The translations under genes and the position numbers were made by a program. Of a stretch of DNA of 64,000 nt, positions 1 through 64,000 are shown piece by piece; positions within the stretch are counted from its first letter, which is position 1; each line of letters opens with the position of its first letter. Below the pieces are notes generated by a model, which was given only the letters and a program-made list of their open reading frames with translations, did no database searches and was not told where the DNA came from. This stretch comes from a virus. The stretch spans positions 32,001-96,000 of IMG/VR virus record IMGVR_UViG_3300027791_000009; one strand, given 5' to 3'.

Positions 1-97
1 AACTTAAACGCATTTTAAATGGCGAAGCAAATTTTGCCCTTGCTGCCTAGTTAATAGGTAACGGAGTTTGAGAGGTACTTGGCAACAGAAACTTCTC
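1..97 (+). ncRNA. ssrA: tmRNA, 3' part of the coding piece (alphaproteobacterial two-piece type), truncated by the window edge
   Basis: 21-50 reads GGC GAA GCA AAT TTT GCC CTT GCT GCC TAG = GEANFALAA*, preceded by TAAAT. The stop codon lies in hairpin TGCCTA/TAGGTA. Terminal stem GAGAGGT(70-76)/ACTTCTC(91-97) encloses TGGCAACAGAA, a motif I recall from alpha-tmRNA. Confidence 0.8.
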
Positions 98-117
98 GTT
101 TTCAAAAGGAGAGAGAA

Positions 118-390
118 ATGAAAACAATATTTCTAGTAGTTGCAATACTACTAAACACAGAAGGAGATAGAACTCCTAGATATCACCCTGCTTATCAGTT
201 TGATACTCTACCAGAATGTATGGACTTTGTTCAAGGAAATAATAATGGTTTAGTTATGGGTCTAATGATGAAGTTAAGAGAAGAAAACGACAACAGCAGA
301 ATAATCAATATAGGTTGTGGTGAAATGAGTCCAGAAGACGCAGATAAGATTATGAATGACTATCAGCAGAAACCTGGTGTTAGTGCTTGA
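118..390 (+). CDS. hypothetical protein with hydrophobic N-terminus
   Basis: ORF 79..390; better start is ATG118 after AGGAGAG; begins MKTIFLVVAILL. Confidence 0.7.
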   Translation: MKTIFLVVAILLNTEGDRTPRYHPAYQFDTLPECMDFVQGNNNGLVMGLMMKLREENDNSRIINIGCGEMSPEDADKIMNDYQQKPGVSA

Positions 391-415
391 CAAACCCGAT
401 TAATTATAGTATAGT
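387..415 (+). promoter_or_regulatory. sigma70-type early promoter
   Basis: TTGACA(387-392)-17 bp-TATAGT(410-415). Confidence 0.8.
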
Positions 416-421
416 GAGAAC

Positions 422-631
422 ATGAATAGCAAACAATTTAGTTTAGAAATAGAAGCCTTCAAAAAAGAGAAGAGAACATCTTATATGGATGCCATTGTTC
501 TTTATTGCGAAGAAAGAGAGATTGACACGGCAACGGTTGGTCCATTAATTAACAAAGCGCTAAAAGAGAAGGTAGCGTTAGAGTGTCAGAAGTTAAATCT
601 GTTACCTAAAACAAGTGAACTACCTATATAA
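422..631 (+). CDS. gp33: late transcription co-activator gp33
   Basis: 69 aa with SYMDAIVLYCEE...LKEKV...LNLLPKTSELPI; gp33-gp59-gp32 synteny. Confidence 0.85.
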   Translation: MNSKQFSLEIEAFKKEKRTSYMDAIVLYCEEREIDTATVGPLINKALKEKVALECQKLNLLPKTSELPI

Positions 632-1236
632 TGTATGGAGGATTTGATGTATTTAAAATTTGGCTGGGTATTAAACTTCACTTTACTACCAACACATACG
701 ACTATATCACCTATGGAGGTAAAGTCAATTGCAAACTAGAGACATTTACAAAACGAAATGACAAATACTTCTTTCACAAACTTTCTAAAAAATATAATGC
801 AGAAGAAGCAGTTGACTTCTTTGTGTCAAACTTTTTACACCAAGATAAAGCTTGGATTGGCAATCTTGCTAAGTCTGATGGGCACGATATATACTTTGAT
901 TACAAGAAGCGTAAAGATAGTTTTACTTATCAGTTTAGGAGTGAGTGTAGTAGTATTAGGAATAATATGGATACTAAGCGCTTGTCTTTTGATGACCTTT
1001 ATGTGGTTAATCGAGGTCAACATCCAATCTTTTTCAAGCTTCTCTTATCTAAACAAATTAGTTATGAAACTTTTGTGGTCTTTGAAGAGTTATTGGGATT
1101 TACTAGAAAATGGAATAAAGAGATTGAAGAAAAAGTAGTTTGGCCTATCTATGCTAAACGACTAAAGAAGTTTGCACCGTTCTTACGGTACAATAGAACA
1201 GAAACGAAGTTAATAATGAAAGAGATATTTAATTGA
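631..1236 (+). CDS. gp59: helicase loader gp59
   Basis: IKLHFT..YDY..YGGK, KRNDKYFF.KLSKKY motifs; synteny. Confidence 0.85.
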   Translation: MYGGFDVFKIWLGIKLHFTTNTYDYITYGGKVNCKLETFTKRNDKYFFHKLSKKYNAEEAVDFFVSNFLHQDKAWIGNLAKSDGHDIYFDYKKRKDSFTYQFRSECSSIRNNMDTKRLSFDDLYVVNRGQHPIFFKLLLSKQISYETFVVFEELLGFTRKWNKEIEEKVVWPIYAKRLKKFAPFLRYNRTETKLIMKEIFN

Positions 1237-1553
1237 GCAGTATGACAGACGAATATAAAAAGAAACTTGACGATAAGATTAAAGAATTAAATAGTACCAG
1301 AGTTTTTAAAAAGATAACACCTAAAGGTGACTTATCATGGTACATTAAATGGTTTTCTAGTGTTGTTATTCTCACTGGAATGGTTCTAACGGCGACTAAT
1401 ATACACCCATTAAACCTCTATTTTCACTTTGTAGGTGTAATAGGTTGGCTAATAGTAGGTATGTTATGGCACGATAGAGCATTGATTATGTTAAATGGAG
1501 TAGCGATTGCTATATTTGCTATGGGCATTATAAATGCTTATACAGGTGCTTGA
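1233..1553 (+). CDS. small membrane protein
   Basis: Three hydrophobic segments, KGDLSWYIKW...WHDRALI; start may be ATG1242. Confidence 0.7.
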   Translation: MSSMTDEYKKKLDDKIKELNSTRVFKKITPKGDLSWYIKWFSSVVILTGMVLTATNIHPLNLYFHFVGVIGWLIVGMLWHDRALIMLNGVAIAIFAMGIINAYTGA

Positions 1554-1578
1554 CAAAAGAATAAAGAAAGTGTATAAT
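1550..1578 (+). promoter_or_regulatory. sigma70-type early promoter
   Basis: Perfect TTGACA-17 bp-TATAAT. Confidence 0.85.
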
Positions 1579-1585
1579 GAGTACT

Positions 1586-1735
1586 ATGTTTGATAAAATT
1601 GTTTATGGTATATTAGATATCATTGTGGCAACTGCCGAAACTTTACGAACTTCTTATAAGGAGAAAAGTCTTCCTAAAGAGTGTAAAGACAAGTGGATAA
1701 AAGGTTATAATGAGTTTAAAAAGAAGCATAAATAA
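1586..1735 (+). CDS. small hypothetical protein (49 aa; not in ORF track)
   Basis: MFDKIVYGILDIIVATAETLRTSYKEKSLPKECKDKWIKGYNEFKKKHK*, directly after the promoter. Confidence 0.55.
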   Translation: MFDKIVYGILDIIVATAETLRTSYKEKSLPKECKDKWIKGYNEFKKKHK

Positions 1736-1811
1736 TAACATATATTATGATACATACAAAAATACGATAATACAACAATATAACAATACGATAATACAAG
1801 GAGAATAAACT
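1736..1811 (+). promoter_or_regulatory. gp32 leader: A-rich unstructured putative translational operator
   Basis: Direct repeat AATACGATAATACAA at 1761-1775 and 1785-1799 just before SD AGGAG; CATAAATA late-promoter variant at 1727-1734. Confidence 0.55.
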
Positions 1812-2720
1812 ATGGATTTTGAAAATCTAAAGAATAGTCAATCTAATTTTGACAAGTTGACAAAGCAAATCGAGTCAAACCTCAATCCTGAGGATAATGC
1901 TAAAACAAAAAACAAATACCAAGACGACAGATTGTGGAAACCTGAACTAGATAAAACTGGTAATGGTTACGCTGTGTTAAGATTCTTACCAGCACCTAAA
2001 ACAGAAGAAATGCCGTGGGCAAGAGTATGGTCTCACGCTTTTCAAGGACCTGGCGGATGGTACATTGAAAACTCTCTAACTACATTAGGTCAGAAAGACC
2101 CTGTGTCAGAAGAGAATACTATATTATGGAACACAGGTGTAGATAGTGATAAAGAGATTGCTCGTAAGAGAAAAAGAAAATTATCATACTACTCTAATGT
2201 TTATGTAGTGAGTGATCCCAAGCATCCTGAAAACGAAGGCAAAGTTTTCTTATTTAAATTCGGTAAAAAGATTTTTGATAAGATTACAGAAGCAATGCAG
2301 CCAGCGTTTGAAGATGAAAAAGCAATTAACCCATTTGATTTCTGGACAGGTGCAAACTTTAAACTGAAAATCAGAAAAGTTGATGGTTTCTGGAATTACG
2401 ATAAATCTGAATTTGAGGCTGTTAGTCCAGTCACTACCGATGATGAAGCAATCAAAGGTATCTGGAACAAACAATATCCTCTTAAACCATTCCTAGAAGC
2501 AGCAAATTTTAAATCTTATGATGAACTTAAAGAAAAGTATAATCGTGTGGTTGCTGGTTCAAAGAATACCGAGACTGCTAGTGAAATAGACCTCCCACCT
2601 ATTACTAGTAGTGTAGCTGCGACATCTGTTGCAACTGCTTCGGTTCAAAGTAATGAGGCGTCTAGCGGTGAAGATGATGATACATTGTCTTACTTTTCAA
2701 AACTCGCTGAAGACGAATAA
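1812..2720 (+). CDS. gp32: single-stranded DNA-binding protein gp32
   Basis: DDRLWKPELDKTGNGYAVLRFLP, HAFQGPGGWYIENSLTT, acidic tail. Confidence 0.95.
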   Translation: MDFENLKNSQSNFDKLTKQIESNLNPEDNAKTKNKYQDDRLWKPELDKTGNGYAVLRFLPAPKTEEMPWARVWSHAFQGPGGWYIENSLTTLGQKDPVSEENTILWNTGVDSDKEIARKRKRKLSYYSNVYVVSDPKHPENEGKVFLFKFGKKIFDKITEAMQPAFEDEKAINPFDFWTGANFKLKIRKVDGFWNYDKSEFEAVSPVTTDDEAIKGIWNKQYPLKPFLEAANFKSYDELKEKYNRVVAGSKNTETASEIDLPPITSSVAATSVATASVQSNEASSGEDDDTLSYFSKLAEDE

Positions 2721-2751
2721 TCTCTCTCTTTCCACATTACTTTAATGGCAT

Positions 2752-2778
2752 AGGGGTCCTTTCTGGACCCCTTTGTTT
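2752..2778 (+). terminator. intrinsic terminator
   Basis: AGGGGTCC-tttct-GGACCCCT followed by TTGTTT. Confidence 0.8.
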
Positions 2779-2779
2779 A

Positions 2780-2787
2780 TATAAATA
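2780..2787 (+). promoter_or_regulatory. T4-type late promoter
   Basis: Intergenic TATAAATA. Confidence 0.75.
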
Positions 2788-2851
2788 GAACTAAAACAAA
2801 CCACTACATTATTCTAAATCACATATTGAATTGCAAGGTTAAAGGATACTT

Positions 2852-3166
2852 ATGCAATTAACAGACATTTTCAAAAAGAACATAGTAATGGTACCTGTTG
2901 TGGCCTCAATATTAGTTGGGTCGTTCACTGGTATTAAATATGTAATTAATCTTACAGATACTATAAACGCAAATAAAATAGAACTAACTAATTTACACAG
3001 AGACATAAAAGTTGTAAAGGAATCTAATTTAGATTTAAAAGACAGACTATCCAGAGCAGAAGGTACTTGGGATATGGCTGAAAACCTATACAGAGAACTT
3101 GCAGAAAAAGTTAGAGACCAAGCTTGGGATATCAAAGACCTTAGCAGAGAAGTAAACGGTAACTAA
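2852..3166 (+). CDS. membrane-anchored coiled-coil protein
   Basis: N-terminal TM segment then heptad-like region; SD AAGGA. Confidence 0.65.
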   Translation: MQLTDIFKKNIVMVPVVASILVGSFTGIKYVINLTDTINANKIELTNLHRDIKVVKESNLDLKDRLSRAEGTWDMAENLYRELAEKVRDQAWDIKDLSREVNGN

Positions 3167-3167
3167 C

Positions 3168-3743
3168 ATGGAGATACTTAGGATGGCTCCAAATAGATTT
3201 ACACTTATATTGTTAGGTATGCTTGTACTATTCGCTGTAATGGTTAAACCTGCTCATGCAAGAAACGAATATCTTAACAACAATACACAAGCCTGCCAAT
3301 ATGGTAGCTTTGATGTACAGACTAGTTATGGACAACAAGACACAGAATATAATCACTATTCACCAAATAACAATTACGACAACTATGGTAGAAATAAAGA
3401 AATAAGATTTACTTTCAGAAAGTACCTTGGTGTTAGTAAGGAGATGTGTGATAAACAAAATGCTATATTACTAGAGAATGAAGATTTAAGACAAGAATTA
3501 GAAATGCTTAAAGTTTGCAACAAGTATGCAGACAGACCATTACCACCACAATTCGCAACGGTAGAAAAACATTGCAAAGGTTTAAGAGCAAGACCTGAAA
3601 GAGCAAAATCAGACGAATCTATGTGGGATGAAATGAAGAAAGATTACATTGAGGACAATCCAGATGTTGATTTATTTGACAATAGCAAACCAGGTCTTAA
3701 ACTTCCACCAAAAGATTTCATATTACCTGAGCCTAAACCATAA
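3168..3743 (+). CDS. hypothetical exported protein
   Basis: Signal-peptide-like segment ending PAHA; Cys pairs; Pro-rich tail. Confidence 0.65.
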   Translation: MEILRMAPNRFTLILLGMLVLFAVMVKPAHARNEYLNNNTQACQYGSFDVQTSYGQQDTEYNHYSPNNNYDNYGRNKEIRFTFRKYLGVSKEMCDKQNAILLENEDLRQELEMLKVCNKYADRPLPPQFATVEKHCKGLRARPERAKSDESMWDEMKKDYIEDNPDVDLFDNSKPGLKLPPKDFILPEPKP

Positions 3744-3760
3744 TCCCATTGTAAAAATCG

Positions 3761-3768
3761 TATAAATA
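3761..3768 (+). promoter_or_regulatory. T4-type late promoter
   Basis: TATAAATA 8 nt before ATG3777. Confidence 0.75.
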
Positions 3769-3776
3769 TAGTTGTT

Positions 3777-4334
3777 ATGGCAATATCTATATTAGACCCA
3801 TTAGTACAAAAACAAGGCGACACCAGAAAATCTGGTGCTTGGTATCGTAAGGCTGTCGGCAGCATTGCTGACAAAACACAGGCAAGACAATTAATGAGAG
3901 ACGGCAACCTAATCGGTAGACCTTCTCAAGGACGATTAAATCTATTTTTTTATGACCCGAAATTTAAGAAAACACTACCTTATTACGACACATTCCCTTT
4001 AGTATTACCATTAGAACCAATCAAAGGCGGATTTATGGGAATGAATTTCCATTATTTACCACCTGCAATGAGATTTACCTTACTCGCAAGAATGGATAAG
4101 TTTCTATCTGGTGACATGATAAGACCTAATACGAAGTACCAAGTAGATTATGATAGTGTGAAGAATATACCTATGGTTAAACCAACTCTTCATAAATATC
4201 TTTATAGTAATGTGAGAAGCAATTTTTTGCGTATCAATGCGTCTGAAGCTGCGGTTGCAGTATACTTGCCAGTACAACAATTCAGAAAACAACCAGCGAC
4301 TACCGTTTGGAGTAGAAGCAGAAGAAATAATTAG
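3777..4334 (+). CDS. gp2: DNA end protector gp2
   Basis: LFFYDPKFKKTLPYYDTFPLV, GMNFHYLPP motifs. Confidence 0.85.
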   Translation: MAISILDPLVQKQGDTRKSGAWYRKAVGSIADKTQARQLMRDGNLIGRPSQGRLNLFFYDPKFKKTLPYYDTFPLVLPLEPIKGGFMGMNFHYLPPAMRFTLLARMDKFLSGDMIRPNTKYQVDYDSVKNIPMVKPTLHKYLYSNVRSNFLRINASEAAVAVYLPVQQFRKQPATTVWSRSRRNN

Positions 4335-4368
4335 AGGACTCTTATGATGAATATGAGTAATAAGGTAA

Positions 4369-4521
4369 ATGGCAAGAAGAAGTTTATGGCGAGTTGCAAT
4401 CGTCAAATTAAGAATGTGGTATTGTGATATTAGAGGACACCACGGACACAAATGGAATTATGAACCAGGCGAATACTATTTAGGAATGCAGAAGAGTAAA
4501 CATTGGAAAGATAAACATTAA
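4369..4521 (+). CDS. small hypothetical protein (50 aa; not in ORF track)
   Basis: MARRSLWRVAIVKLRMWYCDIRGHHGHKWNYEPGEYYLGMQKSKHWKDKH*, SD AAGGT, fills the gap. Confidence 0.6.
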   Translation: MARRSLWRVAIVKLRMWYCDIRGHHGHKWNYEPGEYYLGMQKSKHWKDKH

Positions 4522-4530
4522 GGATAACTA

Positions 4531-5490
4531 ATGGCAATATTACGAGGCGGGAAAAGAATAGGAGGTATGGATATCAGAATTGGTATTCCTAGAGATACTT
4601 CTATGAACAATATTAACCGAGACCCAAGGTTCAAACAAAAGGTAGGTGCAAATCCTGAAACTACAATGGGTAGATTTCAATCCTATGTAAATGAATCAGA
4701 AGGTTTTGCTCGTAAGGCTAGATACTATGTTGTCTTTGAACTACCAACAGGTGGTAAGATTGCAGGTGGTATGGACTTTGGTGGTGCAGTACCTGGTGGT
4801 GACGGTATGGTACAAGGTGGTGAGATACGAAGATACGCTAACGAAGCAAACTTGCAACGAAGAGTACAAGCGTTTGTATCATCGGTAAATATGCCTGGTA
4901 GAACAATGAAGACTAAAGCAATAAAACACAATGGTCCACCAAGACACATTGTTTACGACTATGAAATGGCTGATGTATCAATGACATTTTATACAGACAA
5001 ATATTTAAGAGAAAGAATATTCTTTGAATTGTGGCAGAAGACTGCCTTTTCAAATATAACTCACAACTATGCTTACTATGATGAGTATGTAGCACCGATT
5101 AATATTCTTCAACTAGGTGCAGACCCAGGAGCACAAGAACGAGACGGTTCAACTTATGGTGTCAGATTGTGGGAAGCGTATCCTGTTTCAGTAGGTGATG
5201 TAGAGTATGCTTCAGGTTCAAATGAAGTACAAACATTTACCGTTCAGTTTAAATATAGATACTGGTTAAACTTTGCATTAGACCAACAAAACAAGTTTCA
5301 GATTGGTCAGTCGCAGTTTAATAGTGCTGTTGTCAAAGAAGGTGAGAGTGGATTTTTAAGTAAACTACCACCTGAATTGAGAAGAGCAGGCGAAGGTGTG
5401 CTACAAAACTTGAAGAGGTCGTTTCCAATCGGTAAGATTACTGGTGGAAGAGTTATGCCTCCATTCAAATTTGGACCACTAAATATATAA
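4531..5490 (+). CDS. gp54: tail tube initiator (gp54 / gp19-like fold)
   Basis: SVNMPGR, SMTFY.D, YYDEYV, LWEAYPVSVG, FTVQFKYRYW. Confidence 0.7.
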   Translation: MAILRGGKRIGGMDIRIGIPRDTSMNNINRDPRFKQKVGANPETTMGRFQSYVNESEGFARKARYYVVFELPTGGKIAGGMDFGGAVPGGDGMVQGGEIRRYANEANLQRRVQAFVSSVNMPGRTMKTKAIKHNGPPRHIVYDYEMADVSMTFYTDKYLRERIFFELWQKTAFSNITHNYAYYDEYVAPINILQLGADPGAQERDGSTYGVRLWEAYPVSVGDVEYASGSNEVQTFTVQFKYRYWLNFALDQQNKFQIGQSQFNSAVVKEGESGFLSKLPPELRRAGEGVLQNLKRSFPIGKITGGRVMPPFKFGPLNI

Positions 5491-5515
5491 TTAATAATAA
5501 GGAGATGATAACAAT

Positions 5516-6250
5516 ATGGCTTTACCAAAAATTGAAGTCCCAACATATAAGATAACTCTACCTAGTAAAGACCAGGAAGTAGAGTATAGACCTTTTCTGG
5601 TCAAAGAAGAGAAGATATTGATGATGGCAATGGAAGAGCAGAATGACGCTCAAATGAAAGCTGCCGTTAGAGATTTAATTAACTCTTGTACTTTCGGAAA
5701 ATTAGAAGTAACCAAACTACCACTATTTGACATTGAGTATTTGTTTTTAAATATTCGTGCCAAGTCTGTAGGTGAGATTGCGTCTTTCAAAGTTTTCTGT
5801 CCTGAAGATAAGGTTACACTTATACCTGTTGAAGTAGACTTGACAAAAGTTGAGGTACAGGTTGATGACGACCACACAAATAAAATTGTATTAGACGAGA
5901 CAAGAAATCTTGGTATTAGTATGAACTATCCTAACATTGACACTATTCCATTGGGCGTAGATAATTCTATGAATACAGACTCAATCTTTAAAACGATTGT
6001 TGATTGTATAGATTATATCTATGAGGGGGAAGAGGTGCATAAAGCGAAAGATAGTACAAAGGCTGAACTAATAGATTTTTTCAATAATCTTAACACACAA
6101 CAATTTGAGTTAATTAGAAAATTCTTTGACACAATGCCGAAGTTAAGGCATGAGCTCAAGGTCGTAAATCCTAAAACCAAGAAAGAGAGTGTGGTTACAC
6201 TCCAAGGACTATCTGATTTTTTCGTATCTGCCTCTCCCACAACAACCTAG
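5516..6250 (+). CDS. gp26: baseplate hub assembly protein gp26
   Basis: MALPKI..P.Y, YRPFLVKEEKIL, FDIEYLFLNIRAKSVGE, FFDTMPKL. Confidence 0.9.
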   Translation: MALPKIEVPTYKITLPSKDQEVEYRPFLVKEEKILMMAMEEQNDAQMKAAVRDLINSCTFGKLEVTKLPLFDIEYLFLNIRAKSVGEIASFKVFCPEDKVTLIPVEVDLTKVEVQVDDDHTNKIVLDETRNLGISMNYPNIDTIPLGVDNSMNTDSIFKTIVDCIDYIYEGEEVHKAKDSTKAELIDFFNNLNTQQFELIRKFFDTMPKLRHELKVVNPKTKKESVVTLQGLSDFFVSASPTTT

Positions 6251-6414
6251 AGGCGTACTTTGAGACTAACTTTGCATTAATGCAACACCATAAGTATAGT
6301 CTATCAGAATTGGATTCTCTTATTCCTTGGGAAAAAGAGGTTTATGTATCTTTACTGGTTAAACACCTTAAAGATGAGAAAGAAAAAGCAAGACGGGATA
6401 AAATGAATAAATAA
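6217..6414 (+). CDS. gp51: baseplate hub assembly catalyst gp51 (first ATG 6280; frame open from 6217)
   Basis: HNNLEAYFETNFALMQHHKYSLSELDSLIPWEKEVYVSLL, in the -1 frame relative to gp26. Confidence 0.8.
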   Translation, partial: FFRICLSHNNLEAYFETNFALMQHHKYSLSELDSLIPWEKEVYVSLLVKHLKDEKEKARRDKMNK

Positions 6415-6443
6415 TAGTATGAAGAACAAAACAGAGGTATCAA

Positions 6444-6764
6444 ATGGCTGAAGAAATAAAAGAAGTTAAGGTTGCAGAACCTAAACAGAAAATACAAGTT
6501 GATTTAGAAGTTGATACTTCAATAAAAGACTTAGGTATCAATCCATATTCAAAGATAATACATATGGCAAGAGCAGTTGACGCTTGGAGAATATTCCCAA
6601 GATTGTTTTTGACCGTATATATTGTTTTACTATACAAATGTGTAATATGGTATATGAATTTACCAACACCTACTATGGAACAAAGTGGGTTAATCAGTAT
6701 CGTTGTTGGTGCTGGTGCAGCTTGGTTTGGTTTATATACTGGTTCAAGTAAAGGTAAAAATTAG
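6444..6764 (+). CDS. two-TM membrane protein
   Basis: VDAWRIFPRLF + TM, and EQSGLISIVVGAGAAWFGLY. Confidence 0.7.
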   Translation: MAEEIKEVKVAEPKQKIQVDLEVDTSIKDLGINPYSKIIHMARAVDAWRIFPRLFLTVYIVLLYKCVIWYMNLPTPTMEQSGLISIVVGAGAAWFGLYTGSSKGKN

Positions 6765-8333
6765 ATGGCCGCAAGTACACTAACACAAGCCTCACAAGAC
6801 GAGATAGTAAGCATATTCAAAGCAATCTCTAGTAAAGTACAAGGTTCAGTTGAAGGACTTGTTAAGACTACTCAGCCCAAACTAAACAAATTAGTTGCAG
6901 ACACAATAGACGCATTTAAAGACAAACCTCAACAAGTTAATAAACAAATGAACTTGTTAGCAAATAGGATGCAAGAGTTAGGTATGTCTGTAGATGACTT
7001 AACACAAGGCATAGAAGATAAAGATTTAACTGCTGATATGAAATCTCTACAAGACGCATTGCGTAATAGAGAACAAAAAATTGTAAAGGCAGACACAGAA
7101 GCAGCTGAATTGCGTAAACAAGGTGTAGCCGCAGAAGTAAAGATGACACAAGCCGGTGCCAAGGTAGTTATACTATCACAAAAAGAATTATCTAAACGAA
7201 CTGAAACATTACAATCAGAGCAAAAGATTTTAATTGAGCGAGAACAAAAGAATTTAAAAGCAACAAAAGAACTTGATAAGTTAACTGGTAAAGAAAAAAC
7301 AGCACAAGCAAATCTTATTAAAGCAGAAACAAAAAAGATAGCAAAAGAACGAGAAAAGATAGAAGAAAAAGAAAAGGCCATTGGCGGTAACCCTAGTAAT
7401 AACTATGGTGGTCAAGGTGGTGATTTGATAGACCCACGAGGTATGTTTGCTGGTATATCAGATACCTTTATGGGTATCAAAGATAGTATCACAGGACCAT
7501 TCGTAGAACTTGGTGAAATAGGAAAGCGTATGGGTAAGTCATTTATGAACTTTGGTAAAGCAATGAAGACACCAATCAAGTCATTAAAACTACTTGGTGC
7601 AAGTCTTATGGTTGCAGTACTACCTATGTTGTTGTGGGCTGTAGGTATATTAGCATTGATTGCTATTATCGCAGTTGCAATATTTAAGTTTCATGCTATC
7701 AAAGACGCAATCATAGACGCATATAACTATCTAGGAGATGTATTTACTAAGTTTGGTGAATATCTAAAAGAGAAGTGGGATGCCTTAGTAGAGTATATAG
7801 GTGGACTAAAAGATTCAATAATGGAGAAGTGGGATTCGTTTACAGGTGCATTTGGTGAAATGGTTGATTATGTAAGTAACCTAGGAAGTAAAATATGGGA
7901 TAGTATATCTGAAGCGTTTAGTAGTGTTGGTGATTTCTTAATGGATGGTTTCAAAACTATAGTTAATGGTGTTATCAAACTGCTTAACAAGGTACCTTTT
8001 GTCGATATACCTCTATTAGGTACAAGTGGTGGTTCAGCAGGTATGGAAACTGGTCCATCAACTAAAGCAGAAATAGAACCAAGCACAGGCGTTTCAGATA
8101 AAATTGCTAGTTTCTTTGATAAACTTACAGGTGGTAATGATAATGAAGAAAATGCTAAAACGCTCATGTCAGAAGGTGATGTTAGCAACTCTAAACAATC
8201 TAACAATGTTGGTGTAAACCAAGACAACAGACAAATCGTAACCACAAACAACCAAGAATCAGTATTTGCTGGTAGAGGCAATCCTAATCCAGACCCACCA
8301 AGTATGTGGGAAAAGATGACAAGTCTATTTTAG
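6765..8333 (+). CDS. tape-measure-like / gp29-like protein
   Basis: Coiled coil, hydrophobic stretch and periodic W/F helical repeats; position after gp26/gp51. Confidence 0.55.
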   Translation: MAASTLTQASQDEIVSIFKAISSKVQGSVEGLVKTTQPKLNKLVADTIDAFKDKPQQVNKQMNLLANRMQELGMSVDDLTQGIEDKDLTADMKSLQDALRNREQKIVKADTEAAELRKQGVAAEVKMTQAGAKVVILSQKELSKRTETLQSEQKILIEREQKNLKATKELDKLTGKEKTAQANLIKAETKKIAKEREKIEEKEKAIGGNPSNNYGGQGGDLIDPRGMFAGISDTFMGIKDSITGPFVELGEIGKRMGKSFMNFGKAMKTPIKSLKLLGASLMVAVLPMLLWAVGILALIAIIAVAIFKFHAIKDAIIDAYNYLGDVFTKFGEYLKEKWDALVEYIGGLKDSIMEKWDSFTGAFGEMVDYVSNLGSKIWDSISEAFSSVGDFLMDGFKTIVNGVIKLLNKVPFVDIPLLGTSGGSAGMETGPSTKAEIEPSTGVSDKIASFFDKLTGGNDNEENAKTLMSEGDVSNSKQSNNVGVNQDNRQIVTTNNQESVFAGRGNPNPDPPSMWEKMTSLF

Positions 8334-8761
8334 AATTTACCTAAATCGTCTTCTGTAAATATCTTAAACTCAAAACCTTGCATTTCGCAATAACGAACAG
8401 CGGCTGCCCATTTAGCTCTATTTTTGACATATGCTAATGTCTCATTGATATATGCTCTAGTCTTACGAGCTCTAGGTTTAGGTTTCTTTGTGAAGGCCTT
8501 AGGTTTGATTTCAATTATATACTTACCTTTCTTGGTAACTATAAAGAAATCAGGAAAGTAATTATGTATTCTCTTGGTCACAGGATTACGATAAGGAATA
8601 GCAATCTCTTCACTACCCCAATGTGTGATTCCTTCATTACGGTCGCAGTAAACCATAAATCTTCTCTCCCAATTAGAACGATAGATAACTTTTTCGATAT
8701 TACCTAGATATTTGTCTTTGTTTTGAGGTTTGTATCTGCCTTTATAACTTGCTGTAGCCAC
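8330..8761 (-). CDS. gp4: head completion nuclease gp4
   Basis: YKGRYKPQN..KY.G, YRSNWE, WGSEE, YFPDF, IEIKP. Confidence 0.9.
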   Translation of the reverse strand: MATASYKGRYKPQNKDKYLGNIEKVIYRSNWERRFMVYCDRNEGITHWGSEEIAIPYRNPVTKRIHNYFPDFFIVTKKGKYIIEIKPKAFTKKPKPRARKTRAYINETLAYVKNRAKWAAAVRYCEMQGFEFKIFTEDDLGKF

Positions 8762-8771
8762 TTCATCTTCC

Positions 8772-8810
8772 TGTATAAATATTAGTATAATTCATAAGGA
8801 TATTTATACA
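8772..8810. promoter_or_regulatory. pair of face-to-face late promoters for gp48 and gp4
   Basis: TATAAATA 8774-8781 (+) and TATTTATA 8801-8808 (-), forming an 11-bp inverted repeat. Confidence 0.75.
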
Positions 8811-10009
8811 TGGGATATACGAACAAAATTAGCTCTGTAATCAAAGGCCGTATCAATTCAGGTACAAATGCTGTAAAAGGCTTTGTTGATGGTCTTGCTG
8901 GTGACATTAGCTCACAGATAGATAACTTCAGCAATCAGTTTACTGGTGCTGAAAATACAGAAGCAACCAAAGCAAAAGCACGACAGATACTAAATCAATC
9001 TCCTTTAGAGATAGGTGAAGGTGGTGCAATGCAAGGTAGAGTCCGTTCCAGAATTAGTTTTGGTCAGATATATTATCCAGAAGAAACAGGTATGTTAGAC
9101 GAAGGTCACTATGTCATATTTGACATTATTGAAAACAGAAAAACATCTTATGGTAGTAGTATGAAGAGAAAAGTAGAAGTACCAGCAGATGATGACGCAG
9201 AAGCAACAAGAGTAGCTGCAGCTGGAGGATCAGCACCTGGTGGTGGTTATGCAACTGATTATTATGGTAGTACAACTAGAAAGGCAAGAGAAATGTCTTC
9301 TGGTATTGGCCAAGGTGGTTCACATACACATACAAGAATTAGTGATACGGTGTGTTTATATACACCTGCTGAGGCTGCAAAATTCTCATACAAAGCAAAT
9401 TACGAAAACTTAGCAACTGGTCTTGCCGGTCTTATGGCGTCTAGTATGGAAGCAGGTAAAGATATGTCTTTCAAAGAAGCACTAGTAGACGGTGGTGGTG
9501 CTATGATAGAGAGAGTATTAGGTGAGGCAGTAACCAGTATCGCAAGTGCGTTACCTGGTGTTGGTGATGTTAGAGGTGCAATAGACAAGTCAATGGGTAG
9601 AGCATTAAATCCATTTAACGAACAAGTCTTTAGAAGTGTACCATTTAGAGAGTTTGCTTTTCCATTTACATTTGCACCAAAGAATAAAAAAGAAATGTTA
9701 AATGTAGAAAAAATTATCAAGTTATTTAAATTTCATATGTTACCTGAATTTAGTAATAAAACTAAATCAGCATTTTTGTCTCCATCTGAATTTCAAATAA
9801 CTTATTACTATCGTGGTAAGACAAACGATTATATACCACAGATTTCTCGTTGTGTAATGACAGGTATGGATGTAGACTATGCAACAGAAGGAACATTCCA
9901 TACATTTAGAGAAGACGATAGAGGAGCTGCACCTATTACAACAACAATGACTTGTACATTTGCAGAGACAGAGATTATGACTAAAGAGACAATCGCTAAA
10001 GGGTATTAA
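8810..10009 (+). CDS. gp48: baseplate tail-tube cap gp48
   Basis: NPFNEQVFRSVPFREFAFPFTFAPKN..E, FKFHMLP, F.ETEIMTK. Confidence 0.85.
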   Translation: MGYTNKISSVIKGRINSGTNAVKGFVDGLAGDISSQIDNFSNQFTGAENTEATKAKARQILNQSPLEIGEGGAMQGRVRSRISFGQIYYPEETGMLDEGHYVIFDIIENRKTSYGSSMKRKVEVPADDDAEATRVAAAGGSAPGGGYATDYYGSTTRKAREMSSGIGQGGSHTHTRISDTVCLYTPAEAAKFSYKANYENLATGLAGLMASSMEAGKDMSFKEALVDGGGAMIERVLGEAVTSIASALPGVGDVRGAIDKSMGRALNPFNEQVFRSVPFREFAFPFTFAPKNKKEMLNVEKIIKLFKFHMLPEFSNKTKSAFLSPSEFQITYYYRGKTNDYIPQISRCVMTGMDVDYATEGTFHTFREDDRGAAPITTTMTCTFAETEIMTKETIAKGY

Positions 10010-10012
10010 TAA

Positions 10013-10522
10013 ATGTATTTTTCAAGTTTTCCACTTATACTATACGATATGAAAGGTGACCAGAAGAGTAAACTGGCAACTAACATAATTAAAAGAGTAA
10101 AGGTACGAGAGAAAGTACTAGACGCAGCTATGCTGTATCAGAAATACTTTGTACAACCTGGTGAAAGACCAGAAGATGTAGCATTTAATCACTTTGGTAA
10201 ATCAGAATATCACTGGATTATATTGTTGACAAATAATATAGTAGACGCATACTATGATTGGCCTATGAACTATAATGAGTTTGAAACCTTTATCAAAGAC
10301 AAGTATGCCAATGGTGAAGCAATACATCATTACGAAAAGAAACAAACAAGTGGAGATACAGAAGTCCACATAGAATGTATGAGTACAGACGCAGGTGCTG
10401 TATCCATATCAAATAGAGAGTACGAACAAAGAATACAAAACGATATAAGCGAAATTAAGTTGTTAGACCAAGGTTATCTATCAACATTTTTAGATGAGTT
10501 TGATAAACTGATAGGTGAATAA
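10013..10522 (+). CDS. gp53: baseplate wedge gp53
   Basis: MYFSSFP, GERPEDVA...G...HWIILLTN, HHYE. Confidence 0.85.
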   Translation: MYFSSFPLILYDMKGDQKSKLATNIIKRVKVREKVLDAAMLYQKYFVQPGERPEDVAFNHFGKSEYHWIILLTNNIVDAYYDWPMNYNEFETFIKDKYANGEAIHHYEKKQTSGDTEVHIECMSTDAGAVSISNREYEQRIQNDISEIKLLDQGYLSTFLDEFDKLIGE

Positions 10523-11976
10523 TGTACAGCAAATTAAAAACCGATGACTTGAAAAAGGCCGGTGACTATACACTATCTGAAATAGTAGTGCATAGTAGAA
10601 AGTCTTTTGATGGTTCAAGTAAAGCAAAGAAGACGGACATCACAAGTCTAGTCGCAGAGATTAATATTTACGAAGATATTAACGAGAAGAACTTGTCTGG
10701 TCAGTTAGTGATAACAGATAGTACAGGTCTTCCTAATCATATGCCATTAACTGGCCATGAACTACTAACATTTAAACTAGGTACACCAGGTTCAAGTCGT
10801 TATTTCGACTTTGAAAAGCATCCTATGGTCATCTACAAGATAGGTAGTAAGTCACCACATAATCCTAGGTCACAATTCTATGTACTATACTTCTGTAGTA
10901 AAGAACAAATTACAAATCAAACCGTTAAGGTAGAGAGACCATTTGCTGGTGCCATATCTGATATGATATCATCAATTGCATTGTCTGAATTAGGAACAAG
11001 TAAAAGCATATTCCTTGAAGGAACAAAGAATAGTCGTAAGTTAGTTGTACCAAGATTTAGACCATTTAAGGCAATAGATTTCTTATGTTCACAAGCAGAG
11101 TCTGCTACATTTCTTAACACAGGATTTAAATGGTACGAGACAGCACAAGGATTTCATTGTCGTAGTTATGAAAACATGATGGCAGTTGGATTGGATAGCA
11201 CAAGACCAAACAATGGTTACTTTAAACCTACTATGGCAGGTACAACAAGAAACAGAGGTAACCGTGATGTTACCCACGAAATGCAGACGCTACAATCATA
11301 CGAAGTCATAGAACAATTTAATCTTATGAAACTATTAGGTATGGGTGGTGTTGCAAGTAGAGTATTAAAGACAGACTTGTACAATAAAACATTTAGCAAC
11401 TCCGACTTTGATTACTCAAAAGAATATAGTAAACACCATCATACTGAACATGATGGTAGTGGTATGAGACAAAGCGATAAGAAGATATTACCTACTTATC
11501 CATATAGAGATAACTTACCATTAAGTGCATATGCTGATGGAACATTTTTTAATTCAAGTGAAACCACTATGCAATATGATGGATATGAAAGTGTTGCACC
11601 AGAAAACTCAATGCTAAAACGAATAGCACAAGAAGTAGCATTAGAATCATTTAAAGTCCGACTAGAAGTACCTGGTTACACAGGATTATCAGTAGGAGAA
11701 ATGATAGGACTAGAGATACCAAGATATGAAAGTATAAGTGTTGGTGAAAAAGACCAAGATGAAGCATTAAGTGGCAGATATCTAGTTAGTAGAATAACAC
11801 ATAAGGTACTACCTGGTAGAAGTTACCACTCAATGACGATTGAAGCAATGAAAGATAGTGTAAGAACGCCATACTATGATGAAACAATTAAAGTAGAAGA
11901 AGGCAATACTGATAAAGGCAAAGTGTTTGAACAAGAGAAAGTAGATGAAGGTATCTTTGGAATCTTTAAACTATGA
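10522..11976 (+). CDS. baseplate hub protein (gp27-like)
   Basis: INIYEDI...LSGQLVITD, VPG...LSVG, LSGRYLVSRITH; lies between gp53 and gp5. Confidence 0.6.
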   Translation: MYSKLKTDDLKKAGDYTLSEIVVHSRKSFDGSSKAKKTDITSLVAEINIYEDINEKNLSGQLVITDSTGLPNHMPLTGHELLTFKLGTPGSSRYFDFEKHPMVIYKIGSKSPHNPRSQFYVLYFCSKEQITNQTVKVERPFAGAISDMISSIALSELGTSKSIFLEGTKNSRKLVVPRFRPFKAIDFLCSQAESATFLNTGFKWYETAQGFHCRSYENMMAVGLDSTRPNNGYFKPTMAGTTRNRGNRDVTHEMQTLQSYEVIEQFNLMKLLGMGGVASRVLKTDLYNKTFSNSDFDYSKEYSKHHHTEHDGSGMRQSDKKILPTYPYRDNLPLSAYADGTFFNSSETTMQYDGYESVAPENSMLKRIAQEVALESFKVRLEVPGYTGLSVGEMIGLEIPRYESISVGEKDQDEALSGRYLVSRITHKVLPGRSYHSMTIEAMKDSVRTPYYDETIKVEEGNTDKGKVFEQEKVDEGIFGIFKL

Positions 11977-12100
11977 TAACTAGAGAGATACACAGAGAAT
12001 CGCCCCGGAGAACGCCCCTCCAACCCTCTAAAGGGCATACTATAGGCAATCTCAAAGCACTCTCCACTCTATATGCTGACAATCAGACCAGAACCAATGA

Positions 12101-12116
12101 GAACAGAATGAGAACA
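12101..12116 (+). promoter_or_regulatory. putative alphaproteobacterial LexA box 1
   Basis: GAACAGAATGAGAACA = GAAC-N7-GAAC, intergenic, 20 nt before ORF 12137. Confidence 0.45.
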
Positions 12117-12136
12117 AAACACCAATAAAGAGAGAT

Positions 12137-12388
12137 ATGAAACAATTAAACAACCCTTTACGCAACACATTAGAAACCATACGCAATACCTACGAGGATG
12201 CTTTGTATAAAGTACATCTACACAGGTTTTACAAAGGTACATACGCATTTGACGGTCTCAATCATAAAGTCGGCGTAGTAGAAAGAATGACCATACAAAT
12301 CGCTATCTATACAAAACTAATCAAAGATATGACACTAGCGTGCCAGTTGCGTAGGTTTAGAATAAATAGAAAGAATAATATAATCTAG
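12137..12388 (+). CDS. hypothetical protein
   Basis: 83-aa ORF filling the gap before gp5. Confidence 0.45.
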   Translation: MKQLNNPLRNTLETIRNTYEDALYKVHLHRFYKGTYAFDGLNHKVGVVERMTIQIAIYTKLIKDMTLACQLRRFRINRKNNII

Positions 12389-12422
12389 TGTTATCTAAAA
12401 GGTACAAGTATCGGAAGAAATT

Positions 12423-13481
12423 ATGAGCAAGTATATACATTTTACAGGAATAGTCGAAGACCGCCAAGACCCGCATAAGGTTGGCCGTGTGCGTGTGCGT
12501 TGTTTAGGATATCATTCAGAGAGTATTCAGACATTACCGACGGCAGACTTACCGTGGGCACAATGCGCTTTACCTACGACTGCTGGTGGCATAAGTGGCC
12601 TGGGTCAGTCGCCTACCTTTTTAGTTAATGGTACATGGGTGCATGGATTCTTTAGAGATGGAGAGTTGGCGCAACAACCTATAGTGCTAGGTGTACTCCC
12701 AGGAAGACCTACCGAGTACTCTAGTCGATACTATGCAAAGGCAGGCTATGATGGTTCTGGTATCTATCCTAAGTATATTAATGAGACAGATACAAATAGG
12801 CTAGCGTCCAGTATAACACAAAGTCCGTCTCTTGTCAACTTAATTCGTACTGATACAGCAATAACTAATGTGGCGACTGCTGACTTTGATAGTCAAACAG
12901 CAGCTGATGGTTCAGAGATTAAAGGTAGTGATACAGAGGCCTGGTCTCAGCCTGCTATAAGTTATGCAGCTGTGTATCCATATAATAAGGTAAGTGAAAC
13001 GGAAAGTGGACACATACAAGAGTTTGATGATACACCAGCCGCAGAGAGAATACACTTTCGACATAAGATAGGTACATCACTAGAGTGGACAGCAGAAGGT
13101 AATCAGATTAACATAGTCAAGGGTGACTCGTATAAGATGGCCATTGGTTCGAATAAGACTTACATAGAAGGCGATAGTGATATCAGTATAGACGGTCGCC
13201 ATAAGATATACATTAACAAGAGTGCAACACCAAACAACCACTATGATATACAAGTAGGTGCTAATGCAAACCTTAATATACAATGTGATACTGGCGATGT
13301 CAATGTAATCACTAGAGTAGGTAAGGTAAATGTCAACGCAGGTGGTGATTATAACCTGAAAGTAGGCGGCAACTATACTTTAAGTGTAGATGGAAGTCAT
13401 AGTGAAACAATCGCAGGTACTCGTACAGAAACCGTGACAGGTGACAACACGAAGACCGGCAAGACGATTAACCTAAACTAA
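12423..13481 (+). CDS. gp5: baseplate central spike gp5 (no lysozyme domain)
   Basis: GIVEDRQDP..GRVRVRCLGYH, LPWA, ETESGHIQEFDDTP.AERI, C-terminal beta-helix repeats. Confidence 0.9.
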   Translation: MSKYIHFTGIVEDRQDPHKVGRVRVRCLGYHSESIQTLPTADLPWAQCALPTTAGGISGLGQSPTFLVNGTWVHGFFRDGELAQQPIVLGVLPGRPTEYSSRYYAKAGYDGSGIYPKYINETDTNRLASSITQSPSLVNLIRTDTAITNVATADFDSQTAADGSEIKGSDTEAWSQPAISYAAVYPYNKVSETESGHIQEFDDTPAAERIHFRHKIGTSLEWTAEGNQINIVKGDSYKMAIGSNKTYIEGDSDISIDGRHKIYINKSATPNNHYDIQVGANANLNIQCDTGDVNVITRVGKVNVNAGGDYNLKVGGNYTLSVDGSHSETIAGTRTETVTGDNTKTGKTINLN

Positions 13482-13569
13482 CCTCAAAATCCTGTAGCTA
13501 ATACCCCTTATTATATCCAGGTCTTGGCTCTTAATCTATAAATGCAATAGACTATACTAAATATATTTT

Positions 13570-13746
13570 ATGAACATTAACCTATATAAGAAACGGCCGA
13601 CTTCAGGAGGACGCTCATTACGAAAACTCTTTAAGTCTATAGGGTGGGTCTTCTTTACATTTCAACTAGGAAAGGGTCTTCTGTGGATTCTAGTACTTTA
13701 TCTAGGCTTTGACTTTGTGAATTTTTTTCGGAGTTTTTTTTCATAG
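13570..13746 (+). CDS. small membrane protein (58 aa; not in ORF track)
   Basis: MNINLYKKRPTSGGRSLRKLFKSIGWVFFTFQLGKGLLWILVLYLGFDFVNFFRSFFS*; ACTAAATA at 13556-13563. Confidence 0.45.
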   Translation: MNINLYKKRPTSGGRSLRKLFKSIGWVFFTFQLGKGLLWILVLYLGFDFVNFFRSFFS

Positions 13747-13891
13747 ATAAGTTCGTATTGTCTTTCATTATATCTATTACACCGTGACCTAGAGTATTGT
13801 CTATTCTATTCACTCTTATTGTTAGGTTCATTATATCATTAGCAATGTCATCTAACTTACTCATTATATCATCTGCTGTATTGTACGCCAT
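13655..13891 (-). CDS. hypothetical early protein
   Basis: SD AAGGA and its own sigma70 promoter. Confidence 0.65.
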   Translation of the reverse strand: MAYNTADDIMSKLDDIANDIMNLTIRVNRIDNTLGHGVIDIMKDNTNLSMKKNSEKNSQSQSLDKVLESTEDPFLVEM

Positions 13892-13926
13892 AGTTGCATA
13901 TCCTTTTGTTTGGTTGTTATGTGTCT

Positions 13927-13955
13927 ATTGTACTACATTGTCGGACATTTGTCAA
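13927..13955 (-). promoter_or_regulatory. sigma70-type promoter
   Basis: Minus strand TTGACA-17 bp-TACAAT. Confidence 0.8.
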
Positions 13956-14070
13956 GCGTTTTCTTTTGACGAAGTAGTATACGCTAGCAGTTGACATTCT
14001 TATACATAAGTGTGTTGAAACTCCAGAGTACCAGCTATAGAGAGCGTGGCGACACATAGAGAAATATAGA

Positions 14071-14086
14071 GAACATTTAGAGAACA
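14071..14086 (+). promoter_or_regulatory. putative alphaproteobacterial LexA box 2
   Basis: GAACATTTAGAGAACA = GAAC-N7-GAAC in a non-coding region. Confidence 0.45.
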
Positions 14087-14191
14087 CTCGGAGACTAATC
14101 AACTAATAGGGAGAGGGCGACTCTTTGTATCGAAGTTATAGGGGCGAATACTCTATGATATCTCTTTGTTTAGTTTTATGTAAGTCTCTTG

Positions 14192-14199
14192 TATAAATA
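14192..14199 (+). promoter_or_regulatory. T4-type late promoter
   Basis: TATAAATA directly upstream of the riboswitch. Confidence 0.75.
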
Positions 14200-14204
14200 T
14201 TACT

Positions 14205-14260
14205 ATTCGTTCAACCAGACAATGGTCGGAAGTAAGGCAATCGCCTGAAGGAACGCACCT
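14205..14260 (+). ncRNA. glutamine riboswitch (glnA RNA motif)
   Basis: P1 CGTTC(14208-12)/GAACG(14251-55); P2 ACCA/TGGT; conserved CGGAAGTA; P3 AGGC/GCCT; GAAGGAACGC. Confidence 0.8.
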
Positions 14261-14282
14261 AACTTTAATAGAGGAGGGTGTT

Positions 14283-14477
14283 ATGAACAGACATACTTAT
14301 TTACTCTCCACTTATAGCAAGAAGAAAGAAATAGAGCGTAAGGAAAAAGCGCTTTGTGCTTCTCGTAAAGAAGTGGATATAAATGGTAACGGTACTTCTG
14401 GTTACACTATTTCCAATGGTGTGAACAAAGGCAAAGTACTTGGACATAAAATCGTAAAATCAAACAATAAGATTTGA
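14283..14477 (+). CDS. small basic protein downstream of glutamine riboswitch
   Basis: Strong SD GAGGAGG; 64 aa. Confidence 0.75.
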   Translation: MNRHTYLLSTYSKKKEIERKEKALCASRKEVDINGNGTSGYTISNGVNKGKVLGHKIVKSNNKI

Positions 14478-14494
14478 TAGCAAAATCTAGTTTT

Positions 14495-14515
14495 GGGGAG
14501 GCGTTAAGTCTCCCC
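14495..14515. terminator. GC-rich hairpin (probable terminator)
   Basis: GGGGAGGC-gttaa-GTCTCCCC after the small ORF. Confidence 0.55.
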
Positions 14516-14526
14516 TAAATAGTAGT

Positions 14527-14853
14527 ATGAGTAATTTAATTAATTTAACAGACAACGCAAAAGCACATCTTGCTGAATTGACTTCTTCACATAATAAAGA
14601 TTATGTTCGTTTAGAAGTTAAAGGTGGTGGTTGTGCAGGTTTTAAATACGATTGGAAGTTTGAAGACTCTCCAGATGAAGACGATACCGTCTTTGAGGAG
14701 GATAACTTTAAACTACTTGTTGCAAAATCTAACTTACTCTATTTAAGTGGCATGACCATAGAATATCGAAAAGAGATATTTGGGTCATTTTTAGAATTAA
14801 AAAATCCCAACGCAACATCAAGTTGTGGTTGTGGTGAAAGTTTTGGAGTATAA
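14527..14853 (+). CDS. iscA: A-type Fe-S cluster carrier (IscA/HesB family)
   Basis: VKGGGCAGFKY and NPNATSSCGCGESF. Confidence 0.95.
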   Translation: MSNLINLTDNAKAHLAELTSSHNKDYVRLEVKGGGCAGFKYDWKFEDSPDEDDTVFEEDNFKLLVAKSNLLYLSGMTIEYRKEIFGSFLELKNPNATSSCGCGESFGV

Positions 14854-14854
14854 A

Positions 14855-15100
14855 ATGAATGTAGACAGACTGAAAGCAGAAGACGAGCTTTATTATAATC
14901 GTGTTCCTATGAATAAAGATTATCAGTATCAAATGGAATTATTAAAGAAACAACTACAAATGATATTAGATGATGAACGAGGACCTAACGATTTAGATAA
15001 GAAGATAGCAATATTAGAAAAACAAAATCTTGTTTTACAAATTAAAAACAAGTTTCTTTTAGACACATTAAAAGAACACAGCATATTGACACTAGATTAA
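14855..15100 (+). CDS. hypothetical coiled-coil protein
   Basis: ORF track 14825..15100; ATG14855 immediately follows the iscA stop. Confidence 0.6.
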   Translation: MNVDRLKAEDELYYNRVPMNKDYQYQMELLKKQLQMILDDERGPNDLDKKIAILEKQNLVLQIKNKFLLDTLKEHSILTLD

Positions 15101-15114
15101 TTCTTTGTTATAAT
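15086..15114 (+). promoter_or_regulatory. sigma70-type promoter
   Basis: TTGACA-17 bp-TATAAT. Confidence 0.85.
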
Positions 15115-15143
15115 AAGTGTGTTAAAGAAAAGAGAATTAGATA

Positions 15144-15941
15144 ATGACTAAACATAGAGAAAACACCGTACTACCACAAATGGTTCATCCGTCTATTAAT
15201 GGCGAGGTCTTATATCCATTTGGTCCACCAGTCTATCGTTGTGAACTAGACGAGAAGATTGTTGATATGTTGATTGAAGAAGGTCAGCGTACAAGAGACG
15301 ATAAAAAACTAGACCACAGAGACCAACTTGCTGGCAACATGAAACAAGGCACAAGTATTCTTTATCCGTTTAATAACGGTAACAACAAAATCAGAAATCA
15401 AGCAGACCAAGCAATAGTACAAAAAGTATTTGAATTTTTTGAGATACTACAATCTAACTATGGCGAAGGTTGGCCTAACATATCAAATATGATGATGGGA
15501 CAATCTGGTGGTATGGGTGCATTACGATTACAACAATTGTGGATTAACTTCCAACAAGCAGGTGATTATAATCCATTACATGACCATACAGGTCTTTTTA
15601 GTTTTGTTATCTTTGGTGATATAGATGAAGACATCTTTACAGAAGGTGTGCCTGTGACTAACGCTAATAGTGCTGGTCAAATAGTATTTCATTATGGCGA
15701 AAAGATATCTCAATTACAAATGAATAGTTTTGGTCTTAAACCATATAAAGGTTTGATGTTAGTTTTCCCAGCTGCATTAGAACATATGGTTGGTTCATAT
15801 TGGAAAGACTTTGAAAGAATTAGTATAAGTGGTAACTATGTACTAGAACAAAATGTACAAAAACAAAATGTCAATCCTGTTAAATTAGATTTACAAGATG
15901 ATAATATACCAAACATGATAATGAAAGACCCAACAGAGTGA
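15144..15941 (+). CDS. 2OG-Fe(II) oxygenase-like protein
   Basis: LWINFQQAGDYNPLHDHTG, FPAALEHMV, ERISISGN. Confidence 0.8.
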   Translation: MTKHRENTVLPQMVHPSINGEVLYPFGPPVYRCELDEKIVDMLIEEGQRTRDDKKLDHRDQLAGNMKQGTSILYPFNNGNNKIRNQADQAIVQKVFEFFEILQSNYGEGWPNISNMMMGQSGGMGALRLQQLWINFQQAGDYNPLHDHTGLFSFVIFGDIDEDIFTEGVPVTNANSAGQIVFHYGEKISQLQMNSFGLKPYKGLMLVFPAALEHMVGSYWKDFERISISGNYVLEQNVQKQNVNPVKLDLQDDNIPNMIMKDPTE

Positions 15942-16017
15942 AAGAAACTTTAAAAACAATTGGTCTTGTGTGTCTTGCATTACTAAACAGGTTATTAAAA
16001 TTTATAGGAAAGTTTTT

Positions 16018-16311
16018 ATGATTACGAAAGAAGAACACGAAGAAACAATTAGAAAAATTAAGTTTCATCTAGCAGATAAAGTAGCACCTAGTGTTGCAGC
16101 TCACAATGGTAAGATTGAGTATATTTCGTTTGATGAAGATGGCACATTAAAGTTATTAATGGCAGGTAGTTGTGCTGGGTGTGCAATGTCTCAACTAACT
16201 CTCAAACAGGGAGTTGAAAGTATGATGAAACATTATTGTCCAGAAGTTTTGAATATAATATCAGAAGATGATACTACAGCTGCTGAACAAGGTTACACAC
16301 CATTTGCATAA
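16018..16311 (+). CDS. nfuA: NifU C-terminal / NfuA-type Fe-S carrier
   Basis: VAPSVAAHNGKI, GSCAGCAMSQLTLKQGVE. Confidence 0.85.
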   Translation: MITKEEHEETIRKIKFHLADKVAPSVAAHNGKIEYISFDEDGTLKLLMAGSCAGCAMSQLTLKQGVESMMKHYCPEVLNIISEDDTTAAEQGYTPFA

Positions 16312-16312
16312 G

Positions 16313-16591
16313 TTAAGCGGCAAGTTTCATTAAAGAGTAAGGTACGGTCCATTTACCACGACCTTCTTCCATAACAACTGCTTTCTTCGGATTGCATTTA
16401 ACAATCACACCAAAGTGCTTTGCACCTTTAGGACGACCAAACACAACTTTAGTACCAACACTAAATTGGTCTAAAGAAGTTTGATTTGCTTTCGCAATCG
16501 CAGCTTCCAAGATGAATAGATGTTCTTTGTGAGAAGGTTCTCGTATCCATTCAAGTATTAAATTCATATCGTTAAATTTCAAAGTTTTCAT
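16313..16591 (-). CDS. hypothetical early protein (SH3-like C-terminus)
   Basis: Start MKTLKF after GGAG; VGTKVVF...WTVPYSLM. Confidence 0.65.
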   Translation of the reverse strand: MKTLKFNDMNLILEWIREPSHKEHLFILEAAIAKANQTSLDQFSVGTKVVFGRPKGAKHFGVIVKCNPKKAVVMEEGRGKWTVPYSLMKLAA

Positions 16592-16611
16592 AATATAGTC
16601 TCCCGTTTGGT

Positions 16612-16971
16612 TTATTTTAAGTATAAAGGACCGGTCCATCTGATTGGGTAATTACCCTCTAGGACATTTCCTCTAGGTTGATTTAAAGCAGGTGCATTAT
16701 AACCGGCAGGTTTCAATACATCACCTTTTTTAAAATGTTTAAAATCTGTTTTACAGATAAAAGCAAAGACAGAATTTTCTCGTACAATTTTAATGTACTT
16801 AGGTCCTTCTTTAACTTTAATTTTAGAATCCCACTCATCAAGCTGTTGTTGAGCCCAAGAAGACATACCGTCTCCTTTTGTTGACCAACCGCTGTAGTCT
16901 TCTTTGGCAGCAGCCATCATATTCTTAATACCGTCTTGTAGTGTTTCGGCAGTTTTAGTAATCATAGTCAT
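16612..16971 (-). CDS. hypothetical early phage protein
   Basis: KYIKIV, KGDVLKPAGYNAPA.N.PRGNV, WTGPLYL. Confidence 0.75.
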   Translation of the reverse strand: MTMITKTAETLQDGIKNMMAAAKEDYSGWSTKGDGMSSWAQQQLDEWDSKIKVKEGPKYIKIVRENSVFAFICKTDFKHFKKGDVLKPAGYNAPALNQPRGNVLEGNYPIRWTGPLYLK

Positions 16972-16972
16972 A

Positions 16973-17149
16973 TTATTGTCCTTCTTTTTGTGTTAATAGA
17001 GTTATTATACCACATATTATCATTGATGTCAAGCAAAATCCGAATAAAATCCAGTTTTCTTGTCCTAAACAAGAACCTCCGCAATCTTCAATTGAACCAA
17101 CTGCCATAATGGCAGAAAGTATAGTTATCATAGCAAAAAATGTACTCAT
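16973..17149 (-). CDS. small two-TM membrane protein
   Basis: Start MSTFF after GAGG; first gene of the minus-strand operon. Confidence 0.65.
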   Translation of the reverse strand: MSTFFAMITILSAIMAVGSIEDCGGSCLGQENWILFGFCLTSMIICGIITLLTQKEGQ

Positions 17150-17187
17150 AGTGTTTTGTCCTCTCTTTTTTGTTAACTTATACATAC

Positions 17188-17216
17188 ATAATACAACACT
17201 TATCAATCAATGTCAA
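17188..17216 (-). promoter_or_regulatory. sigma70-type promoter
   Basis: Minus strand TTGACA-17 bp-TATTAT. Confidence 0.75.
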
Positions 17217-17232
17217 GCAAAAAACGAGCAAA

Positions 17233-17424
17233 ATGCCAAAAAAAACACATTTTTCTTACTTTTTTTTACTTTGTTCGCTTTTTGTTCTTACAAATTGCTC
17301 AATCAAGGTAGAAAAATGTAAATTTACGCCAGATTACAAAAAAATTAGCGAATCAATTGAAAACGGAATACGAAATGACCGAGAAATTGAAGTAAGAGCA
17401 GGTAATTTTGCGTGTCCTTTTTAA
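17233..17424 (+). CDS. possible small lipoprotein
   Basis: MPKK + hydrophobic stretch + LTNC lipobox-like site. Confidence 0.4.
   Translation: MPKKTHFSYFFLLCSLFVLTNCSIKVEKCKFTPDYKKISESIENGIRNDREIEVRAGNFACPF
17272..17287 (-). promoter_or_regulatory. putative alphaproteobacterial LexA box 3
   Basis: TGTTCGCTTTTTGTTC = GTTC-N7-GTTC, about 55 nt upstream of the minus-strand -35. Confidence 0.45.
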
Positions 17425-17457
17425 AAATCAACTAAATATACTTAACAAAAGGATTTT

Positions 17458-17607
17458 ATGGCATTACAGAAGCTCGGTACGAGTGGCTATAACAAACCTA
17501 AGGGAAAAAAGTCTTCCCAAGGGGTTAGAAAAAAGATGATTAAGAAATCATCAATGAATAAGAGTAAAAAAAGAAGTTGGAAAGCGTATAACGGTCAGGG
17601 AAAATAG
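17458..17607 (+). CDS. small highly basic protein (49 aa; not in ORF track)
   Basis: MALQKLG...KKSSMNKSKKRSWKAYNGQGK*; SD AAGGA; ACTAAATA upstream. Confidence 0.7.
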   Translation: MALQKLGTSGYNKPKGKKSSQGVRKKMIKKSSMNKSKKRSWKAYNGQGK

Positions 17608-17816
17608 TGGAAGGTAAATTTGTTGTCAAAATTAACAATAATCTCCACACCTATACTCAATATGATGAAATTCCTAATGAGATAGGTGCGGTCATATCTT
17701 TTGAGCCTAATTATCCTACTCCACCACATACAGAAGAAGAACATAATTACATAGAAACCTTTAACAACAAATTAAAACAATTAATGGAGAGAGAATGCCT
17801 GCGGTTACGAGGATAG
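17607..17816 (+). CDS. hypothetical protein
   Basis: ISFEPNYPTPPHTEEEH; overlaps both neighbours. Confidence 0.7.
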   Translation: MEGKFVVKINNNLHTYTQYDEIPNEIGAVISFEPNYPTPPHTEEEHNYIETFNNKLKQLMERECLRLRG

Positions 17817-18082
17817 GAGACGCTGATGTTGCTCATTGTTCAGGAATGTCAAGAGCAGTCGGTAGTCCAAATGTCAATGCTAACGGTATAGCAGTTAGTA
17901 GACAGGGAGATGTTAATACAACTCACTTACTACCTGGTGTGCCTTGTCCTGCCCATGCTGCCCCTATAGCGAGTGGTAGTAGTACGGTGTTCATTAATGG
18001 TAAAGGTTGTGGTCGTGTTGGTGATGGTATTTCAGGTTGTACGAGTGTAGCCGCAGGAAGTCCAAATGTCTTTGCTGGTTAG
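17795..18082 (+). CDS. PAAR spike tip (gp5.4-like)
   Basis: MPAVTRIGD, GSPNV..NG, GRVGD, His/Cys ligands. Confidence 0.9.
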   Translation: MPAVTRIGDADVAHCSGMSRAVGSPNVNANGIAVSRQGDVNTTHLLPGVPCPAHAAPIASGSSTVFINGKGCGRVGDGISGCTSVAAGSPNVFAG

Positions 18083-18084
18083 TG

Positions 18085-18092
18085 TATAAATA
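18085..18092 (+). promoter_or_regulatory. T4-type late promoter
   Basis: TATAAATA. Confidence 0.75.
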
Positions 18093-18111
18093 TTAGTACA
18101 AAGGAAAAACT

Positions 18112-18537
18112 ATGGCATTCTACGATTCAAAAGCAAGTACAAGTAAGAAAAGAGTAAACAGGATTTATTCTGATTTAGACCTTGATTTCACAAGAAATCC
18201 GGTTACAGGAGATGTGGTAAAACTTGTTGATGTAGACGCTGTTAAAAGAAGTGTAAAGAATTTAATACAGACAAATCATTATGAGAGACCTTTTCATCCA
18301 GAAATAGGAAGTGATGTAAGAGCATTGTTGTTTGAACTTATGACACCTTTGACTGCTCTTAATTTAGAAAGAAAAGTTGCTGAGGTTCTACTTAATTTTG
18401 AACCAAGAGCAAGTATAGAAAGTATCATTGCGGCTCCAGACATTGACGCAAATAGATATCATTTACAAATCAGTTTCTATGTTGTTGGTATTCAATCACC
18501 AATCATTGTTGAAACATTTTTACAGAGGTTAAGATAA
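18112..18537 (+). CDS. gp25: baseplate wedge gp25
   Basis: YSDLDLDF, AVKRSVKNLI.T...ERPF.P.IG, FEPR. Confidence 0.9.
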   Translation: MAFYDSKASTSKKRVNRIYSDLDLDFTRNPVTGDVVKLVDVDAVKRSVKNLIQTNHYERPFHPEIGSDVRALLFELMTPLTALNLERKVAEVLLNFEPRASIESIIAAPDIDANRYHLQISFYVVGIQSPIIVETFLQRLR

Positions 18538-18770
18538 TGGCGTGGGTAACGGTACCAGGAAGTAATTCATTATGGCAATATGAAAACACAGCTACGGCTG
18601 CAAATACATATTCCGATTCAGCAGATGGCGCTAATTCAGTAATCGCAAACGGAATTAGAACATATACTAAACCAGGTGGCGGTACGGTAGCAACATATAT
18701 TAGATGTAGAAAAACAGGTCAAACACAAGAGAGTGGTGAGTTATCAAAAACTTACTATGACGCACAATAG
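18537..18770 (+). CDS. hypothetical virion protein
   Basis: 77-aa ORF translationally coupled between gp25 and gp6. Confidence 0.7.
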   Translation: MAWVTVPGSNSLWQYENTATAANTYSDSADGANSVIANGIRTYTKPGGGTVATYIRCRKTGQTQESGELSKTYYDAQ

Positions 18771-18780
18771 GAAATAAAAA

Positions 18781-20634
18781 ATGGCAAGTACCAAACTAGA
18801 TATTACTGAACTGGATTTTGACCAGATAAAAACAAATTTAAAAGTATTTTTACAAGCACAACCTGAATTTTCAGACTACAACTTTGAAGGTAGTGGTTTT
18901 GCTGTACTACTAGACTTACTTGCTTACAATACACACTATTTAGGTTTCAATGCTAATATGTTAGCAAACGAAATGTATTTGGATTCTGCTGATGTTAGAG
19001 CAAACATTGTTTCATTAGCAAAGATGTTAGGTTATACTCCTCATTCGGTAAAAGCACCAATGGCTTCAATTGACATTGTAGTTAATGACGCAAGAGGTAC
19101 AACACTAACTATGAGTAAAGGTTCTGTATTTACAACTTCTGTAGACGGAACAACTTATAACTTTATTACTAATACAGATACTACAACTTCACCAGTTGAT
19201 GGTATTTACAAATTTTCTAGTGTACCAGTTTACGAAGGTACACCTGTAACCTTTAGATATACGGTTGACACACTAGACCCAGACCAAAAATATCTAATAC
19301 CTAGTATTGACGCTGATACAACAACATTAAAAATTAAAGTACAAAAAAGTTTAACAAATACAGATTCAGAAACATACACAAGTGTTTCTGGATTGTTAAA
19401 ATTAAATAACAAAAGTAAAATATACTTCTTGTCTGAAACAGATACAGGTAAGTTTGAAGTTAAATTTGGTGATGGTATTATAGGTAAGAAATTAGAAAGT
19501 GGTAACATTATTATTATGGAGTACATTGTTACCAACAAAACAGACTCTAACGGTGCAAACTTATTTAATCCTGCAGGGAGTATCGGTGGCTTCTCTAATA
19601 TAACGGTTACAACCGTATCAGCTGCAGGTGGTGGTTCATCAGCAGAAACAAAAGAGAGTATTCGTTTCAATGCACCTCTACAATATACAGCACAAGACAG
19701 AGCGGTTACTACTTCTGATTACGAAACAAAAGTAATGTCAATTTATCCTAACGCACAATCAGTTAGTGCTTGGGGTGGAGAAGATGATGAGACACCAGTT
19801 TATGGTATTGTAAAAATTGCAATCAAACCTATGAGCGGTTCTTCATTAACAACACAATCTAAATCAGATATCATAAAACAATTAAAAGAATATAATGTTG
19901 CTTCAGTTTCACCTGTTATTGTGGATCCTGAAATCACAAGTATTGTTTTAACTTCAACTGCAAAGTATGACGAAAGAGCAACAACAAAAGACTCTGCAAC
20001 AATTAAAGCAAACATCATTACTTTATTAGGTACTTACAATGTATCTACACTACAAAAATTCGATAGTATGTTTAGACATTCTAAAGTCGTTAAACTAATT
20101 GACGATACAGACAATAGTATACTATCTAACACAACAACACTAAAGATAAGAAAATCATTTACACCTACTTTAAATTCATCTTTGAAGTATAGTGTATTCT
20201 TTAGAAATGCTGTTTACAATCCACATACTAGTCATAACTCAACTGCTGGTGGTGTTGTTTCATCATCTGGTTTTAAAATACAAGGTTCTACTAACGAACA
20301 ACTTTTAGATGATGACGGTAATGGTAACATAAGAAGATATTATCTATCAGGTGCGACTAGAGTTTATACTAACTCAACACAAGGCACGATTGATTACACA
20401 ACTGGTGAGATTACAATTAACTCACTACAGATTACAGAAATTTCAAATATAAGAGGGAGTGCTTCAACGGTGATAGAACTGACCGTGCAACCTGCTTCAA
20501 ATGACATTGTTCCTGTTAGAGACCAAATTTTAGAGTTAGATATTCCTAATTCAACAATTTCGGTTGACAAGGATTCCTTTGTCGGTGGAAGCTCGGATGC
20601 CGGTGTTGGTTATACTACCACTTCAGCATATTAA
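18781..20634 (+). CDS. gp6: baseplate wedge gp6
   Basis: LDFDQIKTNL, DYNFEGSG, LLAYNTHY, FGDG, QDRAVT..DY. Confidence 0.93.
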   Translation: MASTKLDITELDFDQIKTNLKVFLQAQPEFSDYNFEGSGFAVLLDLLAYNTHYLGFNANMLANEMYLDSADVRANIVSLAKMLGYTPHSVKAPMASIDIVVNDARGTTLTMSKGSVFTTSVDGTTYNFITNTDTTTSPVDGIYKFSSVPVYEGTPVTFRYTVDTLDPDQKYLIPSIDADTTTLKIKVQKSLTNTDSETYTSVSGLLKLNNKSKIYFLSETDTGKFEVKFGDGIIGKKLESGNIIIMEYIVTNKTDSNGANLFNPAGSIGGFSNITVTTVSAAGGGSSAETKESIRFNAPLQYTAQDRAVTTSDYETKVMSIYPNAQSVSAWGGEDDETPVYGIVKIAIKPMSGSSLTTQSKSDIIKQLKEYNVASVSPVIVDPEITSIVLTSTAKYDERATTKDSATIKANIITLLGTYNVSTLQKFDSMFRHSKVVKLIDDTDNSILSNTTTLKIRKSFTPTLNSSLKYSVFFRNAVYNPHTSHNSTAGGVVSSSGFKIQGSTNEQLLDDDGNGNIRRYYLSGATRVYTNSTQGTIDYTTGEITINSLQITEISNIRGSASTVIELTVQPASNDIVPVRDQILELDIPNSTISVDKDSFVGGSSDAGVGYTTTSAY

Positions 20635-20638
20635 TTAA

Positions 20639-23203
20639 ATGAAGTTTAATAAAAAGATTACAAACCTTTTACAAGGTCAAGTACCTGATTTTGTAATTGA
20701 AGAGCATCCTAAATTTTTAGAGTTTGTAAAAACTTATTTCCAATTAATGGAAGCCGCTGAGCTTTCTATTTCATCTTCTCAATCAACAGACGGTATATTA
20801 CTTGAAACAGAAACAGGTCAATCTAATACTTTATTATTAGACGCAAGTAGACTTGGTTCAGAAGCAACTCAAATAGACGCAGGTTCTAAAATCTTACAAG
20901 AACAATCATCATTTGGTAAATTCACAAATGGTGAAACTATTAAAGGCGAAACTTCTAATGCGACAGCAGTAATACTTACAGAAGATTTATTAAACGGAAG
21001 ATTATTCATTACAGCAGAAGATAAATTTATAGAAGGTGAAACGGTCACTGGAGTTTCTTCTGGTGCGTCTGGTGTATCTGGAAAGTATAGACCTAATCCA
21101 GTAAAAACAATACAAGACTTATTATCGTTTAGGGATCCTGATAAAGTTATCTCACATTTCTTAGGTCAATTTAGAAATGAAGTACTAACTACAATACCAG
21201 AAAATTTAACAGAAGGTCTAAACAAAAGAGAATTAATTAAAAGAGTAAAATCTTTATATCGTACTAAAGGTACTGCAAAAGGACACGAATTATTTTTTAG
21301 ATTACTATTTGGTATTTCTTCTGAAACATTTTATCCTAAAGAACAAATGCTTAGAGTATCAGATGGTGAGTTTACATCAAATACAATATTAAGATGTATT
21401 AACTCAATCGGTGATACAGGTAAATTACTTGGTAGACAAATTACAGGTATAACTTCAGGTGCAACTGCAATTGTAGAAAACATATCTCGTTTCCAAATAT
21501 CAAGTGAAGTCGTATCAGAATTTTTATTAAACCAAGAAAGTATTGTAGGTACATTCCAAGTTGGTGAAACAATTAGAGGTACTGCAAGTGATACAGATGA
21601 CTTATATATTAAATCAGATGTTACCGGTATACCTGGTAAGTTTACAATTACTAATGATGGTTCACTCTTCACAGATAACGAACAAGTCGATTTAGTAGGT
21701 GGCGGTGGTGGTGCAAACTGCCAAGTCGGTGAAATAGGTGCTGGTGGTATTTCAGAATTTTATATTAATGCAAACGGTTCACAATATCAAATTGGAGACC
21801 AACTAGTTTTCAATAATGCAAATACAAACGGTGCCGGTGCTGTAGCAGAAGTTGCTGTAGTTAACGGTGCAATAGCAGGAGAAGCTTCTAGTGGTTATGA
21901 CCATATCATATTTGAAGACGCAACAAGTAAGAATGACATCAACCCTGGTGATAAAATAGTTTTAGAAAGTGGTCTTGGTGATATTACAGATATTAGATTA
22001 ATTAAAAGTGGTTCTGGTTATACAAGTTTACCTACGGTTACGATTGCAACTGATAATGGTTTATCTGCTGAGATATACGCATATGGAACTGAAATTGGAA
22101 AACTTCTAGGTATTACTACTATCGAGTCTGGTCTTAAACACGATTTAAGTCCATCTCCACCAACGGTTAAATTACCACAAGCAATTCTTATATTAGGTCA
22201 TACAGGTAACTATGTTGCCGGTGAAACAATCACTGGTGGTACATCAAGTAATACTGGTGTAGTTTTATCTTGGGATTCTACTAGAGGTCTATTAAGATTA
22301 AAGAATATTACAGGTGCATTTGTAGGACACGAAGTAATGACAGGTAGTATTTCAGGTGTTACCGGTCTAATGGCAAAAACAGATGTTGCAACTGCAACGG
22401 TCGAAATTGTAGGTACTTCTACAAGTGAAGGTAAATATATTTCAGAAGATGGTCACTTATCAGAAACAACTATGAAAGTACAAGATAGTTTATACTATCA
22501 GGACTTCTCGTATGTAATTAAAGTAGGTCGTACTATTGACACATGGAGAGACGCATTTAAAAAGACAATGCACCCTGCTGGTTTCTACTTTACTGCACAA
22601 GTAAACATTGAAAGTAGACTTAATGCGAAAAATAGAATGCCTGTTATTGGTAGGGTTACTGGTATTGAGGCAAGTCCATTTATTTCTGTATTGAATACAT
22701 TGTTTGGTACAATCTTTGGAAGAAGATTAGGTACTATAGATGATGGTACTTCATTAAGAGCAAGTGGTTCTAACGCATTACAACTAGGTGTCGCAGCTGA
22801 TGTTGTACAAAATGCAAAATCGCCTTTTGCAACAGATACAAGAGATTTAACTTTACATAGAACAAAGATTGCTTTCTCGTTTCAGTTTAAACCATTTTAT
22901 AACTTTAGAACGGTCAATACAAACTTTGGGTCTGTATATGCTGGACCACGATTAAGAAGTTTCAATAAATACTTTCAACAATCTATGTCTGCTTCTGCAA
23001 TGAATTGGGCTAGAGTAGCAGAATTAAAGGCAATAGGTACAAATACTGCAGCTGATGGTACAGACTTGCAATTTGGAGATATAACTACTATTGCAAAGAC
23101 TTATATTACATACCCGGCAGCAATACTTGTTCCTCAAGGTAGATTTAGTAATACACAGAAAAAATTTAGTAGTGCAACGGCGAAGTTTAGCTCAACTACA
23201 TAA
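20639..23203 (+). CDS. gp7: baseplate wedge initiator (gp7-like)
   Basis: KFLEFVKTYF, LYRTKGT, QDSLYYQDFSYVIK, HPAG. Confidence 0.75.
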   Translation: MKFNKKITNLLQGQVPDFVIEEHPKFLEFVKTYFQLMEAAELSISSSQSTDGILLETETGQSNTLLLDASRLGSEATQIDAGSKILQEQSSFGKFTNGETIKGETSNATAVILTEDLLNGRLFITAEDKFIEGETVTGVSSGASGVSGKYRPNPVKTIQDLLSFRDPDKVISHFLGQFRNEVLTTIPENLTEGLNKRELIKRVKSLYRTKGTAKGHELFFRLLFGISSETFYPKEQMLRVSDGEFTSNTILRCINSIGDTGKLLGRQITGITSGATAIVENISRFQISSEVVSEFLLNQESIVGTFQVGETIRGTASDTDDLYIKSDVTGIPGKFTITNDGSLFTDNEQVDLVGGGGGANCQVGEIGAGGISEFYINANGSQYQIGDQLVFNNANTNGAGAVAEVAVVNGAIAGEASSGYDHIIFEDATSKNDINPGDKIVLESGLGDITDIRLIKSGSGYTSLPTVTIATDNGLSAEIYAYGTEIGKLLGITTIESGLKHDLSPSPPTVKLPQAILILGHTGNYVAGETITGGTSSNTGVVLSWDSTRGLLRLKNITGAFVGHEVMTGSISGVTGLMAKTDVATATVEIVGTSTSEGKYISEDGHLSETTMKVQDSLYYQDFSYVIKVGRTIDTWRDAFKKTMHPAGFYFTAQVNIESRLNAKNRMPVIGRVTGIEASPFISVLNTLFGTIFGRRLGTIDDGTSLRASGSNALQLGVAADVVQNAKSPFATDTRDLTLHRTKIAFSFQFKPFYNFRTVNTNFGSVYAGPRLRSFNKYFQQSMSASAMNWARVAELKAIGTNTAADGTDLQFGDITTIAKTYITYPAAILVPQGRFSNTQKKFSSATAKFSSTT

Positions 23204-23210
23204 GAACGCT

Positions 23211-23218
23211 TATAAATA
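23211..23218 (+). promoter_or_regulatory. T4-type late promoter
   Basis: TATAAATA. Confidence 0.75.
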
Positions 23219-23239
23219 TTAGGATAGGAAGATAAAAAT

Positions 23240-24859
23240 ATGGCAAAACAAAGTATAGGATTAGGTAGTACAGCAAATGACGGTACAGGTGATAACCTGC
23301 GTGTTGGTGGTGATAAAGTTAACGATAACTTTAATGAAATCTACACAGCCTTAGGTGACGGTTCTGCATTACAGATAATAACTACTGGTGCTACATCTAA
23401 CCAAGTACTCCAATGGTCTACATCAAACAATAGATTTGAACCAACTGCTTCTGCGGCTGCTGGTGATATATCTGTAGATACAACTCCTCAACTTGGCGGC
23501 GATTTAGATGTTAATAACAACAATATTGTTTCTACATCAAGTGGTGATATTAATATTATTCCTAATGGTACCGGTAGAATTAAATTCGGTGCTTTAAGAT
23601 TTCCTACAGGTGCTGGTACTGGAACATATGTACTTGCAACTGACGGCGCTGCCGATATGTATTGGAAACAAGTAGGTTCTGTAATTAACTTATCTGCTGA
23701 TGTTGGAACAAATGACGATTACACGGTAGGTGATGTTCTTAACTTTACAGGTGGTACAGGATTAACTTCAACGGTTTTAGACGATACAATTAAATTTGAT
23801 ATTAATTCAGATGTTATAACTTTAGCAGATACACAAACTTTATCAAACAAAACAATAGACAACGCTATACTTACTGGAACAACTTCTGGTAATGTTCAAA
23901 TTAAAGCTTCAACTCTTGGTTCTTATATCGCACAAGGCGGTAACGCTCTTGCAGGATTTGAAAATGCAACAACTTACGCTGGTGCATTTGCTGTTGATAC
24001 ATCAACTTACAAATCTTATTATGCAGCTAACGGAGCTTGGAACGAAATATTAGCTTCGACTTCATCTATAGACACTTTAAGTGATGTTGATACAACTACA
24101 CAAGCGCCTACGAGTGGACAAGCATTAGTATGGAATGTTGGTGCAAGTGCATTTAGACCTGGTTCAATTACGACAAGTGTTGTCACAGATACAGCACCAA
24201 GTCTTGGCGGAAACCTAGATACTTCAGGATTCACAATTCAAGGAACTGGTAAATTAAGTTTAAGTGGTTCTGGTTCAATTGTAAAGGCAGATTTTACTAA
24301 CACTGGTGCATTACCAAATGCTTCAAATAGTGCAGGTGCTTTTGCTGTTGCAACAAGTACACTAAAAGCATACTTTGCTACTGCTTCAGGTTGGATTAAC
24401 TTATTATCAGAAAATGACTCAATTGATTTACTTTCAGATGTAGACACATCAAGTAGTGCTCCTGCATATGGACAAGTATTAGTATGGACAAATGTAGGTG
24501 GTAGTGGTCAATGGAAACCTAATGATTATACTCCGGCAACTAGAGTATCAGCAAAGTTTCAGGTAACTGCAAGTGGTTCAACTGATTATGTATTTAATGG
24601 TGATGGTTTTCCATCAGCACAGAATGACCCAACGCTTTATTTAAAGAAAGCACATACTTATCAATTTGAAGTAAATGCTTCTGGTCACCCATTTGCTATT
24701 AGAACTGCGTCAGGTGGTTCTGCATACAGCTTTGGAGTAACCAACAATGAGTCAGCAGTTGCAACAATAACATTTACGGTGCCAATGAACGCACCTTCTA
24801 CTTTATATTATCAATGTACTGCACATTCCGGTATGGGTGGAGTAATTAATATAGCATAA
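23240..24859 (+). CDS. gp9/gp10-like baseplate or fibre protein with C-terminal cupredoxin-like domain
   Basis: ANDGTGDNLR.GGDKVNDNF N-terminus; DTTPQLGGDLD repeats; GHPF...YYQCTAHSGM. Confidence 0.7.
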   Translation: MAKQSIGLGSTANDGTGDNLRVGGDKVNDNFNEIYTALGDGSALQIITTGATSNQVLQWSTSNNRFEPTASAAAGDISVDTTPQLGGDLDVNNNNIVSTSSGDINIIPNGTGRIKFGALRFPTGAGTGTYVLATDGAADMYWKQVGSVINLSADVGTNDDYTVGDVLNFTGGTGLTSTVLDDTIKFDINSDVITLADTQTLSNKTIDNAILTGTTSGNVQIKASTLGSYIAQGGNALAGFENATTYAGAFAVDTSTYKSYYAANGAWNEILASTSSIDTLSDVDTTTQAPTSGQALVWNVGASAFRPGSITTSVVTDTAPSLGGNLDTSGFTIQGTGKLSLSGSGSIVKADFTNTGALPNASNSAGAFAVATSTLKAYFATASGWINLLSENDSIDLLSDVDTSSSAPAYGQVLVWTNVGGSGQWKPNDYTPATRVSAKFQVTASGSTDYVFNGDGFPSAQNDPTLYLKKAHTYQFEVNASGHPFAIRTASGGSAYSFGVTNNESAVATITFTVPMNAPSTLYYQCTAHSGMGGVINIA

Positions 24860-24869
24860 CAAGAAGATG

Positions 24870-24877
24870 TATAAATA
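24870..24877 (+). promoter_or_regulatory. T4-type late promoter
   Basis: TATAAATA. Confidence 0.75.
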
Positions 24878-24902
24878 TATCAAAGAACATAGGAATTAAA
24901 CA

Positions 24903-26363
24903 ATGCCAGCAATTATAACAAGCAAATTTAGAAGAAATAATGCTCAGCAATTCGAGGAATCGTTTGGTGAAGCAACTCCTAATATCTATTATCTAGGTAT
25001 TGGTAAACCTACTGAATATGGTACTAAAACTAGACCAGACGGTAGAACAGAAAACATTGGAACAGATAGTGCTCCAGTAACCCCAGCAGATTCAGTACAA
25101 GACGAATATGATGTATTTGATGATTTACTTGCTGCTAAGAGGGTAACAAGCTCAGATGTGTCTTTTGCGTGTCCAAGAATTAACTGGACAACAGGTACAA
25201 CTTACGATATGTACAGACATGACTATGGCAACAGAATTACAGGAACTACTACAGCACAAGCTGCTCATAGTGGTGCAACAAATTTATATGACGCAAACTT
25301 CTATGTTCTTAATTCCAACTTTGAAGTTTACAAATGTTTAGATAACGATAACAATACACCATCAACGATAGAACCTACTGGCGCTTCTATTCTTATTTTA
25401 GAAACTTCTGATGGTTACAAGTGGAAATATATGTACACTATGTCTGCTGCTCAACAAGCAAACTTTTTATCAACAGACTTTATGGGTATCTCAACAAATA
25501 GTACAACAACGACTAATGCTAAAGATGGTGCAATAGATATCATTAAAATTAAAACTGCTGGTACAGGTGGTACAGACGGAACATTTACTAGTATTCCTAT
25601 AAGAGGAGATGGTGCAAACGGAACTTGTACGGTTACGATTTCAAGTGGTTCGGTTACTGCTGTTCTTCCAACAGGAACACCGTTAGGATATTCTTTTGCA
25701 AATGTAAGAGTATCAGATATTAATGCTACTTCAGGTGGTTCCTTAACTGGTGCTGAACTAGATTGCATTATTGGTCCAAAAGGTGGTCACGGATTTGACC
25801 CACACGAAGAACTAGGTGGTTTCTTTGTAATTCTTAATACTTCATTTGAAGGTGCTGAAACAGCAAACTCTGGTGACTTTACAACTGCAAACGATTTTAG
25901 AAGAGTTGCATTAATTAGAGACCCAAAATCTGCTGGTGCTGCTGTGAATACAACAACATTAAGAGCAACAAAAGCTATCAGATTAGATTCTGGTGCTGGT
26001 GTATTTCAATCAGATGAAATAATTACACAAACGAGTACAGGTGCTGTAGGTAAAGTAGTACAATTTGATACTGCAAACAATTTATTGTTCTACACACAAA
26101 CAAGATATAATAATGAAGGTGTTGACGCAACTGGAAATGGAACTGCATTTAGTGGAATAAATGTGATTACAGGTTCGACTTCTAGTAGCACAGGAACACC
26201 AACTGGAAATACTGAAACGGTTAACAATGTCTCTCTAGTTTCTGGTTATGCAACTTCTGAACTTGACCAAGACTCTGGCGATATAATGTACATTGAAAAC
26301 AGAGCACCGGTTAATAGAAGTGTTGACCAAACGGAGAATGTTAAGTTAATCATAGAATTTTAA
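24903..26363 (+). CDS. gp8: baseplate wedge gp8
   Basis: VYKCLDN, DGYKWKYMYT, SGDIMYIENR...QTENVKLIIEF. Confidence 0.9.
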   Translation: MPAIITSKFRRNNAQQFEESFGEATPNIYYLGIGKPTEYGTKTRPDGRTENIGTDSAPVTPADSVQDEYDVFDDLLAAKRVTSSDVSFACPRINWTTGTTYDMYRHDYGNRITGTTTAQAAHSGATNLYDANFYVLNSNFEVYKCLDNDNNTPSTIEPTGASILILETSDGYKWKYMYTMSAAQQANFLSTDFMGISTNSTTTTNAKDGAIDIIKIKTAGTGGTDGTFTSIPIRGDGANGTCTVTISSGSVTAVLPTGTPLGYSFANVRVSDINATSGGSLTGAELDCIIGPKGGHGFDPHEELGGFFVILNTSFEGAETANSGDFTTANDFRRVALIRDPKSAGAAVNTTTLRATKAIRLDSGAGVFQSDEIITQTSTGAVGKVVQFDTANNLLFYTQTRYNNEGVDATGNGTAFSGINVITGSTSSSTGTPTGNTETVNNVSLVSGYATSELDQDSGDIMYIENRAPVNRSVDQTENVKLIIEF

Positions 26364-26375
26364 AGAGGAAAATAA

Positions 26376-29300
26376 ATGCCAAGTCCAACTGACTTTAACC
26401 TCTCGCCGTACTATGACGATTTCTCGGAAGATAAAGCCTTCCATAGAATATTGTTTAGACCAGCATTTGCTGTACAGGCTAGAGAACTAACACAATCGCA
26501 AACGATACTACAGAACCAAATTGAAAAGATGGGTAACCATATCTTTGAGCAAGGTGCTCAAATGATTCCTGGTGAGATTACTTACGATTTACAATACTAT
26601 GCGATTAAGTTAACATCATTTACAGGTACAAGTAATCTAACAGACTTTGTTGGAATAGAAGTAACCGGTCAAACATCTGGTGTTGTTGCGAAAGTAATTA
26701 ATTCAGATGTCGCAACTTCTACTGACCCTGCAACTCTTTATGTAAAATACACTAAAACAGGAACTGGAAATCAAACACCAGACTTTGTTGCTGGCGAAAC
26801 AATTTTAGGTGTACTTAATGGAAGTACAAATATTAGTGGAGTGGTTACAAGTGCTGAAACCGGTTCTGCTGCTTCAGTTGCTTCTGGTACTTACTACATT
26901 AATGGTTATGCTGTTAATGTTTCAAAACAAACAATTGTATTAGACAAGTATACAAACACACCATCTTACAGAGTAGGTCTAACGGTTACTGATAGTATTG
27001 TAACCCCTAACTTAGATGTCTCACTTGTAGACAATGCAGCCGGTTCATCAAACGCAAATGCTCCAGGTGCTCACAGATTTAAAATAGATTTAACTTTATC
27101 TAAACTTACAACGACTTCTGTTGAAGATTCAAGCTTCATAGAGTTATTAAGATTAGAAAAAGGTACTCTCCAGAATAGAGTTAGAACAACTGAATACTCT
27201 ATTTTGGAAGATACACTAGCAAGAAGAACTAGTGACGAAAGTGGCGATTACACAATCAGACCATTTGATTTAGATATTAGAGAACATTTAGATGATACTG
27301 CTGGCAATAGAGGTATCTTTACTGCTGCCGCTGGTGGTGACGCTAACAAACTTGCATTAGGTTTATCTCCTGGTAAAGCATATGTAAAAGGTTATGAAGT
27401 TGATAAAATTGGAACAACTTTTGTTCCTGTAGAAAAACCTAGAAGTTTTGGAAATGAAAATGGTTTCAATACTATCTTTGATGTTGGTAACTTTCTCAAT
27501 GTATCAAATGCTTATAACTCTCCGGACATTAACTTTGTAACCGGTAAGACAGAAGCGTTTAAAGGATTACAACTAAAACTTGCTAGTGAAGCATATACTG
27601 CTGGTAACATACCAACAAATGTTCAAAACAGAGTAAAAGACATCGGTCGTGCTAAATCTAAAGGTTATGAATTTAACGCAACGACAGGTGCTGGCATTTC
27701 AACTGCTTCAAACATATCTCCGTCTTCAAGTAATATATTCAAACATTATCTGTTTGATGTAGAAATGTTTAGTCATATAAAAATTCCAACAAATGTAGTA
27801 TTTACAAATGGTGAAACAATCACTGGTACTACTTCAGGTGCTAACGGTATTAAAGAAAGTGTTTCAACAAATACAACTTCGGCAATCGCTACATCAACAG
27901 CTGCAAATCCAGTAGTTATCACAATGTCTGCTGATTTAGAAGTTTCTGATGGTGACGCAATTACGATAGCAGGTGTCGCAACTCAAACAGAATTAAACGA
28001 CATTGTTTTCTATGTAAGACAAAAAGTTGGTGGTGTTGCAAAAAGAGAATTTGAATTGTATAACGCTGATGATGTTGCCATTGACGGTACAGGACATACA
28101 GGTGCTGGTTCCGGTGGTACTATCACAACATCTTGTGTAGTATTATCAAGTGTACAAGGTCAATTTATACCAGGTGAAACAATCACTGGTGGTACTTCAT
28201 CTAATACTGCTGTAGTAAAAGCAAATGTATTTGGCAATCAAGGTTTCACACATTACGGTTCAAGTGATGTAAAAGAAGTTACCATGGCAGGAAGTCCAGT
28301 ATATACTGCACAAGCTGATTTATCTGCAACATATGGAGAAAATAAAACACTATCTGGTAATATTTCAATTAGTGCTTCAACTTCGGATGTAACCGGTTTC
28401 AACACACAATTTTTAACAGAATTAAAAGTAGGAGATAGTGTTCAGTTTGCAACAACGACTGGTACTATTTTAACTAGAACGGTAATTAACATTGTCAATT
28501 CATCTTCAATCAGACTTGATAGTGCAATTTCAACAACTGCCGTTTCAAACTCATTGATTATAAGAAGAAGAGGAAAATTACAAGACGCAAGTAAAAACAT
28601 TTCGTTGTTCTCTTTACCTTACACAACAATTAAAACATTAAAAACAGCAAACAACTCTGGTATTTCTGATACATCATTTATTGTAAGAAAAACATTTGTA
28701 GGTTCTTTATCTTCAACTGGTGATATTACAATTACTGCAAACACAGGCGAAACTTTTGTTGCACAACAAGAACAAGATTATTCGGTAACTATTATGTCAG
28801 CAGGTGGTTCATCTTCTGCTGGTACAGCTGGTGACAAGATATCTACAACAGGTAATAACCATGAAGGTAATGCTTGTTTCACATTAGGTGGTTCTCCAGT
28901 AGGTCGTTCATTAACTTTAGATTTTGGTGCTAATCACTCTGACCACGAAGTAAAAATTATTGCGACTATATCTAAATCTGCACAAAACGAAAAATCAAAA
29001 AATTTAGTATCAAACTCGACAGCAACTATTACAACTTCAGCAGCTGCAACTGCAAATCATATTTCATTAGGTGTTGCTGACGGATATCAATTAGTATCTG
29101 TTAAAATGGCGGCTGACTTTAGTACAACACCAACTGCAAGTGATACAGACATCACAACAAGATTTACACTTGATAGTGGACAAAGAGATAACTTCTATGA
29201 TATTGCTAGACTAGTAAGAAAAGAAGGTAGCTTGGCACCAAGTGGACAATTATTAATTACATTTAATTATTTCACACACGGTTCTGGTGACTTCTTTAGT

Positions 29301-32300
29301 GTAGATAGTTATTCTGGTATTATTGATTACACAGCAATACCTAGTTATACTTCTGATACTTCAGGAGAAACTTATCAATTAAGAGACACATTAGACTTTA
29401 GACCTAGAGTAGATGACGCAAGTACAATTAACTCTGGTACACAAGATAGAACTTATCCTGCAACAGCTTCAATTGAAGTTGTTAAGTTTAAAACAAATGT
29501 GACCACAGACCACGAATTTTACAAAGGAAGAGTTGATAAACTATTCTTAAATAAAGAAGGTGCCTTTGAAGTACTTAAAGGTGCTGAAGCAAATGTACCA
29601 CAAGAGCCAGGTTCTATTGATAACGCAATGCACCTATACACTCTTTCTTTACCACCGTACACATTGTCACCAGATGATGTATCATACGAGACGGTAGAAA
29701 ATAGAAGATATACAATGAGAGATATTGGTGCTATTGATAAGAAGATTGATAGAATTGAATATTACACTCAATTGTCTCTATTAGAAACTGCGGCTCAATC
29801 TTTACAGATACAAGACGCTGATGGTTTCGATAGATTTAAAAATGGATTTGTTGTAGACAACTTTAACGGTCACGGTATCGGTGAAGTAACCAACGGTTCA
29901 TACAGATGTTCGATTGATTATGCAAAAGGCGAATTAAGACCTTTGTTTAACCAAGACGCTGTAAAACTAGAAGAGATTGACGAAGACGGTACAACATTAG
30001 TTGCTACTGACAGAGCGGCTGCAAACTATCAAAAGTCTGGTGATGTACTAACATTACCATTTACAGAAATAGATTTAATAAATCAACCTTTTGCTTCTAA
30101 AGCAATTAATGTTAACCCATTTGCAATTTTCAGTTGGATGGGAACAATAGATTTAACACCATCAAGTGATGAATGGAGAGAAACACAAAGAACTCCTGAT
30201 TTAGTAGTTAACTCAACTACAGGTGCGTGGGACCAATTACAAAGACAAAGTGGTATTACAGACCAAGATGAAATCTCACTTGGAACGGTATGGAATGAAT
30301 GGCAAACTAACTGGACTGGAAGAGCATTAACATCTTCAACTACAGCTTCAGGTGGAAGATTTATGCGTGGTCGTGCTATTGTACAAAGAACAGAAACTAC
30401 TTCTATCAACCAAGTTAACCAAAGTAGGTCAGGTATTACAACAACTGCCGTACCTCAAACGATAAGAACATCTATGGGAGATAGAGTTGTTAGTGTTGCA
30501 TTTGTACCATTTATCAGAAGCCGTGATGTTGCATTTAAAGCTACAAGATTAAAACCAAATACAAGAGTATTTCCATTCTTTGATAATGTAAATATTGCTA
30601 CTTATTGTACACCAGACGGTGGTTCAGTTGGTGGTAACTTAATTACTGACGGTGCTGGTGCTGTTGAAGGAGTATTCACAATACCGGATCCTAAAGTAAA
30701 TACAAATCCTAGATGGAGAACTGGAGAAAGAACATTTAGATTAACTTCTTCTTCTACTAACTCGCAAGACGCAGCTGCTGTTGCTACTGCGGCTAATGCT
30801 GAATATATTGCAAGAGGATTATTAAATACCGTTAGAGACACAATTGTTTCTACAAGAGAATTTAGAGGTGTACAACAAACGGTTACAGATTCACAAACCA
30901 TTTTACAAACATCTACAAGAGCAGGTACGCAAATTGTTGGTTGGGTTGATCCATTATCTCAAACATTTATGACAGATGAACCTGGTGGAGTATTCATATC
31001 TTCTGTTGATTTATTCTTTTCAACAAAAGACGCAAACATTCCTGTAACCGTTCAAATTAGAAATACGGTTAATGGTTATCCTGGAAGTAAATTATTACCA
31101 TTTGGTGAAGTTTCATTAAATCCAACTGCTGTAAATACAAGTACAGACGGTTCAGTTAAAACAACATTTACATTCCCTGCACCAATATACATACAAGATA
31201 AAGTTGAATATGCAATGACGGTATTGTCTAACTCAAATGATTACAATATGTATGTGGGTAGATTAGGAGAAACAAATATTGGTTCTAATAGAACAATATC
31301 TAAACAACCATATGCTGGTGTTATGTTCAAATCTCAAAACGGTTCAACTTGGACTGCTGAACAAAACGAAGATATGAAATTCACAATGAAAAGATGTGAG
31401 TTTAGTAATGTCGTAGGTACGGTTCACTTAGGAAGTAAAGAACTACCGGCACAAAATATTAAACAAAACGGATTAAGAACTACAAACGGTTCAGGTGTAA
31501 TTAGAGTTTTCTATTCAAATCACAATATGCACGATACTAATTCTGTGGTTACTATATCTGGTGTTCCTTCAGGAACTCTTAACGGTATTGCTTCGACAGA
31601 TATAAACGGAACATATACTTCTATTTCTAATATTACATTAGATAGTTTTGATATTACAACATCAGGAACTGCAAATACTGATGGTGATATCGGAGGCACA
31701 ACAATACTTGTTACCGGTAATAAACAATTTGATGTATTAAATCTAGGTGGTCTACAAACTATGACCGTTCCTGGTACAAACATTGAACCGTTTATTAGAA
31801 CAACATCTAGTAAGTCACTTCACGGTGCTCAAACACCATATTCATTAGTTTCTGAAAGTAATAGACAATCGGTTACATTAGTAGACGATATTTACTTTAC
31901 TGCGCCACAGGCTGTTATGTCTGGACCAAATGAAACAACTAGAATGGCAGGACAAAAATCTTTCTATACTATTATGAAATTATCAACGACAAATAATAAG
32001 TTGTCTCCAGTAATTGATTTAGATAGAAGTAGTGCTTTCTGTGTTGCAAATAGATTAAATAATCCAACTAGTGGTAATACACCTAACTATGTTCCTGAAA
32101 CTACTGCAAAAGGTTCATCAACTGCGTCTCAATATATTACGAAACCGGTTACACTTATTAATAACTCAACTGCATTAGATATTAGATTAACACAAGTTAT
32201 TAGAGATACTTCTAAAGTTGAAGTTTACTTTAGAACAACAAGTGCTGATGAAGTTAGAACTATCGGAGACATTGACTGGACACCTTTCAATGCTGGTGGT

Positions 32301-32477
32301 GTTGAAGATAATTCAGTTTCAAAATCTAAAGATGATTTTGATTTTAAAGAATATCAATATTCACAAGAACAATTGAACGCCTTTACTGCGTTTCAGATTA
32401 AGATTGTACTAAAAGGAACTAATACTAGTTACCCACCAATCTTACGAGACATGAGAGGTATCGCATTAGCGATTTAA
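26376..32477 (+). CDS. large virion structural protein (VrlC / DUF4815-like)
   Basis: FNLSPYYDDF, QARELTQ.Q, APGAHR, RYTMRDIG, RFKNGFVVDNF, DPLSQTF. Confidence 0.85.
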   Translation: MPSPTDFNLSPYYDDFSEDKAFHRILFRPAFAVQARELTQSQTILQNQIEKMGNHIFEQGAQMIPGEITYDLQYYAIKLTSFTGTSNLTDFVGIEVTGQTSGVVAKVINSDVATSTDPATLYVKYTKTGTGNQTPDFVAGETILGVLNGSTNISGVVTSAETGSAASVASGTYYINGYAVNVSKQTIVLDKYTNTPSYRVGLTVTDSIVTPNLDVSLVDNAAGSSNANAPGAHRFKIDLTLSKLTTTSVEDSSFIELLRLEKGTLQNRVRTTEYSILEDTLARRTSDESGDYTIRPFDLDIREHLDDTAGNRGIFTAAAGGDANKLALGLSPGKAYVKGYEVDKIGTTFVPVEKPRSFGNENGFNTIFDVGNFLNVSNAYNSPDINFVTGKTEAFKGLQLKLASEAYTAGNIPTNVQNRVKDIGRAKSKGYEFNATTGAGISTASNISPSSSNIFKHYLFDVEMFSHIKIPTNVVFTNGETITGTTSGANGIKESVSTNTTSAIATSTAANPVVITMSADLEVSDGDAITIAGVATQTELNDIVFYVRQKVGGVAKREFELYNADDVAIDGTGHTGAGSGGTITTSCVVLSSVQGQFIPGETITGGTSSNTAVVKANVFGNQGFTHYGSSDVKEVTMAGSPVYTAQADLSATYGENKTLSGNISISASTSDVTGFNTQFLTELKVGDSVQFATTTGTILTRTVINIVNSSSIRLDSAISTTAVSNSLIIRRRGKLQDASKNISLFSLPYTTIKTLKTANNSGISDTSFIVRKTFVGSLSSTGDITITANTGETFVAQQEQDYSVTIMSAGGSSSAGTAGDKISTTGNNHEGNACFTLGGSPVGRSLTLDFGANHSDHEVKIIATISKSAQNEKSKNLVSNSTATITTSAAATANHISLGVADGYQLVSVKMAADFSTTPTASDTDITTRFTLDSGQRDNFYDIARLVRKEGSLAPSGQLLITFNYFTHGSGDFFSVDSYSGIIDYTAIPSYTSDTSGETYQLRDTLDFRPRVDDASTINSGTQDRTYPATASIEVVKFKTNVTTDHEFYKGRVDKLFLNKEGAFEVLKGAEANVPQEPGSIDNAMHLYTLSLPPYTLSPDDVSYETVENRRYTMRDIGAIDKKIDRIEYYTQLSLLETAAQSLQIQDADGFDRFKNGFVVDNFNGHGIGEVTNGSYRCSIDYAKGELRPLFNQDAVKLEEIDEDGTTLVATDRAAANYQKSGDVLTLPFTEIDLINQPFASKAINVNPFAIFSWMGTIDLTPSSDEWRETQRTPDLVVNSTTGAWDQLQRQSGITDQDEISLGTVWNEWQTNWTGRALTSSTTASGGRFMRGRAIVQRTETTSINQVNQSRSGITTTAVPQTIRTSMGDRVVSVAFVPFIRSRDVAFKATRLKPNTRVFPFFDNVNIATYCTPDGGSVGGNLITDGAGAVEGVFTIPDPKVNTNPRWRTGERTFRLTSSSTNSQDAAAVATAANAEYIARGLLNTVRDTIVSTREFRGVQQTVTDSQTILQTSTRAGTQIVGWVDPLSQTFMTDEPGGVFISSVDLFFSTKDANIPVTVQIRNTVNGYPGSKLLPFGEVSLNPTAVNTSTDGSVKTTFTFPAPIYIQDKVEYAMTVLSNSNDYNMYVGRLGETNIGSNRTISKQPYAGVMFKSQNGSTWTAEQNEDMKFTMKRCEFSNVVGTVHLGSKELPAQNIKQNGLRTTNGSGVIRVFYSNHNMHDTNSVVTISGVPSGTLNGIASTDINGTYTSISNITLDSFDITTSGTANTDGDIGGTTILVTGNKQFDVLNLGGLQTMTVPGTNIEPFIRTTSSKSLHGAQTPYSLVSESNRQSVTLVDDIYFTAPQAVMSGPNETTRMAGQKSFYTIMKLSTTNNKLSPVIDLDRSSAFCVANRLNNPTSGNTPNYVPETTAKGSSTASQYITKPVTLINNSTALDIRLTQVIRDTSKVEVYFRTTSADEVRTIGDIDWTPFNAGGVEDNSVSKSKDDFDFKEYQYSQEQLNAFTAFQIKIVLKGTNTSYPPILRDMRGIALAI

Positions 32478-32481
32478 AATT

Positions 32482-32709
32482 ATGACAAGATTTCTGAAAG
32501 TTGAACAACAAGAATTTTTAATAAGAGATACGGAATCAGGTGGTATCATTAATACAAACTCAAGCGAATATGAGTTGTATATGAAAAGAATACAAATGCG
32601 AAAAGGTAATCTTAACCAAATGAAGTCAATGTGTAGAGAGATAAATAGTTTAAAGCAAGAGTTGTTTGAAATAAAAGATTTAATAAAAAATATGTGTAAG
32701 GATAAATAA
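32482..32709 (+). CDS. small hypothetical protein
   Basis: LIRDTESGGIINT, coiled-coil end. Confidence 0.75.
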   Translation: MTRFLKVEQQEFLIRDTESGGIINTNSSEYELYMKRIQMRKGNLNQMKSMCREINSLKQELFEIKDLIKNMCKDK

Positions 32710-32711
32710 AA

Positions 32712-34013
32712 ATGGCTGTAAGACAGGTAACAGAAACAGATAGTTTAGATAAATTACGAATAGAATTTAACGCATTAGCGTCCTCAGATTTTGGTGATAT
32801 TGCCACTCTGGATGCTACTTTATCTGCTACTTCTGTAATTGGTGCTGTTAACGAAATCAATGGTATTGCAATTGCAGCTGCTGGTTTCACATTAACAGAT
32901 GGAACGAATGTACAAGGTATTGCCTCTGGTAACACATTAACCGTAGCGAGTGGTACAGGTCTTACTGCAACGGTATCAAATCCAGATACATTAACAATCG
33001 GATTAAATACAAACTTAACTGGTCTATCAACAATTGATGTTGCAACAACAGCTGAGATTGCGAACATACAGATTGGTACTTCTTCAATTACTTCTGCAAG
33101 TGGTACAATTGATTTTGGTAACGAACAATTAAATACAACAGGTGGTATATCTGCCGGTGGTACACTTGTTGGTGCTGGATTAACAATCAATGGTGCTTCA
33201 ATGCAATTTGAAGGTGCTACTCCTAATAGTTTTGAAACTACATTACGAGTAGACGACCCATCACAAGATAATGTAATTACACTACCTGACGCTAGTGGTA
33301 CTCTTATTACTTCTGGTGATACGAATACGGTTACACAAACTATGATAGCAGATAATGCTGTAAGTACTTCACAAATTGCTGATAACTCGGTTACGATTGC
33401 AAAACTATCAGGATTTAATTCTGCAACATTAACGGTTGACACTTTAGTTGCAAATACTATTACAGGTACTGCTTCATTATCAAGTGCTGTAGATTTAACT
33501 ACTGAAAATACTCAAAACGCAACAAGATATTTAACTTTTGCTGATAGTACTTCAGGTTCAAATGTTCTAAAAGCAGATTCAGGATTATATTACAATCCAT
33601 CAACAAATATTTTAACAACAACTGCTACATCAGCAAGATATGCTGACTTGGCAGAAAAGTATAAATCTGATAGAGAATATCCAGTAGGTACCGTCTTATG
33701 TATAGGTGGCACAGCTGAGGTAACTATATGTACAGAAAATCATTGCACAAAAGTTATTGGTGTTCAATCAGAAAAACCTGCCTTTATTATGAATGGCAGT
33801 TTAGAAGGTGTTACCTCTACGGTAGCAATGACAGGAAGAGTACCAGTAAGAGTATGTGGTCCTGTAAGAAAAGGCGATATGTTAGTATCTTGTAGTATTG
33901 CAGGATGTGCTAGAGCTGAAGCAGAACCAAGAAACGGTGCATTAATTGGAAAAAGTTTAGTCAATGACGATTCTAACGAAGAGAGAGTTATAGAAGCTGT
34001 TGTTGGTAAATAA
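32712..34013 (+). CDS. fibre/whisker protein with C-terminal intramolecular chaperone-like domain
   Basis: TDSLDKLRIEFN N-terminus; ARYADLAEKY...GRVPVRV.GPVRKGD.LV. Confidence 0.7.
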   Translation: MAVRQVTETDSLDKLRIEFNALASSDFGDIATLDATLSATSVIGAVNEINGIAIAAAGFTLTDGTNVQGIASGNTLTVASGTGLTATVSNPDTLTIGLNTNLTGLSTIDVATTAEIANIQIGTSSITSASGTIDFGNEQLNTTGGISAGGTLVGAGLTINGASMQFEGATPNSFETTLRVDDPSQDNVITLPDASGTLITSGDTNTVTQTMIADNAVSTSQIADNSVTIAKLSGFNSATLTVDTLVANTITGTASLSSAVDLTTENTQNATRYLTFADSTSGSNVLKADSGLYYNPSTNILTTTATSARYADLAEKYKSDREYPVGTVLCIGGTAEVTICTENHCTKVIGVQSEKPAFIMNGSLEGVTSTVAMTGRVPVRVCGPVRKGDMLVSCSIAGCARAEAEPRNGALIGKSLVNDDSNEERVIEAVVGK

Positions 34014-34024
34014 GGAGATATATT

Positions 34025-34504
34025 ATGGACGAACAAACAATCTTATGGATTTCCAGATTAAAAGAAGAAATCCAATCACACACTAGATACGAAGCAAGAC
34101 AACTATTTTACATAGATGAAGAAGGACTTGACCGTGAGGTTAAAGACCATATGTCTTATGGAGAATGGATAAGAGAGTACGATAGATTTAAAACTATTAA
34201 GGTGGAAGGCTTAGAAGATGTAGCCTGGTTAAAAGAAGTTTTAGACGAAGTAGTATTGAATATCACAGGAAAGAAAAGACAAGATATTCATTTATTTGTA
34301 AATCAGAAACCAGGTATTAGTTTTAAAGAACATAAAGATGATAAAGATGTTTACTTATATGTTGTCAAAGGCAAAAAGAAAGTATCTTTAGATGGTGTTA
34401 TTAAACCAGTATATGATGATGAAGGAATATTCATAGAACAAGGTGTAAAACATTATGTTGAAAACGAAGCAGATACTTGGGGGTTAAGTATAGGAGTTAT
34501 ATAA
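34025..34504 (+). CDS. cupin/JmjC-like oxygenase
   Basis: IHLF, SFKEHKDDKDVYLYVVKGKK, IEQGVKHYV (HxD...H). Confidence 0.7.
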   Translation: MDEQTILWISRLKEEIQSHTRYEARQLFYIDEEGLDREVKDHMSYGEWIREYDRFKTIKVEGLEDVAWLKEVLDEVVLNITGKKRQDIHLFVNQKPGISFKEHKDDKDVYLYVVKGKKKVSLDGVIKPVYDDEGIFIEQGVKHYVENEADTWGLSIGVI

Positions 34505-35535
34505 TGAATTGGATGTTTTATTTAAAAACAACCGAAACCTGCAACTTGAATTGTAAACATTGTTTTACTTCAGGTTCAAATGGTCCTAAAGTCTATTGGA
34601 ATCCAGATAAAACCATTAAGTGGTTACAAGATTTCAGAAAATACAATTTTCACAAACACGATACAGCACATTTAGAACTACACGGTGGCGAACCGTTTTT
34701 AGTTCCTGTGTCTGAAATGCAATATGTCTATGAGAACACAAAAGATTTGTGGATTCAACAATCAATGGGCATAACTTCTAACTTAACATTTAAACTAAAA
34801 CAAGAACACATTGACTTCATTAAAGGTCCACTTAAAAATAGATGTGGAACTAGTTGGGATCCTAACATAAGATTTGCAAATGAGAAACAAGCAAACTTAT
34901 GGCGTAAGAATGTAGAGACTTTAATTAGTGAAGGTGTTGATATTAAACTCTTCATATCAGTAACCAAAGACACAATTAGAATTGAACCTATTGAATTACT
35001 TAAATGGGTTAAAGATTTAGGTGTAAAAGAAATGGCACTTGAAAGATTGACTGGAAATGGTAATGCAAACTTGCATCCAGAGATATTTCCTAGAAATATA
35101 GAACAAGATAAGTGGTTTTTAAAAATGCACGAGCAATCTATTCAGTATAACACAAGAGATTGGTTTGATAATGAGTTTTTTGAAACAATTTACTCAAAAT
35201 TTGATACTGGTTCAACAAAAGAAGGCACTTTCTGCCGAGATTGTGAACAAAAACTATTTACACTTAACGCAACTGGCACAATAGGTGGTTGTCCTAATGC
35301 AGCTCCCGAGTTTAATTTTGGAACTATAGATGACCCTCTAGTAGAACTTATAAATAGTCCTAAGAGATTAGAAAATGTTGCTTGTGAAGTAGCAAGAAAT
35401 CCTAAATGCTTTGAGTGTGAAGTATTTAAGTATTGTGGTGGCGATTGTCACCAATTAGCATGGCAAGACGACATATGTGGCGCTCCTAAATCTCTTATGA
35501 AACACTTAAAAAAACAAAGTGAGGCGAAATGGTAA
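34504..35535 (+). CDS. radical SAM/SPASM enzyme 1
   Basis: CNLNCKHC, HGGEPF, CRDC...GGCPN, CFECEVFKYCGGDC. Confidence 0.92.
   Translation: MNWMFYLKTTETCNLNCKHCFTSGSNGPKVYWNPDKTIKWLQDFRKYNFHKHDTAHLELHGGEPFLVPVSEMQYVYENTKDLWIQQSMGITSNLTFKLKQEHIDFIKGPLKNRCGTSWDPNIRFANEKQANLWRKNVETLISEGVDIKLFISVTKDTIRIEPIELLKWVKDLGVKEMALERLTGNGNANLHPEIFPRNIEQDKWFLKMHEQSIQYNTRDWFDNEFFETIYSKFDTGSTKEGTFCRDCEQKLFTLNATGTIGGCPNAAPEFNFGTIDDPLVELINSPKRLENVACEVARNPKCFECEVFKYCGGDCHQLAWQDDICGAPKSLMKHLKKQSEAKW
35349..35356 (+). promoter_or_regulatory. internal late promoter upstream of the putative substrate gene
   Basis: Perfect TATAAATA inside rSAM1, about 170 nt before ATG35529. Confidence 0.45.
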
Positions 35536-36302
35536 CTTTAAACAACCCGATAACAAGTCAAAATATAGTTGATAGATTTGAAGAACTGGTAACAGATGTA
35601 GCAGACCACCATATTGTATGGGGTACTGATAATCTACCAGGACACTCTTCATTTACTTCTGCTGATTTTGGTGGTGTTGTTGACGGATTTGAATTAACAC
35701 TAACAGGTGTGACTGGAACTTATACAGCAGGTGAAACGGTTAACTCTACAATAACTGCAACAACTGGTATCGTAGTTAGTTATTCTAGCAATGTATTAAA
35801 ATTAAGAACAATTAATCCAGGTGCTGGTCAAACAGGATTCTTACAAAACGATATTATATCAGGCACTTCTTCAGGTGCTGTAGGTACGGTTAATACTTTA
35901 GCAGTAATAAGTGCTGTATCAATTGGTATCACAGGTTCTAATATCGGTAATGCAGGTTCAGTAATTACTGCAAACAATATTTACGGTACACTAAAAGCAG
36001 AAATGAATAATTATACTAATATCAAAAATACATACGCTATAGTTAGTATGACAGGTGCAGGAACACAATATTCGGATACACAAATTGCACACTTAACAAC
36101 TGCACAAAGAACAACATTAAATCCATCACAACCTAGTAGTTTACAACCTGGTCAAACAATTGACGATACAAATTTAGAATCGTTTATGTCGAGCCTTGCA
36201 AACGCATATTCTACTGAAAGAGGTAACACTTATACATTAACAAAAACTATATGTCATAGTAGCTGTCATAGTAGTTGTCACGGAAGTAGAGGAAGAAGAT
36301 AA
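35529..36302 (+). CDS. virion-type protein with C-terminal (CHxS)3 RiPP-like core; putative rSAM substrate
   Basis: Thr/Ser/Gly-rich body with a baseplate-like GETV/FLQNDIISG module; ends ICHSSCHSSCHGSRGRR. Confidence 0.75.
   Translation: MVTLNNPITSQNIVDRFEELVTDVADHHIVWGTDNLPGHSSFTSADFGGVVDGFELTLTGVTGTYTAGETVNSTITATTGIVVSYSSNVLKLRTINPGAGQTGFLQNDIISGTSSGAVGTVNTLAVISAVSIGITGSNIGNAGSVITANNIYGTLKAEMNNYTNIKNTYAIVSMTGAGTQYSDTQIAHLTTAQRTTLNPSQPSSLQPGQTIDDTNLESFMSSLANAYSTERGNTYTLTKTICHSSCHSSCHGSRGRR
36252..36287 (+). repeat. three 12-bp tandem repeats encoding CHSS/CHSS/CHGS
   Basis: TGTCATAGTAGC TGTCATAGTAGT TGTCACGGAAGT. Confidence 0.9.
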
Positions 36303-36967
36303 TGATTAATACTATTGTACCGATTGAATTGAAAGACTTAAAAAAATACTTTGAAGATAAGACAGAAAGTTATCTTATTGATTACGAAAACAGCACATTA
36401 AAAGGTGCTCAGTTTCTAACCTATTTAAGTAATTTAGATATACCTTGTGATATATTAAATATGGACGAAGAACTAATTAGTGAATATCTTAACACACAAA
36501 TGTTAGTAAATATACCTAAATTAGAAAAAGAAATAATCGCTGTATTATTTGAACACAAGGGGTTGTCAAAGACAGATAAATATAAGAGTGTTATAGAAAA
36601 GAACAAAGAAATACTTGACAAGTGGGAAGGCAAATTAGAAAGTCTACCATTGTATAATATGTCAATCGTTGGTGAAGGTGCTTTTAATGAATTTGTTGAG
36701 AGTTATCCTAAAGACGAGACAGAAGATGTTAGAGGTATTAACTTTGTTTCATTATTAAAACACAAAGAATTTTATAGTTATTATCAAATACAAAAAGAAG
36801 GTATTGTTAAGAACTATACGAAGTACTTTAAAGATTATATGTTTAAAGGTAAATCTTTATTTGAATATTGGGCGACAGAAAGTAATCCACTATTCTTAAT
36901 GACTTGGGCAATTGCCGAAGGTAAATTTGATACAAAAGAATATTTAAAAGGTAAAGAGAAAAACTAA
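36302..36967 (+). CDS. hypothetical protein in rSAM cluster
   Basis: Coupled to the upstream gene by TAATG; FLTYLSNLDIPCD. Confidence 0.8.
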   Translation: MINTIVPIELKDLKKYFEDKTESYLIDYENSTLKGAQFLTYLSNLDIPCDILNMDEELISEYLNTQMLVNIPKLEKEIIAVLFEHKGLSKTDKYKSVIEKNKEILDKWEGKLESLPLYNMSIVGEGAFNEFVESYPKDETEDVRGINFVSLLKHKEFYSYYQIQKEGIVKNYTKYFKDYMFKGKSLFEYWATESNPLFLMTWAIAEGKFDTKEYLKGKEKN

Positions 36968-36968
36968 T

Positions 36969-47509: not shown

Positions 47510-47839
47510 ATGGCTAGTGCTTTTAAAAACGCAGGAATGACAAACTCGCAAGTTGATGACTCAACTTCAAATGTTTATACAGCGCCATCAAATGGTACTG
47601 CTGTATTACACGCTATTTACATTTCAAATACTTCAACTGATACTCCAGCAGAAGTTGATGTGAAAATAACGATAGACGGTGGAACAACTTTTAAGACTAT
47701 GATGTCTAATATCATCATTCCACAAAACAACACATTTATATTAGATAAACCAGTAAACCTTGAGGCAAATGACATTATACGAGTTATTGCGTCTCATGGA
47801 AATACAGATACGGTAATGTCGGTATTAGAAAACACTTAA
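47510..47839 (+). CDS. small virion protein
   Basis: MASAFKNAG, VYTAP, LEANDII. Confidence 0.7.
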   Translation: MASAFKNAGMTNSQVDDSTSNVYTAPSNGTAVLHAIYISNTSTDTPAEVDVKITIDGGTTFKTMMSNIIIPQNNTFILDKPVNLEANDIIRVIASHGNTDTVMSVLENT

Positions 47840-47862
47840 TAGTTTTTAGACGCTGGTTATTG

Positions 47863-47870
47863 TATAAATA
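47863..47870 (+). promoter_or_regulatory. T4-type late promoter
   Basis: TATAAATA. Confidence 0.75.
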
Positions 47871-47895
47871 TAAAGAAACGAAGAGGAATAATTAA

Positions 47896-48393
47896 ATGGC
47901 ATTAGCATTACCAACAGGAGCTTCACAAGCAGTAGCAACAGACGCTGCTGGTTTTCAAATCTCTAACGAATATGCAATGCACTCCCTTAACCGTGATGTT
48001 AACGGTCTTTTAATCTATACTAAAGTAAAATTAGATAGTAATGAGACAATTGAAGTTAACTCTGGTGAAGGATTTGGGTTTAATGGTTTTGAAGGTATGG
48101 CACTTGGTAAAACAAGTGATGGAAGTACCGTTCAAAATTCACTACAAAGTGATTTTGACGAAAGTACAGACGCACACTATCAAACGAATGCTCAGTTTAG
48201 GAAGTATCAACAAACGAGATTTGATCCGTTGAAACTTTTTTATTTCATAAATGATGACGGTAATCTTGTTGCAAGGTATCAGCAAGACTATACATACGCC
48301 GCTAGCGAAACAGCGACTGCTTCTACTGGAAGCAACTGGACACCTAGTGGAGGAAATTATTATACCCAAAACAATATTAACAGGTATTTGTAA
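47896..48393 (+). CDS. hypothetical virion protein
   Basis: SD GAGG; YFINDDGNLVAR. Confidence 0.7.
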   Translation: MALALPTGASQAVATDAAGFQISNEYAMHSLNRDVNGLLIYTKVKLDSNETIEVNSGEGFGFNGFEGMALGKTSDGSTVQNSLQSDFDESTDAHYQTNAQFRKYQQTRFDPLKLFYFINDDGNLVARYQQDYTYAASETATASTGSNWTPSGGNYYTQNNINRYL

Positions 48394-48416
48394 AAATTAA
48401 ATAGAGAGAGATAAAA

Positions 48417-51400
48417 ATGGCAGATTTTATTCTAGGTAGACTTAAATTTCACTTCAAAGGAGATTGGGTTACAGGAACGGCATACATCAAAGATGATGTT
48501 GTAAGATACGGAGGAAATAGCTTCGTGGCGATGGCGAACCATACAGGTTCATCAGCGTTTGAAACAGATTTAACAGCGACTAAATGGAAAAAGATGGTTG
48601 CTGGACAAGAATGGAAAGGTGCTTGGGCAGGTTCTACTAACTATAAAGTAGATGATGTTGTCCAATGGGGTGGTTCTACATTTGTATGTAATACTGCTCA
48701 CGCTTCACAAACAGATTTATATGATGACACTTCAAAGTGGACATCATTTGTTCCAGGATTTAAATGGACAGGAACATATGCTTCTGCGACTGCATATAAA
48801 GTTAACGATTTAGCAAAGTACGGTGCGAATGTTTACATTTGTACGGTTGAACATACTGCCGCTTCAACTATTGATACTTCTAAATTTACTTTATTCGTTT
48901 CAGGACTAGAATTTGAAGATTCATATGCTTCGGGTACTGCATATCAAGCAGGTGACATTGTAACCTACGGTGGTTACAACTATGTTGCCGAACAACAATC
49001 AACAGGTCAAACACCATATAACAACGCTTCATATTGGACGGTTTTAACAACTGGTTTCAAAATGCTAGGTACATATGCTGGTGGTACTGCATACAAAACT
49101 GGTAATGTAGTAAAATATGGTGGTCACACTTATGTTGCAAAACAAGACGCAACTGGAGTTGTACCAACAACTACTGCGACTTGGGATTTATTAAACGAAG
49201 GATTTAACTGGAGAAACAATTGGACAGACGGAACTGCTTATGCACCTGGCGACACAATTGGTTACGGTTCATCATCTTATAGATGTAAACTTGCTCACAC
49301 AGCTACTGCTGTTGTAGGAGACGCATTACGACCTGATTATGATACAGGCGGAGTTTATTGGGACCTACTTGCTGAAGGAGATTCAAACTTTGTTACCACG
49401 GTAAGAGGTGACATATTAACAAGAAACGCTACACAAAATATTAGATTGCCAATCGGTACAGCTGGTTCAGTTGTTTCATCAAATGGAACAGATGTTAGTT
49501 GGACAATACCTGGGGTTAGTTTTAGTGTTTATTATGTTGCAAAACATGGTACAGATAGTGATCCTTCTTCTGATACAGGAAGAGGAACTTCATTAGACAA
49601 ACCTTGGTTAACTTTGCAATATGCAACAACTTGGATTAATAGCAATGTTGCTACTAGTGTATTCAAAACGGTTTATGTTAAAACTGGAGAATACGAAGAA
49701 GCATTACCTATCATCTTATCTGCTAATACACAAGTAGTTGGAGACGGTGTTAGAAGTACAAGAATTAAACCTGCTGCTGGTAACTCAACAGCTACTGGAT
49801 TAACAAACACTCCAAACAATCGTGCTGATATGTTTAGAGTACATAACGGTACAACGGTTACAGGATTTACATTTACTGGAATGGTTGGAACTATGGGAAG
49901 TGCTGACTCTTACGGAGTTGCAAGACCTAATATAGCTGACGGTGCAACACGAAGTGGTGTTGTATTTGCATTAGACCCAGGAACTGGAGTTTCTGATACG
50001 ACTACACACATTTCAACTAAATCACCATTTATTCAGAATTGTACTCACTTTGGATTCGGTTCTGTTGGTATTAAGATTGACGGTTCATTACACAACTCTG
50101 GAAACAGAAGTATACTTGCAAACGACTTTACACAAGTCTCTTCTGACGGTGTTGGAGTTTGGGCATTGAATAATGCTAAATCAGAATTAGTATCTGTATT
50201 TACATATTACGCACATCACGGTTACTTATGTGATAGTGGTGCTGTTATGAGAAGTTTGAACTCAAACAACTCTTACGGTGAATACGGTTCAACAGCTGCT
50301 GGTATTGACTCAACAGAAACACCATATACTGCTGTTGTAGATTTAAGAAATAATGAAGCACAAGTAGGAAGAGTATTAGTATCCGGTTCAGGTATTGGAA
50401 GATTAGAATTACAATATGCTGGACAAGCTTACTCATCTTCTGCTGTCTCAATTGCTGGATCCGGTGCCTCTGGTGCTGTATCAACAACTCATGCTGACGG
50501 TGCTGTAAACTTTATAAAGATTAACACTACCGGTTCAACACACTTTACTACAACAGGTTATGCACAAGCAGGAACTGCAAGTACAATTAAACTTGCTGCT
50601 TCTGATTCACAACCTGATGACTTCTACAATGGTATGAGAATTACGGTATATACAGGAACTGGTTATGGTAACACAGGAGTTATCGCTGACTATGTTGCTT
50701 CTACAAAAACTGCAACGATACAAAAAGAAGCAGGCTCTGCCGGTTTTGATGTATTCGTAAACTCTGGATTATCTCCTGCTACTGCATTTGATACAACTTC
50801 AGGATATGAAATTGAACCAAGAGTTGCTTTAAGTGGTGGTGGTTCTCCTAGTAGAAACGCACTCGCAAGAGCAGTTGTAGAAAATCAACAAATTTCAAAA
50901 ATTCTTATATTAGACGGAGGTGCCGGTTATTCTAGTGCACCAACGGTAACAATTACAGACCCTAACGCAAGTACGGTAGCAACTGCAACATCACACATTA
51001 GTGACGGTGTAATTTCACAGACTACGGTAACAACAAGTGGCTCTGGATATAAAACAGAAACAACAACTGCAACTATTACTGGTGACGGTTATGCTGAAAT
51101 CTCTAGTGAAGGTACTGCCTTTGTTAGACTAACAGGATTATCTAAATCACCAACTGGTGGTGACATTATTGAATTTGCTGGAATATCCGGTCAAGCATAT
51201 TATGTTGTTAGTGTAACCGGTTACGCTGGTGGCGCTGGACTTGTTAGAGTAAATCCTAAATTTACAACTTCTAACGCTCCAACTCATGCTGAAACTGCAA
51301 CATTAAGAAGTAATTACTCAAACATTAGATTGACTGGACATGACTTCTTAGATGTAGGTACTGGTGATATTGTATCAACAAATTATCCTAACACACCAAC

Positions 51401-52133
51401 ACAATTACCTGACGCAAATGATGAAGTCTTTGAGGCAGATAGAGGAAGAGTATTCTACTCATCTACTGACCAAGACGGTAACTTTAGAGTTGGTAACTTA
51501 TTCCAAATCGAACAAGCAACTGGTAAGGCGACATTGAACGCTGAAGCATTTGACCTTTCTGGATTACAAGAATTGAGTTTAGGCTCAAACGCACAAGGTA
51601 ACTTCGGTGCTACGATTAATGAATTTAGTACTGACGGAACATTAGCAGATAATTCTGATACTGCTCTAGTTACCGAAAGAGCGATTAAGACCTATGTAGA
51701 TGGTCAACTTGGTGGAGGACAAAACGATTTATCAGTTAACTCATTAACTGCTGGTTCAATTACTGCCTCTGGAAGTAATATCTCTACAACAGGTACAAGT
51801 GGAACAGATGTTAACTTATCTATTGGAACACAAAACAATGGTATAATTACTCTTTCTGCACAGGCACAAACTGCTATTACTCCAACTGCGGCTAATGATT
51901 TAGTTAATAAGTCATATGTTGACGCACAAGGAACTCCTACATTACAAACACTTTCAATTGATGATGAAGATTTATCATTAAAAAGAAGAGTAATAACAAA
52001 TGCAAATGAGTTAATACAAAAAGAGAGTGCTTACTTTGATGGTACGGACGCAACTGAAGGATTTGAATTTATCAATGGAAGTATGCAAATAAACATTGAT
52101 AAATCTGGAGACTTGGTAATAGAAACAATATAA
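48417..52133 (+). CDS. large tail fibre/spike with N-terminal W..Y..D.V.YGG repeats
   Basis: About six tandem carbohydrate-binding-like repeats, beta-helix-like core, GHDFLDVGTG, INEFSTD. Confidence 0.8.
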   Translation: MADFILGRLKFHFKGDWVTGTAYIKDDVVRYGGNSFVAMANHTGSSAFETDLTATKWKKMVAGQEWKGAWAGSTNYKVDDVVQWGGSTFVCNTAHASQTDLYDDTSKWTSFVPGFKWTGTYASATAYKVNDLAKYGANVYICTVEHTAASTIDTSKFTLFVSGLEFEDSYASGTAYQAGDIVTYGGYNYVAEQQSTGQTPYNNASYWTVLTTGFKMLGTYAGGTAYKTGNVVKYGGHTYVAKQDATGVVPTTTATWDLLNEGFNWRNNWTDGTAYAPGDTIGYGSSSYRCKLAHTATAVVGDALRPDYDTGGVYWDLLAEGDSNFVTTVRGDILTRNATQNIRLPIGTAGSVVSSNGTDVSWTIPGVSFSVYYVAKHGTDSDPSSDTGRGTSLDKPWLTLQYATTWINSNVATSVFKTVYVKTGEYEEALPIILSANTQVVGDGVRSTRIKPAAGNSTATGLTNTPNNRADMFRVHNGTTVTGFTFTGMVGTMGSADSYGVARPNIADGATRSGVVFALDPGTGVSDTTTHISTKSPFIQNCTHFGFGSVGIKIDGSLHNSGNRSILANDFTQVSSDGVGVWALNNAKSELVSVFTYYAHHGYLCDSGAVMRSLNSNNSYGEYGSTAAGIDSTETPYTAVVDLRNNEAQVGRVLVSGSGIGRLELQYAGQAYSSSAVSIAGSGASGAVSTTHADGAVNFIKINTTGSTHFTTTGYAQAGTASTIKLAASDSQPDDFYNGMRITVYTGTGYGNTGVIADYVASTKTATIQKEAGSAGFDVFVNSGLSPATAFDTTSGYEIEPRVALSGGGSPSRNALARAVVENQQISKILILDGGAGYSSAPTVTITDPNASTVATATSHISDGVISQTTVTTSGSGYKTETTTATITGDGYAEISSEGTAFVRLTGLSKSPTGGDIIEFAGISGQAYYVVSVTGYAGGAGLVRVNPKFTTSNAPTHAETATLRSNYSNIRLTGHDFLDVGTGDIVSTNYPNTPTQLPDANDEVFEADRGRVFYSSTDQDGNFRVGNLFQIEQATGKATLNAEAFDLSGLQELSLGSNAQGNFGATINEFSTDGTLADNSDTALVTERAIKTYVDGQLGGGQNDLSVNSLTAGSITASGSNISTTGTSGTDVNLSIGTQNNGIITLSAQAQTAITPTAANDLVNKSYVDAQGTPTLQTLSIDDEDLSLKRRVITNANELIQKESAYFDGTDATEGFEFINGSMQINIDKSGDLVIETI

Positions 52134-52136
52134 ATA
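52129..52136 (+). promoter_or_regulatory. T4-type late promoter
   Basis: TATAAATA. Confidence 0.7.
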
Positions 52137-52160
52137 ATAGTTAAATAGGAAGATATAAAA

Positions 52161-55100
52161 ATGGCAACAACAAAAACTAGAATTGGTAATCTGTTCTTCA
52201 ATTACCAGGGTGATTATTCGAGTACGAAGGCTTATATAAAAGATGATGTTGTATTACACAACAATTCTGATTATATTTGCGTTAAAAACTCGTCTACTAC
52301 AGGAGTAGCACCTGATACTGGAACAGAAGCTCAACAAAAAAGATATGCAAGGGTAACAATTGCTACATCAGCAACTACTGGTGGTAATGCTTATAAATGG
52401 GACGGTGAATCTACTTGGCCTCAAACAGAAGTACAATACAAAATTGGTGATACATTAGTATTATACCAAGACGGTAATGACTTTGATGATAATAAGATTG
52501 CATTTTCTAACTCTGCTACATCAAAAGAAACAAATTTATTCCACACAGATGTAACCTATATGCTAGACGGTAAGTCTGTTGGTGGTGGAACTGCAAGTGG
52601 TAACTACTTTAACTCTGGTACATTTAACAATGCTACTAAAAGAGAAATTAGAATAGAGATTACTGCTGAAACTCCAAAAGAAATCTATATCTTCAACTTT
52701 GATAATCCTTCTGCTACTTGGGGACCTAAAATGGTCGTTGCCGAAAACCAAGTATGGAAAGAAATCAGACAATCATTTAAATGGAGAGGTGACCATAGTG
52801 AAGCTTCTATAGTTTACAATCCAAATGACTTAGTACATATTAATGTTCCTGTAGATAATGACTTTTCTACAAACAATCAATATTCTGGAGACCAAATACA
52901 AAATATTAGAGCAACTTATGTCTGTTTGAGAGAACACACATCTGGTGTTGCAGGTACTTTACCTTGGGACCAAGATACTGATACAGACGCAAATAAGTAT
53001 TGGGAAAGAATTTCAGAAGAACATCAATTTGATGACGAAACAATTACAGATAGTGGTGCTGTTGCAACAATAGACACTTCATCTACTTCTGCTTCTCCTG
53101 CTAGACAAGCAGGATTTTATCCTTTCGTAAATACTACAAATATTACTGCCGCTGCTGAAAATAGTGGTGCAGGAAGAACGAACGGTTATAATACACCACA
53201 GGTTAACATAACGGTCGAAGGTTACCAATCTGCTAAAACGGTTGGCAACTTCTCTACTGCACATTACAAAAGAAAACCTGGTATTTACAGAAACTTAACT
53301 CCAACTTCAACTTCAGGTGCTGGTTCAAACGCAACATTTGATGTAGAAGTAGACAACAACGGTGCTGTAATTTCAGTCGCTGTTACCAAGAAATCACTTG
53401 GTGGTCAAATGGGAGGTTTAGGATATGCTGTTAACGAAACAATTACTTTGGCTGACGCACTTATAGGAGCTGGTGGTGCACCTGACTTTACTTTTGATGT
53501 GACAGCAATTGGTACTTGGGGAGCTCTTCAAATAGAAATCGCTAGAGACCAAAAAAGAGGAATGCAAAACGCACAATGGGAAAATAATAACGAACCTGAA
53601 TTACTTGGTGGAGAAAACAACGCTGCTGCTGATGTATTAGCTGTTGACGCACAAGTATTATATTCTAGTGCAGCTGTACAATTCTCTGTGGTAACTACAC
53701 AGAAAAAAGCAAGAGGTTATCAAAACTTCTTTAGTGGAAACAGATTAGAAGCAATGGCATTATGTAATGAAAACGGACCTATCGGTGATGACCATCCGTT
53801 ATACAGATTGCCTGGACAATTCCAACAAGCGAATTGTTATAACTGGCCTTGTTTCATTAACGGTAGAGGTTCAATTACAAGTTGGGGTTCAAACTCTAAC
53901 GGTCAAAACGGATTAGAAACTGGTTCTGTTATGACTGGTGTTGGTATGGTATTTCCATTCCTTGACTGGTACAGAAGTACAGATAACGGTGGTAGTGGTA
54001 TTCATACTACTCCTGATGGAGAACCACCAAAAGCAATTCAACTATTATCTGGATATGAAGTTGGTATGGCACTATTTAATAATGGTGAAATATACCATTG
54101 GGGTTACGGAGGTCACGGACAAAATGGTGACGCTGCTGATTCTAATAGAGGATATCCGACAAGACCTGGTGGAACATACCAAGAAATTTATCAAGCTTCT
54201 AACACTTCAACGCATACATTGAAAGATACAAGAATTAAAAGAATTTACATTACTAATTGGGGCGGAGACAATAACACAAATACACACTCTGTTTATGCGT
54301 TAGATACTAACGGTGAACTATGGGCTTGGGGTTACAATGGATACGGTCAATTAGGACAAAACAATACAACTAATTTAAATAGACCTACAAAAATTAATAA
54401 GACTACTTACTTCAATGGTAATAAGATTGACGCTTTCTGGACTGCTGGTGCAGGATACGCTTTCTGTTTTGCTTTAGATGTAACCGGTAAATTATATACT
54501 TGGGGTTATAATGGTTACGGTGTTTTAGGACAAGGTAACACCACTAACTTATCAGTACCAACTCAAATTCCAACTATCGTTTGGGATAACGGTGCTGCTA
54601 ATCCTGGTAAGATTAAAAAATTATTAGTAGACTCGCAACAATCATATCAAAGATGTGCCATTCTTACTGAAAAAGGTAAGATATATTGGTGTGGAAGGAA
54701 TGAATACGGTTGGGCTATGATGGGCAATACTACAGATGTAAGTACATTTACAATTATGTCTAATGGTCCAGGAAGTGGAACATATTCTGATTGTCAAAAT
54801 ATGTGGTTTACAGGTAACGGAAGATACGCAAGTTTCTGGACTAAAGATAGTACAGACTCTATTAAGTGCTGTGGTTACAATGGTAACTATGAACTAGGTA
54901 TTGGTAACTCAACAAACCAAACTGCTGCTATTTCACCAAAATGGCAGATTAATGGAACTACAACTTCTGACTTACATAACATTAAAGACATCGGTTGTAA
55001 TAGTGAATATGGTAACCAATGGATGTGTAATGTATGGGTATTAACATATGACGGATTTATGTTTAATGTAGGAAGAAATAATTACGGAATCGGTGCTCAA

Positions 55101-55379
55101 GGATATAGTAGTGATTATACCAGCAGACAATCAACTAATGGTATTGAAGAAACAGATGATTATTATTTCCAAATGCAAAGAATGCCTAATTACGCTCACG
55201 GAAGAGTTGAAGATGTAAGAGGACGAGGTTACTACTCTACAGACGGTAATAGATATCACTTTAGAGAAATTAGAACTTTTGATAACAGATACCTAATTTG
55301 GGGTTACGGTGGAGACCATATACAAGGTCAAAATGACGGTAATTATAGCTCTATGCCACAACCCGCTGTTTTAGGATAG
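52161..55379 (+). CDS. RCC1-repeat virion protein 1
   Basis: Repeated WAWGYNGYGQLG-type motifs. Confidence 0.8.
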   Translation: MATTKTRIGNLFFNYQGDYSSTKAYIKDDVVLHNNSDYICVKNSSTTGVAPDTGTEAQQKRYARVTIATSATTGGNAYKWDGESTWPQTEVQYKIGDTLVLYQDGNDFDDNKIAFSNSATSKETNLFHTDVTYMLDGKSVGGGTASGNYFNSGTFNNATKREIRIEITAETPKEIYIFNFDNPSATWGPKMVVAENQVWKEIRQSFKWRGDHSEASIVYNPNDLVHINVPVDNDFSTNNQYSGDQIQNIRATYVCLREHTSGVAGTLPWDQDTDTDANKYWERISEEHQFDDETITDSGAVATIDTSSTSASPARQAGFYPFVNTTNITAAAENSGAGRTNGYNTPQVNITVEGYQSAKTVGNFSTAHYKRKPGIYRNLTPTSTSGAGSNATFDVEVDNNGAVISVAVTKKSLGGQMGGLGYAVNETITLADALIGAGGAPDFTFDVTAIGTWGALQIEIARDQKRGMQNAQWENNNEPELLGGENNAAADVLAVDAQVLYSSAAVQFSVVTTQKKARGYQNFFSGNRLEAMALCNENGPIGDDHPLYRLPGQFQQANCYNWPCFINGRGSITSWGSNSNGQNGLETGSVMTGVGMVFPFLDWYRSTDNGGSGIHTTPDGEPPKAIQLLSGYEVGMALFNNGEIYHWGYGGHGQNGDAADSNRGYPTRPGGTYQEIYQASNTSTHTLKDTRIKRIYITNWGGDNNTNTHSVYALDTNGELWAWGYNGYGQLGQNNTTNLNRPTKINKTTYFNGNKIDAFWTAGAGYAFCFALDVTGKLYTWGYNGYGVLGQGNTTNLSVPTQIPTIVWDNGAANPGKIKKLLVDSQQSYQRCAILTEKGKIYWCGRNEYGWAMMGNTTDVSTFTIMSNGPGSGTYSDCQNMWFTGNGRYASFWTKDSTDSIKCCGYNGNYELGIGNSTNQTAAISPKWQINGTTTSDLHNIKDIGCNSEYGNQWMCNVWVLTYDGFMFNVGRNNYGIGAQGYSSDYTSRQSTNGIEETDDYYFQMQRMPNYAHGRVEDVRGRGYYSTDGNRYHFREIRTFDNRYLIWGYGGDHIQGQNDGNYSSMPQPAVLG

Positions 55380-55387
55380 TATAAATA
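55380..55387 (+). promoter_or_regulatory. T4-type late promoter
   Basis: TATAAATA. Confidence 0.75.
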
Positions 55388-55416
55388 TAAAGAACAATTA
55401 AGATAGGAAAATAAAA

Positions 55417-58400
55417 ATGGCAAAAATTAATCTCGGAAGAATTAAATTACAATTCCAAGGAGAGTTCAATAAGGACCAACAATACAGACGAGACGATATT
55501 GTTTATCATAATAACGCAATGTGGATTATGAAACAAGAATACTTTGCTGATGGTTCTTCTGCGTATGCTCCTGGTACTAAAATCTTTGGATATAATCCAA
55601 AAGATATCACTGGCGACTTCTGGTCAAACGACCCGAACTTCAATGGTGAAGATAGCACCTTCAAGCACAACCAATACTGGACTGAAAACGAAAGAAGAGG
55701 CGAAACAAGTAGAACTGACCAAGACGGTAATCCTATCACAAAAAACTCTACTTACGGCTCTAACGAAGACGGTGCAAGAGAAATTAGACACGATTATATT
55801 GATTCATCATTAGGAACGGTTGTACGCCATCAACAAAACTTAATGGGTGAGTATGACGCTATGTTTCAACAAACAGAAGACGATTACGACCAATTAGATA
55901 CATATAATCATTACGAACAAAATTACTTTAGATATCATTATACACCTGCACACAATACATTTGTTGTAGAGGTTAATGTATCAGGTGGTGTTCCAGATTT
56001 TAAAATTGATAACAGACTTGGTAACGATACTAAAGGTAGACAATTTGAAGGATATAGAAACTGGGAAAACTTCAAAGAAGGACACACATACAGATTTTCA
56101 CAAGACAAACCTAATAACAAATATTATCCATTAGGTTTCTCTTACACTTCTGACGGAATACACAACGCCGGCGATACTGGTAAGTCATTAGGACAAGATC
56201 CTGATGGACCTTACTATGTTAAAGGTACTGCTTCAAATGGTGATAGTGGATTCTTTTCACCTATGTATAAAAATGAAGCGACTGCGATTGCTGAAGATAC
56301 AAGAAGAGGTGGTGCTGGTGTTGCTCATAAACTTTCTTTCAACGAAGGTGATGTACCTGGTTGGGAAACAGAAGCAAGTTCCTCATTAAAAGGACATTTA
56401 CATTCAGACGGAACTCAATTAAAAGATACGGTTGTATCTGTATTGACAGACGCTAGTAATAACACATACTTACAAGTATCAAATGCTTGGGCAGGACAAA
56501 CATCAGGTGGTGTTTCTGCACACGCAAGAAAAACAATTTATCTTAACACAGGTGACTCAACTGAATATCATTCAATCACTGGAAGTACACACTCATATGT
56601 GTATGTTCAAGGTGCATTAAAAGTTGGTTCTAATGTTTCTGCTGTAATCACTCAACAAAGAGACGATACAACAACTGCAAACGATAGTGCCGGAAGAAAA
56701 ATATTATTAGTAAATGGTCATCCTGTTTATCAACTAGTTGGTGAAGCTTCTTCTTCAACGGTTGGTGGTATCTCTGGTGCTTATCAAGCACTTACAAATG
56801 CCGGTACAGGAACAACTACTACTCTAGGTGCAAGTGCTGCTTCAAACGAAGGTTTAGTAGACTTGTATATGCCGAAACTTACAGACCCAACAGCAAATGT
56901 TGAAAGAACAATGCAAGTTTCAGTTGCTAATCCTGGTTCAGGAAACAAATTCTACATTGATGGTAGTTTACCAACTGCAACTTCAATTATGTTAGAAGAA
57001 GGAAAAACTTATAAGTTTGACCAATCTGATAGTACAAATGCTACGCATTTATTAAAACTATCAACTACTTCTGACGGAACACACGGTGGCGGTGCTGAAT
57101 ATACTGCTGGTGTTAAAATAGTAGGTACTCCTGGAAACAGAGGTGCATACACAGAAATTAAATTAAGAACTGGAGTAGCAAAACTTTACTTATATTGTAA
57201 TGCTCATTCTGGTATGGGTCAAGCTGCTGAAACATTTGATGTTTCAACAAATCTTGGAAAAACATACGCTCCTGGTAACATTAAAAAGTGGCAAGGTTAC
57301 AACAAAAACGGTGTTGTTAAGTATTACTTAAACGGCACACAAGTTGACGAAAACACTTACATTGAAACATTTTTCAATGATAATGTAGTAAAAGATAGAA
57401 ACTATCCTAAGACTATGCCTAATAATAAAGTTAAAGGTGGAAACAAATATACTTTTGAACATATGGCAGGAAGATATGTTGAGATAACTATTCCTTATCA
57501 AGCAACACAATCAGACGCTGAAAGTACAAAAATATATCCATTCTGTTTAGAACCTACAACGGCTGCTAGACAAACTTCTGGAATGTATAACACATTCGGT
57601 TGGGACATTGAGAAGTCTTGGAGAGGTCATAGACATTGGGATAAAGTACAATCTTCTATGAGATTTAGAGGAGAGTTTAGTCCTAATACACAATACAACT
57701 ACAATGATATTATTTCATACAAACCTTATAAAAGACTTTCTACTGGAGAGAAATTTTATAAACACGGTACTGGTTTATACAGATGTTTAAGAGACAATAG
57801 AGGAAGACCACCTCAACACGGATTCCAAGAACCTACAAGGTCTCCATTGATGACTGCTTCAACGGTTACTTCTGGAAGATTAACTGGAAGAAGTGAACAC
57901 GAACAAAACAATGAGACAGGTAAGAATTATCCTGCACATATTCAATCGTATCACAACTGCTGGGAATCTTGGGCTGGAATGAACAACCAAGAACAAGGTG
58001 CTGGTGTTTGGTTCCCGAACAAAGGACCAATGGCATGGCCATACAAACACGGTTCTTCAACTGGTGCAAACATCTACAGATGTCATATGTACATTGATAA
58101 GAATGGTGCTGTATGGGTTATCGGAAACGGTACTTCATCACACAATATGGAACAAGGTCGTTCTTCTTCATACTTTAGAGAAGTAACCTTTAGATGGAGA
58201 GATTTCTACAATTCTGAAAACAGAAACGAAGGCGGTTACAACGAAAGAAGAAGTAGTAAGTGGACTCGTTATGACAGAATGAGAACTCCTAGAGCTATTC
58301 AAATTGAAATGTCTTATGACGGAACAATGATTTTGTTTGACAATGGACAAATCTTCCACGGAGGTTACGGTTCACATGGTCAACAAGGTACTGGTTATGA

Positions 58401-59520
58401 CGGTGCTCCTGGTTCTGCAATGTCACCTGACGGATTAGAAGATGTACACTTTATCAAAATCGCAATGAAAACTAATAACGAAGATTCAATTCATACTCCT
58501 TGCGGATTAACAGATGATGGAGATGTATATGTTTGGGGTTACAATGGTTATGGTGAAGTCGGAGACGGTAGAACACAAAACGCATATGGTCCTAAGAGAA
58601 TACCAAGAGAATTCTTTAATGACGAAAAAATTATTGATATTTTAGCAACCGGTGGAGATAGTACTTCATTCTATGCTAGAACATCACAAGACAACATTTA
58701 CGCTTGGGGAAGAAACAACATCGGCCAATTAGGAGATACAACAACAACTGACAAATACAGACCAGTATTAATGACTGGATTTGTTGCTTCAGACAATGGT
58801 GGTATCGCTGTATGGCAAGGTAATGCTCACTCATCAAACTCAAATTTCTCAATACTAGACGGAAACGGATTTATATGGGCAACAGGTTACAACGGTTATG
58901 GTAACTTTGTTGACAATACAACAGCTAACAAAGCTACATTAACTAAATCAACTGCTGCTCCTAATGGAGACATTGCAGACTTCTGGACATTATTCTGGAA
59001 TGGATATCATACAACATTTATGAGATTGAAAAATGGTGAAACTTGGACTGCTGGACATAGTGGTGGATACTACAACTCTGGTGATGGTGGAACTGGAACA
59101 AACCAGGCACCTGTACAAGTAGATAAGATAACTAATCTAAAAGAAGTTTGTATATGTAATACATATTCAGACCAAGGTAGAAGTTATTGGTTAACAGATA
59201 ATGGTGAATTCTTTAGTCAAGGCCGTGATGTATACGGTTCTATGCCAAATAGTGTTGCCGGAGATAACTGGACTGGTGAAGATGGAACATACAAACCTTT
59301 CCACGCTTTTGTACCTGCAGGAACTAGAATTAGAACTATGTGTATTCAAGGTATTGACCAATCAACAAGCTACTACGGACTTCAACCAATGGTTGGAACA
59401 GAAGATGGCCAAGTTTTACTTTGGGGCTATTCTTCAAACAATAACCTAGGACACCACGCTAGTGCAACTTACTCAAATACGGGTCGTTCACAAATGTGGA
59501 ATGCTGGTATAGGTAGATAA
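55417..59520 (+). CDS. RCC1-repeat virion protein 2 with cupredoxin-like insert
   Basis: VWGYNGYGEVG, AWGRNNIGQLG; YKFDQSD...YCNAHSGMG. Confidence 0.8.
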   Translation: MAKINLGRIKLQFQGEFNKDQQYRRDDIVYHNNAMWIMKQEYFADGSSAYAPGTKIFGYNPKDITGDFWSNDPNFNGEDSTFKHNQYWTENERRGETSRTDQDGNPITKNSTYGSNEDGAREIRHDYIDSSLGTVVRHQQNLMGEYDAMFQQTEDDYDQLDTYNHYEQNYFRYHYTPAHNTFVVEVNVSGGVPDFKIDNRLGNDTKGRQFEGYRNWENFKEGHTYRFSQDKPNNKYYPLGFSYTSDGIHNAGDTGKSLGQDPDGPYYVKGTASNGDSGFFSPMYKNEATAIAEDTRRGGAGVAHKLSFNEGDVPGWETEASSSLKGHLHSDGTQLKDTVVSVLTDASNNTYLQVSNAWAGQTSGGVSAHARKTIYLNTGDSTEYHSITGSTHSYVYVQGALKVGSNVSAVITQQRDDTTTANDSAGRKILLVNGHPVYQLVGEASSSTVGGISGAYQALTNAGTGTTTTLGASAASNEGLVDLYMPKLTDPTANVERTMQVSVANPGSGNKFYIDGSLPTATSIMLEEGKTYKFDQSDSTNATHLLKLSTTSDGTHGGGAEYTAGVKIVGTPGNRGAYTEIKLRTGVAKLYLYCNAHSGMGQAAETFDVSTNLGKTYAPGNIKKWQGYNKNGVVKYYLNGTQVDENTYIETFFNDNVVKDRNYPKTMPNNKVKGGNKYTFEHMAGRYVEITIPYQATQSDAESTKIYPFCLEPTTAARQTSGMYNTFGWDIEKSWRGHRHWDKVQSSMRFRGEFSPNTQYNYNDIISYKPYKRLSTGEKFYKHGTGLYRCLRDNRGRPPQHGFQEPTRSPLMTASTVTSGRLTGRSEHEQNNETGKNYPAHIQSYHNCWESWAGMNNQEQGAGVWFPNKGPMAWPYKHGSSTGANIYRCHMYIDKNGAVWVIGNGTSSHNMEQGRSSSYFREVTFRWRDFYNSENRNEGGYNERRSSKWTRYDRMRTPRAIQIEMSYDGTMILFDNGQIFHGGYGSHGQQGTGYDGAPGSAMSPDGLEDVHFIKIAMKTNNEDSIHTPCGLTDDGDVYVWGYNGYGEVGDGRTQNAYGPKRIPREFFNDEKIIDILATGGDSTSFYARTSQDNIYAWGRNNIGQLGDTTTTDKYRPVLMTGFVASDNGGIAVWQGNAHSSNSNFSILDGNGFIWATGYNGYGNFVDNTTANKATLTKSTAAPNGDIADFWTLFWNGYHTTFMRLKNGETWTAGHSGGYYNSGDGGTGTNQAPVQVDKITNLKEVCICNTYSDQGRSYWLTDNGEFFSQGRDVYGSMPNSVAGDNWTGEDGTYKPFHAFVPAGTRIRTMCIQGIDQSTSYYGLQPMVGTEDGQVLLWGYSSNNNLGHHASATYSNTGRSQMWNAGIGR

Positions 59521-59565
59521 CATAAATAGAAGTATAACAAATAAAGAAAACGGAGAAAAAACAAA

Positions 59566-59955
59566 ATGGCAAAAGTAATTTATTCAATGACTGCTGGAAT
59601 CGGTCAAGGTGACAACTATACTGCTCCTACAGGAGATACGCCAATCAGTTTAGGAGAATTAAGTGGAAAAACTTATTTTTCAATTGATGATGGTAATACT
59701 ACTATCACAACTGATGGCGAAAATCTTTCTGTATACGGTGTAGCGATTGTAACCGACGCTGACGAAAAGGCAAGTATTCAAGCTGCTTCAGCTCATGTTG
59801 AGCAAGGCTTGTCTAACTTAGATAACGAATTTATGAATGGTAAATCAATGATTGACCTATTAGCAGATGTAGCTGATGACACTTCAGCAACAAAAACTGC
59901 AATAGCAACTCACAAAGCGGCTAAGGCTTCATTTTTATCAAACTTAGGATTCTAA
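59566..59955 (+). CDS. hypothetical virion protein
   Basis: CATAAATA at 59521-59528; SD GGAG. Confidence 0.7.
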   Translation: MAKVIYSMTAGIGQGDNYTAPTGDTPISLGELSGKTYFSIDDGNTTITTDGENLSVYGVAIVTDADEKASIQAASAHVEQGLSNLDNEFMNGKSMIDLLADVADDTSATKTAIATHKAAKASFLSNLGF

Positions 59956-59988
59956 AGACAGATTAATTAAAAAGAAGGTAATAGCAAT

Positions 59989-62184
59989 ATGGCACTAGAT
60001 ATACAAAACTTTAAAGTATCCTGGAAAGGAAACTGGAAAGATAAAGAGAAGTATTACAAGAATGATATAGTTTACTGGAGAGGTAAATCATACAGATGTA
60101 CAGAAGAGACACCTGATAGTTTTACAATTTCAAGTGAAGCTATGATTAATACTAACTCTTACGGCCAGTACAGCCCTACGGTTGTTAGACGGTCATACAG
60201 ACCTGACAACAATAGATATTGGGCATTATTGCTAGCAGGTAACGACAACATTGAAACTTGGCAGTATTGGAGACAATACGAAAGAGGAGAAATGTGTAAA
60301 GTAGCTGACAAGATTTATCTTTGTTTAAGAAAAACAAGATATTGTAATACTTGGGTAGAAGAACACGATGGTAATCCATCAAAATATTGGGTACTTGTTT
60401 ATGTTAACGAAAACAAGTGGAGTACAAGAAACGAAGTAGTTTCATTTAACAACCGAGCTCCGTTAGGTTGGAAATATAATATGGGTGTTGACACTTCTGA
60501 TAGTGCTGACCAAACATATAGAAGTTGTACACTATGCTCAGATGGTTCTGATATGTGGGTAGGTTCTTCTGAAGGAACTTCTTCATCTGGATTAGGTGAC
60601 GGTGTTGCTGGAAATGACGAACCTGGAAAACACTTTTCTACAGGATTTACATTTACTGATTGGATGGCTTCTACAGACAACCAATCTTGGAATATTAATG
60701 CTACAGGTAGAATGACTACACCTGATGGAAAAGCACCAAGAGTAATACAAGTTAGAAAAAATCAAAATAGAACTTTCTGGTTAATGAACAATGGTGAAGT
60801 TTACGCTGCTGGTGAAAATGGAAACTACGGTTTAGGAAATTCAGAAACTACAGATAGAAATTATAGTGTAAGGGTTACTGCTAATGATACAACAGATTGG
60901 CAAGGTAACACTATAGGCAAAACATTCAATCAAACTAAAATGGTTAAAGTCGGTATGTCCGACGCCGGACATGACGCAGGAACATCATCTTGTTTCTCAC
61001 TAGGTGATGACGGTTCAGTATGGGTTTGGGGTTACAATAACAACGGTCAATTAGGACTAGGTAATCCAACAATAAACAATTCAGCAGACACATCTGGTGG
61101 ACCAACAAATACTGCTTTCTATAGTGCCAATGTGACCAGACCAGTTAGATTACCTCAATCATACTTTGACGGAAGACAAATCATTGATATGTGGACTTCA
61201 GGTTCAGAAGAGGCATGGTTTCACGCATTAGACGAACAAGGTCAACTATGGGCTTGGGGACATAACCAACACGGTGAATTAGGAGTAGGAAACAGAAATG
61301 GCTCTTACTACTATACACACCCACAAAGAGTTGGTATCAACTGGAACAGATACGGTGGAATTAAAATGTACAAGACAACTCACTCAAACGGTGGACACTC
61401 TTGTACTCACATATTAGACGGCGAAGGCTATATGTGGTTTACAGGTTACACAACCTCAGGCGCTTGGCCAATTGGTTCTCCTGGTTATACAGGAACACAT
61501 CATATTGGTTCATTCAGAAGAGAAGGTCACCACTTAAATGGAGATATTGACTTCTTCTGGTGTGGTGGAGATGAGAACAAATGGTTATATATCAGACAGA
61601 AAACTACTGGTATGCTATGGGTACATGATGGTAACTATGGTACATACGGTGGTCGTGGACAATCAGTTGAAAGTAATGCCTACTGGTATGTTTCAGGTGG
61701 TCACCCAGGAAGTTTCATACATATGAAAGGTCCTAAATGGGCAGTTAATGTATGTGATGTAGGTATGAGTAGAGCTGATGGTACTTATATGTACTCTTTC
61801 CCAATGATACTTGATGACGAAGGTTTGATATGGGGCGGTGCTCCTTATGGAAATGACGAACAAGGTCTTGGTGGAGATAGTGGTTCTGATGACCAATGGG
61901 AAAATGGTGGTAGAAACGATACCGGTCAAGGTATGGAAGACAATGAAATGTTTAGAACAAGAAAGAAAATCGTATTTCAACCTGCTGGTGGACATAGATG
62001 GACAGACTTATTCTATTCAGGAACTGGTTCTTCAAATTGTCCGAGAGCTATTAATCAACGAGGTCAAATATATTGGACTGGTTATGATGGCGGTGCTTCG
62101 GTAACTATGAACTATGATTACTATTCTGAAGGTGCTAATGGCAACCAGACTTCACACTTCTTCCATTTGGGTCCTAGAGACTAG
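59989..62184 (+). CDS. RCC1-repeat virion protein 3
   Basis: VWGYNNNGQLG, WAWGHNQHGELG. Confidence 0.8.
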   Translation: MALDIQNFKVSWKGNWKDKEKYYKNDIVYWRGKSYRCTEETPDSFTISSEAMINTNSYGQYSPTVVRRSYRPDNNRYWALLLAGNDNIETWQYWRQYERGEMCKVADKIYLCLRKTRYCNTWVEEHDGNPSKYWVLVYVNENKWSTRNEVVSFNNRAPLGWKYNMGVDTSDSADQTYRSCTLCSDGSDMWVGSSEGTSSSGLGDGVAGNDEPGKHFSTGFTFTDWMASTDNQSWNINATGRMTTPDGKAPRVIQVRKNQNRTFWLMNNGEVYAAGENGNYGLGNSETTDRNYSVRVTANDTTDWQGNTIGKTFNQTKMVKVGMSDAGHDAGTSSCFSLGDDGSVWVWGYNNNGQLGLGNPTINNSADTSGGPTNTAFYSANVTRPVRLPQSYFDGRQIIDMWTSGSEEAWFHALDEQGQLWAWGHNQHGELGVGNRNGSYYYTHPQRVGINWNRYGGIKMYKTTHSNGGHSCTHILDGEGYMWFTGYTTSGAWPIGSPGYTGTHHIGSFRREGHHLNGDIDFFWCGGDENKWLYIRQKTTGMLWVHDGNYGTYGGRGQSVESNAYWYVSGGHPGSFIHMKGPKWAVNVCDVGMSRADGTYMYSFPMILDDEGLIWGGAPYGNDEQGLGGDSGSDDQWENGGRNDTGQGMEDNEMFRTRKKIVFQPAGGHRWTDLFYSGTGSSNCPRAINQRGQIYWTGYDGGASVTMNYDYYSEGANGNQTSHFFHLGPRD

Positions 62185-62192
62185 TATAAATA
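62185..62192 (+). promoter_or_regulatory. T4-type late promoter
   Basis: TATAAATA. Confidence 0.75.
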
Positions 62193-62202
62193 ATTATATA
62201 TT

Positions 62203-62220
62203 AAGACCGTAAGGTCTTTT
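62203..62220 (+). terminator. GNRA hairpin (terminator or 5' stabiliser)
   Basis: AAGACC-GTAA-GGTCTT-TT. Confidence 0.45.
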
Positions 62221-62243
62221 ACATTAAACAATTGAGGTGAATA

Positions 62244-63059
62244 ATGAAGAGAATAGAAGAATTTGTTGAACAGGCTCGTAAAAAGTTTGAATCACAACCG
62301 TTCGTTAACGACTATCTAAACAAGAAACTTAAATACAAAGAATCTGTTGGTACTTATTTGTACAATCAATGGGTCTATGTATGTCAAATAGAAGGACATT
62401 GCAAAGACGCAGGTGTACTTGACGGTATTGAAGAAATTTGTATTAAAGAAAATCTACTAGAAGCGTGGAAAGCAGAATGGCCTTATGACGCTGATGATAT
62501 ATCAAAAACTTGGATAGAACCATCTGTAATGTATGCAACGCAAAATTGGTGTACTTCTATTATAGATGTTAAAGAAGATAAAGATTTATTACTCGCACAC
62601 CTTTACGCCTCTCATAGTGAGATAATGACTAATCAAGGTACTTCAATTCTCAAAGATAGACTTACAGAAAAATTTACAGAAGCCTACAATCGTAGACCAG
62701 ACGAAATACTTAATATTATAAAATTAAGTTGGGACTTTAAAATTGGTATGTCTGGCGATTTAGAAGCACACACCGAACATTTAGAAGAAGTCTTACCTAG
62801 AATTTCTTTATTCAAAGTTGCCGCCAAAGAAATAAGTGAAGACAGGTCAGGTTTAAATGATATGTCTGGTGGTGAAAGAGACGAAACAGAAGACCAAAAA
62901 ATAAGAGCAGAATTAATGGCAAATTCAGTCTTTGTAGGTGAAATGAATTTAGATGAAGTGCCAGAAGATTATCAAAGTTTTGTAAAAGAAGACTTACATC
63001 AACTTGAACAAAAGAAAAAAGAGACTGAAAAAACATTTGAAGAAGCTCCTAAAAGATGA
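62244..63059 (+). CDS. degenerate heme-oxygenase-like protein
   Basis: YLYNQ and LLAHLY match YLYNQ and IAAHIY of the downstream heme oxygenase. Confidence 0.55.
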   Translation: MKRIEEFVEQARKKFESQPFVNDYLNKKLKYKESVGTYLYNQWVYVCQIEGHCKDAGVLDGIEEICIKENLLEAWKAEWPYDADDISKTWIEPSVMYATQNWCTSIIDVKEDKDLLLAHLYASHSEIMTNQGTSILKDRLTEKFTEAYNRRPDEILNIIKLSWDFKIGMSGDLEAHTEHLEEVLPRISLFKVAAKEISEDRSGLNDMSGGERDETEDQKIRAELMANSVFVGEMNLDEVPEDYQSFVKEDLHQLEQKKKETEKTFEEAPKR

Positions 63060-63712
63060 AGACATTAAAAGAATTAACTTGGGAACATCATAAAGAAGCA
63101 GAAAGACAACAATTTGTAAAAGTATTAATGTCTGGAAAGATATTAGAAGAAGTTTACGCTGTTTATCTTTACAATCAACATCAAGCATATAATATATTAG
63201 AAGCAGTCGCAATGTCGGAAGGTTTCTTTGATGATATGCCACAATTAAGAAGAGCGCCAGAAATCTTAAAAGATTTTAATGAACTATGGACTTGGGACCA
63301 TAAACCTTGGTTATGTGAGAGTACTAAAAAGTACATAGACCATTGTCAAACATTAATGGATTCTCCAGAGAAAATAGCTGCACATATATATGTAAGACAT
63401 ATGGGTGATTTATCAGGTGGGCAGATGATTAGAAGAAAGACACCAGGTCGTAATTATTATTATGATTTCAATTTTAAAAAAGTTGATGACGGTGTACAGA
63501 AATATAAAAGTGTACAAGAATTAAAAGACGCATTAAGATTAAAAGTGGATAGTTATCAAAAGTATTCAGACGCAAGTACACTTACAGAAAATGTAAATAA
63601 TGTTGTATACGAAGCAAGAGTTTGTTTTAGTTTTGCAACGGAACTATTTAAAGAAATGATGACATTTATTAATAACAATGAAAAGAGGTTTGGTGATGGA
63701 ACGAAGAAGTAG
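63056..63712 (+). CDS. ho1: heme oxygenase
   Basis: LKELTWEHHKEAE, AHIYVRHMGDLSGGQMI, EARVCF. Confidence 0.92.
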   Translation: MKTLKELTWEHHKEAERQQFVKVLMSGKILEEVYAVYLYNQHQAYNILEAVAMSEGFFDDMPQLRRAPEILKDFNELWTWDHKPWLCESTKKYIDHCQTLMDSPEKIAAHIYVRHMGDLSGGQMIRRKTPGRNYYYDFNFKKVDDGVQKYKSVQELKDALRLKVDSYQKYSDASTLTENVNNVVYEARVCFSFATELFKEMMTFINNNEKRFGDGTKK

Positions 63713-64000
63713 AATATGGGAAATGCTTGAGCAACACACTCAAAGTATTATCGCAAATTTTGAAAGAGAAGGTGAAGAGATATTTGAACCTGCAATGAAA
63801 AAGTTTAATAGACCTGAAGAAGGTTGGGTTAATAGAGTATGGAAAACACCTGAAGCAAGAAGATGTCATTTAGATGTAGTTGACGCTAGAGACGAAAAAG
63901 GTTTGTTTATGTTTCATTGCTGTGTGTTTCCTAATCTAACAAGTGAAGCACCTATATTTGGATTAGATGTAATCGCAGGTGCAAAAAAGGTTACAGGTTT
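63696..64000 (+). CDS. pcyX: ferredoxin-dependent bilin reductase (PcyX/PcyA family), truncated by the window edge
   Basis: My translation from ATG63696: ...WVNRVWKTPEARRCHLDVVDARDEKGLFMFHCCVFP...PIFGLDVIAGAKKVTG; follows heme oxygenase. Confidence 0.75.
   Translation, partial: MERRSRIWEMLEQHTQSIIANFEREGEEIFEPAMKKFNRPEEGWVNRVWKTPEARRCHLDVVDARDEKGLFMFHCCVFPNLTSEAPIFGLDVIAGAKKVTG

What the first reader, a model, noticed from the sequence alone, without database searches (positions are those of the whole stretch)
6214..6414. Probable -1 programmed frameshift fusing gp26 to gp51
Seen: near the end of gp26 is a canonical slippery heptamer T TTT TTC (6217-6223). The -1 frame has TGA at 6214-6216 and is open from exactly 6217 into gp51. 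A stem GCCTCT(6230-35)/AGAGGC(6249-54) begins 6 nt downstream. gp51-like sequence (HNNLEAYFETNFAL) continues upstream of the first ATG (6280), which has no SD. Established: tail-assembly chaperones such as lambda G/GT are made by -1 frameshifting just upstream of the tape measure gene. Inference: gp26/gp26-51 is the T4-like counterpart of G/GT.
Basis: partly seen in the sequence, partly recalled or inferred. Interest (0 to 1): 0.78.

Follow-up and report, generated by a model that had tools for sequence, protein, structure and literature searches.

The report
Frameshift in T4-like tail chaperone gene
One tail-assembly gene of this uncultured marine T4-like phage very probably makes a 244-residue and a 299-residue protein because some ribosomes slip back one base on a conserved TTTTTTC, a trick already published for T4-like phages, so this is a sound but ordinary finding.

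Summary
gp26 (5516-6250, Pfam T4_baseplate) carries T TTT TTC at 6217-6223 in the X XXY YYZ register. The -1 frame is open from 6217 to 6414 and matches the C-terminal module of gp51 from its second residue.

The comparative evidence is strong:
- 90 of 91 related loci keep T TTT TTY in register.
- Synonymous-site variation switches from frame 0 to frame -1 exactly at the heptamer.
- The ATG at 6280 is missing in 16 of 74 distinct relatives.
- T4-type gp51 (phage CC31) is a natural in-frame gp26-like plus C-module fusion, joined at the same point.
- The three best structural matches to residues 1-87 of the gp26 model are the three solved tail assembly chaperones.
- Gene order is tube-like, gp26, C-module, small ORF, tape measure.

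So this is a lambda G/GT-type chaperone pair. The claimed downstream stem exists but is no better than chance (z -1.19) and is not conserved.

This is not new. Vladimirov, Gautam and Davidson (Virology 2022) identified the T4-like chaperone genes. I saw only the title and two citing sentences, not the paper. This scan has also reported the same thing on at least 8 other genomes. Ribosomal versus transcriptional slippage is not settled by sequence alone.

The parts
5516..6250 (+). gp26 = short chaperone form (TAC-N), 244 aa, 0 frame
   Evidence: Pfam PF12322 T4_baseplate 4.5e-65, 219.8 bits against a cut-off of 24.5, residues 9-236. phrog_150 3.6e-71. AF2 model pLDDT 93. Residues 1-87 match HK97 TAC 2ob9 at Z 6.7.
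6217..6223 (+). slippery heptamer T TTT TTC (X XXY YYZ in the gp26 frame)
   Evidence: T TTT TTC in 81 and T TTT TTT in 9 of 91 related loci. Entropy is 0 at heptamer positions 0-5 in 74 distinct sequences.
6223..6414 (+). -1 frame extension (TAC-C module, 'gp51-like'): 63 codons plus stop read after the slip. Long form = gp26 residues 1-236 + 63 = 299 aa.
   Evidence: -1 frame open 6217-6414. phrog_634 7.8e-27, profile positions 56-116 of 121, from residue 2 of the ORF. Aligns to CC31 gp51 residues 167-213. Wobble phase is -1 from the heptamer on. Helical model, pLDDT 70.
6280..6414 (+). the 44-aa ORF that gene callers would annotate as 'gp51'; probably not a separate gene
   Evidence: ATG at the homologous place in only 58 of 74 distinct relatives. 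No SD-like run upstream.
6230..6254 (+). 6-bp hairpin GCCTCT/AGAGGC with a 13-nt loop, 6 nt after the heptamer; a possible but unsupported stimulator
   Evidence: -9.3 kcal/mol, z -1.19, 19 of 200 shuffles as good. Present only in the window's clade, with no covariation.
6204..6208 (+). AAGGA, a Shine-Dalgarno-like run 9-13 nt upstream of the heptamer (a lead only)
   Evidence: An SD-like 4-mer lies at -17..-7 in 38 of 74 distinct relatives, against a mean of 7.8 (max 24) in other 11-nt windows. Confounded by a conserved Gly codon.
4531..5490 (+). tail-tube-like protein (gp54/gp19.2 type) immediately upstream
   Evidence: phrog_45 tail tube 2.4e-34. Pfam Phage_TTP_2 at 22.6 bits, below the cut-off of 27.
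6444..6764 (+). small ORF between the chaperone and the tape measure gene; looks hydrophobic by eye, function unknown
   Evidence: phrog_10198, unknown function, 5.2e-21. Translation.
6765..8333 (+). tape-measure-like protein (gp29 position), 522 aa
   Evidence: Weak matches to 9 PHROG families named tail length tape measure protein among 13 matched; best is phrog_1535 at 9.5e-09.

Best explanation
gp26 is the tail assembly chaperone of this T4-like phage and is decoded in two ways. Most ribosomes read 5516-6250 and release the 244-aa short form. A minority slip back one base while the two tRNA-Phe sit on UUU UUC (6218-6223), re-pair on UUU UUU (6217-6222), and continue with CGU at 6223. That yields a 299-aa long form whose last 63 residues are the helical 'gp51-like' module. 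By analogy with lambda G/GT, the shared N part would coat the tape measure protein encoded just downstream (6765-8333), and the extra C module would link that complex to another tail part. Both forms would be left out of the finished tail. Shown here: the signal, its conservation, the switch of coding phase, the natural fusion in T4-type phages, the TAC-like fold and the gene order. Inferred: that the slip is ribosomal, its efficiency, and all binding partners.
For: (1) Heptamer in register: 90 of 91 loci, counting the window, 10 named phages and 80 IMG/VR contigs. S-PM2 and Aeromonas AsFcp_1 have it as well. It spans Kyanoviridae, a pelagiphage, KVP40, phiAS5, phiM12 and a Stenotrophomonas phage.
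(2) The codon before the run always ends in T although it encodes D, S or N (GAT 70, AGT 2, TCT 1, AAT 1 of 74). The first Phe codon is TTT in 74 of 74. Elsewhere in the same genes GAT is 76% of Asp codons and TTT 79% of Phe codons.
(3) Mean entropy by codon phase is 1.53/0.87/0.63 upstream and 0.74/0.52/1.26 downstream, so the wobble phase moves by one base at the heptamer. The first downstream codon is CGN with a free third base.
(4) The 21 residues FFR[IV]xLSHxxLExYxxxNFxL before the ATG are conserved. The ATG is absent in 16 of 74 relatives, and 4 of 74 have no ATG/GTG/TTG within 96 nt.
(5) CC31 gp51 is PF12322 (1.9e-43, residues 3-168) followed by a C-terminus that aligns to the window's -1 ORF (residues 167-213 against 2-49, E 6e-5). 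The Pfam domain of the window's gp26 ends at the FF of the heptamer.
(6) VIA-align top three of 48,161 chains: 3fgx_B Z 6.9, 2ob9_B (HK97 tail assembly chaperone) Z 6.7, 3klu_A Z 6.2; the next is 4.8. PMC9603447 (passages read) calls all three tail assembly chaperones.
(7) Synteny is tube-like, gp26, C module, then tape measure.
(8) Citing sentences: PMC12846349 names polyT -1 frameshift signals in TAC-N genes of T4-like phages. PMC10885494 says some T4-like phages instead carry a short gene and a fused long gene.
Against: - No protein or reporter data exist for this phage.
- The downstream hairpin is not significant and not conserved, so no stimulator is established.
- A run of 6-8 T could also support RNA polymerase slippage, which would give the same protein.
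[quoted passage not shown] I could not read the paper, so I do not know whether it argues against ribosomal slippage for phages like this one.
- 58 of 74 relatives do keep an ATG at the place of 6280, so a separate 44-aa product is not excluded as a by-product.
- The fold match has Z below 8, which the tool warns can be a common arrangement. Foldseek found nothing.
- The tape-measure assignment rests on weak PHROG hits.
Confidence: 0.8

Rival explanations
1. Transcriptional slippage. RNA polymerase adds one U on the T6 run, so a fraction of mRNAs carry gp26 and the C module in one frame. The protein products would be identical to those of ribosomal slippage.
For: The site is a homopolymer of 6 T here and 7-8 T in 9 of 91 relatives. 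The title of Vladimirov et al. [quoted passage not shown]
Against: From general knowledge (recalled), efficient polymerase slippage usually needs runs of about 8-9 or more. The register needed for tandem tRNA re-pairing is kept in 90 of 91 loci. Four relatives have only ATT TTC (4 T) yet keep the conserved -1 ORF, and K751 and Maynard have no ATG at the junction. Contigs from RNA libraries X15, X16 and X18 cross the run without an indel, but contigs drop rare variants, so this is weak evidence.
Confidence: 0.1
2. Two separate genes. gp51 is a 44-aa protein started at ATG 6280, possibly by re-initiation after the gp26 stop 30 nt upstream, and no fusion is made.
For: This is how the named relatives are annotated: Mosig, P-HM1, S-CAM3, phiM12 and S-PM2. 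The ATG is present in 58 of 74 relatives. KVP40, Ps15 and LIMEstone1 have an ATG overlapping the gp26 stop.
Against: It does not explain the invariant synonymous T's of the heptamer, the switch of wobble phase at the heptamer, or the conserved 21 residues upstream of the ATG. It also does not explain the 16 of 74 relatives without that ATG or the in-frame fusion in T4-type gp51. There is no SD-like run before 6280. The annotated starts differ between relatives.
Confidence: 0.07
3. Chance. An AT-rich genome gives T runs and short open frames with no function.
For: The genome is AT-rich, and TTT is 79% of Phe codons.
Against: Conservation across 90 of 91 loci that share as little as 24-50% protein identity. 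Family matches of the -1 ORF at 7.8e-27.
Confidence: 0.01

Closest known systems
TAC-N / TAC-NC genes of T4-like phages (Vladimirov, Gautam, Davidson, Virology 2022, doi 10.1016/j.virol.2021.11.003). Paper not held; only the title in reference lists and two citing sentences were seen.
   Same: The same gene family (gp26/gp51, PF12322), the same polyT signal at the 3' end of the short gene, and the same reading as a tail assembly chaperone.
   Different: Nothing that I can show. This window is one more uncultured marine member. I cannot say which phages that paper examined, or what mechanism it favours for them.
Phage T4-type gp26 and gp51 (hub assembly chaperones in Table 2 of Leiman et al. 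2010, PMC3004832, passages read); examined here in phage CC31.
   Same: gp26 is the short form. gp51 is a gp26-like domain plus the C module, joined at the same FF[RK] point.
   Different: T4-type phages use two separate, divergently transcribed genes. Their gp26 has no heptamer (GAA TTC TTC AGG) and ends ...EFFRYL. The window uses one gene and a slip.
Lambda gpG/gpGT and the conserved tail-chaperone frameshift of long-tailed phages (Xu, Hendrix, Duda 2004). Seen as a reference and in a passage of PMC10885494; details are recalled.
   Same: [quoted passage not shown]
   Different: No detectable sequence similarity. The heptamer is U UUU UUC rather than lambda's (recalled) G GGA AAG. gp26 is larger (244 aa) and has extra domains after the roughly 87-residue TAC-like part. 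A 106-aa ORF lies between the chaperone and the tape measure gene.
HK97 gp13 tail assembly chaperone (PDB 2ob9), YqbN (3klu) and Rbstp2171 (3fgx)
   Same: They are the top three structural matches to residues 1-87 of the gp26 model: Z 6.2-6.9, 82-85 residues aligned, rmsd 3.4-4.3.
   Different: Sequence identity is 4-11% and Z is below 8. Foldseek found nothing, and profile-against-PDB sequence search found nothing. They cover only the first third of gp26.
Vandenendeviridae (Pakpunavirus) chaperone locus with a conserved GTTTTT -1 signal (PMC12846349, passages of section 24 read)
   Same: The downstream 'hypothetical' ORF is re-read as the C part of the long chaperone form, using the same kind of comparative argument and a polyT signal.
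   Different: A different phage family. I did not test whether its chaperone protein is related to gp26.

Membership tests
Tail assembly chaperone with G/GT-type frameshift | Gene lies between a tail tube gene and the tape measure gene | tested here: met
   Tube-like 4531-5490 (phrog_45 2.4e-34), gp26 5516-6250, C module to 6414, a 106-aa ORF, then the TMP-like gene 6765-8333 with 9 weak tape-measure PHROG families. The order is the same in phiM12 and Mosig.
Tail assembly chaperone with G/GT-type frameshift | Slippery heptamer near the 3' end, with an open -1 frame that extends the protein | tested here: met
   T TTT TTC at 6217-6223, -1 frame open to 6414. 90 of 91 loci keep it. Coding phase switches there.
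Tail assembly chaperone with G/GT-type frameshift | Two proteins with a common N-terminus are actually made, the long one in minor amount | not testable with these tools
   Needs mass spectrometry, a western blot or a reporter. Contigs from RNA libraries say nothing about translation.
Tail assembly chaperone with G/GT-type frameshift | TAC fold (HK97 gp13-like) | tested here: met
   The three solved TACs rank 1-3 of 48,161 chains (Z 6.9, 6.7, 6.2; next 4.8) over model residues 1-87. PMC9603447 confirms their identity as TACs. Caveat: Z is below 8, and Foldseek gave no match.
Tail assembly chaperone with G/GT-type frameshift | Binds the tape measure protein (N part) and a tube or hub protein (C part); absent from virions | not testable with these tools
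No proteomics exist for this phage.
Pfam PF12322 T4_baseplate (gp26/gp51) | Score above the curated gathering cut-off | tested here: met
   219.8 bits against 24.5.
gp51 'baseplate hub assembly catalyst' (phrog_634) | Match to the family profile over its length | tested here: inconclusive
   The -1 ORF matches at 7.8e-27 but only profile positions 56-116 of 121. Full T4-type gp51 also carries a gp26-like N part, which here is supplied only through the slip.
Canonical -1 PRF cassette (heptamer + spacer + stimulatory structure) | Stable, conserved downstream stem-loop or pseudoknot 5-9 nt after the heptamer | tested here: not met
   The window hairpin has z -1.19. Mean z over 74 relatives is -0.78, with 8 of 74 below -2. 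The stem is absent in the GCCCUUUC clade and shows no compensatory change. No Rfam element was found. Many phage chaperone shifts work without one (recalled), so this does not weaken the claim of a shift.

The most novel reading that the evidence does not exclude
The event common to the whole PF12322 family may not be the textbook two-tRNA slip. It could be a single P-site tRNA-Phe slip on U UUY, helped by the nearby 0-frame stop and an upstream Shine-Dalgarno-like run. Ackermannviridae and phage Cygsa01 keep only ATT TTC yet still have the conserved start-less -1 ORF. In most relatives the 0-frame stop follows the run by 0-1 codons. An SD-like 4-mer sits 7-17 nt upstream in 38 of 74. If so, the window's clade, whose stop lies 8 codons further on and which has gained a hairpin, would be a natural variant with a differently tuned short-to-long ratio.
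Probability: 0.15. Interest if true: 0.35.

Novelty: already known. Interest (0 to 1): 0.15.

Why it matters
The value is mainly for annotation. In public records the C module is either called a separate 44-57-aa 'gp51' with inconsistent starts (Mosig, P-HM1, S-CAM3, phiM12, S-PM2) or not called at all (ACG-2014b, S-SSM4, K751, Maynard). It should be annotated as a ribosomal-slippage join with gp26.

It also explains why T4, with its two separate genes 26 and 51, looked like an exception to the frameshift rule of long-tailed phages. The family is very abundant in the ocean: at least 8000 close proteins and 4400 cluster representatives at 50% identity. Since the point is in print and the scan has met it repeatedly, it adds no new biology.

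Tried and rejected
- Downstream stem-loop as stimulator: not above chance and not conserved. Rfam found nothing relevant; the only match was an unrelated motif on the other strand at E 0.23.
- RNA evidence for or against an inserted U: the four runs from RNA libraries are held only as contigs. X15, X16 and X18 cross the run with 0 gaps and no indel is listed. This cannot show rare slippage, nor even transcription.
- Natural in-frame fusions among close relatives: the search for longer proteins found 3 (P0001-P0003), each from one contig. One contains a stretch that resembles the +1-frame reading of the window. They look like homopolymer or assembly indels and I do not count them.
- Sequence search of the PDB with the gp26 profile: 2 hits at E 0.13 and 0.55, unrelated. 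Foldseek against the PDB: no match at E <= 0.001.
- Literature: searches did not find the prior paper directly. It surfaced through a citing sentence, but the library does not hold it.
- The TGA at 6214-6216 directly before the heptamer is incidental. In most relatives the -1 frame opens 3-90 nt further upstream.

Full report
**Observation.** The window is part of a 119,869-base IMG/VR virus record. It carries the baseplate and tail genes of a T4-like marine phage: gp59-like, gp32-like, gp2, a tube-like protein, gp26, a tape-measure-like protein, gp4, gp48, gp53-like, gp5, gp25, gp6 and others. The ORF 5516-6250 is gp26 (Pfam T4_baseplate 4.5e-65; phrog_150 3.6e-71). Its last codons read CTA TCT GAT TTT TTC GTA TCT GCC TCT CCC ACA ACA ACC TAG. 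T TTT TTC at 6217-6223 is therefore a heptamer in the X XXY YYZ register. In the -1 frame, TGA lies at 6214-6216 and the frame is then open to 6414. That 65-codon frame matches phrog_634 ('baseplate hub assembly catalyst', gp51) at 7.8e-27 from its second residue. It also matches the last 52 profile positions of the gp26 family phrog_150. The first ATG/GTG/TTG in that frame is at 6280, with no Shine-Dalgarno-like run before it.

**Is it more than chance?** I collected the gp26 junction from the window, 10 named phages and 80 IMG/VR contigs sharing 50-92% gp26 identity.
- Of these 91 loci, 81 have T TTT TTC and 9 have T TTT TTT in register within the last 20 codons. One, the Ackermannviridae phage LIMEstone1, has neither.
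- The set spans cyanophages, a pelagiphage, KVP40, Aeromonas phiAS5, Sinorhizobium phiM12 and a Stenotrophomonas phage. Two more, S-PM2 and AsFcp_1, also have the heptamer.
- 88 of the 90 heptamer-bearing segments were long enough to analyse, and they give 74 distinct junction sequences. In these the codon before the run is GAT 70, AGT 2, TCT 1 and AAT 1. It always ends in T, whatever the residue. The first Phe codon is TTT in 74 of 74. Elsewhere in the same genes GAT is 76% of Asp codons and TTT 79% of Phe codons.
- Neighbouring wobble positions carry about 1.5 bits of entropy; heptamer positions 0-5 carry none.

**Coding phase.** Anchored on the heptamer, mean entropy by position modulo 3 is 1.53/0.87/0.63 in the 60 nt upstream, where the variable position is the third base of frame 0. 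In nt 7-96 downstream it is 0.74/0.52/1.26, where the variable position is the third base of frame -1. The switch is immediate: the first codon after the run is CGN with a free third base, then [I/V/L]. The 21 residues between the heptamer and the ATG (FFR[IV]xLSHxxLExYxxxNFxL) are as conserved as the rest of the module. The ATG is replaced in 16 of 74 sequences by GTG, ATA, ATT, GTA, CAT, ATC, CAC or GTT. Eleven of 74 have no ATG within 96 nt, and 4 of 74 have no ATG, GTG or TTG. A separately initiated 44-aa gp51 cannot explain this.

**The T4 comparison.** In the T4-type phage CC31, genes 26 and 51 are divergent. gp26 ends ...KEFFRYL* (GAA TTC TTC AGG) with no slippery run and is followed by gene 25. 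CC31 gp51 (217 aa) matches PF12322 at 1.9e-43 over residues 3-168, phrog_150 at 6.8e-72 and phrog_634 at 8.6e-24. Its residues 167-213 align with residues 2-49 of the window's -1 ORF (E 6e-5). T4-type gp51 is therefore an in-frame fusion of a gp26 paralogue and the C module, joined at the point where the window has its heptamer. The Pfam domain of the window's gp26 ends at F236, the second Phe of the run. This matches how PRFect (PMC10885494, passage read) summarises Vladimirov et al.: some T4-like phages carry a short gene plus a long gene that is a fusion.

**Is gp26 a tail assembly chaperone?**
- An AlphaFold2 model built from 99 sequences has pLDDT 93 and pTM 0.88.
- Foldseek against the PDB found nothing at E <= 0.001, and a profile search of PDB sequences found nothing.
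- The exhaustive VIA-align search of 48,161 chains put 3fgx_B (Z 6.9, 85 aligned), 2ob9_B 'bacteriophage HK97 tail assembly chaperone' (Z 6.7, rmsd 3.4, 82 aligned) and 3klu_A YqbN (Z 6.2) at ranks 1-3, all over model residues 1-87 or 5-95. Rank 4 scores 4.8.
- PMC9603447 (passages read) states that these three are the phage tail assembly chaperones with solved structures.
- Z is below the tool's comfort line of 8. Even so, all three solved chaperones topping the list is hard to credit to chance.
- The gene order is tube-like, gp26, C module, a 106-aa ORF, then a tape-measure-like protein. This is the lambda V-G-T-H order with one insertion; phiM12 and Mosig share it.
- Leiman et al. 2010 (PMC3004832, Table 2, passage read) already list T4 gp26 and gp51 as hub assembly chaperones.
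- The C module alone folds as three helices at moderate confidence, pLDDT 70.

**Mechanism.** The most likely event is a tandem -1 slip. tRNA-Phe on UUU (P site) and on UUC (A site) re-pair on UUU UUU, and decoding resumes at CGU 6223. The short form is 244 aa; the long form is 236 + 63 = 299 aa. Across 74 relatives the mean z is -0.78. The stem exists only in the window's clade, both arms encode conserved residues of the -1 frame (ALSH, LEA), and there is no compensatory change. I therefore do not count it.

Two weaker leads:
- An SD-like 4-mer lies 7-17 nt upstream in 38 of 74 relatives, against a mean of 7.8 in other windows. It overlaps a conserved Gly codon, so the signal is confounded.
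- In most relatives the 0-frame stop follows the run by 0-1 codons.

**Rivals.** Transcriptional slippage on the T run would give the same protein and is not excluded. Against it:
- the short run of 6 T;
- the conserved tRNA register;
- four relatives (LIMEstone1, K751, Maynard, Cygsa01) that keep only ATT TTC yet retain the conserved -1 ORF, two of them with no ATG at the junction.

Contigs from RNA libraries cross the run without an indel, but contigs cannot show rare variants. Separate initiation or re-initiation at 6280 fails on the conservation upstream of the ATG. Chance is excluded.

**What is known.** PMC12846349 (section 24 read) says polyT sequences are known -1 signals in TAC-N genes of T4-like phages, citing Vladimirov, Gautam and Davidson, Virology 2022;566:9-15. 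That paper is not in the library. I saw its title and two citing sentences only, and its supplements not at all. [quoted passage not shown] From the PRFect sentence I take this to mean the two-gene solution of T4, but I cannot confirm that. The scan's own notes show the same gp26/gp51 slip reported on at least 8 other genomes, one of them marked later as 'it is in print'. My direct searches for gp26/gp51 plus frameshift found no other paper on it.

**Verdict.** Novelty: already known, and this is one more uncultured marine member. Interest is low.

Noticed in passing
L094 (Klebsiella phage K751), L095 (Salmonella phage Maynard), L011 (LIMEstone1), L093 (Pseudomonas phage Cygsa01): the gp26 3' ends: These relatives have ATT TTC Axx TAA instead of the heptamer, yet keep a conserved -1 ORF (xFHL[IM]FExDLLxYF...). 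In K751 and Maynard that ORF has no ATG at the junction and is not annotated. The shift there may rest on the U UUC tetramer alone.
   Followed up: partly
window 34477-43251: Four paralogous radical SAM proteins (phrog_1802; E 1.2e-65, 9.2e-41, 1.1e-56, 6.8e-31) are interleaved with ORFs of unknown function, inside the tail and baseplate region of a T4-like phage.
   Followed up: no
window 52161-62184: Three large consecutive proteins (1072, 1367 and 731 aa) match families named 'regulator of chromosome condensation' (RCC1-like repeats; phrog_4219, phrog_7220). They lie next to a tail fibre gene (48417-52133) and are probably fibre or adhesin proteins.
   Followed up: no
window 26376-32477: A 2033-aa protein of a PHROG family with no known function (phrog_358, 1821 bits) directly follows the baseplate wedge genes.
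   Followed up: no
window 6204-6208 and homologous places in relatives: An SD-like run (AAGGA here) lies 9-13 nt before the heptamer. An SD-like 4-mer is present at -17..-7 in 38 of 74 distinct relatives, against 7.8 on average elsewhere. Its spacing resembles that of the dnaX stimulator (recalled). It overlaps a conserved Gly codon.
   Followed up: partly
P0001, P0003 (metagenome proteins): The collection's precomputed Pfam labels give PF28602 for the C module alongside PF12322. That family is not in the local Pfam copy, which found nothing for the -1 ORF. Pfam may therefore already have a model for this module.
   Followed up: no
window 8330-8761 (- strand): The gp4 head-completion gene (phrog_218 2.6e-52) also matches the Pfam Tn7 TnsA-like endonuclease N-terminal domain (5.7e-18). 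It sits on the opposite strand between the tape measure gene and gp48.
   Followed up: no

Follow-up and report, generated by a model that had tools for sequence, protein, structure and literature searches.

Maturation by radical SAM (rSAM) enzymes is established for small secreted peptides, and the PQQ and mycofactocin pathways are RiPP pathways of the cofactor type. In the QhpC/QhpD system, an rSAM/SPASM enzyme makes three Cys-to-Asp/Glu thioethers in the small subunit of quinohemoprotein amine dehydrogenase, and anSME acts on the sulfatase target motif C/S-x-P/A-x-R. Phage tail spikes and fibres, as well as the fibre proteins of Bdellovibrio, form adhesive, trimeric structures whose C-terminus is a Peptidase_S74 chaperone domain; we found no paper describing an rSAM-dependent accessory protein for them. 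To our knowledge, no phage particle or fibre protein has been shown to undergo rSAM maturation. The rSAM peptide enzymes HtkB and HaaB form His cyclophanes that join His C2 to a C-beta within three-residue motifs (PMC11499958). The closest precedent for the locus described here is the HXS antiphage system, in which HxsA is matured by the rSAM enzymes HxsB and HxsC with HxsD (Li et al., Nat Commun 2026, PMC13128918); since 2026, rSAM maturation has thus been known for one bacterial defence effector. HxsA is a 214-aa protein with HxS repeats for which a +8 Da change of undefined structure at SHRSS is reported (PMC13128918). A preliminary description of the DNA studied here had taken three-residue cyclophanes in HxS proteins as established, which goes beyond the mass change reported for HxsA.

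The window that we analysed, a 64,000-nucleotide stretch of DNA from a marine T4-like phage, holds a cassette that is not a member of the HXS system. At its centre lies a gene for a 257-aa protein that ends in three Cys-His-x-Ser units, and the reading that we favour, with a confidence that leaves real room for the alternatives weighed below, is that of a fibre-module protein whose tail is matured by co-encoded rSAM and oxygenase enzymes. We found no paper assigning a function to this cassette. The host-recognition clusters of pelagimyophages are described as mosaics with inserted rSAM cassettes (PMC7029224), and the accessible text of PMC8066314, PMC11898562 and PMC5468394 only lists the genes. 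The rSAM gene treated in PMC12801897 is an unrelated one.

The tail gene and the conservation of its terminus

The tail gene spans 257 codons without an internal stop and its product ends in ...KTICHSSCHSSCHGSRGRR immediately before the stop codon. The gene, its tail and a domain inserted in its body are located as follows.

35529-36302, plus strand: putative fibre-module protein of 257 aa (P0001) with a C-terminal (CHxS)3-RGRR tail, from the stop-free translation
36252-36299, plus strand: the 16-residue tail, CHSSCHSSCHGSRGRR, from the translation and family conservation
35688-35921, plus strand: inserted beta domain, about residues 54-131, a gap in 25 of the 30 rows of alignment A1

As first described, the only Cys residues of the protein (242, 246 and 250) are all in the tail, and the tail DNA forms a 12-bp tandem repeat (Tandem Repeats Finder: 36252-36280, period 12, 2.4 copies, 94% matches). 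The start of the gene shares 7 nt with the end of the upstream rSAM1 ORF (34477/34504-35535), and its TAA overlaps by 1 nt the ATG at 36302 of the next gene, p221. A DNA-level cause of the repeat, such as slippage or a recombination site, was rejected. Over 190 distinct tail-coding DNAs, gathered by a search pattern in which C, H and R are preset and hence informative for synonymous spread only, the codons vary synonymously (TGT/TGC, CAT/CAC, AGY and TCN for Ser, AGR and CGN for Arg); therefore the constraint acts on the peptide and not on the DNA repeat. Also rejected was a covalent haem site in the tail (C-x-x-x-C-H occurs twice): haem attachment requires export and a Ccm-type system, and the N-terminus of the protein is not signal-peptide-like.

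The tail protein matched no Pfam or NCBIfam family, and PHROG 35144 matched it at residues 214-257 only. A similarity search listed 120 homologues besides P0001, and 113 of these 121 sequences end in CHxxCHxxCHxxRxRR, with all Cys and His and the three Arg invariant; the other eight, with coverage of the query from 32 to 97%, are incomplete or chimeric matches. To judge from these sequences, conservation of the tail is far beyond chance. Alignment A1 has 23 invariant columns, 9 of them within these 16 residues, which bears out the expectation that the tail would be the most conserved part of the family. Loss of the tail from homologues beside the rSAM genes had been named as one finding that would speak against its role; the tail was kept in 77 of 78 related viral loci, the single exception being cut by a contig end. 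The prediction that the number of repeats would vary did not hold: three units are present in 170 of 173 proteins and four in the other three, and exactly three occur in 134 of 146 cluster representatives. Altogether, a profile search of the family gave 660 clusters at 50% identity. The tail is always the extreme C-terminus of its protein. Proteins that bear it span 120-364 aa, and their bodies fall into clusters of 127, 38, 2 and 2 plus four single proteins; the same tail on different bodies is what would be expected if the tail were a recognised element.

We modelled the tail protein with AF2 (mean pLDDT 87.2, pTM 0.81) and obtained an N-terminal helix, the inserted beta domain and a C-terminal alpha/beta domain. 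The fold is confident except at the tail, which the model leaves exposed and unstructured, the pLDDT dropping to 62 and 50 over the final two 10-residue blocks. The majority form of the family (177-200 aa) does not contain the inserted domain, and other phages have a split gene or a Gly-rich domain at its site. In BFVD the inserted domain gave 70-90-column matches to cyanophage structural, fibre and baseplate proteins, and it weakly matches an 854-aa baseplate-type protein of the same phage. A PDB fold search with the tail-protein model gave no match at E <= 0.001; the best (E 0.058, 91 columns) was a Klebsiella phage baseplate chain aligned to the inserted domain. Because this beta domain recurs in cyanophage structural, fibre and baseplate proteins and the gene lies within a tail-fibre block, the body looks structural, as had been proposed. 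The fibre gene directly upstream of the cassette is the following.

32712-34013, plus strand: tail-fibre-like protein, 433 aa (phrog_22593 and phrog_19602, 'tail fiber protein', at residues 301-394)

A homologue of this fibre-like protein lies upstream in 64 of 79 related loci. In four of five Bdellovibrionota genomes, a Peptidase_S74 fibre gene, of which each has only 1-3, lies at 7-17 kb from the cassette.

The enzyme cassette around the tail gene

In this phage the cassette comprises at least 13 genes (34025-43251), in the order cupin, rSAM1, tail protein, p221, p371, rSAM2, p219, rSAM3, oxygenases and rSAM4. The preliminary description had counted three rSAM genes; the window has four, together with the cupin and two 2OG-type oxygenase genes.

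34025-34504, plus strand: cupin-fold Fe(II) oxygenase candidate, 159 aa (Pfam Cupin_2, 30.9 bits, cut-off 27.2)
34477-35535, plus strand: rSAM1, radical SAM/SPASM enzyme (phrog_1802, 1.2e-65; SPASM TIGR04085); the ORF opens at TTG 34477 and the likely start is ATG 34504
36302-36967, plus strand: p221, conserved partner, 221 aa (phrog_20767, 5e-57)
36969-38084, plus strand: p371, conserved partner, 371 aa (locus conservation)
38093-39145, plus strand: rSAM2, radical SAM/SPASM enzyme, 350 aa (phrog_1802, 9.2e-41)
39045-39704, plus strand: p219, accessory protein, 219 aa, start uncertain (ORF overlapping the rSAM2 end)
39695-40789, plus strand: rSAM3, radical SAM/SPASM enzyme, 364 aa (Radical_SAM 29.6 bits, cut-off 29.5; phrog_1802, 1.1e-56)
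40767-41231, plus strand: small 2OG/Fe(II)-oxygenase-like protein (phrog_274, 8e-12; PHROG label endonuclease V)
41197-41742, plus strand: second 2OG-Fe(II) oxygenase candidate, 181 aa (2OG-FeII_Oxy_3, 25.8 bits, under the cut-off of 27)
42280-43251, plus strand: rSAM4, radical SAM enzyme, 323 aa (phrog_1802, 6.8e-31; Radical_SAM 25.6 bits, under the cut-off)

Linkage of these genes to the tail gene is obligatory for most of the set, in counts that apply to loci located by way of their tail protein and have as denominators the loci with enough DNA. As expected from the initial reading, all 71 loci have rSAM1 as the gene immediately before the tail gene; p221 follows the tail gene immediately in all 71, and the Bdellovibrionota cassettes carry p221 too. 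Equally constant are p371 (71/71), rSAM2 (67/67) and rSAM3 (60/60); 61 of 70 loci have the cupin gene on the upstream side, and p219 is present in 29 of 60. The reverse direction was read in 2 of the 15 cultured-phage records with an rSAM1 homologue. In a second, pattern-based sample of 117 viral loci, 108 had one or more rSAM-like ORFs; the largest number in a single locus was about nine. The number of rSAM genes per locus ranges from 3 to about 9 and does not track the three repeat units, so that some of the rSAMs may have other substrates, for instance the fibre itself.

The catalytic motifs are intact. Across 41 homologues rSAM1 retains, in the numbering from its ATG, CxxxCxxC, GGEP, C244/C247/C263 and Cx2Cx5Cx3C...C, and rSAM2 has CxxxCxxC at residues 24-31 and Cx2Cx5Cx3C at residues 301-314. 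Against SPASM model TIGR04085 (cut-off 27), rSAM1 scored above the cut-off with 33.1 bits, and rSAM2 (19.8) and rSAM3 (24.5) scored below it. In the cupin protein H103-x-D105...H143 is invariant in 89 aligned homologues, and in the small 2OG-like protein H84-x-D86...H132...R143 is invariant in 10 homologues; RSF1 has a gene with the annotation 2OG-Fe(II) oxygenase right after its last rSAM gene. Judging by these motifs, the enzymes look active and of the peptide- or protein-modifying type. The closest NCBIfam models for the cassette rSAMs are DynA, anSME, PapB, HxsB and HxsC, all far under their cut-offs.

Besides the enzymes, the cassette encodes three further conserved proteins. The AF2 model of p221 is confident (pLDDT 93.3) and a PDB fold search with it gave no match (best E 0.18); its profile had 0 matches among PDB sequences at E <= 1, and the ESM Atlas, whose own p221 model is poor, gave no usable match. 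Because a confident model is here found with no PDB fold match, p221 could be a new kind of adaptor. That p221 might be a decayed rSAM was rejected (hhalign against rSAM1, probability 0.1). For p371 there was no Pfam, PHROG or NCBIfam match and no usable ESM Atlas match, and positions at least 90% conserved in its 83 sequences are limited to the N-terminal MxHLFxxxY, D85 and E171. No match in Pfam, PHROG or NCBIfam was found for p219, in which many columns are conserved from M10 on (33 sequences). No cassette protein matched a PqqD-type RRE in Pfam or NCBIfam, and the rSAM cluster motifs begin at residues 11-31, which leaves no space for an N-terminal RRE. A protease or transporter family was likewise not found in 32482-45030 with Pfam, PHROG or NCBIfam. 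A predicted complex of rSAM1 (A3) with tail-protein residues 132-257 (A1), run without controls, scored 0.01 against a mark of 0.32, a value that speaks neither for binding nor against it.

In the T4 fibre proteins gp37 and gp12, metal ions sit on His residues along the trimer axis. With this precedent, the tail could be an unmodified metal site (Zn, Fe, Cu or Fe-S) at the end of an oligomeric fibre tip, while the enzymes act on a different target, such as the fibre, some other protein of the virion or a molecule on the host surface. The invariant residues include typical metal ligands, three Cys and three His at regular spacing, the protein belongs to a fibre block, and the failure of rSAM gene number to scale with the three units would fit as well. 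Such a site, however, leaves unexplained the translational coupling of the tail gene to rSAM1 in all 71 loci and the presence of the same tail on unrelated bodies that all keep the enzymes; nor does it account for the Ser-rich x positions and the R-x-R-R end, which are equally invariant. The AF2 tail is unstructured, although a metal-free monomer model could not reveal a site of this kind. We regard this alternative as unlikely.

Comparison with described maturation systems

Like HXS, the cassette has a full-size protein as its candidate substrate instead of a short peptide, with tandem His-x-Ser units in a setting rich in basic residues. It also combines more than one rSAM with a small non-enzyme partner, as HXS needs, and rSAM1 and rSAM3 weakly match the HxsB and HxsC models (rSAM1 against TIGR03978, 31.7 bits, cut-off 370; rSAM3 against TIGR03977, 29 bits, cut-off 267.9). 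Unlike the HXS repeats, the units of the tail (H-S-S, H-S-S and H-G-S) each follow an invariant Cys, with a period of 4, and stand at the extreme C-terminus; moreover, the cassette has 3-9 SPASM-type rSAMs, cupin and 2OG oxygenases and a place in a fibre gene block. HXS, in contrast, serves in bacterial defence, has 99.7% of its occurrences in Pseudomonadota and keeps its genes in the order D-B-C-A, and HxsA has a peptidoglycan-binding domain and is cleaved and exported (PMC13128918), whereas the tail protein has no Pfam domain. Four representatives (P0001, P0121, a 126-aa tandem form and the Bdellovibrionota form) gave no match to an HxsA-type model at E <= 10, on the assumption that the NCBIfam library includes such a model; for P0001 and the Bdellovibrionota form, a search at this threshold brought up no NCBIfam family of any kind.

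The cassette resembles RiPP maturation systems in its CxxxCxxC and SPASM auxiliary-cluster cysteines and in having the substrate gene beside the enzyme gene, and it shares with triceptide and thioether synthases plausible motifs, namely His-x-x for a His-C2 to C-beta bond and Cys for a thioether. It differs from RiPP maturases such as HtkB/HaaB and PapB in that no RRE, short leader/core peptide, hypervariable core, protease or exporter was found, and the tail protein differs from RiPP substrates in being a folded protein of a virion gene block. The scores against RiPP-maturase NCBIfam models are 21-43 bits, with cut-offs of 340-650; the best are DynA (42.6 bits, cut-off 450) and PapB (41.5, cut-off 340), and XyeB, YhhB, FxsB, the SCIFF maturase and others score lower. 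The initial proposal of a core peptide fused to a large folded leader therefore stands in part: the tail is modelled as exposed on a folded body, but the core is invariant and the RRE, peptidase and exporter of such a pathway were not found by the searches given above. These absences, the invariant 'core' and a 'leader' that is a folded protein of 120-360 aa, all departures from classical RiPPs, speak against the favoured reading.

QhpC/QhpD offers a likeness in the use of an rSAM/SPASM enzyme on three Cys of a subunit that stays in a larger assembly. QhpC is nevertheless a subunit of a periplasmic enzyme, has no Cys-His repeat and no phage or fibre context, and is served by a single rSAM. As with anSME (TIGR03942), where rSAM/SPASM chemistry acts on a Cys or Ser of a folded protein and which rSAM1 matches at 7e-11 (41.8 bits, cut-off 349), the last unit here, C-H-G-S-R, bears a loose likeness to the sulfatase motif. 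An anSME-type formylglycine site was rejected: the +2 residue of that unit is G in 99, S in 11, N in 2 and D in 1 of the 113 sequences, never P or A, and there is no sulfatase domain. The likeness to Peptidase_S74 fibres is one of setting, the cassette adjoining such genes in Bdellovibrionota and tail-fibre genes in phages.

It also seems improbable to us that the tail protein is the carrier of a small molecule or cofactor, such as a metallophore or redox cofactor for use during infection, made in the manner of PqqA/PQQ or MftA/mycofactocin by crosslinking and oxidising the C-terminus and cutting it off. An invariant C-terminal core and a mixture of rSAM/SPASM enzymes and oxygenases do recall those pathways, and p221, p371 or p219 could conceal a peptidase. 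Yet no peptidase or transporter family was detected in 32482-45030, the proteins are folded, 120-364 aa long and fitted with adhesin-type insertions, and a soluble cofactor would leave the constant placement by fibre genes, in phages and Bdellovibrionota alike, without an explanation.

Under the favoured reading, that of a fibre-module protein with an enzymatically matured tail, the 257-aa protein would be a component of the host-recognition (tail-fibre) module, and its exposed 16 residues, (Cys-His-x-Ser)3-Arg-Gly-Arg-Arg, would be the substrate of four radical SAM/SPASM enzymes, the cupin Fe(II) oxygenase and two 2OG-type oxygenases. The non-enzymes p221 and p371 would probably serve as adaptors or chaperones. 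We infer that the enzymes would divide this labour in the infected cell, before or during fibre assembly, placing covalent changes on Cys, His, Ser or Arg side chains of a tail that would then reside in the virion. One guess at the chemistry is that each CHxS unit closes into a small ring, through a Cys thioether or through a cyclophane bond from His-C2 to the C-beta of a residue 2-3 positions on, to which the oxygenases might add hydroxylation. The fibre apparatus would thereby gain a rigid knob that resists proteases and may bind metal, and the protein is probably a hitherto undescribed, enzyme-modified part of the apparatus that grips the prey cell. A modified tail would present rSAM/SPASM enzymes with a substrate class, and probably a chemistry, new to them; it would offer a way into prey binding by these phages and by Bdellovibrio-like predators, and it would explain why phages of the iron-poor surface ocean carry oxygen-sensitive Fe-S enzymes.

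Spread among phages and bacterial chromosomes

The cassette is carried, behind tail-fibre genes, by marine T4-like phages, jumbo phages (Atu_ph07 and RSF1) and Bdellovibrionota chromosomes; the setting in the abundant marine T4-like phages is their host-recognition block. Tail and rSAM cassette together span T4-like, phiKZ-related and Rak2-like jumbo phages as well as bacterial chromosomes, and a nearly letter-for-letter 16-residue target in such phages and in predatory bacteria points to strong selection on function. This spread makes it very improbable that the tail serves as a chemically unaltered tag for recognition or assembly, a basic Cys/His-rich peptide docking to p221/p371 or to the fibre beside enzymes of an unrelated island module: host-recognition clusters are indeed mosaics with rSAM cassettes (PMC7029224), and p221 and p371 are linked to the tail gene as tightly as the rSAMs are, but the tail-rSAM linkage survives transfer among all these lineages, a persistence unexpected for chance neighbours in a mosaic island.

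An extension of the favoured reading, the matured fibre-module tail, is more tentative, and we hold it to be doubtful as it stands: phages of several unrelated lineages and Bdellovibrionota may share a dedicated rSAM/oxygenase kit that turns the tail of a small accessory protein of their trimeric adhesive fibres into a new kind of crosslinked, possibly metal-holding warhead, required for recognising or gripping the envelope of the prey cell. If true, it would for the first time add virion or fibre proteins to the targets of post-translational modification by radical SAM enzymes, through a host-recognition chemistry not in print.

A tblastn search with P0001 and P0121 over 50,697 phage records gave no match at E <= 1e-3, and the body of Atu_ph07 gp170 had no tblastn match either; divergent bodies and the low-complexity filter probably hide the Atu_ph07 and RSF1 tail proteins from this search. 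According to PMC6102473, the genes for most Atu_ph07 virion proteins fall into clusters, one of which is 'CDS 170-215', a range that would take in the tail protein, locus tag gp170, assuming the same numbering. The gene order in Atu_ph07 is cupin gp172, rSAM gp171, gp170 ending in CHSSCHASCHNSRSRR, gp169 and then rSAMs, and its gp165 shares 64.8% nucleotide identity with rSAM3. In RSF1, the cupin (ORF069), rSAM (ORF070) and tail protein (ORF071) follow one another behind baseplate and virion genes.

The tail-protein gene and its surroundings

The frame at 35529-36302 (+) comprises 257 codons and its translation ends in KTICHSSCHSSCHGSRGRR, with cysteines only at residues 242, 246 and 250 and a 12-nt tandem repeat (2.4 copies, 36252-36280) in the DNA coding for the tail, its C-terminal 16 residues. 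The preliminary description of this ORF was correct in its length, its three terminal cysteines, the repeat and its position abutting a radical SAM (rSAM) ORF. The start overlaps the end of that rSAM ORF by 7 nt and the stop shares one base with the start of the next gene (TAATG), which points to rSAM1, the tail gene and the following gene being a single translationally coupled unit. The rSAM genes are referred to together with their conserved neighbours, among them p221, p371 and p219 (named by length), as the cassette.

Features of the window around the tail-protein gene
32712-34013, tail-fibre-like protein
34025-34504, cupin
34477/34504-35535, rSAM1
35529-36302, + strand, tail protein
36302-36967, p221
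36969-38084, p371
38093-39145, rSAM2
39045-39704, p219
39695-40789, rSAM3
40767-41231, small HxD...H...R protein of 154 aa (PHROG 274, 'DNA endonuclease V')
41197-41742, 2OG-Fe(II) oxygenase candidate
41739-42299, ORF of no assigned family
42280-43251, fourth rSAM (rSAM4; phrog_1802)

The cassette extends beyond the genes listed in the preliminary description, as 41197-43251 adds the oxygenase candidate, another ORF and the fourth rSAM. The parent virus record is 119,869 nt long (82% complete by CheckV), and the window, its bases 32001-96000, has a G+C content of 35% and all its large ORFs on the + strand. The cassette is preceded by T4-type baseplate wedge genes and by a phrog_358 protein of 2033 aa, equated here with VrlC solely from its size and position, and is followed by genes for tail fibres and fibre assembly. 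Further on, at 52161-62184, proteins of 1072, 1367 and 731 aa match PHROGs named 'regulator of chromosome condensation' (RCC1-like beta-propeller repeats) and are probably additional fibre or receptor-binding proteins.

Linkage of the cassette in viruses and bacteria

We examined a first viral sample of 79 loci, taken with the protein alignment. Counted over the loci whose DNA reaches far enough, and conditional on the tail since the loci were found through the tail protein, rSAM1 lies immediately 5' and p221 immediately 3' of the tail gene in 71/71, p371 was found in 71/71, rSAM2 in 67/67, rSAM3 in 60/60, the cupin on the upstream side in 61/70 and p219 in 29/60. The placement of the tail gene directly behind rSAM1, noted beforehand in the window, thus held in every one of the 71 loci with sufficient DNA, and the linkage of p221 is as tight as that of rSAM1. 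The tail was seen in 77 of the 78 loci having the ORF, the sole exception being cut by a contig end, and one more locus retains 39 codons only. A fibre-like gene was detected in 64/79 loci and a VrlC-like gene in 57/79. In the reverse direction, 15 cultured-phage records hold an rSAM1 homologue, and in the two that were read (Atu_ph07 and RSF1) the tail protein is encoded right behind it.

A second viral sample, from a contig scan for the tail-plus-stop pattern, gave at least 117 loci and at least 138 tail ORFs. One or more rSAM-like ORFs were present in 108 of the 117 loci listed; most of the other nine are short or cover only the upstream, fibre-gene side. Some bodies in this sample measure 250-364 aa with other inserted domains, and one protein among those listed has four repeat units. 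In several loci (L083, L108, L117, L148, L167 and others) tandem pairs of ~126-aa paralogues, each with a tail, directly follow the fibre gene, and some 2 kb farther on come five to nine rSAM-like ORFs together with a p221 homologue; the enzymes there far outnumber the repeat units.

The carriers in culture are jumbo phages: Agrobacterium Atu_ph07, Sinorhizobium Phosso, Ralstonia RSL2, RSF1 and relatives, Burkholderia glumae FLC6, FLC8 and SURPRISE13, and Pseudomonas pPa_SNUABM_DT01. The gene order in Atu_ph07 is cupin gp172, rSAM gp171, gp170 (the tail protein, 296 aa, ending in CHSSCHASCHNSRSRR), gp169, rSAM gp168, gp167, gp166, rSAM gp165 and another rSAM-like ORF. The RSF1 block stands behind baseplate and virion-protein genes, and its last gene encodes a 2OG oxygenase.

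The same pattern was scanned for in prokaryotes, with one genome per species, yielding 47 loci. An ORF ends in the tail at 38 of them, and rSAM-like ORFs adjoin the tail in 36 of these 38; one of the 47 is a low-complexity chance match, and the other eight comprise seven chance or out-of-frame matches and one at its locus edge. Bdellovibrionota supplied 27 of the 47, with contigs as long as 2.8 Mb, and their cassettes contain p221 and p371 homologues. In two of these loci a neighbouring gene (L205 5955-7142 (-) and L214 448-1575 (-)) encodes a prepilin-type N-terminal methylation motif together with a Peptidase_S74 fibre-chaperone domain. Each of five Bdellovibrionota genomes has only 1-3 S74 genes, and the distance from the cassette to S74 is 6.8, 7, 7.5 and 17 kb in four of them (G001, G002, G004 and G005) and 562 kb in the fifth. 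Because an S74 gene is near the cassette in four of five genomes, the tie of the cassette to adhesive fibres holds outside phages as well.

A 32.5 kb contig from a 'Rickettsiales' MAG bin (NZIN01000021.1) carries a VrlC-like gene, a fibre gene, a near-identical 257-aa tail protein and the cassette. Probably this is a phage contig that its host-like composition brought into the bin, and the bin gives a weak hint of a SAR11-type host for the window's virus.

Conservation of the tail and design of the protein

A similarity search returned 294 proteins at E ≤ 0.01, and in the query plus the 120 listed of these 294 the C-terminus reads CHxxCHxxCHxxRxRR in 113/121. Among the 113 there is no variation in any C or H or in three R, and x is mostly Ser, Ala, Thr or Gly; the remaining eight match only in part, their ends passing into other sequence. 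Two proteins, P0019 and P0030, have a short foreign-looking stretch where the others have the tail; both resemble assembly chimeras formed at read ends, and neither was counted as a natural tail-less form. In a 30-sequence alignment of homologues (A1) the last 16 residues hold 9 of the 23 invariant columns, and the tail codons differ synonymously among homologues. Given this C/H/R invariance, the alignment columns and the synonymous variation, the tail is the most constrained part of the protein.

The preliminary description had expected the repeat number to vary, whereas it proved nearly fixed, with three units in 170/173 distinct proteins and four in 3/173. When 1.84 billion cluster representatives were searched with a profile (660 at E ≤ 0.001, 298 at 1e-10, 97 at 1e-30), 134 of the 146 new sequences listed had exactly three units plus RxRR; the remaining 12 either are truncated or belong to rare variants in which a Gly is added ahead of the Arg block, the second unit is degenerate or there are just two units. 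The rare forms with four CHxx units are L115 8105-8878 (-), L230 864-1433 and L238 156-764, and a 5'-cut ORF on a Dysosmobacter isolate contig (L229 3907-4266 (-)) has two blocks of three (3+3).

The AF2 model of the tail protein built with A1 is confident (pLDDT 87.2, pTM 0.81): a helix at the N-terminus is followed by a beta domain spanning roughly residues 54-131 and by an alpha/beta domain at the C-terminus, and confidence is low in the tail, from residue 242 on. A fold search against the PDB gave no match; in BFVD the best matches were family members, Atu_ph07 gp170 among them, and the inserted domain accounts for matches of 70-90 columns to structural, fibre and baseplate proteins from cyanophages. 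Four loci (L025, L026, L027 and L063, at about 7052-8420 in each) have the gene broken precisely at the insertion point into a 308-aa ORF with the conserved N-terminal module and a Gly-rich domain, and a separate 140-aa ORF with the C-terminal domain and tail. Both the N-module and the C-module with its invariant tail are conserved in this design, and the displayed insert between them is variable. Such modularity would be expected of a fibre accessory or adhesin, for which the protein is a candidate. A passage in PMC6102473 includes 'CDS 170-215' among the Atu_ph07 clusters encoding most virion proteins.

Cassette enzymes and putative maturation of the tail

All four rSAMs have CxxxCxxC near the N-terminus, and rSAM1-3 a C-terminal Cx2Cx5Cx2-3C, a SPASM-type cysteine set. 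Their nearest named families are peptide- or protein-modifying SPASM enzymes (DynA, anSME, PapB, HxsB, HxsC and cyclophane synthases), matched at 17-43 bits against cut-offs of 180-650; with scores so far under the cut-offs, the cassette rSAMs form a subfamily of their own. The cupin's HxD...H triad is kept in 89/89 sequences, and H84-x-D86...H132...R143 of the 40767-41231 protein in 10/10 homologues. The HxD...H...R pattern is the signature of 2OG/Fe(II) oxygenases, and from the conservation of these motifs both proteins are probably Fe(II) oxygenases; the PHROG 274 name is then probably wrong for this member. The p221 model is very confident (pLDDT 93.3), and neither fold nor profile comparison with the PDB detected a relative; comparison with rSAM1 ruled out a decayed rSAM. 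Conservation in p371 is confined to a short motif at the N-terminus and two acidic residues. We infer that p221 and p371 are candidate adaptors or chaperones.

The reading with the best support takes the tail as the putative substrate of the cassette enzymes; it is based on a synteny that is obligatory even between very distant genomes, on catalytic motifs that are intact, on a tail that is exposed and invariant while the bodies bearing it are exchangeable, and on two precedents. HxsA, the 214-aa substrate of the bacterial antiphage system HXS, has HxS repeats, requires two rSAM enzymes and a small partner, and carries +8 Da at SHRSS, as given in a passage of PMC13128918; rSAM cyclophane synthases, in a passage of PMC11499958, join His C2 to the C-beta two residues further on. 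Rival accounts of the tail are that it is a metal site without modification, that the protein is a cofactor precursor, or that the tail is an assembly tag. The cassette is not a member of HXS and belongs to none of the characterised RiPP classes, and in the published literature searched no paper assigned it a function, its genes being merely mentioned or listed. We have filed it as a putative form of rSAM-dependent protein or peptide maturation outside both. If the tail is indeed a substrate, our guess is that one small ring may be formed per CHxS unit and that hydroxylation may be added. One Bdellovibrionota cassette (L237 2152-3879) encodes a 575-aa B12-binding radical SAM protein, seen once, which suggests C-methylation as an extra step in some lineages.
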